Assembly (NCBI RefSeq): GCF_902713615.1
Contig: NC_052166.1
Location: 64,814,406 to 64,878,405, forward strand
Direction of reading: 5' to 3'
From: Scyliorhinus canicula
Lineage: Eukaryota
DNA: 64,000 nt
Shown: positions 1 through 64,000 of the stretch, piece by piece
Position numbering within the stretch: position 1 is the first letter of the stretch
Layout of the letters: each line of letters opens with the position of its first letter
Position numbers and translations under genes: made by a program
The notes under the pieces: model-generated
What the model was told of the DNA's origin: nothing
Databases searched by the model: none
The model's input: only the letters and a program-made list of their open reading frames with translations

Positions 1-424
1 GAGGGAACACAATGACTTTAAGTGAGAAGGCCACTCCATCAGGCTCTATCAAGACATGACTTCTTGTTGGGTTGAATTCATAAAAGTGAATTCTTGTGAT
101 TTTGCAAGAGACCCATTTACGGGTCTAGGCTACGCAAGGGGTCGATGGGGCAGGTCTTTTATTCGGGGGGGAAACCTACGCAGACACGGGGAGAACGCAC
201 TGACAGTGACCCAAGCTGGGTATCGAACCTGGGATCCTGGCGCAGTGAAGCAACAGTGCTAGCCACTGTGCTACCATGCCGCCCGTGGGACCACATGAGA
301 ACAATCCCAGCTAGGAGGAGGATAGTCTAGTCAACTGTGAGAAAGGCTGGAGTGAGGTTGAAAAGGACTAGGAGGGGGTAGTTCACCTCTGTCACAGTCA
401 TGCAGGATGTCCTTTGTGACTTTG

Positions 425-700
425 GGAACGTAGGAACAGGAAGAGGCCATTCAACCTCTGGAACCATTCAATGAGATCATGGCTGATCTGTGACCTAACT
501 CCATATACCTGCCATTGACCCATATCCCTTAATATCTTTGCTAAACAAAAATCTATCTCAGATTTAAAATTAACAACTGTTCTAGCTTCGATGGCTCAAT
601 TTGTGGCAGTTTTGAACCTCTACCATCCTTTGAGTGAACAAGCGCTTCCTAGTCTGGCCCTAATTTGTAGACTATGCCTTCTATTTTTAGGTAGTTTACT
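425..700 (-). mobile_element. CR1-type LINE 3' fragment
   Basis: aggccattc...cattcaatgagatcatggctgatct = reverse-complement CR1 tail motif. Confidence 0.65.
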
Positions 701-747
701 TTTATCTCCCCTTATCTCCCCTTTCTTTCCCTATTAATATACTTGGA

Positions 748-1087
748 TCATAGAATTTGCAGTGCAGAAGGAGGCCATTCGACCCATCGAGTCTGCACCG
801 GCTCCTGGAAAGAGCACCCTACCCACGGTTAACACCTCCACCCTATCCCAGTAACCCCACCCAACACTAAGGGCAATTTTGGACACTAAGGGCAATTTAT
901 CATGTCCAATCCACCTAACTTGCACATCTTTGGACTGTGGGAGGAAACCGGAGCACCCGGCGGAAACCCACGCACACACGGGGAGGATGTGCAGACTCCG
1001 CACAGACAGGGACCCAAGTCGGAATCGAACCTGGGACCCTGGAGCTGTGAAGCGATTGTGCTATCCACAATGCTACCATGCTACCCA
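748..1087 (-). mobile_element. HE1/V-SINE-type tRNA-SINE with CR1-like tail (type A)
   Basis: tRNA A/B-box head, central GGTGGATTGG..CATG.TAAATTGCCC domain, CR1-like tail. Confidence 0.85.
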
Positions 1088-1180
1088 GACTTTGATCAGA
1101 ACACCCTTAACCGTTCAAATTCTTGCAAAAACAGGCCTAATTTGGTGTAAACTCTCCTCCTAACTTAACCCCTGTAGTTT

Positions 1181-1490
1181 AGGGTGGCACGTTCCCAGTG
1201 GTTAGCACTGTTGATTCACAGCATCAAGGACCTGGGTTCAATTCCAGTCTTGGATGACTGTCGGTGTGGAGTCTGCATGTTCTCCCCGTGTCTGTGTGGG
1301 TTTCCTCCCACAGTCCAAAGATCTACAAGTTAGGTGAATCGGCCATGCTAAAATTGCCCCTCAAGTGTCCAGCGATTAAGTGGTGGTACTGGGTTACGGG
1401 GATAGATTGGGGGCCTTTTCAGAGGGTCGTTGCAGACGCGATGGGCCAAATGGCCAAATGGCCTACTGCACTGTATGGATTGTGTGTATG
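1181..1490 (+). mobile_element. V-SINE type A, diverged
   Basis: Same head/central/tail modules; inverted relative to the 748-1087 copy. Confidence 0.75.
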
Positions 1491-2346
1491 ATTTTCTTGT
1501 AAAGTTACGTTGCTCTCACTCCAGGGCCAAAATACCCCCAATGGTACCCCAACCTGCTCACAGTGACTCCAAAGTGGGGTCTAACCAGAGGTTTTTCTAT
1601 AGCAGCAGCATAACTTTGATAAGAGCCTATTTGGATCTGTGGCCAAGGCTGAAACCTGATTTTGACAGATTCAAACATGGGAGTTCCAGGAAAGATGGGC
1701 ATGATTTTAGTTTGTTACAACAAACTCGACAATGTCAGCCAAGAGCTGACAATCTAGGGTGAGAGAGGTGGTGGTGAGAGAGAGCTGGCAGGCTGAAACG
1801 TTCATGTGGAACCTGCTTGAGCTGACAGTTTTTGGAAGTCAAATGTTTCACTTTAACAGCTGACAGGTCATTTGTGGTTCAGTACAGAGTACTGGCAGCT
1901 TGGTTGATGGTAGAAAACTTCAGGTGCAGCTTTAAATTTACAGTTCCAAATGTTTGGCAAAGTGCAACTGTGTTGTTTAGTTCATACATTTTAACTGCTG
2001 GAAATGATTATAGGTCCTCTTTCTCTGTTGCCATGCTTCGCCAGTCGTGTATGTTCAGTTTATTCCATTGTTTTTTTAGCCACTGCCACATAAGCACTCT
2101 CTCACTGTACTTTCTGGGAATGTTGTGTGATGTGTAGATATCTGTCCAGCATGATTTCTCTGCTGATGCAGTTTTCTTATGTTGCCCATTTCGGGAGGGG
2201 GGGGGGGGGGAAGAGTGATATCCAGTCCCATATTTAGAAAGATTTAAGATGATCTCGAGTGAATCAATAAGAGGGCACGTGAGATTGAAAGACAATCAAA
2301 GCTGTTGTGCTGTTTTCACAGGCTCTGGCCTAAATTTCTCTGGTAG

Positions 2347-2541
<195 letters not shown>

Positions 2542-2799
2542 TGAAATCGGATTCAAAATATCTAGACCTTTGGGTGGATGTTTAAAACGTTCTTATAATC
2601 CTGTGGATTATTCGAACAGGGGGTAGAAGAATTCTTTTGTCTAGCTAATATTCCTCCCATCAGCAAAAACAGGTCCCTTATTTCACTAATAAAACAGAAT
2701 GCTGGGGGACGGGAACGAGACCTCCTCCGTTTTGAGGCACCTCCTCACAGGTTAAACTTCAGTGAAATAAAGGGTAACCACAGCTGTTAAGGCCACCTC

Positions 2800-3113
2800 C
2801 CAGAATACCTACGGTACAAAAGGAGGCCATTCGGCCCATCAGGTCTGCACTGACCTGAAAGAGCACCCCACCCAGGCCCACTCCCCCACTCTATTCCCAT
2901 AACTCTGCAACCCCAATTAACCATTGGACACCAAGGGGCAATTTAACACGGCCAATCCACCAAACCTGCACATCTTTGGACTGTGGGAGGAGATTGGAGC
3001 ACCCGGAGGAAACCCACGCAGACGGGGGAGGAATGTGCAAACTCCACACAGTCAACCAAGGTTGAAATCAAACCCTGGCGCTGTGAGGCAACAGTGCTAA
3101 CCACCGTGCCACC
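2800..3113 (-). mobile_element. V-SINE type A
   Basis: Same modules. Confidence 0.8.
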
Positions 3114-3785
3114 TGTGGCGTTGATAAACAGCAGTCCTCGTGTTGTTAGTGGGATCCGGTGATTGCTTGCTGTGTATTTGGCAACACGACAAGAGTGACT
3201 GCTCTTCAAAAATGAAATATCCTTTTTGGCTATGAAAGACAGGTCTAACTTTTTTTTTTAGGTTTAAAAATACAGATCTTTCTTTTCCAGGTAATTAGCC
3301 AAAACCTAGTATTCGCTAGTATATCTCAACAAGTTGCTTCATTTTGTTTGAAAGCACCAACACTTTCCTGAAACACCACCTATTTTTGGAGCTATTTTTT
3401 TTAATGACTTGCTGCAGATGGCTTGCTGTACGGACTGTGTACTGCTGACCCACTGAAAGGATGCTGCACTGTGATCAGCTCCATGCCACCAGCAAAATAC
3501 AAGCAACGTGCTGACAAACGTGCAAAGATATTATCGAAATAACGGGGAGCATGAGTAATTGCACAGAGTTGAGATATCTTTGGGACTCGGATGACTTCTA
3601 ATATTTTGGTCTGAGTTTCTCCTGAATCTGGATGATATTGCTGCCTTTTAATGATTTGACTAGCCATTATTTAATTTTGTTGAAATGCTATTACCCTTGC
3701 ATTCTGAAAGCTACTTTAAAAGTAACAATAGCCTTTTTAAATAGAAGTTTTGTCCAGTTTCTTACGAAACTTTTTCTCTTCGCAG

Positions 3786-3832
3786 GTCACCATAGGCATG
3801 CAACTGTTGTCAGGAGATCCTTGTTTCAAAAC
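3786..3832 (+). CDS. FAM102A: FAM102A/EEIG1 coding exon
   Basis: cgcag|GTC...AC|gtaagt; 47 nt; VTIGMQLLSGDPCFKT. Confidence 0.95.
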
Positions 3833-5574
3833 GTAAGTGTTTCAGCAATGATTACCCTAGCTTTGCGTATGAATTCAATACGGTTACAGCTGGATACACA
3901 CAGATAATAAAAACAGCACGACTTGTATTTTTCGAGATGTTGATGTGATTCAACTAATTGCTCTGTCTCAAACTTTTATTTTGAGGTTTTGGGTTTAGGT
4001 GTACTTTGGAAATTGATGCTGGATTGCCAGCAGAGTAAATGCTCCATGCCGATCCAATTCCGAGCGTCCGTTTCCTCGATTCGCGTTTACCACTGTCTCG
4101 GGCGTCGGGTACTGACACGAGATTTGTCGTCAGCCTGATTCAGTCAGATGAAACAGGACATGCTGGGAGGTCTGTAGGAAGCTGCCTTGTGTCTCTTGTC
4201 CCTGTCTGGATGCAGGAAAACCCAGAAGGGGAACATGGCAGAGAAACATTTACTCCTTTCCACCCCAGTACAGCATTGACAGTTTGAAGATAGGAACTTT
4301 GAGCATCAGTCCTATACTGTACAATTTTTAAAGTCTTAATAATGCAGTTTAACGGTGGTAGGGCTCTTCAAAGGAGTATTTTCTTGACTTCTCACAGGAA
4401 CTCAAACAAATACCCAACATGTGTCCAGTGAAGAATTCTGAATGAATAAAGTTTGACTTCGCCGGTGTATCTCATTCCCTGCCCACTCCCCTCCAAATAA
4501 AACATCTGAAGGGATAAAATTGCTAAAATATGTCGGCATCGGGTGATGTTGTGTAAACTGTTAACTGTGAGGAGGCAGTAAAATGGCACTAAAAGTTTTT
4601 AAATGATTTTACATAAGCGCTTAAAACTGCTGAAGACTTGTCAGGGCAAAGCAATGAAACAGTACCTGGTGGTGATTCGTCCCAAGTCTAGTCAAATGTG
4701 TTATGGATGGGTTCAATTTGTATTAGTTGCTGAGCAATTGAAACTGTGAAGTAATTATTTTATTTGGTGTGAAATATTTCCATGTTGGGAGTTTCTAAAA
4801 AATGGCCTGCCCTTTTCCTCTGGGATCCATATTAAAACTTTATTTCATGCCAGGTTGAATTTTGACTCTGCATACGTTAAACGGCAACAGTTTATCAGTT
4901 TTAAAACTTTTTGCCAGGAGCAGTTGCTTTTTCCAGCGGAGAAGGCGAAGGGGAGATTTTTTTTTTCGTAAAATCTGTACAAGTGAAATGCTCATAAGAG
5001 TTCCCAACCCGTGTGGATTTGACTGGCTGGATCATGGGTTGTGAATCAGATTCTCCGATTTGTTGCCGTTTGAAATGGTGGATTAGGATGATGTAAAATC
5101 TGACTCTTCAAGGATTTTTGTGTGTCCACGGTAGATGAACTCTATGGGTAACCCAAGGCGTTGCCTTGTGTGGGCCGAGAGATTCCGAAATGGTGGTGCT
5201 TTCGGAATGCAACATGCTCTGCAAACTACAGGACTACGTTTTAAACAATCCTACGACTTGGTAACTTCCTGTGTGGGTTAGTTGCTTTCCAAAAATAACC
5301 AATGAAGTCAGTGAAGCTGCACATTGTTACTCTCCGTACCAAGTGTGGACATCCTACAATGTCATAACTAGTTTAGCTTGTCTTTTTTAAAGAGAAGTCT
5401 TAAACTCCGCTTCTCCTGAGCTTTGGCAAACCTCTCGACGGAATATTATTGAAGCATTGAGCTGATTGCAGATCGGAGGTAACTGTTGTGTTTCAGCAAG
5501 GTGGGCGATTCCCAACTGCTCTCTGAAGTGGCCCAACAAGCGACTCCATTGCCATAAAGGCAGCCCACCGCCTT

Positions 5575-5802
5575 TTTTTAAAATTAATTTAGAATACCCA
5601 ATTATTTTTTTTTCCAATTACGGGGCAATTTAGAGTGGCCAATCCATCTACCCTGCACATTTTTGGGTTGTGGGGGTGAAACCCACGCAAACACGGGGAG
5701 AATGTGCAAACTCCACACGTACAGTGACCCAGGGGCGGGATTGGAACCCAGGTCCTCAGCGCCGTAGGCAACAATGCTAACCACTGCGCCACCGTGCTGC
5801 CC
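5575..5802 (-). mobile_element. V-SINE type B (short, A-rich tail)
   Basis: Tail ...AATTGGGTATTCTAAATT; TSD CCCACC(G/A)CCTTTTT. Confidence 0.85.
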
Positions 5803-6715
5803 CTCCCACCACCTTTTTGAGGACACTTGGGGATGGGCAATAAATACCAGCCTTGACAATGATGCCAACATCCCACGAGCAAAGCAGGTTGCTCTGTCTT
5901 TGTAGAGTAGCATTGACCTCCTGGATGACATTTCAAAGGTTTCATATCTGTTTTGTATTGATTCCTATTCTTTGCTAAGTAACTCCTTCAAGTAATTGTG
6001 CTTTTCTTGCATAAATCTTTTCTGAGAATATTGACGAGATGGTGCACAGTGGATGGTTCCGCACATAGATTTCCGAGAAACGAGGCAATCAAACGTGATG
6101 GCAAACATTTCTTGGTGGGGGTTTTGCCAGCAAAGTTTGTCAAGAGTCAAAGAATCTGTTACTGCTGCGTGATAGATTAACCTCTGACACCACTCTCTCC
6201 TTAAATGCACACTCAATAAATTTGACAATAGCTGGTTGACATCCAGCCAGTGGTGTTGGGTGACATTTTTCGGATATGTATGGACATCAGTTGTTCAAAT
6301 GATGAACTAAATACTAGAAATGCACTTCAGTATTTGTCTTGTTGGCATAGTGATATCGGTGAAATGCAATGGAGTTGGACCAGCTGAACTGGATCAAATG
6401 TGCTTCGTGTTGCACTATGCACATACTGGTTGGTCTGCTCGCTGGAGCATTTGGAAAAGTTACTTTTGACTTATTGGCGCTCCTTCAGTTAATGGAGATT
6501 GTGAAGAGCGGATTCAATTCTGTGATTATTTTTGCCTCACAAATAAATATATTATTCGAAACCCTCACTTCTGCCAGTAAACTGCAAGTAATTGAACGAG
6601 GACTGCGAAGGAAGCTGGTTCCTAATGTGATTAGCATCTTGAGGTTTAAGAATTTCACCCTCTCCATCCGTTAATATTTATGAGGCACTTGTATTTTTAA
6701 AAAAAAAGAGAGCTT

Positions 6716-6915
6716 GGGCGGCGCAGTGGTTAGCACTGCTGCCTCACGGCACCAAGGACCCGGGTTCGAACCTGGCCCTGGGTCATTGTCTGTGTGGAGT
6801 TTGCACATTCTCCCCATGCCTGCAAATACCAAATATGTGCAGGGTAGGTGGATTGGCCATGCTAAATTTTCCCTTAATTGGGAAAAAAGAATTGGATACG
6901 CTTTTTTTTTTAAAT
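6716..6915 (+). mobile_element. V-SINE type B
   Basis: Same modules. Confidence 0.75.
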
Positions 6916-9044
6916 AAGCTATACACCTGTCAGGGAAATATCCCTCGTGTCATAATTTGCATATTTTCTTCCATTTGGTAGGTTATATGCCATGTTTCCT
7001 TGGACCATTCCTTACTGATTATTTTAGTGTGCGACGCTCAAGTTAGGTTGTAAAGTAGCAAAGGGAACGTCATAATTTACACCGTGGCGCCGCTTAAAAT
7101 ATTAGTGTCTCAGTTTGCTGGGTCTCATAAAATTCCTGCATTTTGCTGGCATACAGTTCCATTGGTGGACAAGCCTTTGTCTAAATGGCCACTCTTCCTG
7201 TCGGCCTGGGCAGTCAGTGGGTTTGGTGACCATCCCACTTTGCCCCAGGCGGCATTGTGTTTGGTTCAGTGAGACATTGAACAGCTTAATTTCCCTCCTG
7301 AATCACTGGGGATTGTCCACCCGTTTTTCTCTCTCATAAGATGTAGGAGAATAAGTAGACCATTCGGCCCATCGTGTACCATCACCACCCTATTTCTGCT
7401 CTTGCTTATTGGAACTCAGTCACTCGCCATTCTTTGACTGATAGAAAGGAGACATTATACTTTGATGTGTGAACATCAGAGCTGGTTGTAAGGAGCTTCT
7501 AATAGGTTGAAACATCCTTATTTATCCTCTCTTCTCTTCACCCCCCTCCCCCTCTCTACCCCCCTATTCATTTGTGCCTGCAACGCCCCAGTTGATCAAA
7601 GTTTTTGAGGTTGGGAGTTGACGTGAAGATGAGTGCCCAATATGTATGATTCACCAATTATGGTGAGCTTTGAACGTCAGCAGTCAAAACTAAACTAAAA
7701 CAATTGTTCTTTGTTGAGGTCGTAACTGTGGCAACAGTCAGAAGTTTTACAGCACCAAACGTTATGCAAAGCATTGCCAAGACTGCATTGCTGAAGGGTG
7801 ACTGAAGACTATTCTTTCCAATCTGTGTATGTAACAAACTGAAGAAAATCTATTGTGCAACCACCTGAAAAGTCAGTGTAATATCGCAAAAAGATTGAAG
7901 AAGCCACCAACTTCACAATACTTTGTAACCGCAGAAAGAATGGCCTTTCTTGAAAGGCCAGCCGTTTGGAGATTGTGCTCATGCCTGACCCTAAAGGAGG
8001 CTTCAAAATGGAGAGCAATGCTTTATAAAAAAAAAAAGCAACGTTGAAAATTTCAAACCTCTGTACTAGCGGCAGATGGTGAGAGTGCCCTCTGGCATCT
8101 CGCTCAACCTTATTTTCTTGTCCCATCGAACATTGGAATTTTGTACACAATCAAAATGTTTAGGGTTCCTGTTGACTAGCTGTGTATGGTGCCGAACTAT
8201 ATAGAGCAAGAAAATCCTGGCTCTGATGCTGAATGTGTGTGGATGTGGATAAGGACTGGGTGATGGGTGGCCAATGCAGGCTTCAATGTTTTTTTTAAAA
8301 ACTTCTTGGGCAACTAATTGGGGTGGCGGTGAGGATTGCCATCTCCGTGGAACTTTGTGGCCCATTAATAATTTCAGAAGAGGTGAAAACTGAAATTGCG
8401 GAGAGAGTGGCTCAATTACGTTCTGTAACAGATCTTGCTATTCTTTTCCTGGATGTATTGACACCTTATTTGGGCATGACAGCCTGTCTATGTGACTCTT
8501 GCTACTTCTAGCCTTTAAGAGCAATTGACTGCAGACTGTTTTGAATCCACCACACCTGGATTTACCTGAAATCCACGCTCAGCTCCTGCAATTGTCATTA
8601 ATCTCATTCTCGCTGTACTATTTTTTTTTTTTCTGTCTCATCAATTAAGCCTCTACTTTTCAGGATCTTTTTAGTCCACTTTGAACCTGTGGGTGTGGGG
8701 TTCCTCGCGAGTGTGGCTCGGCTGGTTTGGATTTAAAGTGACTGAGCCATTGGGATGATCGTGTGCTCGTGCCCTTGGAAGTGGGGCTGGGAACTCTCAA
8801 CCATAATCTGGTTTGAAGGGCTCAGTGCTGCCACTGAGACCAACGCTGGCAGCAGTTCGGACCACACTGCCAATTGGACCAAATTGGCTGTGTTTGTACG
8901 CAGCCGTGGCAAAATACTAACAGACAGCCAACCTGTGTCGAAGGCAACCTTTACAACAAGCAGCTTCTTGCCGCTTTGTGCTCACGATCCTCTGAAAAAT
9001 GTTACCCATTTCATTCCTGTGAAATGTTATTAGCTTCACAGCGC

Positions 9045-9240
9045 AGTCTGGTTTAGCACAGGGGCTGGTTTAGCACAGTGGGCTAAACAGCTGGCTTGTA
9101 AAGCCGAACAAGGCCAGCAGTGCGGGTTCAATTCCCGTACCAGCCTCCCCGAACAGGGGGCGGAATGTGGCGACTAGGGGCTTTTCACAGTAACTTCATT
9201 TGAAGCCTACTTGTGACAAGCGATTTTCATTTCATTTTCA
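9045..9240 (+). mobile_element. tRNA-SINE type D (different head, (TTTCA)n tail)
   Basis: Near-identical copies at 14212 and 46298. Confidence 0.8.
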
Positions 9241-9859
9241 GTCATGACTGCTGTTGAGGTTAATTTGCTATAAACGTTTCCATTGCACTCACTGGGCAAT
9301 ATTACTTTTGCAGTTAGAAAATCTCCATTTTGTTTCACTGTGTCAGCATTGTGTGTGAGAATACAGTGTGTGTGTGCTGCCCTCTGGTGCCTGTAGCTAT
9401 CTGGGCTATTTTCAACATCAAGATTTGACCAAGGTGCTCAAGATCACGGGTGACCTGATCAGAGAAGATGAGGAGAAACCATTCCCAGCGGCAGAAGAGT
9501 CGCGAATCAAAGGAAGCAATGGCGACCTGAGGAAATACCCTTTTTACACAGAGGATTAGGATCGGGAATGCTCTGTCAGTGTGTGTAGCGAAGACTGATA
9601 CAGTCAAGCCGTTCAAAAGAGAACTGGCTAATTGCCCGAAGAGAGAGAAAATTGCAAGGTATTGGAGAAGAGGCAGAGGAGTGGGTCTATTTGAGAGAAT
9701 CTTTCACAGAGCTGGCACCAATACAATGGACCGGATGCTCGTCTCTTGTGCTGTAACAACTCCATGATTCTATGAATATCGTCATCTTCGTAATTTGATT
9801 GATACAGATGAGGGTAGCCAAGTTCGGGAGAGTTACAGTAGCTTGGTGATTGTAGTACC

Positions 9860-10532
9860 AACCAGACCAGTAATCCAGAAGCATGAACGAGTGACCTGGG
9901 GAGTATGAGTTCAAAGGCAGCAGAGGGAACTTAAATTTCAATGAATAAGTAAGTTAGGGATTTTTTAAAAAACTCACCCATCCATCACAGTGACCATGAA
10001 ACAACTGGATTGTTGTAAAATCTCATGTGGTTCACTAATATCCACTTTTAAGGAAGGAAATCTGATGTCCTTAACTTTGTCTGGCCTACATGTGATTCCA
10101 GGCCCAAAGCAGTGTGGTCGACTCCATTGTCATAGAATTCCGACAATGCAGAAGGAAGCCATTAGGCCCATTAAGTATGCACCAACCCACTGAAAGAGCA
10201 CCCTACCTAGGGTCAGGCCCCCACCCTATCCCTGTGATCCAACCTAACCTTTTGGACACTAAGGGGCAATTTAGATTGGTCAATCCACCTAACCTGCACA
10301 TCTTTGGGAGGAAACTGGAGGAAGCCCACGCAGACACGGGGAGAATGTGCAAACTTCACACACAGCCACTCGAGGCTGGAATTGAACACGGGTCCCTGGT
10401 GCTGAGGGAACAATGCTAACCACTGTGCCAGCGTGCTGTCCTTTGAAATTGTCCAGCAAGCAATTTAGTTGTGCTGGTGGCAATTAGAGATGGGCAATAC
10501 GTGGGCACCCGTATCTCATGAATGAATGAAAC
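9860..10532 (+). mobile_element. Older SINE with (TGAA)n L2-like tail, interrupted by a minus V-SINE type A (10130-10440)
   Basis: agtaatccaga...gttcaa head, related fragments near 5520-5885 and 50340-50445, ends catgaatgaatgaa. Confidence 0.6.
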
Positions 10533-10669
10533 AAAGCTCTTTGGCTCATCATTCCAGTTAATGTGAATTTCCCTCCCGTTTCAGCCCCCAGCTTCCAGGA
10601 TCTTTCATGATTAAATTGAGGACGGAAAATTTGAAATTTAGAACCAAGGATTTTGGAGAAAGAAAAGCC

Positions 10670-11763
10670 GGTTTGCCCCAGGGAGCATGGACAGGGGGTT
10701 CCGGTTATGGCGGAGAGCGGGGATTGAGAGGATGGGGGATATGTTCATAGAGGGGAGCTTTCCGGGTATGAGGGTGTTGGAGGAGAAGTTTGGGTTGGCG
10801 AGGGGAAACAAATTCCGGTATCTGCAGGTGCGGGACTTCCTACGTAAACAGGTGTCAACCTTCCTGCTCCTACCGCTAAGGGGGATTGGGTAGGGGAGGA
10901 GAGTGTCTCGGACATTTATAAGGAGCTTATGGGGTCGGAGGAGACGCAGCCCGAGGAGCTGAAGCGCAAGTGGGAGGAGGGCAGCACGGTAGCATGGTGG
11001 TTAGCATAAATGCTTCACAGCTCCAGGGTCCCAGGTTCGATTCCCGGCTGGGTCACTGTCTGTGTGGAGTCTGCACGTCCTCCCCGTGTGTGCGTGGGTT
11101 TCCTCCGGGTGCTCCGGTTTCCTCCCACAGTCCAAAGATGTGCGGGTTAGGTGGATTGGCCGTGCTAAATTGCCCGTAAATTGTCCTCAAAAGTAAGGTT
11201 AAGGGGGGGTTGTTGGGTTACGGGTATAGGGTGGATACGTGGGTTTGAGTAGGGTGATCATTGCTCGGCACAACATCGAGGGCCGAAGGGCCTGTTCTGT
11301 GCTGTACTGTTCTATGAGGAGCTGGGAGGTGAGATAGAGGATGGCCATGTCCAAGGTGTTAAAAACAAGGGTGGCGCTGAGTCCAGAGGTGGCAATTTTC
11401 GGGGTATCAGAAGATCCAGGAGGAGAAAAAGAGGCCGACGTTCTGGCCTTTGCTTCCCTGGTAGCCCGGAGACGGATACTATTAGCTTGGAGGGACTCGA
11501 AGCCCCCCAAAGTCGGAGACATGGCTAGCTTTCTCTGTTTGGAGAAAATCAAGTTTCCGTTTGCCGATTTCTTTGCGTGAAATTAATCGTCAGCCGACCC
11601 GGGGGGGGGGGGTGGTGGTTAGAGTAGGGGGTCAATGAGGGTGGGACCTGTACGAGAGGTAAATGGCTTTTGCACTATGTTTGTGGTTCATGTATATTGT
11701 TTATTTTGTTGTTACTATGTTACTATACCAAAAATACCTCAATAAAATGTTTATTTAAAAAAA
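10670..11763 (+). mobile_element. L1-clade LINE 3' fragment (ORF2 C-terminal region), internally deleted and interrupted by a SINE
   Basis: ...LEEKFGL...FRYLQVRDFLRK and ...LVARRRILLAWRD..PP; ends AATAAA + A-rich tail; clearly related to the 37376 copy. Confidence 0.8.
10979..11316 (+). mobile_element. V-SINE with alternative CR1-like tail (type E) inserted in L1
   Basis: Tail gagggccgaagggcctgttctgtgctgtactgttctatg; second copy at 39117-39298. Confidence 0.85.
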
Positions 11764-12139
11764 ACATTTACTGAAGATAAGTAGCTGCCAAAAGTGCAAT
11801 GCTTTACTGACTGCTTGGCATCCAAAGGGAGCATGGAGCATTCCCAGACTCGGGAACAGATTAGAGCTCTGATTGAAGCCCCTCACCAACCCATCCTCAG
11901 TATTATTGTATGTGATTTCAGCGTGCTTCTGGCACCCAAACTTACTGCGTGCTTCTTTCTGCATTGCATGCCTGTATTCGTAGTGATGAAGTAAAGAATT
12001 TGGGGCTGAATTTTATAGCTGGTTTGAGATGCAAACGTTTCTTTAACTGCGGAATTATGAGAATTTGTTCTGTTTCTTCCTCTTCCTCCTGCTTTTGCAC
12101 AAATCTGGGTGAAGAAATAAAATAAATGTTTGCTAAAGT

Positions 12140-12420
12140 AAACAAAATACTGCAGATGCCAGAATCTGAAACAAACACCACTGTAAAAGCTCAGCAGATC
12201 TGGCAGCATCGGAAGCGAGAGAAAACATTAGCATTTTCCGAGATAGAAAATCTGTTAAATACTATATTGTAGTATACTGAAATCTCTCCCAGCTACAATA
12301 CCGTATCTCGGAGTTTTCCCCTCCCTTCTGATGATTCGAACAGACTTGAAACATTAACTCTGATTTCTCTCCCTACAGATGCTGCCAGACCTGTTTGATT
12401 TTTTTTCCTACATTTTATTT
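12140..12420. repeat. Interspersed repeat with inverted arms (ctgcagatgc..gaatctgaa family, possibly Penelope-derived)
   Basis: cagatctggcagcatc ... gatgctgccagacctg arms; related pieces near 18340-18530, 22060-22240, 36870-36975, 44310-44400. Confidence 0.5.
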
Positions 12421-12684
12421 GTTTGAAATAAATATTTGCGTTTTTTTTTTATTATCTCACTATGGGAACTTTTCACACTGAACTTATTTGCAACAGCTAT
12501 TATGTGGGCAGCACTAGCTGTCATTCTGTGCTGCCAACAACTAACTCAAATGACCGGCTTATCTCCAGTTTACACTCAGCTGTGCAGTTGGAATATGTTG
12601 CAGCTCATCAAAGAGACAGTGACTTTATTGAACCTTTCTAGATTTGCTTTGAGTTTCAGATGAGGGGACCTGGACCCTATCTGA

Positions 12685-13074
<390 letters not shown>

Positions 13075-13129
13075 TAAATGACGTGTTTTGACTAAATTAA
13101 CTTTAACCCTCTTTGCCTTCTATTCTAAA

Positions 13130-13660
13130 GCACTTCCAGCTGCTCTCCCAAATTGTACCCTCCCATCAACTTAAGGTCATCCAAAACACTTCCGCCGGTG
13201 CCTTAACTCGCACCAAGTCCCATTTTCCCATTCCTGTGCTCACTGCCCTACAGTGGCCCCGGCCAAGCAGAGCCTTGATTTTAATATTCTCATCTCTGTT
13301 TTCAAATCACTTTTCTCCACCTGCCCACAACCATGGTCTTCCCCTTCCCTACCTCTCTAATCTCATCCAACGCCACAACCCTCTGTGCTAATCTGCCCTT
13401 GAAATGTGATCTGGCATGGGTCATCAATTTTTCATTGTTTCACCATTGATGGTCATTCCTTCAGCTGCATAAGCCCCAAGCTCTGGCAGTCCTTCCATAC
13501 ACCCCTGCCTCTTTCTCTTCCTCCTTTAAGACACTCCTTTTAAGCTGCCTCTTTATCTAAACCTTTGGTCATTTGACTGAATATTTTTTTTTGGCTCGGT
13601 GTCACACTTTGTTTGATGATGTTCCTGTGAAGTTCCTTGGGGACATTGTTAAATGAAGCT
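13130..13660 (+). mobile_element. Degenerate L2-type LINE 3' fragment
   Basis: LKVIQNTSA..LTRTK...PVLTALQW resembles the L2 ORF2 C-terminus. Confidence 0.6.
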
Positions 13661-14211
13661 ACTAATGTAGCCATGTCCATCTATCTGATACAAATGAAAA
13701 TATAGTCTTACCCATAGTCATTACATTAACTAAAAAGGTTAAAGATGATCTCATGCAGCAGAGCCATAAATCTCCTTTATTTAGCCGGGGCAGACATTAC
13801 TGTTTCTCTCTCATTCATCTGGGGGATTTCTGAAATGTCGTCATCTGTACTGGATAGTCTTGATTTAGTTTGCTGCCCCGTTCGACATCCGACACAAGAT
13901 TTTCGCACTGGAAGTCCTTGGGAGATGAGAGTTCTTTTCTGTTAAGAACCCCGCTGATGTTACCTGCGAGTGTCTCAAAACCCCAAAGGATAGCTGGAAC
14001 CACTGGTTCTTGGTGTCATTTTGTTTGAAATAATGTGAGGAACAATGTCCAACCAGTCCAGTCATTTGTGTAAACAATTAATAAAGAATATTTATTAAAG
14101 TGAAAGAAAAAATAAATCACAGCAAAAGACTAAAATACACTGTGACACTGAAGTATATCAATACCTGAACACGGTTTTATCTGAAGTTACCTATTGTTTC
14201 CAAAATATACT

Positions 14212-14402
14212 GGGGCTGGTTTACCACACTGGGCTAAATCACTAGCTTTTAAAGCAGACCAAGGCAGGCCAGCAGCACGGTTCAATTCCCGTACCAGCCT
14301 CCCCGAACAGGTGCCGGAATGTGGCGACTAGGGGCTTTTCACAGTAACTTCATTGAAGCCTACTTGTGACAATAAGCGATTTTCATTTTTCATTTCATTT
14401 CA
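14212..14402 (+). mobile_element. tRNA-SINE type D
   Basis: As 9045. Confidence 0.85.
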
Positions 14403-15415
14403 TATACCCATGTTCCTTGAACATACTTGAGATGCCTCTTTTCCCAAGCAACATCCAATTTATAGGTCAAATCCAGCTAATAGTTACCACACAACACCGC
14501 TTGGGTGACCAAGTCTGGGGAACGCCTCTTCCTGGTTCAGGAAAGACACCAAACTGCGTCTTTCAGAGGAGAATATCTGTAATCTGATGTGACTAAATAC
14601 TCGATGGAACAGGCCCCCATGGCTCAGAACATGGCCTTTCTGGCTGTTAGATGGAGAACTGGCCTCCTTCCCCAATGAGGGTGGCAGCAGTTATACTGTT
14701 CAGTCTCTTTCATAATCCTACCCTGTGGATTCGGCTGTTTACATCTCTCAAGTTCCTTGTATTTCTCAAGTTCCTTGCGTTTAGAAGTTATCATTGTGTA
14801 ATCCCGCTGATCTGAGGCAGTCCGCAAGCCTTGCCTTCTGTGTAAGTAACTTTTTAATTCTTTCAGTTGACTTTACGGCTGTCCTGTCATCTGAGCAGGT
14901 CCTGCCCACTGTGCTGCTGTTGATTGAGTTCATCACAATCGCTGCGCTCAGCTTTCTGGGCCTACAAATCAGACTTTCAGTTTAAGTGATAATACTTTAA
15001 AACTGTTTGCCAAACTCTTTATAGCATCTCTTTGGTGTTTCTAATGGCTTGCTATTACCCGGTCAGCGGGAATATCAATTAGTTGATTCGTACCTTGAGG
15101 AACAATCGGATGTAGTTTGGAAAGTTCAATTTTCTGTTAACATGCAACGGCGAACTGCTGATTTATTGAGGCATTTGAAACGGCTTGGGACATTTTACTT
15201 CTTTAAAGGTCCTGCAGGCCTTGCGTTGTGGCAAGGTCATCTGCCATACACCACTTTAGGCCCAGGTACTTGTGTTCCCCATTTAACATTAGAGTCTGGA
15301 TGTAAACTTTACAATTTAAATGAGAAAGTATTACCCCATCAGCAACATTTGACGCTGGGATGTAGCTATTTACAGCGCTTGAGATTTGTGCCTCTGAGGG
15401 GCCAGCTGGTTATGT

Positions 15416-15742
15416 GGGCAGCACGGTAGCATAGTGGTTAGCACTGTTGCTTCACAGCTCCAGGGTCTCAGGTTTGATTCCGGCTTGGATCACTGTCTGT
15501 GTGGAGTCAGCACGTTCTCCCTGTGTGTGCGTGGGTTTCCTCCCAGGTGCTCCGGTTTCCTCCCATAGTCCAAAGACGTGCAGGTTCGGTGGATTGGCCA
15601 TGCTAAACTGCCCTTAATGTTAAAAAAAAAAGGTTCAGTGGGGTTACTGGGTTACGGCGTGGGGTTGAATAGGGTGCTCTTTCCAAGGGCTGGTGCAGAC
15701 TTGAAGGGCCGAATGACCACCTGCACTGTAAATTCCATGTTA
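15416..15742 (+). mobile_element. V-SINE type A
   Basis: Same modules. Confidence 0.8.
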
Positions 15743-16482
15743 TACATGAGTGCACATGATTGTATTACCCACTGCCTTTAGAACATTGAGACTCCTAGAA
15801 CATGAAGCTATTCAGCCATTCGCGACTCTTGGAAAGAGCCGTTCAGTTAGTTCCGCTCCACTGCTCCTTCCCCACAACTCTGCAAAGTTCCTGCCTTCAG
15901 CAACTTGTCCCATTCCCTTTGGAAAGTGCCAGTTGAGTCAGACCCCACTTTCCTTTCAGGCAGTGCATTCCAAATCATAACTTGTTGTATAAAGACATTT
16001 CTCCTCGTCCCACCTCTGGCACTTTTGCCAATTACCTTAAATTGTCCAGTTTGCCATCTGCCATGCCCTCCCTGACAGATATACAGAATGTGTATATTGT
16101 TTTAAAATGCCGGCACAAACAACACTATTTTCAAGGACTTTAAATGTTGAGATTGGTATCTTGAGGCCCAGCATCAAGAAGTGTTTTGGATGGTGCTGGG
16201 GATTCTCATTCTCACTGTCATTGTTTTTGTTTTGAAGTAAAGTTGAAGCACAGTTTCCCCCCCCCCTTCCATTGTCATACCGCAATGAAAAATCTTTCCT
16301 CTAGAAGGAGGAGCGTAACCCAGCGCCCTATCTGTGCTTCATTAGCTGAGCTGAGATGGCCATTTTTAGGTTGCACAGTGGGACATTTTGTTCCTCTACC
16401 CTGCCGCAACCTCTCCCATCTTCCCACACCCAAACTCCCATACCAACTGTGTTACAGTTTACCGTTGTCCTGAGTGCATTAA

Positions 16483-16695
<213 letters not shown>

Positions 16696-16814
16696 TAGGG
16701 TGGGGAGCTAAGCATTCCGAAGAGTCCAAACTGTAGAGTATTGTGTAATGTGCTGGATCTGATGCCAGGACAGTCGGGTTTACTGTCCTGACATCAGATA
16801 CCAAAGTTTGAGGT

Positions 16815-17042
16815 CACATACCAACCAACTCAAAAACAGCTTCTTCCCTACTGCCATCAGACTTCTGAATGGACCTACCTCGTATTAAGTTGATCTTTTC
16901 TCTACACCTTGCTGTGACTGTAACATTATATTCTGCAGTCTCTCCTTCCTTCCCTATGTACGGTATGCATTGTTTGTACAGCATGCAAGAAACAATGCTT
17001 TTCACTGTATACTAATACATGTGACAATAAATCAAATCAAAA
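16815..17042 (+). mobile_element. Rex1/Babar-type LINE 3' end
   Basis: Encodes ..TNQLKNSFFPTAIRLLN, typical of the Rex1/Babar C-terminus; tail GTGACAATAAATCAAATCAA. Confidence 0.7.
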
Positions 17043-19745
17043 TTTCTGGTTTGGGGGGGGGGGGAAGTGAGGCTAGTTTTTAGAATAAATAAACCTGGGT
17101 GTGACCAGAAGCTGAATGCTTAATGCTGGAATTTAGGGACAGTGGTATTGGAGACTTCAAATCACATCCCCTTTGATCAGTGTTCTAGTTTGTTGCTTTG
17201 TGTTCAGAATGAGATGAATTCAGCTCTCCATGTACGGCAGTACAAACGGTGTTGGTTACCCTTGTGTTGTTTTATCCACTGGAAGTTTCAGTTTCCAAGT
17301 CACTTTTTTTAAAGAATCCTGTAATTTACAGTCTATGTTTTTTTGTTGACTGGGTCCTCACCGGTAGCGGCGTCCTTCACTCAGAAAAATGACGTACTGC
17401 TCTGGTAATGAAAGAAAATAACGTGGTGTGGGTAGAGGGTTGAAATAAAACCATTAGCAACTACAGCAGGATGTAAGAAATGACTATAGTTCAGTCTGTG
17501 GTGAAGCAAATGAATAGAACTGACGACATTTGAAAATTCCTGATGGCTTTCTCTGTTGCAGTGACCTTTCCAAAGATTTCACTGCGCTAGTCTTTTGTTC
17601 TTCCCATTTGTGTAATTCAACCCTATTTTTCATTTGGGAGGGGCGGGGGGTGCGTGAAATCCAGCTGTTTTTCTTTAAAATTTATTTTCAAGGTACCTGT
17701 GTAACCTCCCCAAGTCCTATATGGTGGCCTGGATTGCCATATTTTGTATTTATTGTATTTATTTCTTTAAACAGAATTTTTTTTTTGCTCTCAGCAAGGC
17801 AGTAAGGTAAGAAAGAGGTCAGCCCCGAAGAATGAAACACTTTATTTCAGTACTTTGTTTTTGTCAAGCATTTTTCACACTGTCAACTGCAGATCAAAAG
17901 CTCCTTTCATCTACACAACTCCCAACACCAAAATTAACTCCCTGCTGCGTTGCTGTGTCTTTATTTTCTCCTCGTTCTCACAGCAGTCGTTCACTGTTTG
18001 AGATTTTTAGTTCCCAGATTAGAGCTTTCTGCTGTGCGCCCAGTAGGATCTCGAGTTGAGACTGGCCACCATTCTTTCCCATTGGACTCGGCAGAGAGAC
18101 GTGACTTCCTTTGCTGCCGTCTGGGTTGGGTTCCAGCTTGGGTGCCAGCATTTGAAAGGGGCAATATGTTGATTAGTTGCTGTGTCGTCCAGCGCCCAGT
18201 AAGTTGGCGCCTGTTTACATCGATCGCTTTCCGTGTTCCCGCTAAGCTGCACACGCGTGGGCCCGTGTGGAAAAATTAAAAAGCTGCCCCACAGACGAAA
18301 GTCTGCTTGCGCACAGCAAAACACTCAAATCAATGACAAAGTGCTGAAAATATTCGATCTGGCAGCATGAGAGGGGCAGGGTTAACGTTTAACCATTCTG
18401 AAGAAGAGACGTATTCAACTTGTGACATTATCCGGTTTTTTTTCTCTGCTAATGTTGCCCAACCTGTTGAGTATTTCCAGCACTTTGATTAATTTCAGAT
18501 TTCCAGCATTTGCAGCATTTTGCTTTTATTTCAATTTTGTTTCAATCCCAAAATGATTATTTTCATCCCTAAACCATCTGATTTTAGTTTTCGAGGCTTA
18601 ATCATTCAGCAATTAATTCAAATTTATACTTTTTGAGGGGAATATAATATACATTCTTTTAAGTGCTGGCTCTGGGATCTCTAAACTACCCTTCAGAAGT
18701 ATCACAGCCTTTAACTGTAATCAAAGCAAATTGCAAGAGAAAGCAGCAGCTTGACCTGAGGGAGCTTCAGCTCGATGAAGAAGTAAAGCGGTTTAGGATT
18801 AAGGTCATGAAACACCTAACCGTATCCGGCTGATCTTTTTTAATCTGCATACCCATTAGAAGGAGTGCAGTGGAATGAGAACAGTTCAAAGATCCCCCTC
18901 AGGATCAAAATCTGTCGGGTTGTGTTTGAGTATCATTAATGCAGCAATACAAAGGCCAAAAAACTAAGTGGAATGAAAGGAAATTCTATACTTAAGATAT
19001 CCTCTACATATCGATCAATAATAAGTGGGGCACCAGGTTAACCTCGTAGCCTCAGTGCTTGTAGAATACATTTATTCTACTTCAATGCACGTGTGCAGTG
19101 GGTTGAGGGCTTGCCAGCCCAGTTCTGTATTGCTGTCGGATCAAAGCCAGCGTTTTTTGTGTCGTGTTCTGAAGTCCCTTGTCAGAGGAGAGCATTTCTC
19201 TCTCTTTACCCTATTGAAGCTATCATATTGATGCCTCTGTTGGTCACCCTGAACCTTCCAAGCTCCAGGAATTGTGGACTAAGTTGATGCTCATGCAACC
19301 TGTCTTCATAATTGGCCTTTGGACAACAAATACCAGCCATGCATGGACCTCCTAACACCGACCTTCCCTTTTGTTTCCTGCACTCTGTCCCCTGTCATTG
19401 TACTTGCTGAAAAAAATGTTAGAACCTTTCCAATTCGGGTGAAGGGTCATTGACCTGAAACATTTTCTATTCCTCTCCTGGTTCAAGGTCATTTATATCT
19501 TGTCTGAGGTTCGCTACTCAAAACTGGACACTGCTCCAGATTGGACTGACCAGGAATTCAGTCAGCCACAGTTTTGTCAGCTCACTCACTCTTGTCTGTT
19601 CCTTTTCTAATTCCTGTTCCTATCCACATGACTTACCTTGGCATTGTCTGCAAAAGTGGATATATAACTTTCTCTTCCTTCATCAAAGCTGAGCTCCTGG
19701 CAGAGACTCCTGCTTGTTATATCCTGATAATTCAAGAACAAACCA

Positions 19746-19968
19746 GGGCAGCACAGTGGTTAGCACTGCTGCCTCACGGCGCTGTGGACCCGGGTCCGAT
19801 CCCGGCCCCGGGCCACTGTTTGTGTGGACTTTGCACATTCTCCCCGTGTCTGCGTGGGTTTTGCCCCCACACCCCAAAGAAGTGCAGGTTAGGTGGATTG
19901 GCCACGCTAAATTGTCCCTTAATTGGGGAAAAAATAATTGGGTACTCTAAATTATTCATTTTTTTTAA
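19746..19968 (+). mobile_element. V-SINE type B
   Basis: TSD AATTCAAGAAC(A/G)AACC. Confidence 0.85.
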
Positions 19969-20836
19969 ATTCAAGAACGAACCCATTACCCCTGCTCTGC
20001 TATCTCCCAGTCAATTAACACGGCCATACCACAAATTTACCCCTGATTCCATTATTTTGCTAATAATCTCTTGGGCGGGGCTTTGAGCTGAATCCTGCAT
20101 TAAAGAGTGGAACAGAAACAGAACTTTGGGAGCACTCAGCAAGTAAATCGACATCTTTGCAGGGAACAGACGAGTTAAACTTTCTGGTGCAACTCTGTCA
20201 GAGCTGGGAAAATGCTCAGGATTTAAATGGGAGACGGACAAAGGGTAACGGAAGGAAAAGGAAAGGTGCACACAGGAGAGAATGTATGCATGCTCACGAG
20301 AAACAGGAAATGGTTACACGGCTGGGGATATTAGCACGAGACTACAGGAAGAAGTTTAAGAGAAATTTGAAGACCTGGCTACAATAATGAAATACTTGGA
20401 ATCTTTTTTAAAGCAAAGAAAGCTCTCTCGTTGATTATTTCATGTGTAATGATGGGCAATGGGATATTAAAACATCTGGTATGAATATTACAGCTGTTGT
20501 TTGTGCTTAGGATGATGTCATGGCAGATTAGATGCCAAATTCTGCTCATTCCCTGCTGTTTTTTTTAATGTTCTCTGTAATCTCATGTGAAAATCATGCT
20601 GATGAAGTAAAATTACTGCCAGGATTAAAGTCTATTGTGATGGGAATGCAGAAGAATAGAGTTGCACGATTTACAGGAGGGAGCAGTCTAGTGTCGGATG
20701 CCCACATCCCTCAAGGTGGAAAGCCTGGGTTTAAGTTGAATTGTCGCATTAGATTAGTCATGTTGTACATAGCCATAGGTAGGCTTAGTCCAAATTGGGT
20801 AGCAAATTTTAGCAAATGGCTGTCAAATAAAATTGA

Positions 20837-21202
<366 letters not shown>

Positions 21203-22877
21203 TGAGACCACGGAACATTGTACGTACAGTTTGATTTTGAAGGGTGTTACTGTTGCCAGTTTGTGACATTTTCTGTGTCTTTACATCTTTCAAACTCCAC
21301 ACTGTCCTCAGATCTGTCTGTTCCAGATCAGAAAATGTTTGTCTGTAGCCCCAAATGTTTTAAAACCAGTAAAACTATAGATAATGCATTCTTTGTACCA
21401 TTCGAGAATTTCTAATCTGCCAGCAAATGGCCTGTGCATCTTCGCACCCCGCAGTCTCGGACTAGAAATATTTAAAATAAACGTTTCTGGTAGACAAAAT
21501 GGGGTGGATATTTTATAGCTCCAGATGTTTTAGGTTTTCAAAATATTCCGCTCTGTTCATTTCTGCTTCATTTGATTCATCTGTTTGTTCAAATTGAAAT
21601 TGTGCTGTTTAATTTAGTTATGTGTCGGTGTATAATGTCACTTTTTTCGAGCAAGAAAAACAATTTGCACTAACAGAATTCGTATATCTAAACGCCTTCT
21701 GACTGTATGTCTGCCTGATCACCGAGTTAAGGTGCTACTAGGCAATGTGCACTTAGAAAATGGGCCCTTTGAGCCTGCTCTGCCAATCAACATGGCTGGT
21801 CCTCTATCTCAACGCCATACTCCAGCGCTCTCCCCACATTTTTCTGATGCCTTTGGAATCTAGAAATCTCATCTATTTCCTTCTTGAATTAGTGATTTGA
21901 CCGTCAAAATTTCTGTGAATACAGGCCTGTAAACCCAAACTCTCCTCCTACAATGATCCTGCCATCCCAGGTATCAGTCTGCAATTGCCTCATGCCCAAA
22001 TTAGCCAATGCAGGATGATGAGGCCACCTGTACATGCCCCAGTTTCAACCCAGACTGGTTTGATGAAATTCACAGAACACGCTGCAAAAACTCAGCCTCT
22101 GTGGAAAGACGAACGCAGTTGACGTTTCGAGTCCGATATCACTTCCTCTTCGAACGGAAGAGGAGCCATATCGGACATGAAACGTTAGCTTTGTTTTACC
22201 AGCGTTTTCTGTCTGTATTTTAGATTTCCAGCAGACCCAGTTGTTTGCTTTCATCAAACTCACTTCTGGCATCCACGGTTCTGTAAAGAATGAGTATGGG
22301 AAATCTTACTCACTGGGTGGTCATCTGTGCCTTGAGACTTAACTAATCCATTACTGATTAGTATTGAATGTGCAGCCCCCCCCCCCCCCCCCCCCCCCCA
22401 CTTCAGAAAGACCCAAGAATTGGTGTTGTAATGTGGGAAGAATACACATCTTTATCTTGCCTGTAGTGTATCTAACTATGTAAAAAGTGGGCACGGAATT
22501 TAGAACTAAACATCAAACCTGGAGTACGTCAACAGCATACTGTTGATAATGTAGAAGTTGAAAGAAAGCAACTTTGTTAGTTCATTAAGTGATCTGTGAC
22601 CTAGGTGCATTGTGTCTGAGTCACAAACGTGTTACATGACCAATTTGCCCAAAAGAGAGTACACTGCAAATTCCTGTTTGATACAGGATCATTGGCAACA
22701 GGTTCAACTGCCCTAATGGATGGTGTGGTTCTCTGTTGCATAGATCAGGAAAGTGCTGGGTTTATCCCAGTACCGTGCTTATTTCATTCATCCTTTTGTG
22801 TGGGGTGCTACAGTTGTGGCCCTTTGCTAAGAAGAGGCAATTTAGCCATAATTCATGTTCCTGAAAATGCTCCTTTG

Positions 22878-22913
<36 letters not shown>

Positions 22914-23036
22914 AGTGGATTGACCATGCTGCTTCACAAGATGGAACGTACTATAGCTACCAACATGATATGAATTACTCCTTTGGAAAGGCTGGTCAAG
23001 GTTGGCATTCCACGAGGGAATTGGATGGTCAGGTAA

Positions 23037-23270
<234 letters not shown>

Positions 23271-24519
23271 TAATTCAGGGGGTGATTCTCAGGCCCACAT
23301 CAGCCATCGGTTGCCTTATTCAAGTGCCTGCTCTTTAGTGGCCAACAGGGCTATCCAAGGTCTTGGCACCCAAATTGGGAACTGCTGCTTTCCAAAATAC
23401 TGCTTATTTTGCTGATGTATTGAGTTTAGTATGACTTCAAAGTTCATAAGAAAAGGAAAATGTTGACTAAATTTGTATGGGGATCTCCACCTATGTCCAG
23501 TGTGACTCATGTTGCTGTAGAGAATTTGGCTGTGGGTCAATACTTGCCACGAGCCTCTGTTACTCATGGAGGGGAAGCCACAATGGTGTGTGGTCTGCGA
23601 TGCAGCAACTGTGGAAATATGTTGTCAAATCTTATTCATTATTGTCACTTGGGGCGCACACGTATTATGGAAATTATTGCACGGACAGAGGTCACTCAGC
23701 TCTTCCAATTTAATTTGATCACCTTCCCTGCCTTCCCCCTGTTCCTTTATGCTCTTTGAATATTTATCCAGTCACTTTTAAATCACATTACAGCCTTGGC
23801 CTCAACATGGGGCAAAGCTGAAATAAAGCCTTTTAGTGTTTGCATAACAAACACACAGACTTTAATGTAATTGGCTAAAGAACCAGAGGCAGGATGAGAA
23901 TTATTTTACGGGAGAAGTTCCTCAACAGCACCCTTGTTAACTTCGATGCTTCCTCCCAAGTGGCTCAACATGGCATAATGAGGGAGGTAGTAATCAGCAG
24001 GAGGCTCCCTTGCCCACTCCTGGCTTCTTAAAAAGGAGTGTAATATTTGCCACTCCTTTGACACAACTCCCAAATTTTGGGGGGTGGAAATTCTGGTTAG
24101 GTGTTTCTGCTCCCCACACTCCCCTCACCCACACACACACTCCCTTCAGTATTCTGGGGTTCAAGCCATTTTGAGCCGGTGGTTTGCATGTGGAGTCCAA
24201 ATTGATGGAGAGTCTCTTATATGATGCAAGCGATTGTGAGTGATTCCACTCTTTTTATTGGTTTTAAAACCTAAACACTTGTTAGTCATACTGCCCAGTT
24301 ATCATGTAAATAGGAATGAGTGTTGCTGATAGAGTTAAGATGGGTTATCCCATAGCTTATTTTGAACAAAGTTCCTTTTAGAGATGTCCTTTTGCAATAT
24401 TGGACAGACTTAACCCCTTATTTATATTGAGCAGAGTAGCTTTTGGAAAATTTTACAATGTCTATCTGAAAGAATTTGTTCAACTCCAAAATGCCCTTTC
24501 CTCTTAATAGTTTAAAATA

Positions 24520-24855
24520 ACATGGTTTAGAGGCAGTACAGCGAAGGCTCACTAGATTGGTCCCCTGGCGGGGAGTGGTTTGCACTGTCTCAGGACCAGC
24601 GGCTGATCGTTTACGATTGAGATGAGGAGAAATTTCTTCACTCGGAGGTTCATGAATCTGGAAATCGCCACCCCAGAGGATTGTGGATGCTCCATCGTTT
24701 GCTGTATTTAAAGCTGAGACAGACAGATTTTTGGTGTCACGGGGATTAAACGATAAGGGAAGCAGGCAGGAAAGTGAAGTTGAAACCGAGGATCAGCCAT
24801 AATCATATTGAATGTGGAGCAGGCGCCACAGGCCACATGGTCATCTACTCCTAAA
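24520..24855 (+). mobile_element. CR1-type LINE 3' fragment
   Basis: gagatgaggagaaatttcttcactc...gatcagccat...tggagcagg. Confidence 0.65.
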
Positions 24856-24879
24856 TTTTGTCTTTCTTTAGGTTCCCCT

Positions 24880-25280
24880 TATCATTTGCAGACATGCAGA
24901 TAATGATATACAGACAGGCAGCTAATGAACACAGAGAACAGGACATGACCAATGAGCAGGCAGGACACTCAGGGGTGGTATCTCACTATAAAAGGCACGA
25001 GGCACTCACACTCCGCCTCTTTCCACTGATTAACATCTACAGAGTGAGTCAGGGTGTATGTACAGTATCACACCTCCAGCACGTGGCTAAGAGCTAGTCT
25101 GGTTCAGTCAGACAGAGTAATCACACTTGGGTTAGCAAGGAGTCAAACTCATAGAGAACTGTGCTAATTGTGCTACTGGTTCAATAAATCAGATTGAACT
25201 AACTTCAAGGTCTGGAGTATCTTTTGGTTAAAGCTGCATCCAGTTGCAGCCTGTGTTATCCCCAAGTACATAACACAACA
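24880..25280 (+). mobile_element. Solo LTR
   Basis: TA(from TG)TCAT...AACA flanked by 5-bp TSD CCCCT (24875-79 / 25281-85); internal CCAAT, CTATAAAA, AATAAA (25183). Confidence 0.75.
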
Positions 25281-25644
25281 CCCCTCTCGTTTCTCTCCTT
25301 TCACACCCAGCACCAACCACAAGGAGATGCACATTTATGTCTCAAACTCCTTGATCTGGACCTTTATGGAAGGACAGTCGCTGACAAACTATGGCCAGAG
25401 AAATTATGCATTTCGATCAGTTTCTCAGTTCGGAGCTATAGTTGATGCAAGTGCAGCAGTATTACAATTATCAGAATTCTCAACTTTTCAATGAGTCTGT
25501 AAATAAGCTCTGTCTGCTTATTCCCATGGTTCAGCTGGATGTCAAAGATCCCAGGCCATTATCCCTCAAGGAGAGCAAGGAATTCTCCCACTGTTCTGAA
25601 AAACACAGCAAGTTCGATCAAAGACTAATCAACCGACCATTTAT

Positions 25645-25958
25645 GGGCAGCATGATAGCACAGTGGTCAGCACTGTTAATTCACAGTGCCAGGGTCCCAG
25701 GTTCGATTCCTGGCTTGGGTCACTGTCTGTGTGGAATCTTAACATTCTCCCCGTGTCTGCGTGGGTTTCCTCCGGGTGCTCCGGTTTCCTCCCACAAGTC
25801 CCGAAAGACGTGCTTGTTAGGTGAATTGGACATTCTGAATTCTCCCTCTGTGTACCCAAACAGGCGCCGGAGTGTGGCGACTAGGGGATTTTCACAGTAA
25901 CTTAATTGCAGTGTTAATGCAAGCCTACGTGTGACACTAATAAAGATTATCATTGTTA
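25645..25958 (+). mobile_element. V-SINE type C (type A head, type D-like tail)
   Basis: Further copies at 36590-36855, 41460-41655, 44757-45050 (all minus). Confidence 0.85.
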
Positions 25959-26209
25959 TCCTCTTGCTGCTTGTGAGAACTGCAAAATACTGCCACCGTT
26001 ACCTGGCTAACAGCAGCTGATGCGCAATGCAATTCAATGTACTTTGGCATTCCTCAAGAGACCACGTTGAGGTGATTATATGAATGCATGTCTTTGAATC
26101 GATGTTCTCAAAATATGAGCTGTCACCAAGGGTGTAGATTCTTGAGCCAGGAATGTGGCTGCTTTCTTTGCTGCAGTGTACTCCAGTGATGTGTACTCTT
26201 CCTTTCCAG

Positions 26210-26279
26210 ACAGTAACTTACGGCTGTTTGTGAGCAGAGATGGAACAACGGCGCTCAGTGGCATTCAGCTGGGAAACAG
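26210..26279 (+). CDS. FAM102A: FAM102A/EEIG1 penultimate coding exon
   Basis: ttccag|AC...ACAG|gtgggt; 70 nt; DSNLRLFVSRDGTTALSGIQLGNR. Confidence 0.95.
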
Positions 26280-26861
26280 GTGGGTTTATTGCATAGTTTA
26301 TCCTAGACTCCCAGAGTATTTTTATGTGGGATTTTCTTCCAAATGAAGCTACGGTGCTAATATTTTGTTTTTAAAACCTTTTTTGAGGTTTATCCTGTTA
26401 CGGTTGGGTGCTTTCCGCTCGTCTTTCCTCTCTCTGCACAGAGGAATGCTCCAGAGTAATATTTTTGACCCTTTAAATCCATGTGTGTTAACACAATGTA
26501 GTGACGTCTGTACCCAGGCAATCCTCTGATCGAGGGGTTTCTGCTTAGCAGGATCTCCGTGAACAGCATCACCTGAGGGAGGCATTGCCCCTGTGCCAGC
26601 TGTACTAAAATTGTAAATACACTCTTTATAAAAACATTGAAGACCTTACATAGTAGATATTCTTCCCCCACTCCAAGATCCAATGAGTTGCCAGATAATA
26701 CTCCTGTAAAATGCCTTGGGATGTTTTCCTGTTTGAAAGGTGCTAAATGAATACTATTTTTTTTTTTTACAAAGTCATTGTTGATTCAACTAACTAATCT
26801 CCTACAGCGATACCAAGTTTTAATTCGCATTTAATGGGTTTGTCTCTTTTCCTGTCCAGTT

Positions 26862-27018
26862 TAAGAACATAAGAACTAGGAGCAGGAGTAGGCCATCTGG
26901 CCCCTCGAGCCTGCTCCACCATTCAATGAGATCATGGCTGATCTTTTGTGGACTCAGCTCCACTTTCCGGCCAGAACACCATAACCCTTAATCCCTTTAT
27001 TCTTCAAAAAACTATCTA
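26862..27018 (-). mobile_element. CR1-type LINE 3' tail
   Basis: aagaacataagaactaggagcaggagtaggcc...atcatggctgatc. Confidence 0.75.
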
Positions 27019-27038
27019 TTTGGAGAATATGGCATTTT

Positions 27039-27079
<41 letters not shown>

Positions 27080-27356
27080 CCCCCCCCCCCACCTAAAACA
27101 GCTGTGCGGTGACGGCATATACTTTATATTGCACAGCGTCCAGAAGATATTGAGATAAAAATTGAGAATCACTGGACCAAGGTTGTTTGCCATTTTCACC
27201 CCAGCCCTGCAAAAGCAAATCAATCTGAAATTTTCCATGCATCGTGGGGTTGTTTGTGATTCTTGTGATTAACGTGTCAGTGCTGAAGCAATGGAATGCC
27301 ATGGTCTTTGCACGGTGTTACGTGAGTAACAAACACTCCTCTTCCTTTCTCCACAG

Positions 27357-27402
27357 GGTGTCGGCAGGTGTCTTTGAGCCTGTTGTTATCGAGAGCCGTT
27401 GA
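27357..27402 (+). CDS. FAM102A: FAM102A/EEIG1 last coding exon
   Basis: ccacag|G GTG...CGT TGA; VSAGVFEPVVIESR*, similar to the human C-terminus VSSGVYEPVVIESH as recalled. Confidence 0.95.
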
Positions 27403-30314
27403 GGAGCCTTTTGAGCCACTCTGCTGCACCTACTTAACCACTTTCCATTTGAGCTCCTTGCCTTCTGCACATCTCGTCTTATCCATCAGGTCATGCTGCC
27501 CACCAGCCCGTCAGCTGGACTGAAGGAGGAGGGTGGCCATTCCTATCCAACAATCCCAAGAAGTGGCCGACGTTGATTCTGACCACGTTGGAGTAATTGA
27601 GTGGGACGCAAGTCCCTAAACAAAAAATGATCTCCATTCCTATCTGTCACAAAATATGCTGAACCAGTACAGATAGTGGGATTTAATTTGAGAAATAGTT
27701 TTGTTGTGACTTCGAAATGTTGTTTCCCGAACCCTTTCAAAACACAGCAATTAAATACCAAAAATATTTGGCAATTAGTCCGTTTTTAAAAAAGGTGACC
27801 GTTTTTCCTCGAGGTGTTGTTTGGCAGTGTTGCTAAACTTTTCTCCCCGTTCCTCAGCCATTTACCAACCAGGGCTAAAGACTGTACGTCACCCTGTGAA
27901 TCTTTTGGCTATTGCACCAAAAGAAATAACTTTTAAATGCTTTTAAAGATTTTATTGTGTTTAGCCCCAAGTGCTTGAGCTGCCCTGTGTGGGCCGAGAT
28001 CAGTTTGTTTTACGCAACCAAAATTGATTCGCCGCTTTGGTCATTAGAAAAGCGCACTAGGTTTTCATTTAATTTTAAAACATTTCAATCGCATAATTGC
28101 CCTCAAGAAAAGGTTGGGTCATTATGTTTTAACAATAAAACAAGATCAAATTCCAATTTAAATGGTGATCAACCCAATTCCAAATCAATGAATCAGCTAT
28201 GACGCCATAGGTAGACACATCAGATACAGTGATGTCTTGCACAGAGTATTGGTGTACCTGTGGGTGTTGGATTTCTCCTGAAATGAAGTAATAGGATGAT
28301 TTTTCTTCTTTTTAGTCTTGTGACATTGTTCATGTTTTCTGATGCTTTCTCTACAAGTCAGGGACTCGACAGTTTGATGCACATAAATGTTCCTTTAATA
28401 ATGCATGTTACGGAGCACTTTTCTTTATAGGCAGGGAGCAGATTCACTCATCTTTATTTAAAAAAAATAAATCACTTTAAAATCTGTGCTTTAAGAAGAA
28501 AAATCTAACGTGTTTTACCCTGTACCATCCAAACACTTGCTAAAAGGCTGGCTTTAAATGCTCAGAGAAAAACCTTCAAGCCGAGTGGCGTACTGTTGTA
28601 ATAACAGAAACCTCGTCAGAAATTGCTCTGAAGAAACATCCATTCTGAGTGCTGTATCGGCTAATTGCAGAGACTAGTGATGCACCACTTAAACCAAGCA
28701 ATGGATGACTATTTGACTATTAAATTGTTACCCAGCTGCTCAGAGCGTGGGTGGGCAAGTCCTGCCTTTGCAAAATTTCTGATGTTTTCCTTATAGCTGA
28801 ATTATATTCCAAATGCAGGCAGCTGGTTCTAAAACTGGAACTTTTCTCAAAACCCATTGGTAAGTGGCCTTTAGTACAGGCCTCTTCCTGCTTTGAAACA
28901 AGGTTCCTGTAAACCGTCAGCGTTGAAAATGAGTTATTTTTCCAGAATTGGTTCTGGGACAGTGGAGCGGAATTTGCTGTCCCATTTCTCTTGAGTGATG
29001 TGTTAAGGAAGTGGCCACAGATTTCTGCTGCACAGCATTAACAGCCAACTCTTTTTCTGAATGATATTGTGCTGTGCCAACGCTCAATTCTTATCTCAGC
29101 GATGAGAATTGAACGTTTCAGTAATGCAGCATTCTACATGCTTGTTGCTGGCCTGTAGGGCTGTGAGGGCATATCCAAATCTTGGGACTTTTCAGTCCTG
29201 AGCCTGTATGTTGTGAGCAGCATCTGTCACCTCTGATGGAACGAGTGACTCCAAGGAGCCTAGAAGCTGTAGCTCTTTAACGTCATTTCCTGTTCATGTC
29301 AGACATCCTGGCATTGGTAAGCTATGCACTTTGAAGACTTGTACATTTCCTACACTATTCTTGTCGTCTTGCTTATTGCATGCCACCCGTGAATATTGTG
29401 GCTCAGTTTGACGTAATGTGAACGGTTAACTTGTCCACTATCTGTATCTGTGGTATATTAAGGCCTAAAATACAAAGGCTGTGGTGAATCTTATCTCCTG
29501 ACTTTTGTACTGTTTTAATAACTGTTCTGTGACGGCTAGCGTAAGGAAAACTCTTGCTTAACTTATTTTTTTGAATGCAGAGCCAAAATTAACACTTCAC
29601 CTGCTGGGGTATGAGTTCAGTTACAGAGACTGGTTCGCAAAGGACTAAACACACCTCCTTCAAGCTCTTACAGTCAGCATATTTGTTTTTTTTTTAATCT
29701 TTCTGGGCATTTGTTCAGCAACTTGATGAGCAACTTGCTTGAAGAAATGAACTAAATCCCATTTATTCAAGTTCTATAGGTCTTCCCTGTTAATGATTTT
29801 GTACTCCTCCACACCAGCACTGGGATGCTGTGTAAGGCGCCACACTCATGTTTTACTGTAAGGGCACAATCTCTGTTTCATGCTGGTCTGCCAAAGTGGG
29901 TGCCTGTCCACAGTGCGCTCAATAAAGTCCCAGGACAATGAAGTGGGATGTTTGCATGCTCTCCGTTGTTTTGAAGTAATAACATTGTTACATGTGTGGA
30001 GCACGAGGCAAGAGCTGCTTAATCTAAGCACCAACCTCATTGAACTTCAATCCTCCTGCTCAATGCCTGTTGACTAAATTACAAACAGCTTCCTGAACCC
30101 CAACGCTCTGATTTGATCTCACCACCGTTCTGTTTAATTTGGCACCTGACTATAGATCTGAGAGATTTCTCACCCTGTCTGTTTTCGACAACATAGACAG
30201 CCTTTTGAATATTGAATTGGGGCACGTTTATTGCAGACAGGCAGCTCCGTATGTCTGCAGGAATTTCCATAGAAAAACGTTACTCAGACTGAGCTCCATG
30301 CACATCAGAGATCA

Positions 30315-30650
30315 GGGGTGGCACAGTGGTTAGCACTGCGGTTAGCACTGCTGCCTCACAGCACCAGGGACCTGGGTTCGATTCCGGTCTCGGGTGACTG
30401 GAGTTTGCACTTTCTCCCCGTGTCCTCGTGGGTTTCCTCCGGGTGCTCCTGCTTCCTCCCACAGTCCAAAGACGTGCAGGTTAGACGGATTGGCCATGAT
30501 AAATTGCCCCTCAGTGTCCAAAAGGATAGGTGGGGTTACTGAGTACGGGGATAGGGTGGAGGTGTGGGCTTAAGTAGGGTGCTCTTTTCAAGGGTCGGTG
30601 CAGACTCAATGGGCCGAATAACTCCCTTTTGCACAGTAAATTCTAGGATT
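30315..30650 (+). mobile_element. V-SINE type A
   Basis: Same modules. Confidence 0.8.
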
Positions 30651-32373
30651 GTGCACGTATCATTCTAATGTGCGTGTGTGCGCAGTACCACAGCCCTTTC
30701 TTGTATTGGTTCTTTCATCAAAAGAAGTTAATGTTCAGGAACTGTTGAAAAGCCAACGTTTTTAAGCACCCACAAAACCAGCAGATCAAGTGTTAAAATT
30801 GAATGAGTTTTATTGTGTTTTAATAACATTTGATGATTGATGATCAAGTTGTTCAGTTAATCATAGTTCAGAGTGAATTCACTATGAACAGTTTTCTAAT
30901 GAGATACTTTTCTAGCAGTTTTTCCTGTTTTTACTTGCTGTTTTAGGAGTTAGGATCACATGTTACTGCAGATCTTGCTGACCAAGCTTCACTTTGTACA
31001 TAACTTTAAATGCAGGGATTCCAAACTAAATTGCCACCAACTTGCAGCTCCACTTACCTGTGGCTTGCTGTTGCCATTGAAAGAGCCAATTTTACCCAAC
31101 CAAAGCAGAAAGTCTTGGTAACTGAGACTTGAAGCAGTAGTCTTTTCATTTCTTTTTATCCCCCCCATTCCCCATGACTCTTCCCTCTTAATTTTCTACT
31201 TTCATGTCATTCCCTATTTGCAAAGATAGTCGGTGATCTACCACCAGGCTTGTACCCTTGCCTTTGGTCCCCCCCGGTCTCCCCTCCCCCCACTTGCTGC
31301 CACTCCATAGCGTAGCAATATTCAAGTGCCAACCCACCATGTCACTAATAAGGTCCCTTTCTAAGTGGTCTTGCCGCCTGGGAATTGGGACAAGAGCGGG
31401 CTTGCAAAGCGGTCTGCACCCTCACGGTTGCACTTTCTCACGCGGCCTTGTGAAACAAGTAACTTTGAAAGGAAGGCGGGGCTTTCTAAATATGAGAAAA
31501 CAACACGTTAGCCTTCTTGTGAAATGAGATTGCATCACGCCAGGAACCTGGAGTTCCTGAAATACCGCTAATACGGTGAAAGAACCTCACTCTCTTTGGA
31601 CATTGTTTGTAAGGTTGCTTTACTCAGTACATGAGAAAAATACTTTAGTAACCATTAAAAGAGCTCAGGTACACTGCTTCGTCCTCTTCCGCCGCCCCCC
31701 CCCCCCATTCCCTCAAGTCATATTCAATTCCTTTTTCTGCCAATCAAATATTGATCACAGCTTTTAAAAGAGAATAATATTTGGTGATTGCTTTTATTTG
31801 TAAAGCTGTCCAAAATTGACCACTGTTGCAGGAGCTGTGTGTGTGTGTGTTTTTTTTTAAAGCTGTTTCTGAATTGTCTTGATTATTTTTTGCCATGCAT
31901 CGCTGTGCTCACAACCAGCAGGCTGGTTGTTTGCTGTGCTCTTGACAGTGGGAGGATGGCCCATAAGCACGGGCATCTTCCCCGGTGTGACGTTAGAAAA
32001 TGTGTTTAGAATATTACACGTTGGTGTCGATCGTGTTTAAATTTTCTTTTTTTTTTTAAAGAGACTGCTTTTTCTTTTTGGTATTAGCGCAAGAGAGTTT
32101 ATATCGGACTGTTGTAACCTCTGATTAAAGACATTTGCATGATGGAATGCCGTCTGGCCACACTGACGAAGGCAGTCTCGCTGCCCAGTTAGGTTAAAGG
32201 TCATTAGTTGAAATGTGAAATGTCGAGGCACCCCCCCCCCCCCCCCCCCCCTGCTTTAGTTAGCAAGGTATATCCACAACCGATGCAAAACAAGGTTTTT
32301 CTGGATCATGAATTTGGGGTTTTACAGCAGCAATTGAATGCAGTCACTCCGGAATGTTAAAATGAGTGGTGCC

Positions 32374-32602
32374 AGGGCAGCATGGTGGCGCAGTGGTTAG
32401 CCCTGCTGCCTCACGGCGCCGAGGTCCCAGATTCGATCCTGGCTCTGCTCACTGTGTGGAGTTTGCACATTCTCCCCGTGTTTGCGTGGCTTTCACCCCC
32501 ACAACCCAAAGATGTGCAGGCTAGGTGGATTGGCCACACTAAATTGCCCCTGAATTGGAAAAAATTAATTGGGTACTCTCAATTTATATTAAAAAAATAA
32601 AT
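32374..32602 (+). mobile_element. V-SINE type B
   Basis: 14-bp TSD AAATGAGTGGTGCC (32360-73 / 32603-16). Confidence 0.9.
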
Positions 32603-33069
32603 AAATGAGTGGTGCCTGTAGCTAATTGTACCGGTTATATGAAGAGCACAGTGTGCTCATTCTATAATGCGTGAATCGATCAAAGCTGCATTAGTTAGAT
32701 ATCCCTGTTTGGACTGGGAATGGATGGGAAGGTCAAACAATATAAACTTTAAATGATATTTAAACCAAATCAAACCTAAAGCCTGTAACCCCTTTGCTCC
32801 TTTAATTTTTGTAAGATCTCTCCCTGTTCCCACTTCCATGATTGGCAGCTATAATGAGCCTGCTCAGTATACATTTCCATCGCACAACAGACCGGTGCGA
32901 TTACTCGCTGTCTGATGGGAAGTCCTGAATTTGCAGAATTCCTTGCTTGTATCCTTTAAATACAACTAAAATCAGCCATGGAATCGGACACAAAGACAAC
33001 ACATTCCAAAAATCTATTATGATTGTCATCTGTTTCAAACTAATCCATACAACTGGAGTAACTGAATGT

Positions 33070-34215
33070 TGTCTGTGTGTGTCTCTGTGTGGCGCTGTGT
33101 GTGTGTGGCGCTGTGTGTGTGTGGCGCTGTGTGTGTGTGGCGCTGTGTGTGTGTGGCGCTGTGTGTGTGTGGCGCTGTGTGTGGGGGGGGCGCTGTGTGT
33201 GTGGGGGGGGCGCTGTGTGTGTGGGGGGGGGGCGCTGTGTGTGTGGGGGGGGCGCTGTGTGTGTGGGGGGGGGCGCTGTGTGTGTGGGGGGGGCGCTGTG
33301 TGTGTGGGGGGGGGCGCTGTGTGTGTGGGGGGGGCGCTGTGTGTGTGGGGGGGGCGCTGTGTGTGTGGGGGGGGCGCTGTGTGTGTGGGGGGGGCGCTGT
33401 GTGTGTGGGGGGGCGCTGTGTGTGTGGGGGGGGGCGCTGTGTGTGTGGGGGGGGGCGCTGTGTGTGTGGGGGGGGCGCTGTGTGTGTGGGGGGGGCGCTG
33501 TGTGTGTGGGGGGGGCGCTGTGTGTGGGGGGGGGGCGCTGTGTGTGTGTGGGGGGGGGCGCTGTGTGTGTGTGGGGGGGGGCGCTGTGTGTGTGTGGGGG
33601 GGGGCGCTGTGTGTGTGTGGGGGGGGGCGCTGTGTGTGTGGGGGGGGCGCTGTGTGTGTGGGGGGGGGCGCTGTGTGTGTGGGGGGGGCGCTGTGTGTGT
33701 GGGGGGGGCGCTGTGTGTGTGGGAGGGGCGCTGTGTGTGTGGGGGGGGCGCTGTGTGTGGGGGGGGGCGCTGTGTGTGTGGGGGGGGCGCTGTGTGCGTG
33801 GGGGGGGCGCTGTTGTGCCTGCCTGTGTGGGTGTGTGTGTGTGTGGCGCGCTGGGGTGTGGCGCGCGGTGTGTGGGGGGGGGTGGGGGGGGGGTGTGGCG
33901 CGCTGTGTGGGGGGGTGTGGGGGGGGGTGTGGCGCGCTGTGTGTGGGGGGGGTGTGGCGCGCTGTGTGTGGGGGGGTGTGGCGCGCTGTGTGTGGGGGGG
34001 TGTGGCGCGCTGTGGGGGGGGTGTGGCGAGCTGTGTGTGGGGGGGGTGTGGCGCGCTGTGTGGGGGGGGGTGTGGCGCGCTGTGTGTGGGGGGGGTGTGG
34101 AGCTGTGTGGGTGTGGCGCTGTCTGCGAGCGTGTGTGGGTGTGGCGCTGTCTGCGAGCGTGTGTGGGTGTGGCGCTGTCTGCGAGCGTGTGTGGGTGTGG
34201 CGCTGTCCGTGTGAG
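33070..34215 (+). repeat. GGCGCT(GT)n(G)n minisatellite
   Basis: Units of ~16-28 bp; + strand almost free of A. Confidence 0.95.
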
Positions 34216-35411
34216 CGTGTGTCTCCCCTCTGGGTGTCCTGGTTTAACTGAAGCAGATATTTTTGTGTTGAGATTCTGGATCTTCACTAGAATGGAAAAA
34301 ATTGAAGTAACCTTAAATGGGAGGAGAGGAGGGGTTGGGGGGAAATCATTCAAAAAGAGCTGAGTTAAACCCCGTCAGACAGCCCATTTCCTGTGGAAAA
34401 GCATATTGCTAAAGCCATGTCAGTGACGGTGCTGGACACTCGACTTTGACAAGCAGGAAATGAGGAAAATTGAAATTCGCCGTGCGTTCCATAAAGTACT
34501 TGCTGCAGATCATGGCCCATTGACAAGAGTAACATAGGTTCACACAGGGGTGAACTCTACAGCACCTTGTTTATCCCAGCACCTTGTTACCAATGAGATG
34601 CTTTTATTACTAAATATCGAATTGCCTCTTGGATGAATTATTGTTGCATTTCCCTTTTGAAATATTTTTTGAGATTTCCCTACTTTTTTTATATGGGAGC
34701 TTATAGGAACCTTGTAGATTCTCTCAATGTTCCAACTAACGAGCAGCATCGCCTCATCTGGATTGATTTTGATGGTATTTGATGTTGACTCTTTAGTATT
34801 TTTCCTTAATCAGCAGCTTGTTAAATGCCAGCAGCATAAACCCACATAGGACCTCTGAAGGTGGCAACGTACCTGTTAACCTGACCAGGTAGCACATTCA
34901 TTACAACAATTACTAATGATCTTAGTCAACTCCTTTAACCAACTGTATTCGGGCAAATGACGTGTGGCTCCCTGGCACTCTATTTGCCTTAAGTAAATCT
35001 GTATATTTCTGAAAGGGATTTGAAGCTATGCATTGGGAGATTAGGCACTCCTTTTAATGGATTCTACATTTTATGAAGTGACCAAACTCTGAACTAAAGC
35101 TAAATGATGACGAGAGATTTTTATGATTTTGTTAAAAGTAAAGGTGTTACAGAATGTATTCCGAATGATATATTTAGACACTTATTTTTGTGATCCTACG
35201 GAGGTGGGTGTACAGGTTTCTTAAAAATAAATGCCCAGAGGATGTGGAATTTATAGAAATGTTTATCAGCTGGAATATTGTATAACATTTAGATATGTTT
35301 AGAATGCACAATGTACTGTAATTGGTAAAAAGATATTTGTATTAAGGTTATTTGTTTCATATTTTCAAGTGTAACTATAGGAGCAGTATCATGTAATACT
35401 GTTTTCTGGGA

Positions 35412-35446
35412 AATAAATGATATTGGGTACCTCTATTAACAATAAA
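35412..35446 (+). terminator. Candidate distal poly(A) signals of FAM102A
   Basis: AATAAA at 35412 and 35441 ending an AT-rich UTR-like stretch and followed by a T/GT-rich tract; repeat density jumps right after. Confidence 0.5.
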
Positions 35447-35577
35447 ACAGTTATTTTGTGTTTAGTGTGAAGAGTCTTATTTCAAACAAACTTTAGATTT
35501 TTCTGTTTTTCACCTCCCTCAGGAGATGAATGGTTTTGAGGATCGTTTCCCATTCAATATTGTTTAGACTTTTACTC

Positions 35578-36078
35578 TTTTTTTCTTATAAATTTAGAGT
35601 ACCCAATTTTGTTTTTTCAACTAAGGGGCAATTTAGCATGGCCAATCCACCTGCCCTGCACAACCCTTGGGCTGTGGGGGAGAAACCCACGCAGACACGG
35701 GGAGAGGTTCAGACTTTTGCACCTTTCTGACACACCTGTAAATTTTTCATTCCTTACATGGTGTGTGTGGGTGGGGGGGGAGGGGGGGGGGGGGGGTGAT
35801 CTGACATCATTGATTTAAATTGACACTATAGATAATCTGTCGCCAGTGTAACATTGGCATTCTCATCATCAAGCTGCAGAGCAGTGGGTTAGCCCTGCAG
35901 CCTCACAGCGCCGAGGTCCCAGGTTCGATCTGGGTCACTGTCCAGGTGGAGTTTGCACATTCTCCCCGTGTCTGCGTGGGTTTCGCCCCCCACAACCCAA
36001 AGATGTGCCGGGTAGGTGGATTGGCCATGCTAAATTGCTAATTAATTGGGTACACTAAATTTATTAAAATAAAATAAA
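35578..36078. mobile_element. Two type B V-SINEs (minus partial 35578-35706; plus 35878-36078)
   Basis: Same modules. Confidence 0.7.
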
Positions 36079-36079
36079 G

Positions 36080-36590
36080 CTTTACAGTAGCCTTTGGGCC
36101 ATCTTGTTTGTGCCAGCTATCAAGCACCTATCTACTCTAATCCCAATTTCCTGCACTCAGCCCAAAGCATTGTATGCTATGGTGTTTCAAGTATTTATCT
36201 AAATGCTTCTTAAATATTGAGGGTTAAGGCTCCTGCTACCCCTTCAGGCAAAGATTTCTGGATTCACACCCTCCTCTGTTTGCTTGGAGGGGGAAGGAAT
36301 CCTTTCTCAATCTCCTGCCCCGGCCTGTAACTCTGTCTGGTTATTGACAATTAAAGGGAAAGGTTTCTTCCCATCTATGTTCCTCAGTCAGGTCCCCCCC
36401 TCGGCCTTCTCTGCTCGAAGGAAATCGTCCTGATAACTCTCCACTGAACCCTAGTGCAATCACATCCTTGTGGTGACCAGAACTGCACCCAGTACTCTAG
36501 CTGTGGCCTAACCTGTGTATTAAACAGCTCCGTCATAACCTCCCTCCTCATATTCTATGCCTCAGCTAATAAAGGCAACTGTCCTTATAA
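36080..36590 (-). mobile_element. Degenerate CR1-type LINE fragment
   Basis: gaccagaactgcacccagtactctagctgtggcctaac and other CR1 motifs. Confidence 0.6.
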
Positions 36591-36855
36591 TATAATCTTT
36601 ATTGTCACAAGTAGGCTTACATTAACACCGCAATGAAGTTACTGTGAAAAGTCCCTAGTCGCTACATTCTGACACCTGTTCGGGTACACAGAGGGAGAAT
36701 TCAGAATGTCCAAATTACCTAATAGCACGTCTTTCGGGACTTGTGGGAGGAAACCCATGGCGCCACAGGGAGAATGTGCAGACTCCGCACAGACAGTGAC
36801 CCAAGCCGGGAATCGAACCTGGGACCTTGGAGCTGTGAAGCCACTGTACTGCCCC
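36590..36855 (-). mobile_element. V-SINE type C
   Basis: As 25645. Confidence 0.8.
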
Positions 36856-37375
36856 ATAGTATATGTGTAAAAGCAAATTACTGCGGATGCTGGAATCTGA
36901 AACAAAATACCGGACAGCAGGCCTGACTGCATTTGTGGAGAGAGAGAAGAGAGCTGACGTATTGAGTCTGGATAACTTTGTGAAAGTAAGTGTCGCCTTG
37001 AGCAGCTTATCTACCCCCCTGCTGTTTATTGTGCATACCCTTGTAGTGATCTCTATGTTAAGACAGGATTAGTTAATGTGCAGTCAGATGATCACTGGAT
37101 GGCTTTCCTGCTCTTAGTGTGTGTGGAATTGCAGCTAGATGTTAGACGTGACCAGCTCAGAGTGTAGTATTATTAATTGTTAATTTTAATCTAATGTTAG
37201 TTAATTCTATTACTAGTCAAAAGTATGAAAGTAAAAGAACTCGAGTATATTATTTTGTTACTCAGATAATTTGTCATCAACTGGAAGACTTTGACTGCTT
37301 ATCATCAAGTTAAATAAAACCTGGCAAGGCAAATGAGTAATATTCTATCTCTGCAATATAACAACCCTTACATTT

Positions 37376-38116
37376 GATGCCCTGGGTAGGGTCAATTCCT
37401 CCTCATCTTGCGCCAGGCTCAGCCTGATCCAGTTTAAAGTGTTACACAGGCGCGCATATGACAGGGGCGAGGATGAGTAAGTTTTTGGGGTGGAGGACAG
37501 ATTTGTGAGGTGTTCGAGGAGCCCAGCAAACCACGCCCATATGTTCTGGGCGTGCCCGGCGCTTGCGGAGTTCTGGAAGGGCTTTGCAAAGGTCATGTCC
37601 AAGGTCTTGGACACTCGGGTAAAACCGAGTTGGGGGATAGCGTTATTTGGGGTATCGGAGGATCCGGGAGTGCAGGAGTCGAAAGAGGCCGGAGTTCTGG
37701 CATTTGTAGCCCGGAGAAGGCTCTTGTTATTGTGGAGGGACGCAAAGCCCCCAAGTGTGGAGGCTTGGATCAATGACATGGCGGGGTTTCTTAGGTTGGA
37801 GAAGATAAAGTTTGCCTTGTGAGGGTCTTGCAGGGGTTCTCCAGGCGGTGGCAACCGTTCCTTGACTTGCGGAACGTTAGGCGCAGGTCAACAGCAGCAG
37901 CAACCCGGGTGGGGGGGCTGATTTCATTTCCTTTTTTTTGAAAGGGGCGCTTGCCCTATTTTGTTTTGAGTTGGGTGTTAATTTGTTAAACTGTTTATCG
38001 TTTAGAGGGTTAAGTTCTGTTTGGTTGGCATGTTGCCCTTTTCTCTTTGCATTATTTTTCTTTTTGGAGTGTTCTGTAAAACGTTTTGAAAAACTTTGAA
38101 TAAATACATATTTTTA
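37376..38116 (+). mobile_element. 5'-truncated L1-clade LINE
   Basis: Degenerate CCHC knuckle RFVRCSRSPANHAHMFWACP; AATAAA tail; 13-bp TSD AACCCTTACATTT (37363-75 / 38117-29). Confidence 0.85.
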
Positions 38117-38161
38117 AACCCTTACATTTTGGGAGGGCAAACTAGGCATCATCTCTAACTA

Positions 38162-38478
38162 GGCAGCACGGTAGCATTGTGGATAGCGCAATTGCTTCAC
38201 AGCTCCAGGGTTGCAGGTTCGATTCCGGCTTGGTCACTGTCTGTGTGGAGTCTGCACATCCTCCCCGTGTCTGCATGGGTTTCCTCCCACAGTCCAAAGA
38301 TGTGCAGGTTAGGTGGATTGGCCATGATAAATTACCCTTAGTGTCCAAAATTGCCCTTAGTGTTGGGTGGGGTTATGGTGATAGGGTGGAGGTGTACTTT
38401 GGGTAGGGTGCTCTTTCCAAGAGCTCGTGCAGATTCGATGGGCCGAATGGCCTCCTTCTGCACTGTAAATTCTATAAT
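38162..38478 (+). mobile_element. V-SINE type A
   Basis: Near-identical to the 748-1087 copy. Confidence 0.85.
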
Positions 38479-38644
38479 CTCCCAGTTTTCAGGGTTAGAT
38501 TATGAGCTGGGTTCTCTGGCTAGTATCCTGTCATGGGAGCCCCGGCAGATTGCCTCATTTCAGGCCCAGCGGAATTAGCAGCTCCTGATCCGTGTTAGCA
38601 GGTTATGCTACCTGTGAATCTTCATAGCAAACCTCCAATCCTTA

Positions 38645-39403
38645 CTGAAACATACAGGACACTGCAAGGCTTGGATAGAGTGGACGTGGAGAGAATGTTT
38701 CCACTTGTAGGAAAAAGTAGAACCAGAGGACACCATCTCAGACTAAACAGCGATCCTTCAAAACAGAGATGAGGAATTTCTTCAGCCAGAGGGTGGTGAA
38801 TCTGTGCAACTCTTTGCCGCAGAAGGCTGTGGAAGCCAGATCACTGTCTTTAAGACAGGTAGATAGATTCTTTTTTAAAATAAATTTAGAGTACCCAATT
38901 CATTTTTTCCAATTAAGGGGCAATTTGGCGTGGCCAGTCCACCTACCAGGCACATCTTTGGGTTATGGAGGAGAAACACACGCAGACACTGGGAGAATGT
39001 GCAAACTCCACACGGACAGTGACCCAGAGCCGAGATCGAACCTGGACCCTCGGCGCCGTGAGGCAGCAGGGCTAACCACTGTGCCACCATGCTGCCCGGT
39101 AGATAGGTTCTTGGTTTATAGAACATAGAACAGTACAGCACAGAACAGGCCCTTCGGCCCTCAATGTTGTGCCGAGCCATGATCACCCTACTCAAACCCA
39201 CGTATCCACCCTATACCCGTAACCCAACAACCCCCCCCCCCCCCTTAACCTTACTTTTATTAGGACACTACACGCAATTTAGCATAGCCAATCCACCTTT
39301 ATCAGGGTTATGGGGATGAGAAAAATATCAGCCATGATTGAACGGCGGAGCAGACACGCTGGGCAGAGTGGCCTAATTCTGCTCCTATGTCTTATGGTCT
39401 TAT
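38645..39403 (+). mobile_element. CR1-type LINE 3' end with two nested SINEs (38872-39097, 39117-39298)
   Basis: MRNFFSQRVVNL motif; tail cctatgtcttatggtctta; the first SINE is flanked by GGTAGATAG(A/G)TTCTT. Confidence 0.8.
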
Positions 39404-39679
39404 AATCCTGTCTTGCAGAATGAGACAGCACAGGAAGGCATTCGCTCATTGTTGAACTAATTCTAAAGGATATGCATCCAAGTCTTTGGATTACTGGTCA
39501 CATCATACTCTAAACAAAAAGTTGAATTTAAATTCTTAAAGTGCCAGAGTGGGATTTGAATTCTCTTTGATATTGCTGAAGCTTTCTGTCTCACACTCAA
39601 CAGCACAAACACCAAAATGCCAAATTTCAAACTATCGTAATTCGTGCTACAAAGGAAGATTTATATTGATTGTGGGGGG

Positions 39680-39955
39680 AGGGCACGGTAGCACAGTGGT
39701 TAGCACAGTTGCTTCACAGCTCCAGGGTCCTAGGTTCAATTCCCAGCTTGGGTCACTCACTGTCTGTGCGGAGTGTGCGTTTCTTCCAGGTGCTCCGGTT
39801 TCCTCCCACAGTCCATAAGTGTGCAGGTTAAGTGGATTGGCCATGCTAAATTTCCCTTCATGTCCAAAAAGGTTGGGTGGAGGTGTGTGCTCATTCCAAG
39901 GGCCGGTGCAGACTCGATGGGCCGAATGGCCTCCTTTGCCCTGTAGATTCTATGA
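39680..39955 (+). mobile_element. V-SINE type A
   Basis: Same modules. Confidence 0.8.
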
Positions 39956-40080
39956 AGTCTCCATGGCAATCAGAGCCAACATGCCAACTAATCAATACCA
40001 CAACCCTTTTCTCCACTGGTATAAATTGTGATTGTTTGAAATTTGATGAGCACGAGGTGAAAGGTTTCGGCAACATGTTC

Positions 40081-40086
40081 TTTATT
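40081..40086 (-). terminator. Candidate poly(A) signal of the MRH-domain gene
   Basis: TTTATT on + (AATAAA on -), ~1 kb after the stop, outside recognisable repeats. Confidence 0.35.
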
Positions 40087-40361
40087 TAGCAGTATTGAAA
40101 TCCTGTACTACCCAGCATAACTCGCTCCAACTTTTCAGTTCAGCACCATAACTACTGTCGACCACCCCGATCTCCAGCGACAAGACTGGGAATCTCTGGA
40201 AAGTGTGTCATTATTTCCTTGATTCTCCAATCAAAAAGGTTTGCAAAGCACTAATCTAATGGTCGCCGGGTACAGGCATCTTAGTTACAAGGTTAATCTG
40301 CAAAGGCTCGTTCATGCAAAGGTGATTAGGGGGAGATTTGATTAGAGGTGTTCAGAATAGG

Positions 40362-40558
40362 CAGCACTGTGGTTAACACTGCTACCTCACGGTCCCAGGT
40401 TCGATCCCGGTTCTGTGTCACTGTCCGTGTGGAGATTGTACATTCTCCCTGCGTTTGCGAGGGTTTCGCCCCCACAACTTGTGGATTGACCACGCTAAAT
40501 TGCCCCTTAATTGGGAAAAATAAATGAATTGGGTCTGCTAAATTTAAAATAAAAAAGG
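40362..40558 (+). mobile_element. V-SINE type B
   Basis: 15-bp TSD GGTGTTCAGAATAGG (40347-61 / 40559-73). Confidence 0.85.
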
Positions 40559-41070
40559 GGTGTTCAGAATAGGGCAGGCTTAGATAAGGTCGACAAAGAA
40601 AAAACACTTCACATTAGCCGGCGGCAAAAGTGTGGAATTTTCTGCAGGGGGAAATGGAGAGGAATGGCTTTCTTTTGAACACGGACCTGGACCTGTCTGC
40701 TCACGAGACTTGCAGAAGAAAAACGATCAATGATTTCAACGGTTGTGGGCATTGGTCGCCGGAGAGGTGTGGACTAACTGGATTGCTATGCAGGGGAGCT
40801 GGCAAAGCCTCGATGGGCCAAATGGCGGCCTCCTGTGCTGCCAAGTACTATGTCTGAATTTCCTGTTCTTTTCCTTTCATTCAATCCATGGAGAACTGTC
40901 TTTGGTTCATATTTTGAGGACAGAAATTGAAAAGCAGATTTGGAAAATATCCCCACCTCAGAATAAAACTTGGACACAAACTGTGTTTTGTAGACAAATG
41001 TCCCTCAATACAGTGTGGGAAAAATGAAATCTGACCATTTTACAGCAAATCCACACTGTAGAACTGCAGT

Positions 41071-41207
41071 TCATTTGTATTGCAGATACTTCCTCTGCTT
41101 TCTTCTTTTCCTTTCTGCACAGGCGTAGCACATACTACACCATATATTTTCCTTGGGAATGATTTCAATGCCGTTGGGCGTCCTGACTGGATCGAGTGCG
41201 CATAAAC
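41071..41207 (-). CDS. MRH-domain protein coding exon 3: cytoplasmic tail and stop
   Basis: ttttctcag|GT; phase 1; GLCALDPVRTPNGIEIIPKENIWCSMCYACAERKRRKQRKYLQYK*; GxExIPxxxxW echoes CD-MPR GMEQFPHLAFW. Confidence 0.85.
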
Positions 41208-41459
41208 CTGAGAAAATAATCAGAGGGTTTTCAGATTCCACACTCCAATGTTCACATTAACAAACACTTGCTCAATGAGGGAGGGCTTCAGATTCCGTTT
41301 GCAACTTCTTAAGAAACAAAAAATGTCAAAAGCAAAATACTGCGGGTGCTGGAAATTGCAAACCGTGGCAGTGCACAGGGATGCTGGTGGGGGTGTACCA
41401 ACGACCCTGTTCACCAGGATTTAATCTTAAATAGACCAACTGGGTTCACATTCTCCTTG

Positions 41460-41941
41460 TAATAATCTTTATTGTCACAAGCAGGCTTAGATTAACACTG
41501 AAATGAAGTTACCGTGAAAAGCCCCCTAGTCGCCACATTCCGGCGCCTGTTTGGGTACGCAGAGGGAGAATTCAGAATGTCCAATTCACCTAACAAGCAT
41601 ATCTTTCGGGACTTGTGGGAGGGAACAGGAGCACCAGGAGGGAACCCACGCAGGCTAGAACATAGAACAGACAGTGTAGAAGGAGGCCATTCGGCCCATC
41701 AAGTCTGCACCGACCCACTTAAGCCCTCACTTCCACCCTATCGCCGTAACCCAATAACCCCTCCTGACCTTTTTGATCACTAAGGGCAATTTATCAATAG
41801 CCAATCCACCTAACCTGCACGTCTTTGGACTGTGGGTGGAAACTGCAGCACCCAGAGGAACCCCATGCAGACTCCGCACAGATAGTGACCCAATGGGACC
41901 CTGGTGCTGTGAAGCAACAGTGCTAGCCACTGTGCCACCGT
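41460..41941 (-). mobile_element. Type C and type A V-SINEs joined or nested
   Basis: Type C tail and body followed directly by a type A tail, body and head. Confidence 0.75.
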
Positions 41942-42594
41942 GAGAGTCACTGACCAGAGTTCTTAACCAATGAAGTGCTTCTGAAGTGTAGTCACTGCTA
42001 CAATATAGAAAAGGCTGCAGTCAATTTCAGCGTAGCCGGGTCCCACAAACAGCAATGTGACATAGACATGGAGAAATACAGCACAGAGCAGGCCCTTCGG
42101 CCCACGATGTTGTGCCGAACTTTTGTCCTAGGTTAATGACGAATGACCAGCTCATTGGTTTGTGATTTTAAGGGAGGAATGTTGGCCCTGATGTTGAGAA
42201 TTCACTGACTCTGATGTGGAGAGAGATACTGATTTGCATTTATCCTGTGTCTTTCAGAAGCACGGGAGGTATTTTACAGCCACTGAAATACTGTCCCTGT
42301 TGTCCTGTGGGAAATGCGACAAGAGATTTCTGCACAGAAAGATCTCCTGCAATAATGAACAGATAATCTGTTTTGGTTTAAGTGTTGTCTGAGGAAGGCC
42401 TTGTGACGAAGCGGATATCATCTCTGCTGCCTCTGGGTCTGAAGCCCAACAGATTGATTATCAATCCTGTAAATCCTTCCAAAGTGCCTAATGACAGGCG
42501 ATAAGAGTGGGAGAATTCCTTGGTTAGCTATACTACAGAAGGCAACAGCAAACGTCTTCAGTACCCGGCCAAGCAACATAAATCAAAAATAGAA

Positions 42595-43135
42595 GTCAAA
42601 GAAAAGTGCAGCACAGGATCAGGCCCTTCGGCCCTCCAAGCCTGTGCCGACCATGCTGCCCGTCTAACCTAAAACCTGCCACACTTCCAGGGTCCGTATC
42701 CCTCTATTCCCAACCTATTCAGGTATTTGTCAAGACACCCCTGATGCGTCACTATCGTGCCTGCTTCCACCACCTCCTCTGGCAGCGAGTTCCAGACACC
42801 CACTACCCTCTGTGTGAAAAACTTTCCACACACATCTCTAAACTTTGCCCCTCCCACTTTAAATCAATGTCCTCTCGTAATTGACTCTTCCACCCTGGGA
42901 AAAAACTTCTGACTATCCACTCTGTCCATGCCCCTTATAATCTTGTAGACTTCTATCAGGTCATCCCTCAACCTCCATCGTCCAGTGAGAACAAACCGAG
43001 TTTATCCAGCCTCTCCTCATAGCTTATGCCTCCCATACCAGGCAACATCCTGGTAAACCTCTTCTGCACCCTCTCTAAAGCCTCCACATCCTTCTGGTAG
43101 TGTGGCGACCAGAATTGAACACTATACTCCAAGTG
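42595..43135 (-). mobile_element. CR1-type LINE 3' fragment
   Basis: ORF 42669-42857 GKFFTQRVVGVWNSLPEEVVEAGT, the canonical CR1 ORF2 end. Confidence 0.85.
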
Positions 43136-43261
43136 CATGTTACCTGATAAAGGGATGTTTGAAGGACACGAATTGGCTAGGGCACCGAGTTAACTCCCCT
43201 GCATTTCTTCAAAAAGTGGCATGGGATCTTTATACACCCAGCTGAGGGAGTATCTTCAATC

Positions 43262-44118
43262 TATAGAATACCTAAGGTGCAGAAGGAGGCCATTTGGCCC
43301 ATCGTGTTTGCATAGGCCCTCCTAAAGAGCACCCTACCTAGGTCTATTCCCAACCTAACCTGCCCATCTTTGGACACGAAGGGCAATTGTGAAATCTGTG
43401 GAACTCTTTGCCGCAGAAGGCCGTGGAGGCCAAATCTCTGAGTGTCTTTAAGACAGAGATAGATCGTTTTTTGATCAATAAGGGAATCAAGGGTTATGGG
43501 GAGAAGGCACGAGAATGGGGATGAGAAAAATATCAGCCATGATTGAATGGTGGAGCAGACTCAATGGGCCGAGTGGCCTAATTCTGCTCCTATGTCTTAT
43601 GGTCCAATTTGGAATTGCCAATCCACCTAACCTGCACATTTTAATGATGGCAGCACAGTAGCATAGTGGTTAGCACAGTTGCTTCACAGCTCCAGGGTCC
43701 CAGGTTCGATTCCCAGCTTGGTCACTGTCTGTGTGGAGTTTGCACTTTCTCCCTGTGTCTGCGTGGGTTTCCTCCGGGTGCTCCGGTTTCCTCCCACAGT
43801 CCAAAGATGTGCAGGTTAGGTGGATTGGCCATGATAAATTGCCCTTAGTGTCCAAAGAAAGGTTAAATGGGGGTTACTGGGTCACGGGAGTAGGGTAGAG
43901 ATGTGGGCCTGAGTAGGGTGCTCTTTCCGAGGGCCGGTGCAGACTCGATGGGCCGAATAGCCTCCTTCTGCACTGTAAATTCTATGATTCTATGAATGAC
44001 TGTGGGCGGAAACTCACGCAGACACAGGGAGAATGTGCAAACTCCACACAGATACAAGGTCAGAATTGAACCCAGGTCCCGGGCACTGAGAGGCAGCAGT
44101 GCTAACCACTGTGCCACC
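43262..44118. mobile_element. Nested cluster: minus V-SINE interrupted by a plus CR1 tail (43390-43605) and a plus V-SINE (43648-43995)
   Basis: SINE pieces resume after each insertion. Confidence 0.75.
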
Positions 44119-44756
44119 TGTACCTCTGTCAAATCCCTCAACTGAAAGATATCATCACTTGCCAGTGTGGCACTCGCTCAGCACTGCATGGAAATGATAG
44201 TCTGGGTTATGTGTGCAAGTCTCTGGAGCAAAGGTTTGCAACTCAGACCCTGAGGCAAAGGCAGATCGATCATCCGAGTTAACACTTCATTGTTGCACCT
44301 TTCCGAAGAAAAGATGTATTGGACTCAATCTTAACTCCATTTCTCTTCCCAGACTTGCTGAGTTTTTCCAACTTCCAGCATCCGCAGTATTTTGCATTTA
44401 CCTTTTTCACATTTCCCTTCCTTTCCTGCATTAATTTTTGGAACATTTCATTTAGAATTCTCACCCTGGCACCCAAATCCCATCAGGGCCTTGCCCCTCC
44501 CTATCTCTCCAACTCCCTCCAGCCCCAGAAACCCCACCAAACTGTCCATTCATCTAACTCTGGTCTCTTGACAATCCCCCGGCCCTTCCTTCTCCTTTGT
44601 TCTGGGCAGCCCCTCAGGATTGAGGATGACTTGCTTCCACTCTGGCTCAATGGCTGATAAGCCAAATGGGTGATCTGCAGACTCTGCCACATGCTGGACG
44701 GGTTGGGTAGGAGGGTTGTTTGCGCACCCCACAATGTCTCAACTTCGCCTTAATTT

Positions 44757-45050
44757 AATAATAATCTTTATTGCCACAAGTAGGCTTACATTAACACTCC
44801 ACGTGAAAAGCCCCTAGTCGCCACATTCCGGCGCCTGTTTGGGTACACAGAGGGAGAATTCAGAATGTCCAATTCACCTAACAAGCACGTCTTTCGGGAA
44901 TTGTGGGATGAAACCGGAGCACCCGGAGGAAACCCACGCAGACACAGGGAGAACGTGCAGACTCCGCACAGACAGTGACCCAAGCCGGGAATCGAACCTG
45001 GGACCCTGAAGCTGTGAGGCAACAGTGCTACCCACTGTGCTACTGTGCTG
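44757..45050 (-). mobile_element. V-SINE type C
   Basis: As 25645. Confidence 0.85.
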
Positions 45051-45476
45051 AACCTCAGACCTTCCTCTCGAGTTGTCCAGTGCCTCCCCGAATGAGCCTT
45101 CTCCATTTTGGTCAGTCTCAAGCCAGGATCTCCCTCGACTCAGCAGGGATGTTTAATCCCTTTGGGGATATGGTGATTTGAGGGCGCCCCTAAAGTGTTT
45201 CTGTTTTCCTCCCGAAAGCCCCCTACCGCTACCGGGTTCCAATTAGAGCTGCTGCTTTGGAAGTCTGGTGTCAGACAAACGAACCTCACATTCCACCGAG
45301 GGGAGCTGGTTTTGAGTGACTAGCGCCTCAATGCTGGGCAAGTTGTCTTCCTTCACCCCACCATCGGCGGCCGTACCTTCAGCCAGCTGGGCCCCATTCT
45401 CTGCAAACCCCTCCCTGAGCCTCTCCTTCTTCTCACTGCAAGAACATCCTTAGAACCCATTTTGACCAACCTTCTG

Positions 45477-45867
45477 TGATGTGTTAGGCAGGTTGGTTGG
45501 ATGCGGACTGCACTCGATGCAGGGAAGCTAGAAACTGACGTCTAACACTGGAGAAGATCCAACACTGTTTTATTCAACGATAGAACTGCTGTACATATTC
45601 AGCTGTGGGTCGACACTATACTGAACTGACTGGAGACCTAGTACTAGCCTGACCAGACTTACTACCGCATGGTGTTTGCACTTGCTGGCTCGTGGACTCT
45701 GACTGTCTCAGTGGCTGGGTCCCGAGGGAGCGGGAAACCCTCTGGCTTTATAGTGGTCGTGTCCTGTCTGGTGATTGGCTGCACTGTGTTGTGTGCTGAC
45801 TGGTCATCCTGTGTGTCAATCACTGCCTGTCTACACCTCATTATATACATGAGTGGATATTATGACT
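45477..45867 (-). mobile_element. Solo LTR
   Basis: 5-bp TSD TTCTG (45472-76 / 45868-72); minus strand starts (A)GTCATAATAT like the 47790 LTR; CCAAT, CTATAAA and AATAAA (45574-45569) in order. Confidence 0.75.
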
Positions 45868-45978
45868 TTCTGGACACCCCCCCGGCTGATGTGTCCATCA
45901 GCATTCATGGCTTTGACAGTCTCTATGGACGTGCCAAGGAACTCTGAGCTCTGCAAGTTCAAGTGTTGTTTCACCCAC

Positions 45979-46194
45979 CGATCAGAAAGTAGGCTGTGGC
46001 GGTCACGCTGAACACTATTGAGATGATGGTTCCTGGACCCACATCCTGGGGTTTGCAGCCACTGGGACAGGCACACGGGCTGTCAACGGATATCTGGAAC
46101 AGGCTGGGATTTGCTGCATCGCGGGAGACGACCACCGAGTAACTGGAGCTGCAGTTAAAACGAACGGCGGTGCGTAGTGGGCTGCTGGGTGAAG
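45979..46194 (-). CDS. MRH-domain protein coding exon 2: end of MRH domain + transmembrane helix
   Basis: Long pyrimidine tract + ttgcag|; 216 nt phase 1-1; ASPSSPLRTAVRFNCSSSYSVVVSRDAANPSLFQISVDSPCACPSGCKPQDVGPGTIISIVFSVTATAYFLI; donor G|GTGGGT. This frame is not in the ORF track. Confidence 0.88.
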
Positions 46195-46297
46195 CTGCAA
46201 CATAGCAGAGAGAGAAAAGGATGAAAATGTATACGGCCGGGGAGGGAGCGACAATGACAGCTTGTGTTTAGACAGTCCTGCATTTAACACTGAATCC

Positions 46298-46480
46298 CTG
46301 GTTTAGCTCACTGGGCTAAATCGCTGGCTTTGAAAGCAGACCAAGGCAGGCCAGCAGCACGGTTCGATTCCCATACCAGCCTCCCCGGACAGGCGCCGGA
46401 ATGTGGCGACGAGGGGCTTTTCACAGTAACTTCATTGAAGCCTACTCGTGACAATAAGCGATTTTCATTCATTTCATTTC
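46298..46480 (+). mobile_element. tRNA-SINE type D
   Basis: As 9045. Confidence 0.8.
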
Positions 46481-46556
46481 ACTGGGTTAATAGGGTAGGT
46501 GACAGAAAACGGCGCCAACTGTATTATCGAATAGCCTGATAAGCAGGAGATTGACG

Positions 46557-47445
46557 TTTTTAAAAATAAATTTAGTGTACCCAATTCATTTTTCCCAATT
46601 AAGGGGCAATTTAGAACATGGAACATGCAGTGCAGAAGGAGGCCATTCAGCCCATTGAGTCTGCACTGACCCACCCAAGCCCTCACTTCCACCCTATCCC
46701 CATAAACCAACAACCCCATCTAACCTTTTTGGACACTAAGGGCAATTTATCATGGCCAATCCACCGAACCCGCACATCTTCAGCCCGGTAGCACAGTGGT
46801 TAGCACAATTGCTTCATAGCTCCAGGGTCCCAGGTTCGATTCCCGGTTTGGGTCACTGATTGTGCGGAGTCTGCACGTTCTCCCCGTGTGTGCGTGGGTT
46901 TCCTCCGGGTGCTCCGGTTTCCTCCCACAGTCCAAAGATGTGCAGGTTGGGTGGATTGGCCATGCTAAGTTACCCTTAGTTCCAAAATTTCCCTTAGTGT
47001 TGGGTGGGGTTACTGGGTTGTGGGGATAGGGTGGAAGTGTGGACTTTGGGTAGGGTGCTCTTTGTAAGAGCCGGTGCAGACTCGATGGGCCGAATGGCCT
47101 CCTTCTGCACTGTAACTTCTATGAAATCTTTGGACTGTGGGAGGAAACTGGAGCACCCGGAGGAAACCCACGCAGACACGGGGAGGACGTGCAGACTCCG
47201 CACAGACAGTGACCCGAGCCGGGAATCGAACCTGGGACCCTGGAGCTGTGAAATCACAGTGCTAATCACTTGTGCTGCCGTGGATTTAGCGTGGCCAATC
47301 CACCTAACCTGCACACCTTTGGGTTGTGAGGGTGAAACCCACGCAGACATGGAGAGAATGTACAAACTCCACACAAAATCCCACAGCCGGGATTGAATCT
47401 GGGACCTCGGTGCCGTGAGGCAGCAGTGCTAACCACTGTGCTGTC
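46557..47445. mobile_element. Triple-nested V-SINE cluster (plus type A inside minus type A inside minus type B)
   Basis: Outer elements resume after each insertion; ATCTT repeated around the innermost copy. Confidence 0.8.
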
Positions 47446-47653
47446 ATCGAACTTTAAAACATGAACACTACCTGCAGACCTGAACATTTTCTTTGCTGCC
47501 CAATTGAGGGAGTGCGGTGCTACTGACGCTGGGAGGCAGCAGGAGATGTTCAGTAAGTGTCGCGCCTACTTGGTTTGTTGCCTGTGACTATGATGTGTTT
47601 GAAAGTTTTCAACCAGGCCCCAGAATTAACAGGCAAAGTACCCGTTAAACCTG

Positions 47654-47700
<47 letters not shown>

Positions 47701-47789
47701 CCAGAGTGGCTGCATTTATCCTTGACCCTCAATCCTCCCCCTCTCCCCTCCTAACCCAGAGTGACTGCATTCACCCTTGACCACCACCC

Positions 47790-48165
47790 TGTCATAATAT
47801 ACACCAGTATATCATGGTGCAGTGATGGACACACACAGGGACCAATCAACATGCACAAACACCGCAGCCAATCACTAGTTAGAATACACACACTATAAAG
47901 GCAGAGGGCACCACGGTTCCCGCTCATTCTGGGTGCTGCCTCTCAGTGTAACAGGAACTTATTCAGCCCAGCACAGACTCACACCACGTGCTGAGAGAAT
48001 CAACTGGTTCGGACAAGGCTTAGGTCTCTAGTCTAAGTTAGCATCACTTAGACCCACAGTCGTCGTGTGTTAGTTAGTTAGAAGTAGTTTATAAAATTGA
48101 GTTGAATCTTCATCAGTGTTGGAAGTGTCTGTTCATCTCTCAAGTCTACACTCGCCAACACTTCA
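47790..48165 (+). mobile_element. Solo LTR
   Basis: TGTCATAATAT...TTCA flanked by 5-bp TSD CACCC (47785-89 / 48166-70); two CCAAT boxes then CTATAAAG. Confidence 0.8.
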
Positions 48166-48840
48166 CACCCCTCCCCTGCCCCCTCTGCACCCAGATTAGT
48201 TATGTCCACACTTGCCCTTCCAAACTGGCTGCAGGATTCAGGGCTCCACGGCCATCAGTTCCGACAATCAGCAGGGACCGTGTAAGAGTCCTTCCTGTGT
48301 ATTTCCTTTGTTCCCATTTGTTTTATTTTATTGTTTTGATCCGTGGGCCCATACTCAGGATGTGCCTGTCAGCAGAGGACTCAATCTGAAACAGCCGGAT
48401 TTTCAGGACAACGTGTTCCCAGGTTTTGCAGTTTGGAGCGGAGAAGCCAGACTCTTCGGCAGAGAGTGGATATTAGGAACCAGCTTTGGAGGGACTCAGT
48501 TCGATTAGTTAACTGGCAACACATGGATTTGCCAGGGGCAGTGTTCTGCCTGACAACAGTCAGCGATTGGATCCTGCAACACGCTTTCTGAGAGGGCTGG
48601 GCAGAAGTGTTTTGACCTTGGAAGTGAAAGGGACTCTCTCTTTCTCTCCTGCTTGCTTTCTTGTCCTGAAGCCAGCGAGTGCCTGGCACATCCTTTATTG
48701 AAACAGATATGATACTGAGTCTACAGAGAAAGTAGACAACCTTTCCAGAGAAAACCATCTCAAGCCTAGACGTACCAAATGAAAGGCTGAATTTCAGAAA
48801 GACATTAACTGGAAGTCATCAGAGCACATTGGGGGAGGGG

Positions 48841-49425
48841 GGGGCAGCACGGTAGCACAGTGGTTAGCACAGATGATTCACAGCCCCAGGGTCCCAGGTT
48901 CGATTCCCGGCTTGGGTCACCGTCGTGCGGAGTCTGTACGTTCTCCCCTTCTCTGAGTGGGTTTCCTCCGGGTGCTCCGGTTTCCCCCCACAGTCCAAAG
49001 ATGAGCAGGTTAGGTGAATTGGCCATGCTAAGTTGCCCCTTAGTGAGGGCAGCACGGTGGCGCAGTGGTTAGCACTGTTGCCTCACGGCGCCGAGGTCCC
49101 AGGCTCGATCCTGGCTCTGAGTCATTGTCCGTGTGGAGCTTGCACATTCCCCCCCTTGTTTGCGTGGGCTTCGCCCCAACAACCCAAAAGATGGGCTGGG
49201 TAGGTGGATTGGCCACGCTAAATTGCCCCTTAATTGGAAAAAATTAATTGGATACTTTAAATTTATTTAAAAAAAAAAAAAAATTGCCCTGAGTGTCCAA
49301 AAAGGTTCAGTGGGGTTACTGGGTTACGGGGATGAGGTGGGCTTAAGTGGGGTACTCTTTCCAAGGGCCGGTGCGGACTCGAAGGGCTGAATGGCCTCCT
49401 TCTGCACTGTAAATTCTATGATTTT
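48841..49425 (+). mobile_element. Type A V-SINE with a type B V-SINE inserted (~49046-49280)
   Basis: AA(G/A)TTGCCCT(T/G)AGTG duplicated around the inner copy. Confidence 0.8.
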
Positions 49426-49570
49426 GTGATCAAACACCTTTATCTATTTTATTAATATTTTCTTTTCCTCTCAACCACCCCTTCCCCTCTGTGTTAATTG
49501 TCTGTGGAGGCAGTTAGAAAGGGGAGGAGGGGGTTGGGAAAGGGGTATTAGATAGTCAGTTACATTTTAT

Positions 49571-49814
49571 TTTATTTTTTTATTTTTTATTTTTTTTATA
49601 TATAAATTTAGAGTACCCAATTAATTTTTTCCAATTAAGGGGAAATTTTAGCGTGGACAATCCACCCACCCTGCACATCTTTGGGTTGTGGGGGTGAAAC
49701 CCACGCAGACACGGGGAGAATGTGCAAACACCACACGGGCAGTGACCCAGAGCTGGGATCGAACCTGGGACCTCGGCGCCGTGAGACTGCAGTGCTAACC
49801 CACTGCGCCGTCCT
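49571..49814 (-). mobile_element. V-SINE type B
   Basis: 16-bp TSD GTCAGTTACATTTTAT (49555-70 / 49815-30). Confidence 0.9.
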
Positions 49815-51291
49815 GTCAGTTACATTTTATGTCAATTTAATTATAATACAGTACATAATAAAAGGTTAGTTGTGTTTTAAAGTCACAAACCTGGTGACTG
49901 TAGTTAATTGGGTTTAGCAAAGGACCTCGGATATTTAAATAAAATCTAATTTCACCCTTGTTGCGAGTCCGGGGGGCTGGAATTGACCACACAGTAGCCC
50001 AGGGGATCGTGACAACAGATGAAGCCTTTCAAACTGTTCCAATTTGATCACAATATATTTTTCAAATTTGCAAAACAGAACTTTATTAAAAAATACTTAT
50101 TTTGTGGTTGTGACGGTCAGTGGGAAGGCCAGAGAGTGTCCAAAATTGCCCCTCGTGTTGGGTGGGGTTACTGGATTATGGGGATAGGGTGGAGGTGTGG
50201 GCTTGGGTAGGGTGCTCTTTCCAAGAGCCGGTGCAGACTTGATGGGCCGAATGGCCTCCTTCTGCACTGTAAATTCTATGATAATCCCGGGTTGCCCTGA
50301 GAAGACGGGTCTTCCGTCTTCCTGACGTGGGGGAGAGGGTGGTAATGCCACTGGACTAGTAATCCAGAGGCTCCGGCTATTGCCCTGACGGAATGGGTTC
50401 AAATCCCAACACGGAAGATGGTGGAATTTAAAGTCAATGAATAAATTTGGGGCAGCACGGTGGCGCAGTGTTTAGCACTGCTGCCTCACGGCGCCGAGGT
50501 CCCAGGTTCGATCCCAGCTCTGGGTCACTGTCCGTGTCTGCGTGGGTTTTGCCCCCACAACCCAAAGACGTTCAGAGTTCATTTAATTTGATTGGAATGT
50601 CTGTCCATCAAATTTTGATATGGTGTGATTGATTTCCCCCCCCCAAGCCTTATCAGTTGCCATGAAAACTGGAGCAGGAACGTTGCCCAGATTTTCATTC
50701 TAACAAAATGTGTCCTTGCTTCTGTCTGGCCTGTTCTAATCTGATCATTGCCAAGCTGTTCAGCAGTTCTCATTGTCATGTTTAAAATGTGTGACTTTAA
50801 TACACCATTTTACTTCTAAACCATTTTTTCCTTTAAACCTAGGTTTCTACCAGGGAGTCCAGAGATTAATCCTCATTCTTCTATCTTCCTTGTCGTACTT
50901 TAGAGATAATATTCTGGGCACTAGTTCCTGGCACTTTTCTCTCTGATTCCTCCGAATCATTTCTCTCTTGCCACATCTTTACTCATTGACTTGCTTCTTA
51001 GCGTTGACCCTCAGATTAAATCACCAGCAGTCAGCTCTCCCCTTTCAAAGGGGAAATTAGCCTATGGTCATCTGGGACTATGGTGACTTTACCTTCCCCA
51101 TAATAAATCTTCCTTTCTCAACGTCCAAGTGTCTTCAGTTCCCCCAATTCACCATGTAGCTCTTTAAAAGGTGACTCGAACATGGTCATTTAGGAAGAAG
51201 AGACCATTCAGCCCCTCCAGCTTTTCACCTCTCCAAGCCCTTTCATCTCCGACCAGCAACTTAAAAGTTTCAAACAAAGAAGAGCTCTTAC

Positions 51292-51712
51292 CAGGGTAGA
51301 TGACGGTGAGTGTTTGCGAGTTGTTGTCATAGCTGAACTCGTTGTCCTCATGCATTCCGAAGTTGAGAAAATCCACAACCTCGCCACCCTGGGTCTGGTG
51401 TCTGATAACAAGACAGACTGCCACGTTCAAACACTCAGAGGCAAACTCGACAGGCTCACTGAATGGGAGACAAGGACTAAATGAATACAGGATATCAGGA
51501 TCGGATTCCCTGCCTGAAGCGATTACTGGTTTATCCCTCTCCAGAAACCCATCAGCGCCCCCCATTGCTGCCAGGTTAATCACCCCCGATCCATCCTCCA
51601 TTATGCATTTGCAGGGGTTCAGTTTAATGCACTCGGTTTTCTGAGAGGCAGAGGCAGGAGGCCATAATATCATCAACAGGCACATCCAGCTGTGAGTCCC
51701 AACATTCGGCAT
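51292..51712 (-). CDS. MRH-domain (CD-MPR/Atg27-like) type I membrane protein, coding exon 1: signal peptide + most of MRH domain
   Basis: ATG with purine at -3; hydrophobic leader WMCLLMILWPPASA; C-x5-C-x-C...DGSGVINL...YSFSPC...C...VAVC...FG...LTVIYP pattern; donor CCTG|GTAAGA; 421 nt, phase 1. Confidence 0.88.
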
Positions 51713-51813
51713 CTCGGAGAGGAATTCCTCACACTGACTCGGTGCTGAAGTACCATCAGGGTGAGAGGTGTACTTGAAGGTTGCAAATGAGGAGTAACTG
51801 TTTGCAGGTTTCT

Positions 51814-51877
51814 ATTGGTACTCGGGTCCCAGCAGCTAAGTTGGGGAAGGGGGGCACAGGCTCCCTTGTTTGATTGG
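51814..51877 (-). promoter_or_regulatory. Two CCAAT boxes upstream of the MRH-gene ATG (candidate proximal promoter)
   Basis: ATTGG on + at 51814-51818 and 51873-51877, about 100 and 160 bp upstream of the ATG. Confidence 0.35.
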
Positions 51878-52009
51878 TACAGATCCTGTTACTGTCCCTT
51901 CTCTCTCTTGTGCGATAACTCCTGGTTGGGTAATGCGTCCGTTTTCAATGTTCTCATCCTCATTTTCAAATCCCTCCCTGTCTCTTAAACCATTTCCCCC
52001 TGGTTGTGA

Positions 52010-52282
52010 GGGTTTCTAGAACCAGGAGTCACAGGGGCAAGTCATTCAGGACTGAGATGAGGAGGGATCTCTTCATTCAGAGGGTGCTGAATCTTTGGAA
52101 TTCTCTACCCCAGAGGCTGTGGAAGCTCAATCATTGATTATGTTCAATACAGAGATCATTACATTTCTACATTTTAAAAATGACAAGTGACACGCAGGAA
52201 AATAGTGTTGAAGTTAAAGATCAGCTTGAATGGTGGAGCAGACTCGAAGGGCCGAATGACCTACTCCTGCTCCTATCTTTTA
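52010..52282 (+). mobile_element. CR1-type LINE 3' fragment
   Basis: gagatgaggagg...ggaattctctaccccagaggctgtgga...gggccgaatgacctactcctgctcctat. Confidence 0.7.
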
Positions 52283-52364
52283 AGTTCTTACAATCTTCAG
52301 AGATCTCTGATTTCCTCCAATTCTGGCCTCTTAGCATCTCTGATTTTAATCACTCCATCATTGG

Positions 52365-54292
52365 TGGCTGAGGCTGGGTTGAGCTGGACTGGGCTGGGAT
52401 GAGCTGGGTTAGGCTGGGTTGAGTTGAGCTGGGCTGGACTAGATAGGATTCGGCTGAGGTGAGCTGGGTTCTGTTCAACTGGGTTGGACTGGGCTGGGCT
52501 GAATTGAACTGGGCGAGTTTGAGCTCGGCTGGATTGAGTTGGAATGTGCTGGGTTAGCTGGGCTGGGTTGAGCTGAGGTTGTGCTGGGCTGGGTTGGGCT
52601 AGGCTGAGCTGGACTGTGTTGGGCTGGGCTGAGCTGGGCTGGGTTGAGTTGGGTTGGGTTGTGTTGGCTGGGTTGAGCTGGGCTGGGCTGATCTGAGCTG
52701 AGCTGGGTTGGGCAGGCTGGGTTGAGCTGCGCTGGGTTGAGCTGGGCTGTGTTGGGCTAGGCTGAGCTGGGCTAGGCTGAGCTGGGCTGGGTTGAGTTGG
52801 GCTGGGTTGAGCTGGAATGTGCTGGGTTAGCTGGGCTGGGCTGATCTGTGCTGAGCTGGGTTGGGCTGGGTTGAATTTTTTACAATAAACTAAGAGTACC
52901 CAATTATTTTTCCATTTAAGGGGCAATTTAGCTTGACCAATCCACCTACTCTGCTCATTGTTTGGGTTGTGGGGTGAGGCACACGAAGACACGGGGAGAA
53001 TGTGCAAACTCCGCATGGACAGTGACCCAGGGCTGCGATCAAACCCGGGTTCTCAGTGCTGTGAGGCAGCAGTGCTAATCACTGTCCACCGTGCTGCCCA
53101 GGCTGGGCTTAGTTGAACTGGGGTGCATTTGGCTGCTTGAGCAGGGCTGAGTTGAGCTGTGCTGAGCTGAGTTGAGATGGGCAGGGTTTAGCTGGAATGG
53201 GCTGGGTTCAGCTTGGTTGGGTTGAGCTGGGCTAGGCTGGGTTGGGTTAGGTTGAGCTGGGCTGAGCTGAGCTGGGCTAGGCTAGGTTGGGTTGAGCTGG
53301 GCTAGGCTGGCTTGGGTTGGGTTAGGTTAGGTTGATCTTGGCTGAGTTGGGTTGGGTTGAGCTGGGCTAGGCTGGCTTGGGTTGGGTTAGATTGAGCTGG
53401 GCTGAGCTGGGCTGGGTTGGGTTGGGTTAGGTTGAGTTGGGCTGGGCTGAGCTGGGCTAGGCTGGGTTCAGCTTGGTTAGGTTGAGCTGGGCTAGGCTGA
53501 GTTGGGTTAGATTGAGCTGGGCTGAGCTGGGCTTGGCTGGGCTGGGTTAGGTTGAGCTGGGCTGGGCTGAGCTGGGCTAGGCTGGGTTCAGCTTGGTTAG
53601 GTTGAGCTGGACTAGGCTGGGTTAGGTTGAGCTGGGCTGGGCTGAGCTGGGCTAGGCTGGGTTCAGCTTGGTTAGGTTGAGCTGGGCTAGGCTGGGTTGG
53701 GTTAGATTGAGCTGGGCTGGGCTGAGCTGGGCTAGGCTGGGTTGGGTTGAGCTGGGCTAGGCTGGGTTAGGTTGGGTTGGGTTAGGTTGAGCTGGGCTGG
53801 GCTGGGTTAGGTTGGGTTGGGTTAGGTTGAGCTGAGCTGGGCTAGGCTGGGTTGGGTTGAGCTGGGCTAGGCTGGGTTGGGTTAGGTTGAGCTGGGCTGA
53901 GCTGGGCTTGGCTGGGCTAGGCTGGGTTAGGTTGGGTTGGGTTAGGTTGAGCTGAGCTGGGCTAGGCTGGGTTGGGTTGAGCTGGGCTAGGCTGGGTTGG
54001 GTTAGGTTGAGCTGGGCTGAGCTGGGCTTGGCTGGGCTAGGCTGGGTTAGGTTGAGCTGGGCTGGGCTGAGCTGGGCTAGGCTGGGTTCAGCTTGGTTAG
54101 GTTGAGCTGGGCTAGGTTGGGTTAGGTTGAGCTCGGCTGGGCTAGGCTAGGCTGGGTTGGGTTAAGTTGAGCTGGGCTAGGCTGGGTTGGGTTAGGTTGA
54201 GCTGGGCTGGGCTGGGCTAGGCTGGGTTGGGTTAGGTTGAGCTGGGCTAGGCTGGGTTGGGTTAGGTTGAGCTGGGCTGAGCTGGGCTGGGT
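52365..54292 (+). repeat. G-rich pentamer tandem array (GAGCT/GGGCT/GGGTT/AGGCT/AGGTT), interrupted by a SINE
   Basis: Continuous 5-bp periodicity visible directly; more degenerate on the left, more homogeneous on the right. Confidence 0.95.
52875..53099 (-). mobile_element. V-SINE type B inserted in the pentamer array
   Basis: Same modules; pentamers continue on both sides. Confidence 0.85.
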
Positions 54293-54657
54293 AGTTGCCG
54301 CCTCCCATAGCCAGGTGGCGCTGTGGCGCGGTAAGTTGTAGCGCACGCGCAAGGTCAGAAGGGGCGGGGCGCGATGACTGACAGCGAGACGGACCAATAG
54401 GAGAATAGGAAAACTAACCCACTGCGGAAATCAAACAGAAACCCCGGCAACCAGAGAGGGAAACCCCGGAGCGGCCGGGAGGCGGGAGCACCGTTAGGGG
54501 AGGGGGTGGCAGCCGGGGGGAGCCAGTGGGCGGGGCAGCGGGGACGGGAGGGCGGGGCAGCGGGGACGGGACCGGAAACGGAAGCGCCTATAGGACAGCC
54601 CTCTGACCTTCACGCGTAACCCCGGAAGTGGTAGACGGGAAGCTCCACAGACTGGAA
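54293..54657 (+). promoter_or_regulatory. CpG-island housekeeping promoter and 5'UTR
   Basis: CpG-dense; NRF1-like GCGCACGCGC 54341-54350; GC boxes GGGCGGGGC (54362, ~54528, ~54550); CCAAT 54394; ETS/GABP sites ACCGGAAACGGAAG 54571 and CCGGAAGT 54622. Confidence 0.85.
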
Positions 54658-54660
54658 ATG
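54658..54660 (+). CDS. DPM2: ATG-only first coding exon, probably DPM2 (dolichol-phosphate mannosyltransferase subunit 2)
   Basis: GAAATG|GTAAGA right after the CpG promoter; human DPM2 lies directly downstream of FAM102A on the same strand and its first intron follows c.3. Identity rests on synteny only, as no further exons are in the window. Confidence 0.65.
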
Positions 54661-54674
54661 GTAAGAAATACAAA

Positions 54675-57600
54675 GAGAGAGAGAGAGAGAGAGTGACCAC
54701 TGACCACTGTGAGGGTCAGTACTGAGAGAGAGAGAGAGAGAGAGAGAGTGACCACTGTGTGGGTCAGTACTGAGAGAGTGACCACTGTGAGGGTCAGTAC
54801 TGAGAGAGTGACCACTGTGAGGGTCAGTACTGGGAGAGTGACCACTGTGAGGGTCAGTACTGAGAGAGTGACCACTGTGAGGGTCAGTACTGAGAGAGAG
54901 TGACCACTGTGAGGGTCAGTACTGAGAGAGAGAGTGACCACTGTGAGGGCCAGTACTGAGAGAGAGTGACCACTGTGAGGGTCAGTACTGAGAGAGAGTG
55001 GCCACTGTGAGGGTCAGTACTGAGAGAGAGTGGCCACTGTGAGGATCAGTACTGAGAGAGAGAGTGACCACTGAGGGTCAGTACTGAGAGAGAGAGAGAG
55101 AGAGAGAGAGTGACCACTGTGAGGGTCAGCACTGAGAGAGAGAGAGTGACCACTGTGAGGGTCAGTACTGAGAGAGAGTGACCACTGAGGGTCAGTACTG
55201 GGTGAGATAGAGTTAGTGCTGTGAGGGTCAGTACTGGGGGAGAGAGAGTGACCACTGTGTGGGTCAGTACTGGGAGAGAGAGTGACCACTGTGAGGGTCA
55301 GTACTGAGAGAGAGTGACCACTGTGTGGGTCAGTACTGAGAGAGTGACCACTGTGAGGGTCAGCACTGAGAGAGAGTGACCACTGTGTGGGTCAGTACTG
55401 GGAGAGAGAGTGATCACTGTGTGGGTCAGTACTGGGAGAGAGAGTGACCACTGAGGGTCAGTACTGAGAGAGAGTGACCACTGTGAGGGTCAGTACTGAG
55501 AGAGAGAGTGACCACTGAGGGTCAGTACTGAGAGAGAGAGTGACCACTGTGTGGGTCAGTACTGAGAGAGAGTGACCACTGTGAGGGTCAGTACTGAGAG
55601 AGAGTGACCACTGTGAGGGTCAGTACTGAGAGAGAGTGGCCACTGTGAGGGTCAGTACTGGGAGAGAGAGTGACCACTGTGGGTCAGTACTGGGAGAGAG
55701 AGTGACCACTGAGGGTCAGTACTGAGAGAGTGACCACTGTGAGGGTCAGTACTGAGAGAGTGACCACTGTGTGGGTCAGTACTGGGAGAGAGAGTGATCA
55801 CTGTGAGGGTCATTACTGAGAGAGAGTGACCACTGTGAGGGTCAGTACTGAGAGAGAGAGAGTGACCACTGTGTGGGTCAGTACTGGGAGAGTGACCACT
55901 GTGTGGGTCAGTACTGAGCGAGAGAGTGACCACTGAGGGTCAGTACTGAGAGAGAGTGACCACTGTGAGGGTCAGCACTGAGAGAGAGTGACCACTGTGA
56001 GGGTCAGTACTGAGAGAGAATGACCACAGTGAGGGTCAGTACTGAGAGAGAGAGAGAGAGAGAGAGTGACCACTGTGTGGGTCAGTACTGAGAGAGTGAC
56101 CACTGAGGGTCAGTACTGGGAGAGAGAGTGACCACTGTGTGGGTCAGTACTGGGAGAGAGAGTGACCACTGAGGGTCAGTACTGAGAGAGTGACCACTGT
56201 GAGGGTCAGTACTGAGAGAGAGTGACCACTGTGTGGGTCAGTACTGGGAGAGAGAGTGATCACTGTGAGGGTCAGTACTGAGAGAGAGTGACCACTGTGA
56301 GGGTCAGTACTGAGAGAGAGAGAGTGACCACTGTGTGGGTCAGTACTGGGAGAGAGTGACCACTGTGTGGGTCAGTACTGAGCGAGAGAGTGACCACTGA
56401 GGGTCAGTACTGAGAGAGAGTGACCACTGTGAGTGTCAGCACTGAGAGAGAGAGTGACCACAGTGAGGGTCAGTACTGAGAGAGAGAGAATGACCACAGT
56501 GAGGGTCAGTACTGAGAGAGAGAGAGTGACCACTGTGTGGGTCAGTACTGGGAGAGAGTGACCACTGTGTGGGTCAGTACTGAGAGAGAGTGTGACCACT
56601 GTGGGTCAGTACTGAGAGAGTGACCACTGAGGGTCAGTACTGAGAGAGAGAGAGAGAGAGAGTGACCACAGTGAGGGTCAGTACTGAGAGAGAGAGTGAC
56701 CACTGTGTGGGTCAGTACTGAGAGAGAGAGTGACCACTGTGAGGGTCAGCACTGAGAGAGAGAGACCACTGTATGGGTCAGTACTGAGAGAGTGACCACT
56801 GTGAGGGTCAGTACTGAGAGAGAGAGTGACCACTGTGAGGGTCAGTACTGGGAGAGAGAGTGACCACAGTGAGGGTCAGTACTGGGAGAGAGAGTGACCA
56901 CTGTGAGGGTCAGTACTAAGAGAGAGTGACCACTGTGTGGGTCAGTACTGGGAGAGAGAGTGACCACTGTGTGGGTCAGTACTGGGAGATAGAGTGACCA
57001 CTGAGGGTCAGTACTGAGAGAGAGAGTGACCACTGTGTGGGTCAGTACTGAGAGAGTGACCACTGTGAGGGTCAGTACTGAGAGAGAGAGTGACCACTGT
57101 GAGGGTCAGTACTGGGAGAGAGAGTGACCACTGTGAGGGTCAGTACTGGGAGAGAGAGTGACCACTGTGAGGGTCAGTACTAAGAGAGAGTGACCACTGT
57201 GTGGGTCAGTATTGAGAGAGAGTGACCACTGTGTGGGTCAGTACTGGGAGAGAGAGTGACCACTGTGTGGGTCAGTACTGGGAGATAGAGTGACCACTGT
57301 GAGGGTCAGTACTGAGAGAGAGAGTGACCACTGTGAGGGTCAGCACTGAGAGAGAGTGACCACTGTGAGGGTCAGTACTGGGAGAGAGTGACCACTGTGA
57401 GGGTCAGTACTGAGAGAGAGAGAGTGACCACTGAGGGTCAGTACTGAGAGAGAGAGTGACCACTGTGAGGGTCAGTACTAAGAGAGAGTGACCACTGTGT
57501 GGGTCAGTACTGGGAGAGAGAGTGACCACTGTGTGGGTCAGCACTGCGAGAGAGAGAGTGACCACTGAGAGGGTCAGCACTGAGAGAGAGTGACCACTGT

Positions 57601-60600
57601 GAGGGTCAGCACTGAGAGAGAGAGAGACCACTGTATGGGTCAGTACTGAGAGAGTGACCACTGTGAGGGTCAGTACTGAGAGAGAGAGTGACCACTGTGA
57701 GGGTCAGTACTGGGAGAGAGAGTGACCACTGTGAGGGTCAGTACTAAGAGAGAGTGACCACTGTGTGGGTCAGTACTGGGAGAGAGAGTGACCACTGTGT
57801 GGGTCAGTACTGGGAGATAGAGTGACCACTGAGGGTCAGTACTGAGAGAGAGAGAGAGTGACCACTGTGAGGGTCAGCACTGAGAGAGAGTGACCACTGT
57901 GAGGGTCAGCACTGAGAGAGAGTATGACCACTGAGGGTCAGTACTGAGAGAGAGAGTGACCACTGTGAGGGTCAGCACTGAGAGAGAGTGACCACTGTGA
58001 GGGTCAGCACTGAGAGAGAGAGAGAGAGAGAGAGATAGACCACTGTGAGGGTCAGTACTGAGAGAGTGACCACAGTGAGGGTCAGTACTGAGAGAGATAG
58101 ACCACTGTGAGGGTCAGTACTGAGAGAGAGTGACCACTGTGAGGGTCAGTACTGGGTGAGATAGAGTTAGTGCTGTGAGGGTCAGTACTGGGGGAGAGAG
58201 AGTGACCACTGTGAGGGTCAGTACTGAGAGAGAGAGAGAGTGACCACAGTGTGGGTCAGTACTGAGAGAGAGAGAGAGAGTGACCACAGTGTGGGTCAGT
58301 ACTGAGAGAGTGACCACAGTGGGTCAGTACTGAGAGAGAGTGACCACTGTGAGGGTCAGTACTGAGAGAGAGAGAGAATGACCACAGTGAGGGTCAGTAC
58401 TGAGAGAGAGAGAGTGACCACTGTGTGGGTCAGTAATGGGAGAGAGTGACCAGTGTGAGGGTCAGTACTGAGAGAGAGAGAGTGACCACTGTGTGGGTCA
58501 GTACTGAGACAGAATGACCACTGTGTGGGTCAGTACTGAGAGAGAGTGTGACCACTGTGGGTCAGTACTGAGAGAGAGTGACCACTGTGAGGGTCAGTAC
58601 TGGGAGAGAGAGTGACCACTGTGAGGGTCAGTACTGGGAGAGAGAGTGACCACTGTGAGGGTCAGTACTAAGAGAGAGTGACCACTGTGTGGGTCAGTAC
58701 TGGGAGAGAGAGTGACCACTGTGTGGGTCAGCACTGAGAGAGAGAGACCACTGTATGGGTCAGTACTGAGAGAGAGTGACCACTGTGAGGGTCAGTACTG
58801 GGAGAGAGAGTGACCACTGAGGGTCAGTACTGGGAGAGAGAGTGACCACTGTGAGGGTCAGTACTAAGAGAGAGTGACCACTGTGTGGGTCAGTACTGGG
58901 AGAGAGAGTGACCACTGTGTGGGTCAGTACTGGGAGAGAGAGTGACCACTGTGTGGGTCAGTACTGGGAGATAGAGTGACCACTGAGGGTCAGTACTGAG
59001 AGAGAGAGTGACCACTGTGAGGGTCAGCACTGAGAGAGAGAGAGTGACCACTGAGGGTCAGTACTGAGAGAGAGAGTGACCACTGTGTGGGTCAGCACTG
59101 AGAGAGAGAGTGACCACTGAGGGTCAGTACTGAGAGAGAGAGTGACCACTGTGAGGGTCAGCACTGAGAGAGAGTGACCACTGTGTGGGTCAGTACTGGG
59201 AGAGAGAGTGACCACTGAGGGTCAGTACTGAGAGAGAGAGAGAATGACCACAGTGAGGGTCAGTACTGAGAGAGAGAGAGTGACCACTGTGAGGGTCAGT
59301 ACTGAGAGAGAGTGGCCACTGTGAGGGTCAGTACTGAGAGAGTGGCCACTGTGAGGATCAGTACTGAGAGAGAGAGTGACCACTGAGGGTCAGTACTGAG
59401 AGAGAGAGTGACCACTGTGAGGGTCAGCACTGAGAGAGAGAGAGAGAGAGTGACCACTGTGAGGGTCAGTACTGAGAGAGAGAGAGAGAGAGAGTGACCA
59501 CTGTGAGGGTCAGCACTGAGAGAGAGAGTGACCACTGTGAGGGTCAGTACTGAGAGAGAGTGACCACTGAGGGTCAGTACTGGGTGAGATAGAGTTAGTG
59601 CTGTGAGGGTCAGTACTGGGGGAGAGAGAGTGACCACTGTGTGGGTCAGTACTGGGAGAGAGAGTGACCACTGTGAGGGTCAGTACTGAGAGAGAGTGAC
59701 CACTGTGTGGGTCAGTACTGAGAGAGTGACCACTGTGAGGGTCAGCACTGAGAGAGAGTGACCACTGTGTGGGTCAGTACTGGGAGAGAGAGTGATCACT
59801 GTGTGGGTCAGTACTGGGAGAGAGAGTGACCACTGAGGGTCAGTACTGAGAGAGAGTGACCACTGTGAGGGTCAGTACTGAGAGAGAGAGTGACCACTGA
59901 GGGTCAGTACTGAGAGAGAGAGTGACCACTGTGTGGGTCAGTACTGAGAGAGAGTGACCACTGTGAGGGTCAGTACTGAGAGAGAGTGACCACTGTGAGG
60001 GTCAGTACTGAGAGAGAGTGGCCACTGTGAGGGTCAGTACTGGGAGAGAGAGTGACCACTGTGTGGGTCAGTACTGGGAGAGAGAGTGACCACTGAGGGT
60101 CAGTACTGAGAGAGTGACCACTGTGAGGGTCAGTACTGAGAGAGTGACCACTGTGTGGGTCAGTACTGGGAGAGAGAGTGATCACTGTGAGGGTCATTAC
60201 TGAGAGAGAGTGACCACTGTGAGGGTCAGTACTGAGAGAGAGAGAGTGACCACTGTGTGGGTCAGTACTGGGAGAGTGACCACTGTGTGGGTCAGTACTG
60301 AGCGAGAGAGTGACCACTGAGGGTCAGTACTGAGAGAGAGTGACCACTGTGAGGGTCAGCACTGAGAGAGAGTGACCACTGTGAGGGTCAGTACTGAGAG
60401 AGAATGACCACAGTGAGGGTCAGTACTGAGAGAGAGAGAGAGAGAGAGTGACCACTGTGTGGGTCAGTACTGAGAGAGTGACCACTGAGGGTCAGTACTG
60501 GGAGAGAGAGTGACCACTGTGTGGGTCAGTACTGGGAGAGAGAGTGACCACTGAGGGTCAGTACTGAGAGAGTGACCACTGTGAGGGTCAGTACTGAGAG

Positions 60601-63600
60601 AGAGTGACCACTGTGTGGGTCAGTACTGGGAGAGAGAGTGATCACTGTGAGGGTCAGTACTGAGAGAGAGTGACCACTGTGAGGGTCAGTACTGAGAGAG
60701 AGAGAGTGACCACTGTGTGGGTCAGTACTGGGAGAGAGTGACCACTGTGTGGGTCAGTACTGAGCGAGAGAGTGACCACTGAGGGTCAGTACTGAGAGAG
60801 AGTGACCACTGTGAGTGTCAGCACTGAGAGAGAGAGTGACCACAGTGAGGGTCAGTACTGAGAGAGAGAGAATGACCACAGTGAGGGTCAGTACTGAGAG
60901 AGAGAGAGTGACCACTGTGTGGGTCAGTACTGGGAGAGAGTGACCACTGTGTGGGTCAGTACTGAGAGAGAGTGTGACCACTGTGGGTCAGTACTGAGAG
61001 AGTGACCACTGAGGGTCAGTACTGAGAGAGAGAGAGAGAGAGAGTGACCACAGTGAGGGTCAGCACTGAGAGAGAGAGACCACTGTATGGGTCAGTACTG
61101 AGAGAGTGACCACTGTGAGGGTCAGTACTGAGAGAGAGAGTGACCACTGTGAGGGTCAGTACTGGGAGAGAGAGTGACCACAGTGAGGGTCAGTACTGGG
61201 AGAGAGAGTGACCACTGTGAGGGTCAGTACTAAGAGAGAGTGACCACTGTGTGGGTCAGTACTGGGAGAGAGAGTGACCACTGTGTGGGTCAGTACTGGG
61301 AGATAGAGTGACCACTGAGGGTCAGTACTGAGAGAGAGAGTGACCACTGTGTGGGTCAGTACTGAGAGAGTGACCACTGTGAGGGTCAGTACTGAGAGAG
61401 AGAGTGACCACTGTGAGGGTCAGTACTGGGAGAGAGAGTGACCACTGTGAGGGTCAGTACTGGGAGAGAGAGTGACCACTGTGAGGGTCAGTACTAAGAG
61501 AGAGTGACCACTGTGTGGGTCAGTATTGAGAGAGAGTGACCACTGTGTGGGTCAGTACTGGGAGAGAGAGTGACCACTGTGTGGGTCAGTACTGGGAGAT
61601 AGAGTGACCACTGTGAGGGTCAGTACTGAGAGAGAGAGTGACCACTGTGAGGGTCAGCACTGAGAGAGAGTGACCACTGTGAGGGTCAGTACTGGGAGAG
61701 AGTGACCACTGTGAGGGTCAGTACTGAGAGAGAGAGAGTGACCACTGAGGGTCAGTACTGAGAGAGAGAGTGACCACTGTGAGGGTCAGTACTAAGAGAG
61801 AGTGACCACTGTGTGGGTCAGTACTGGGAGAGAGAGTGACCACTGTGTGGGTCAGCACTGCGAGAGAGAGAGTGACCACTGTGAGGGTCAGCACTGAGAG
61901 AGAGTGACCACTGTGAGGGTCAGCACTGAGAGAGAGAGAGACCACTGTATGGGTCAGTACTGAGAGAGTGACCACTGTGAGGGTCAGTACTGAGAGAGAG
62001 AGTGACCACTGTGAGGGTCAGTACTGGGAGAGAGAGTGACCACTGTGAGGGTCAGTACTAAGAGAGAGTGACCACTGTGTGGGTCAGTACTGGGAGAGAG
62101 AGTGACCACTGTGTGGGTCAGTACTGGGAGATAGAGTGACCACTGAGGGTCAGTACTGAGAGAGAGAGAGAGAGTGACCACTGTGAGGGTCAGCACTGAG
62201 AGAGAGTGACCACTGTGAGGGTCAGCACTGAGAGAGAGTATGACCACTGAGGGTCAGTACTGAGAGAGAGAGTGACCACTGTGAGGGTCAGCACTGAGAG
62301 AGAGTGACCACTGTGAGGGTCAGCACTGAGAGAGAGAGAGAGAGAGAGAGAGATAGACCACTGTGAGGGTCAGTACTGAGAGAGTGACCACAGTGAGGGT
62401 CAGTACTGAGAGAGATAGACCACTGTGAGGGTCAGTACTGAGAGAGAGTGACCACTGTGAGGGTCAGTACTGGGTGAGATAGAGTTAGTGCTGTGAGGGT
62501 CAGTACTGGGGGAGAGAGAGTGACCACTGTGAGGGTCAGTACTGAGAGAGAGAGAGAGTGACCACAGTGTGGGTCAGTACTGAGAGAGAGAGAGAGAGTG
62601 ACCACAGTGTGGGTCAGTACTGAGAGAGTGACCACAGTGGGTCAGTACTGAGAGAGAGTGACCACTGTGAGGGTCAGTACTGAGAGAGAGAGAGAATGAC
62701 CACAGTGAGGGTCAGTACTGAGAGAGAGAGAGTGACCACTGTGTGGGTCAGTAATGGGAGAGAGTGACCAGTGTGAGGGTCAGTACTGAGAGAGAGAGAG
62801 TGACCACTGTGTGGGTCAGTACTGAGACAGAATGACCACTGTGTGGGTCAGTACTGAGAGAGAGTGTGACCACTGTGGGTCAGTACTGAGAGAGAGTGAC
62901 CACTGTGAGGGTCAGTACTGGGAGAGAGAGTGACCACTGTGAGGGTCAGTACTGGGAGAGAGAGTGACCACTGTGAGGGTCAGTACTAAGAGAGAGTGAC
63001 CACTGTGTGGGTCAGTACTGGGAGAGAGAGTGACCACTGTGTGGGTCAGCACTGAGAGAGAGAGACCACTGTATGGGTCAGTACTGAGAGAGAGTGACCA
63101 CTGTGAGGGTCAGTACTGGGAGAGAGAGTGACCACTGAGGGTCAGTACTGGGAGAGAGAGTGACCACTGTGAGGGTCAGTACTAAGAGAGAGTGACCACT
63201 GTGTGGGTCAGTACTGGGAGAGAGAGTGACCACTGTGTGGGTCAGTACTGGGAGATAGAGTGACCACTGAGGGTCAGTACTGAGAGAGAGAGTGACCACT
63301 GTGAGGGTCAGCACTGAGAGAGAGAGAGTGACCACTGAGGGTCAGTACTGAGAGAGAGAGTGACCACTGTGTGGGTCAGCACTGAGAGAGAGAGTGACCA
63401 CTGAGGGTCAGTACTGAGAGAGAGAGTGACCACTGTGAGGGTCAGCACTGAGAGAGAGTGACCACTGTGTGGGTCAGTACTGGGAGAGAGAGTGACCACT
63501 GTGAGGGTCAGCACTGAGAGAGAGTGACCACTGTGAGGGTCAGTACTGAGTGAGAGAGAGAGATAGACCACTGTGAGGGTCAGTACTGAGAGAGTGACCA

Positions 63601-64000
63601 CAGTGAGGGTCAGTACTGAGAGAGAGAGAGAATGACCACAGTGAGGGTCAGTACTGAGAGAGAGAGAGTGACCACTGTGAGGGTCAGTACTGAGAGAGTG
63701 ACCACAGTGAGGGTCAGTACTGAGAGAGAGAGAGAATGACCACAGTGAGGGTCAGTACTGAGAGAGAGAGAGTGACCACTGTGTGGGTCAGTACTGAGGG
63801 AGAGAGTGACCACTGTGAGGGTCAGTACTGAGAGAGAGAGTGACCACTGTGTGGGTCAGTACTGGGAGAGAGAGTGACCACTGTGAGGGCCAGTACTGAG
63901 AGAGAGAGAGAGAGTGACCACTGTGGGTCAGTACTGAGCGAGTGTGACCGCTGTGAGGGTCAATACTGAGAGAGTGACCACTGTGAGGGTCAGTACTGAG
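54675..64000 (+). repeat. Satellite of ~28-48 bp units GTGACCACTGTGAGGGTCAGTACT(GA)n with a ~4.3 kb higher-order duplication; runs off the window end
   Basis: Unit seen directly; diagnostic variants recur at offsets of 4314-4384 bp. Confidence 0.97.

Follow-up and report, generated by a model that had tools for sequence, protein, structure and literature searches.

An unnamed single-MRH membrane protein gene between FAM102A and DPM2 in the catshark

What kind of gene lies between FAM102A and DPM2 in the catshark Scyliorhinus canicula, and is its product a sorting receptor of the mannose-6-phosphate receptor type? Vertebrate lysosomal sorting is taught as a two-receptor system, comprising CD-MPR and CI-MPR. 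An initial annotation of the 64,000-nucleotide stretch analyzed here (the window; contig NC_052166.1) proposed a hidden gene for a further lectin-like protein resembling CD-MPR and Atg27. We find that the window carries LOC119955395. This gene and its orthologues (hereafter, the family) encode a membrane protein with an MRH fold, as modeled, that has essentially lost the canonical sugar-binding residues.

A maintained three-exon gene beside DPM2

LOC119955395 is encoded on the minus strand in three coding exons. Exon 1 (51292..51712, 421 nt) begins with a start codon at 51712-51710, specifies residues 1-140 and the first base of codon 141, including the signal peptide and the larger part of the MRH domain, and is followed by a GT donor at 51291-51290; across 141 aa it has 100% identity to LOC119955395 isoform X3. 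Exon 2 (45979..46194, minus strand, 216 nt or 72 codons) is phase 1 at both ends and 82% identical in nucleotide sequence to Carcharodon. It encodes the final strands of the MRH domain, the SPCACP motif and the greater part of the transmembrane helix (about 46039-45979). Exon 3 (41071..41207, minus strand, 137 nt) is identical to the C-terminal 44 aa of the RefSeq isoform X3 protein (P0004). It completes the transmembrane segment, encodes the cytosolic tail (about 41199-41074), in which GIEIIPKENIW and the CxxCxxC cysteines lie, and ends with the TGA stop codon at 41073-41071. The donors read CCTG/GTAAGA and ATCG/GTGGGT, and both acceptors consist of a polypyrimidine tract followed by AG. Both junctions are phase 1, and splicing yields the 774-nt stop-free ORF of 257 aa that the initial annotation had described. 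Exon 1 was alone in the ORF list, as noted then. Only its ORF (182 aa) reaches 60 aa; those of exons 2 and 3 span 54 and 56 aa.

The orthologue in the great white shark, Carcharodon carcharias, has exon lengths of 421, 216 and 137 nt, identical to those of the catshark. RefSeq isoform X3 (185 aa) joins exon 1 to exon 3 letter for letter, skipping exon 2 in frame. This cross-species conservation and the RefSeq isoform support the splice junctions. Sampled words from the exon 1 and exon 2 stretches also occur in RNA-labeled runs of S. canicula. Between catshark and Carcharodon, dN/dS is 0.19 overall and 0.16 in the tail, and constraint is strongest in the luminal domain, at 0.15. A pseudogene or chance ORF is rejected by this overall ratio and the kept exon lengths. 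The gene is intact, as the initial annotation proposed, and under purifying selection. The gene model is far beyond chance, and the gene is expressed and selectively maintained. It is not, as had been claimed, hidden: RefSeq lists it as an uncharacterized LOC in the catshark and in dozens of other species.

Conservation with the great white shark extends beyond the coding exons. A conserved block past the stop codon is a probable 3’ UTR (40771..41070, minus strand); blastn aligns Carcharodon L001:17598-18169 with window positions 41362-40771 at 78.6% over 602 columns. At the other end, L001:9303-10651 aligns with 52368-51095 at 76% over 1365 columns, which takes in the conserved 5’ flank with a putative 5’ UTR and promoter (51713..52368, minus strand).

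The family lies head-to-head with DPM2 and tail-to-tail with FAM102A. The order DPM2, family member, NT-C2 (FAM102A) recurs in Carcharodon, Polyodon and the bilby, supporting the position originally assigned. DPM2 adjoins the gene in Rana and NT-C2 adjoins it in Xyrauchen; one or both neighbors are present in every species where the neighbors can be read. In the window, the divergently transcribed first exon of DPM2 (54620..54662, plus strand) consists of a conserved CCGGAAGTGG box and then an ATG at 54658-54660, directly followed by a GT donor. The coding part of DPM2 in the window is that ATG alone, the rest lying beyond a minisatellite and outside the window. Paddlefish peptide pieces gave no DPM2 match in the window; exon 1 was found by alignment to the Carcharodon locus L001, in which the gene called as DPM2 ends at the corresponding point. 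In humans, the interval between DPM2 and FAM102A, which the gene would formerly have occupied, is a glaucoma GWAS locus (PMC6219795), with no link implied.

An MRH fold without the canonical sugar-binding residues

The protein has the layout that the initial annotation described. It is a type-I membrane protein with an N-terminal hydrophobic helix serving as signal peptide, one luminal MRH domain, one transmembrane segment (GPGTIISIVFSVTATAYFLIGLCAL) and a 42-aa tail. The luminal part is a cysteine-rich beta-barrel domain with ten cysteines, ending in SPCACP. Across 107 vertebrate and invertebrate sequences, eight of these (C28, C34, C36, C81, C94, C100, C155 and C183) vary hardly or not at all, while C181 and C187 show conservation in the vertebrate family. 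Cysteine-bearing segments of the CI-MPR repeats align with the motifs C-x2-VA-x-C and C-A-C-P.

The AF2 model (pLDDT 87, pTM 0.75) predicts an MRH (P-type-lectin) fold, as did a first, shallower model, and each of the top 48 Foldseek matches in the PDB is a protein with an MRH domain. Of these solved structures, CI-MPR domain 8 matches best (6z31; TM 0.73, rmsd 3.6 A), and domain 11 scores TM 0.59-0.65. Matches in AFDB include Atg27, Mrl1, CI-MPR and CD-MPR, and the best among reviewed (Swiss-Prot) entries are fungal Atg27 proteins (E 6e-7). The proposed resemblance to both CD-MPR and Atg27 is thus upheld by structure matches, and also by Pfam matches, although the catshark protein falls below the curated cut-offs for both ATG27 (22.2 bits against 27; its best Pfam match, E 1.6e-4) and Man-6-P_recep (18.1 against 25.4). 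When a profile was built from the vertebrate family by itself, no PDB sequence matched it (E up to 10), and linking it to solved structures took fold searches and the profile of its invertebrate relatives; directly against M6PR its hhalign probability was 11%. The connection runs through single-MRH receptors of invertebrates (amphioxus, Lingula and nemerteans, with molluscan clusters in the ESM Atlas). The family matches these with 100% probability (E 5e-43), and they in turn match CD-MPR at 99.6% (E 4e-25) and CI-MPR repeats in the PDB. At the sequence level, membership in the MRH superfamily, the Pfam clan of Man-6-P_recep, CIMR and ATG27, therefore rests on these profile-profile links and on the precomputed PF09451 matches that many orthologues carry, and not on the catshark Pfam scores.

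The sugar pocket tells a different story from the fold. With columns anchored on real M6PR sequences and an alignment to CI-MPR domain 3, the positions equivalent to CD-MPR Q66, R111, E133 and Y143 keep Gln in 0/31, Arg in 1/31, Glu in 0/31 and Tyr in 0/31 family members. The replacements are mostly hydrophobic (Q to L/V, Y to L/F). M6PR keeps each residue in 14/14 sequences, and the invertebrate relatives keep each in 40-48/74. Judged from these alignments, the canonical four-residue signature is essentially lost in the family, so a role in mannose-6-phosphate sorting is unlikely. The earlier description as lectin-like holds for the fold and fails for essentially all four sugar-binding residues.

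It is possible, though unlikely, that the protein is still a lectin of changed specificity, its pocket rebuilt from family-specific conserved residues to read another glycan as a glycan-dependent sorting or quality-control receptor. The strong luminal constraint would fit, as would the conserved DGSG and FSPCLPFSEP blocks and the many invariant polar luminal residues absent from the invertebrate relatives (for example H121, and the nearly invariant R104). R104, H121, D40 and S42 may form a new sugar site. The retention of the Gln/Arg/Glu/Tyr set in about half of the invertebrate relatives further implies that the ancestor was probably a lectin. However, to our knowledge every sugar-binding MRH domain uses this set, and here all four residues are replaced. 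Moreover, the M6P-binding domains of CI-MPR are 3, 5, 9 and 15; domain 8, the closest solved fold, is not among them.

In the tail, W235, P230, G225 and C239 show no or almost no variation and align with the GMEQFPHLAFW segment of CD-MPR. The juxtamembrane motif G-x-E-x-I-P-x4-W followed by cysteines is retained, with a conserved I-W and adjacent cysteines. Beyond it, we found no conservation of the C-terminal half of the tail between vertebrate classes and can name no shared adaptor signal of the DxxLL or YxxPhi type, which leaves the trafficking route uncertain. The catshark protein ends in YLQYK, an ending that is not conserved even among sharks.

These features also bear on whether the protein works like fungal Atg27, as a membrane protein of Golgi-derived, ATG9-type vesicles with a cytosolic tail that matters and an MRH domain that is largely structural. 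The best Pfam match, the best reviewed AlphaFold matches and the PF09451 matches of many orthologues point to Atg27. In yeast, bulk autophagy is reported to proceed without the Atg27 MRH domain, and the Atg27 tail to bind Atg9 (bioRxiv 10.1101/2025.11.06.685569), which would suit a sugar-blind domain. Nevertheless, we consider this reading distinctly unlikely. The luminal constraint is stronger than expected of a dispensable domain, the tail aligns with those of CD-MPR and the invertebrate receptors and not with a demonstrated Atg9-binding segment, and ATG9 trafficking proceeds in placental mammals and birds without the gene. All 74 invertebrate members match both ATG27 and Man-6-P_recep at E <=0.01, and the two profiles fit them equally well, so that the ATG27 label is for the most part a sign of common descent.

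Distribution and descent

Orthologues, all annotated as "uncharacterized", occur in sharks, rays, a chimaera, ray-finned fishes including cypriniforms, frogs including Xenopus, and six marsupials; named orthologues number 33 and 17 in two sets, with further ones besides. No copy was found in placental mammals, monotremes, birds or reptiles. The gene is therefore not confined to cartilaginous fish, as first supposed, and the suggestion that it was lost or moved in mammals agrees with the searches of placentals and monotremes but not with its presence in marsupials. In the bilby, the one marsupial locus read, it occupies the DPM2-FAM102A position. Neither the LOC identifiers nor the idea of a CD-MPR paralogue led to anything relevant in literature searches; the gene is in public annotation without a name, and is neither named nor described in the literature found.

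The same architecture and size and a similar juxtamembrane motif raise the question of whether this is simply a fast-evolving shark orthologue of M6PR. In the best 120 of 533 matches of our M6PR search, all from amniotes, marsupial M6PR proteins (P0232, P0233) are 82-83% identical to the human-type query. Marsupials thus carry a normal M6PR together with the family member, which refutes orthology there. The family and M6PR clades each receive 100% support in a quick tree, with branching in the family following the species tree from chimaera to marsupials. The constant DPM2-FAM102A locus and the 11% profile probability argue in the same direction. A tree holding the family and M6PR together is not rejected and has an even higher likelihood (p-AU 0.76), with long branches involved; weighed against the remaining evidence, it leaves M6PR orthology highly improbable, in agreement with the initial annotation.

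The same result bears on origin. The nearest outgroup in the quick tree is an amphioxus protein (P0051, SH-aLRT 92), and set against the p-AU of 0.76 this means that the family may have arisen either as an older lineage or, within vertebrates, as an ohnologue of M6PR. We propose that it descends from a single-MRH receptor stock common to the invertebrate proteins and M6PR, and that it constitutes an old jawed-vertebrate gene family, in a lineage separate from M6PR.

A proposed role and its known counterparts

The reading that we favor, at a probability of roughly 55%, is that the protein is a cargo receptor or escort cycling between the trans-Golgi network and endosomes, with a ligand other than mannose-6-phosphate, in an MRH lineage separate from M6PR. 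By analogy with CD-MPR, cycling would follow the same circuit, the conserved Trp would act as an endosome-retrieval determinant and the tail cysteines as palmitoyl anchors. The luminal domain would have ceased to recognize mannose-6-phosphate and may instead bind a different glycan or, most likely, a protein, much as CI-MPR domain 11 binds IGF2. Such a role would seem to have become dispensable in placental mammals and sauropsids.

It is tempting to go further and regard the family as a third vertebrate MPR-type cycling receptor that passed from glycan to protein recognition, was lost independently in placentals and sauropsids, and is maybe a 2R ohnologue of M6PR. We regard this fuller account as unlikely. 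If true, specific cargo (a hydrolase, a growth factor or a membrane partner) would be carried through the trans-Golgi network-endosome system in fishes, amphibians and marsupials.

The family represents a third, well-conserved single-MRH membrane protein with the CD-MPR juxtamembrane motif and without the sugar-binding signature. Almost all cell biology of lysosomal sorting has been done in human, mouse and chicken, and it was not found in any of these, which may explain why it has neither a name nor a literature that we could find. It would help to show how lectin activity is given up, and new ligands are gained, by MRH domains, and is directly testable in fish or Xenopus.

Among known systems, the invertebrate "CD-MPR-like/Atg27-like" receptors are homologous to the family over their full length. 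Both share the C-x5-C-x-C ... DGSG-x-I-x-L start, the (F/Y)-S-x-(N/S)-P-C-x-P-F-(S/T)-E block, C-x2-V-A-x-C, the S-x-C-A-C-P end, the transmembrane segment and the G-x-E-x-I-P-x4-W tail. About half of these receptors keep each sugar-pocket position and most end in LPGLIKDG...YxxI; the family has lost both. CD-MPR (M6PR, MPR46), to which the family is related through these receptors, is likewise a type-I protein of ~260-280 aa, with a single MRH domain in the lumen, one transmembrane segment and a short tail, whose juxtamembrane G-x-E-x-(I/F)-P-x4-(I/F)-W and following cysteines align with those described here. The tail signals of CD-MPR are the FW motif, palmitoylated cysteines, YRGV and a C-terminal acidic-cluster dileucine. 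The family lacks the YRGV, the acidic-cluster dileucine end (DDHLLPM) and the LPGLxxDG segment; it does not retain Gln66, Arg111, Glu133 and Tyr143, and it also differs in the N-terminal half of the domain and in locus. Fungal Atg27 is a single-MRH type-I membrane protein as well, but the catshark protein scores below the Pfam cut-off and the family has no conserved C-terminal tyrosine signal. Finally, the non-lectin domains 8 and 11 of CI-MPR/IGF2R offer the closest solved folds, each an MRH fold in which the Gln/Arg/Glu/Tyr pocket is not used. They are, however, repeats within a 15-domain receptor, whereas the protein described here is a free-standing single-domain receptor.

Gene structure and conservation

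The three minus-strand exons of LOC119955395 (X, a name we use for the gene and for its vertebrate family) lie at 51712-51292, 46194-45979 and 41207-41071. Splicing and translating the window joins them into a stop-free frame of 774 nt and 257 aa, exactly as the initial annotation had it. Exon 1 ends at a GTAAGA donor and exon 2 at GTGGGT; the acceptors of exons 2 and 3 read TTGCAG and TCTCAG, each with a polypyrimidine tract upstream, and both junctions are in phase 1. A default-length ORF scan reveals exon 1 alone, as a 182-aa read-through ORF, the ORFs of exons 2 and 3 being only 54 and 56 aa. The gene had been called hidden, a description that fails for the public record because P0004, the 185-aa RefSeq isoform X3 of Scyliorhinus canicula LOC119955395, matches window exons 1 and 3 letter for letter: X is already annotated, without a name or characterisation. 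The same match assigns the window to S. canicula and means that a published gene model relies on the donor of exon 1 and the acceptor of exon 3. That isoform skips the 216-nt exon 2 (45979-46194) in frame, and its product is without the last strands of the domain homologous to mannose-6-phosphate receptors (the MRH domain) and most of the TM helix. Sampled words from the exon 1 and exon 2 stretches are present in RNA-labelled runs of the same organism, a hint that X is expressed.

Comparison between two sharks shows that X is a real gene. The orthologue at the great white shark (Carcharodon carcharias) locus L001 also has exons of 421, 216 and 137 nt, which reproduce its protein P0002 exactly, and Nei-Gojobori dN/dS between catshark and great white shark is 0.19 overall, 0.15 in the luminal part and 0.16 in the tail. 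More than 15 copies of one short interspersed element, recognisable when translated (...TVVSTVASQLQGPRFDS.LGSLSVRSLHVLPVSAWVSSGCSGFLPQSKDVQVRWIGHAKLPL...), are dispersed over both strands of the window, for example at 734-1003, 5589-5945, 19574-20086, 36639-36932, 43666-43848, 44786-45121, 46994-47396 and 48805-49247; several of them fall within the two X introns.

Distribution and locus

Searches seeded by words, together with one exhaustive profile search, recovered full-length orthologues from sharks, skates and rays, and chimaera; from bichir, reedfish, paddlefish, gar and bowfin; from many teleosts, including eels, salmonids, cypriniforms and percomorphs; and from frogs, including Xenopus tropicalis. 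Orthologues were also found in six marsupials (bilby, wombat, monito del monte, Tasmanian devil, antechinus and tammar wallaby). Every one is labelled uncharacterized or hypothetical, and literature searches found no paper on X. As judged from these sequences, X is kept in most jawed-vertebrate lineages, marsupials among them. Neither kind of search listed a placental, monotreme, bird or reptile X protein; because conserved blocks should seed matches if such proteins were annotated, this absence points to an apparent loss in placentals and sauropsids. The earlier proposal that the gene was kept in cartilaginous fish and lost or moved in mammals agrees with the apparent placental loss, but is too narrow, since ray-finned fishes, frogs and the six marsupials retain X. 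In the ray-finned Xyrauchen (L002) and Polyodon (L003), an additional intron near codon 104 interrupts the region of shark exon 1, and the gene there has four coding exons. The marsupial proteins have the DGSG and DVGPG motifs replaced and sit on a long branch of 0.97 substitutions per site.

The genes flanking X were read for five species. The order DPM2 (divergent), X, FAM102A (convergent), with FAM102A recognised as an NT-C2 domain gene, is seen in great white shark, paddlefish and bilby, and over X and the long 3' region of FAM102A the window aligns colinearly with its great white shark counterpart, bearing out the original placement of X between FAM102A and DPM2. PIP5K also lies beyond DPM2 in paddlefish; DPM2 adjoins X in Rana, and FAM102A adjoins it in the sucker Xyrauchen. 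Human DPM2 and FAM102A have been treated as neighbours, with a GWAS SNP intergenic between them (PMC6219795).

The first DPM2 exon of the window (54620-54662, plus strand) carries a conserved CCGGAAGTGG box, then ATG, with GT immediately after. A minisatellite of 32-34 bp units with a 66-bp higher order (54738-64000; consensus GAGAGAGAGAGTGACCACTGTGAGGGTCAGTACT) fills DPM2 intron 1, since it starts about 80 bp after the exon-1 donor; it spans at least 9.3 kb and continues past the window end. Its unit is shared at the syntenic place in great white shark (L001:5610-6241), in a much shorter array of about 630 bp. A pentamer-based array (52366-54292; GGCTG / GAGCT / GGGTT), whose higher-order periods range from 25 to 120 bp, lies between the start codon of X and that of DPM2; with a related array at the equivalent position in great white shark (L001:6651-7035), it is a conserved-position repeat in the promoter interval shared by the two genes. 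Downstream of the FAM102A coding region, a very long block (25513-35538), probably 3' UTR plus flank, matches great white shark at 76-80% identity along a summed length of roughly 8 kb, a conservation equal to that of the X coding exons; it contains a GT-rich simple repeat at about 32950-34360.

Luminal fold, sugar-binding positions and kinship

Catshark X matches Pfam ATG27 (E 1.6e-4) and Man-6-P_recep (E 1.5e-3), both below threshold. AlphaFold gave a mediocre first model from 22 sequences (pLDDT 64) and a good second one from 107 (pLDDT 87, pTM 0.75), in which most of the luminal domain exceeds 90. For both models every top Foldseek match in the PDB is an MRH domain, the better model pairing best with CI-MPR domain 8 (TM 0.73 by target, rmsd 3.6 A), then with CD-MPR, CI-MPR domains 1-3, 5 and 11, and Elapor1. 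These models establish the predicted MRH fold of the luminal domain, which had been proposed from sequence patterns. Reviewed AlphaFold entries that match are fungal Atg27, yeast Mrl1, CI-MPR and CD-MPR. That X is an Atg27-like vesicle component, a reading to which the ATG27 matches are relevant, seems to us quite improbable.

Sugar-binding MRH domains are defined by four residues, Gln, Arg, Glu and Tyr. We placed these by three independent routes: a HMMER alignment of the invertebrate profile with CI-MPR domain 3 (Gln in AVCQV, Arg in FQRMSV, Glu and Tyr in GEV-DCTY), a profile-profile alignment to real M6PR sequences, and a joint MAFFT alignment. Each residue is retained in 14/14 M6PR sequences and in 40-48 of 74 invertebrate relatives; in vertebrate X the counts are 0/31, 1/31, 0/31 and 0/31. 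Gln has become Leu or Val (catshark L101) and Tyr has become Leu or Phe (F173), while Arg and Glu fall at positions that vary (in catshark L147 and roughly 168-169, where the alignments differ slightly). With these residues replaced, canonical mannose or M6P binding is very unlikely on alignment evidence. Our favoured reading, held at about 0.55, is that X would be a TGN/endosome-cycling type-I receptor or escort whose MRH domain now serves to bind a ligand other than M6P, probably a protein. The rival reading that X is a lectin whose pocket has been rebuilt we regard as unlikely.

The profile search also recovered a large invertebrate family of about 250 aa (amphioxus, Lingula, nemerteans); its closest clusters in the ESM Atlas come mostly from molluscs. 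X shares full-length homology with this family (hhalign probability 100%, E 5e-43), which is related in turn to true CD-MPR (99.6%, E 4e-25) and to the CI-MPR repeats; all 74 invertebrate sequences match both Man-6-P_recep and ATG27 at E <=0.01. Compared directly, the X and CD-MPR profiles give a probability of only 11%. Maximum likelihood places the 31 X sequences and the 14 M6PR sequences in two clades, each fully supported, and the X clade mirrors the species tree, its nearest outgroup being the amphioxus single-MRH protein P0051 (support 92). Constraining X and M6PR into one group yields a tree that is not rejected and whose likelihood is even higher, so X may either be M6PR's ohnologue within vertebrates or represent an older lineage. 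That it is simply a fast-evolving M6PR orthologue, a reading that the initial annotation had also dismissed, is essentially excluded because marsupials carry both genes. Relatives P0048 and P0049 (amphioxus, metagenome contigs; 697-919 aa) contain 4-7 tandem repeats of the X-type MRH domain and have the look of transitional forms linking single-domain receptors to repeat proteins of the CI-MPR type.

Cytosolic tail and comparison with known receptors

The tail of the X family keeps G225, P230, W235 and C239 within the motif G-(I/V)-(E/Q)-I-x-P-(K/E)-E-x-x-W-C-x-(L/M)-C. This aligns with G-x-E-x-I-P-N-x-x-F-W of the invertebrate family and with GMEQFPHLAFW of CD-MPR, the latter a parallel already drawn from the catshark sequence. 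In CD-MPR the di-aromatic F18-W19 holds the receptor out of lysosomes, and nearby cysteines are palmitoylated; by analogy, the Trp and cysteines of X may serve in lysosome avoidance and palmitoylation. Unlike the invertebrate family, X has neither an LPGLIKDG segment nor a terminal YxxPhi, and unlike CD-MPR it has neither YRGV nor acidic dileucine signals. Its distal tail varies by class: sharks have a basic one, ray-finned fishes -ETL and several frogs -YFKV.

X is a conserved, testable orphan, apparently absent from the species in which lysosome biology is usually studied. Set beside the known systems, it is a new, sugar-blind member of the single-MRH receptors, an existing kind, rather than a new kind of system.
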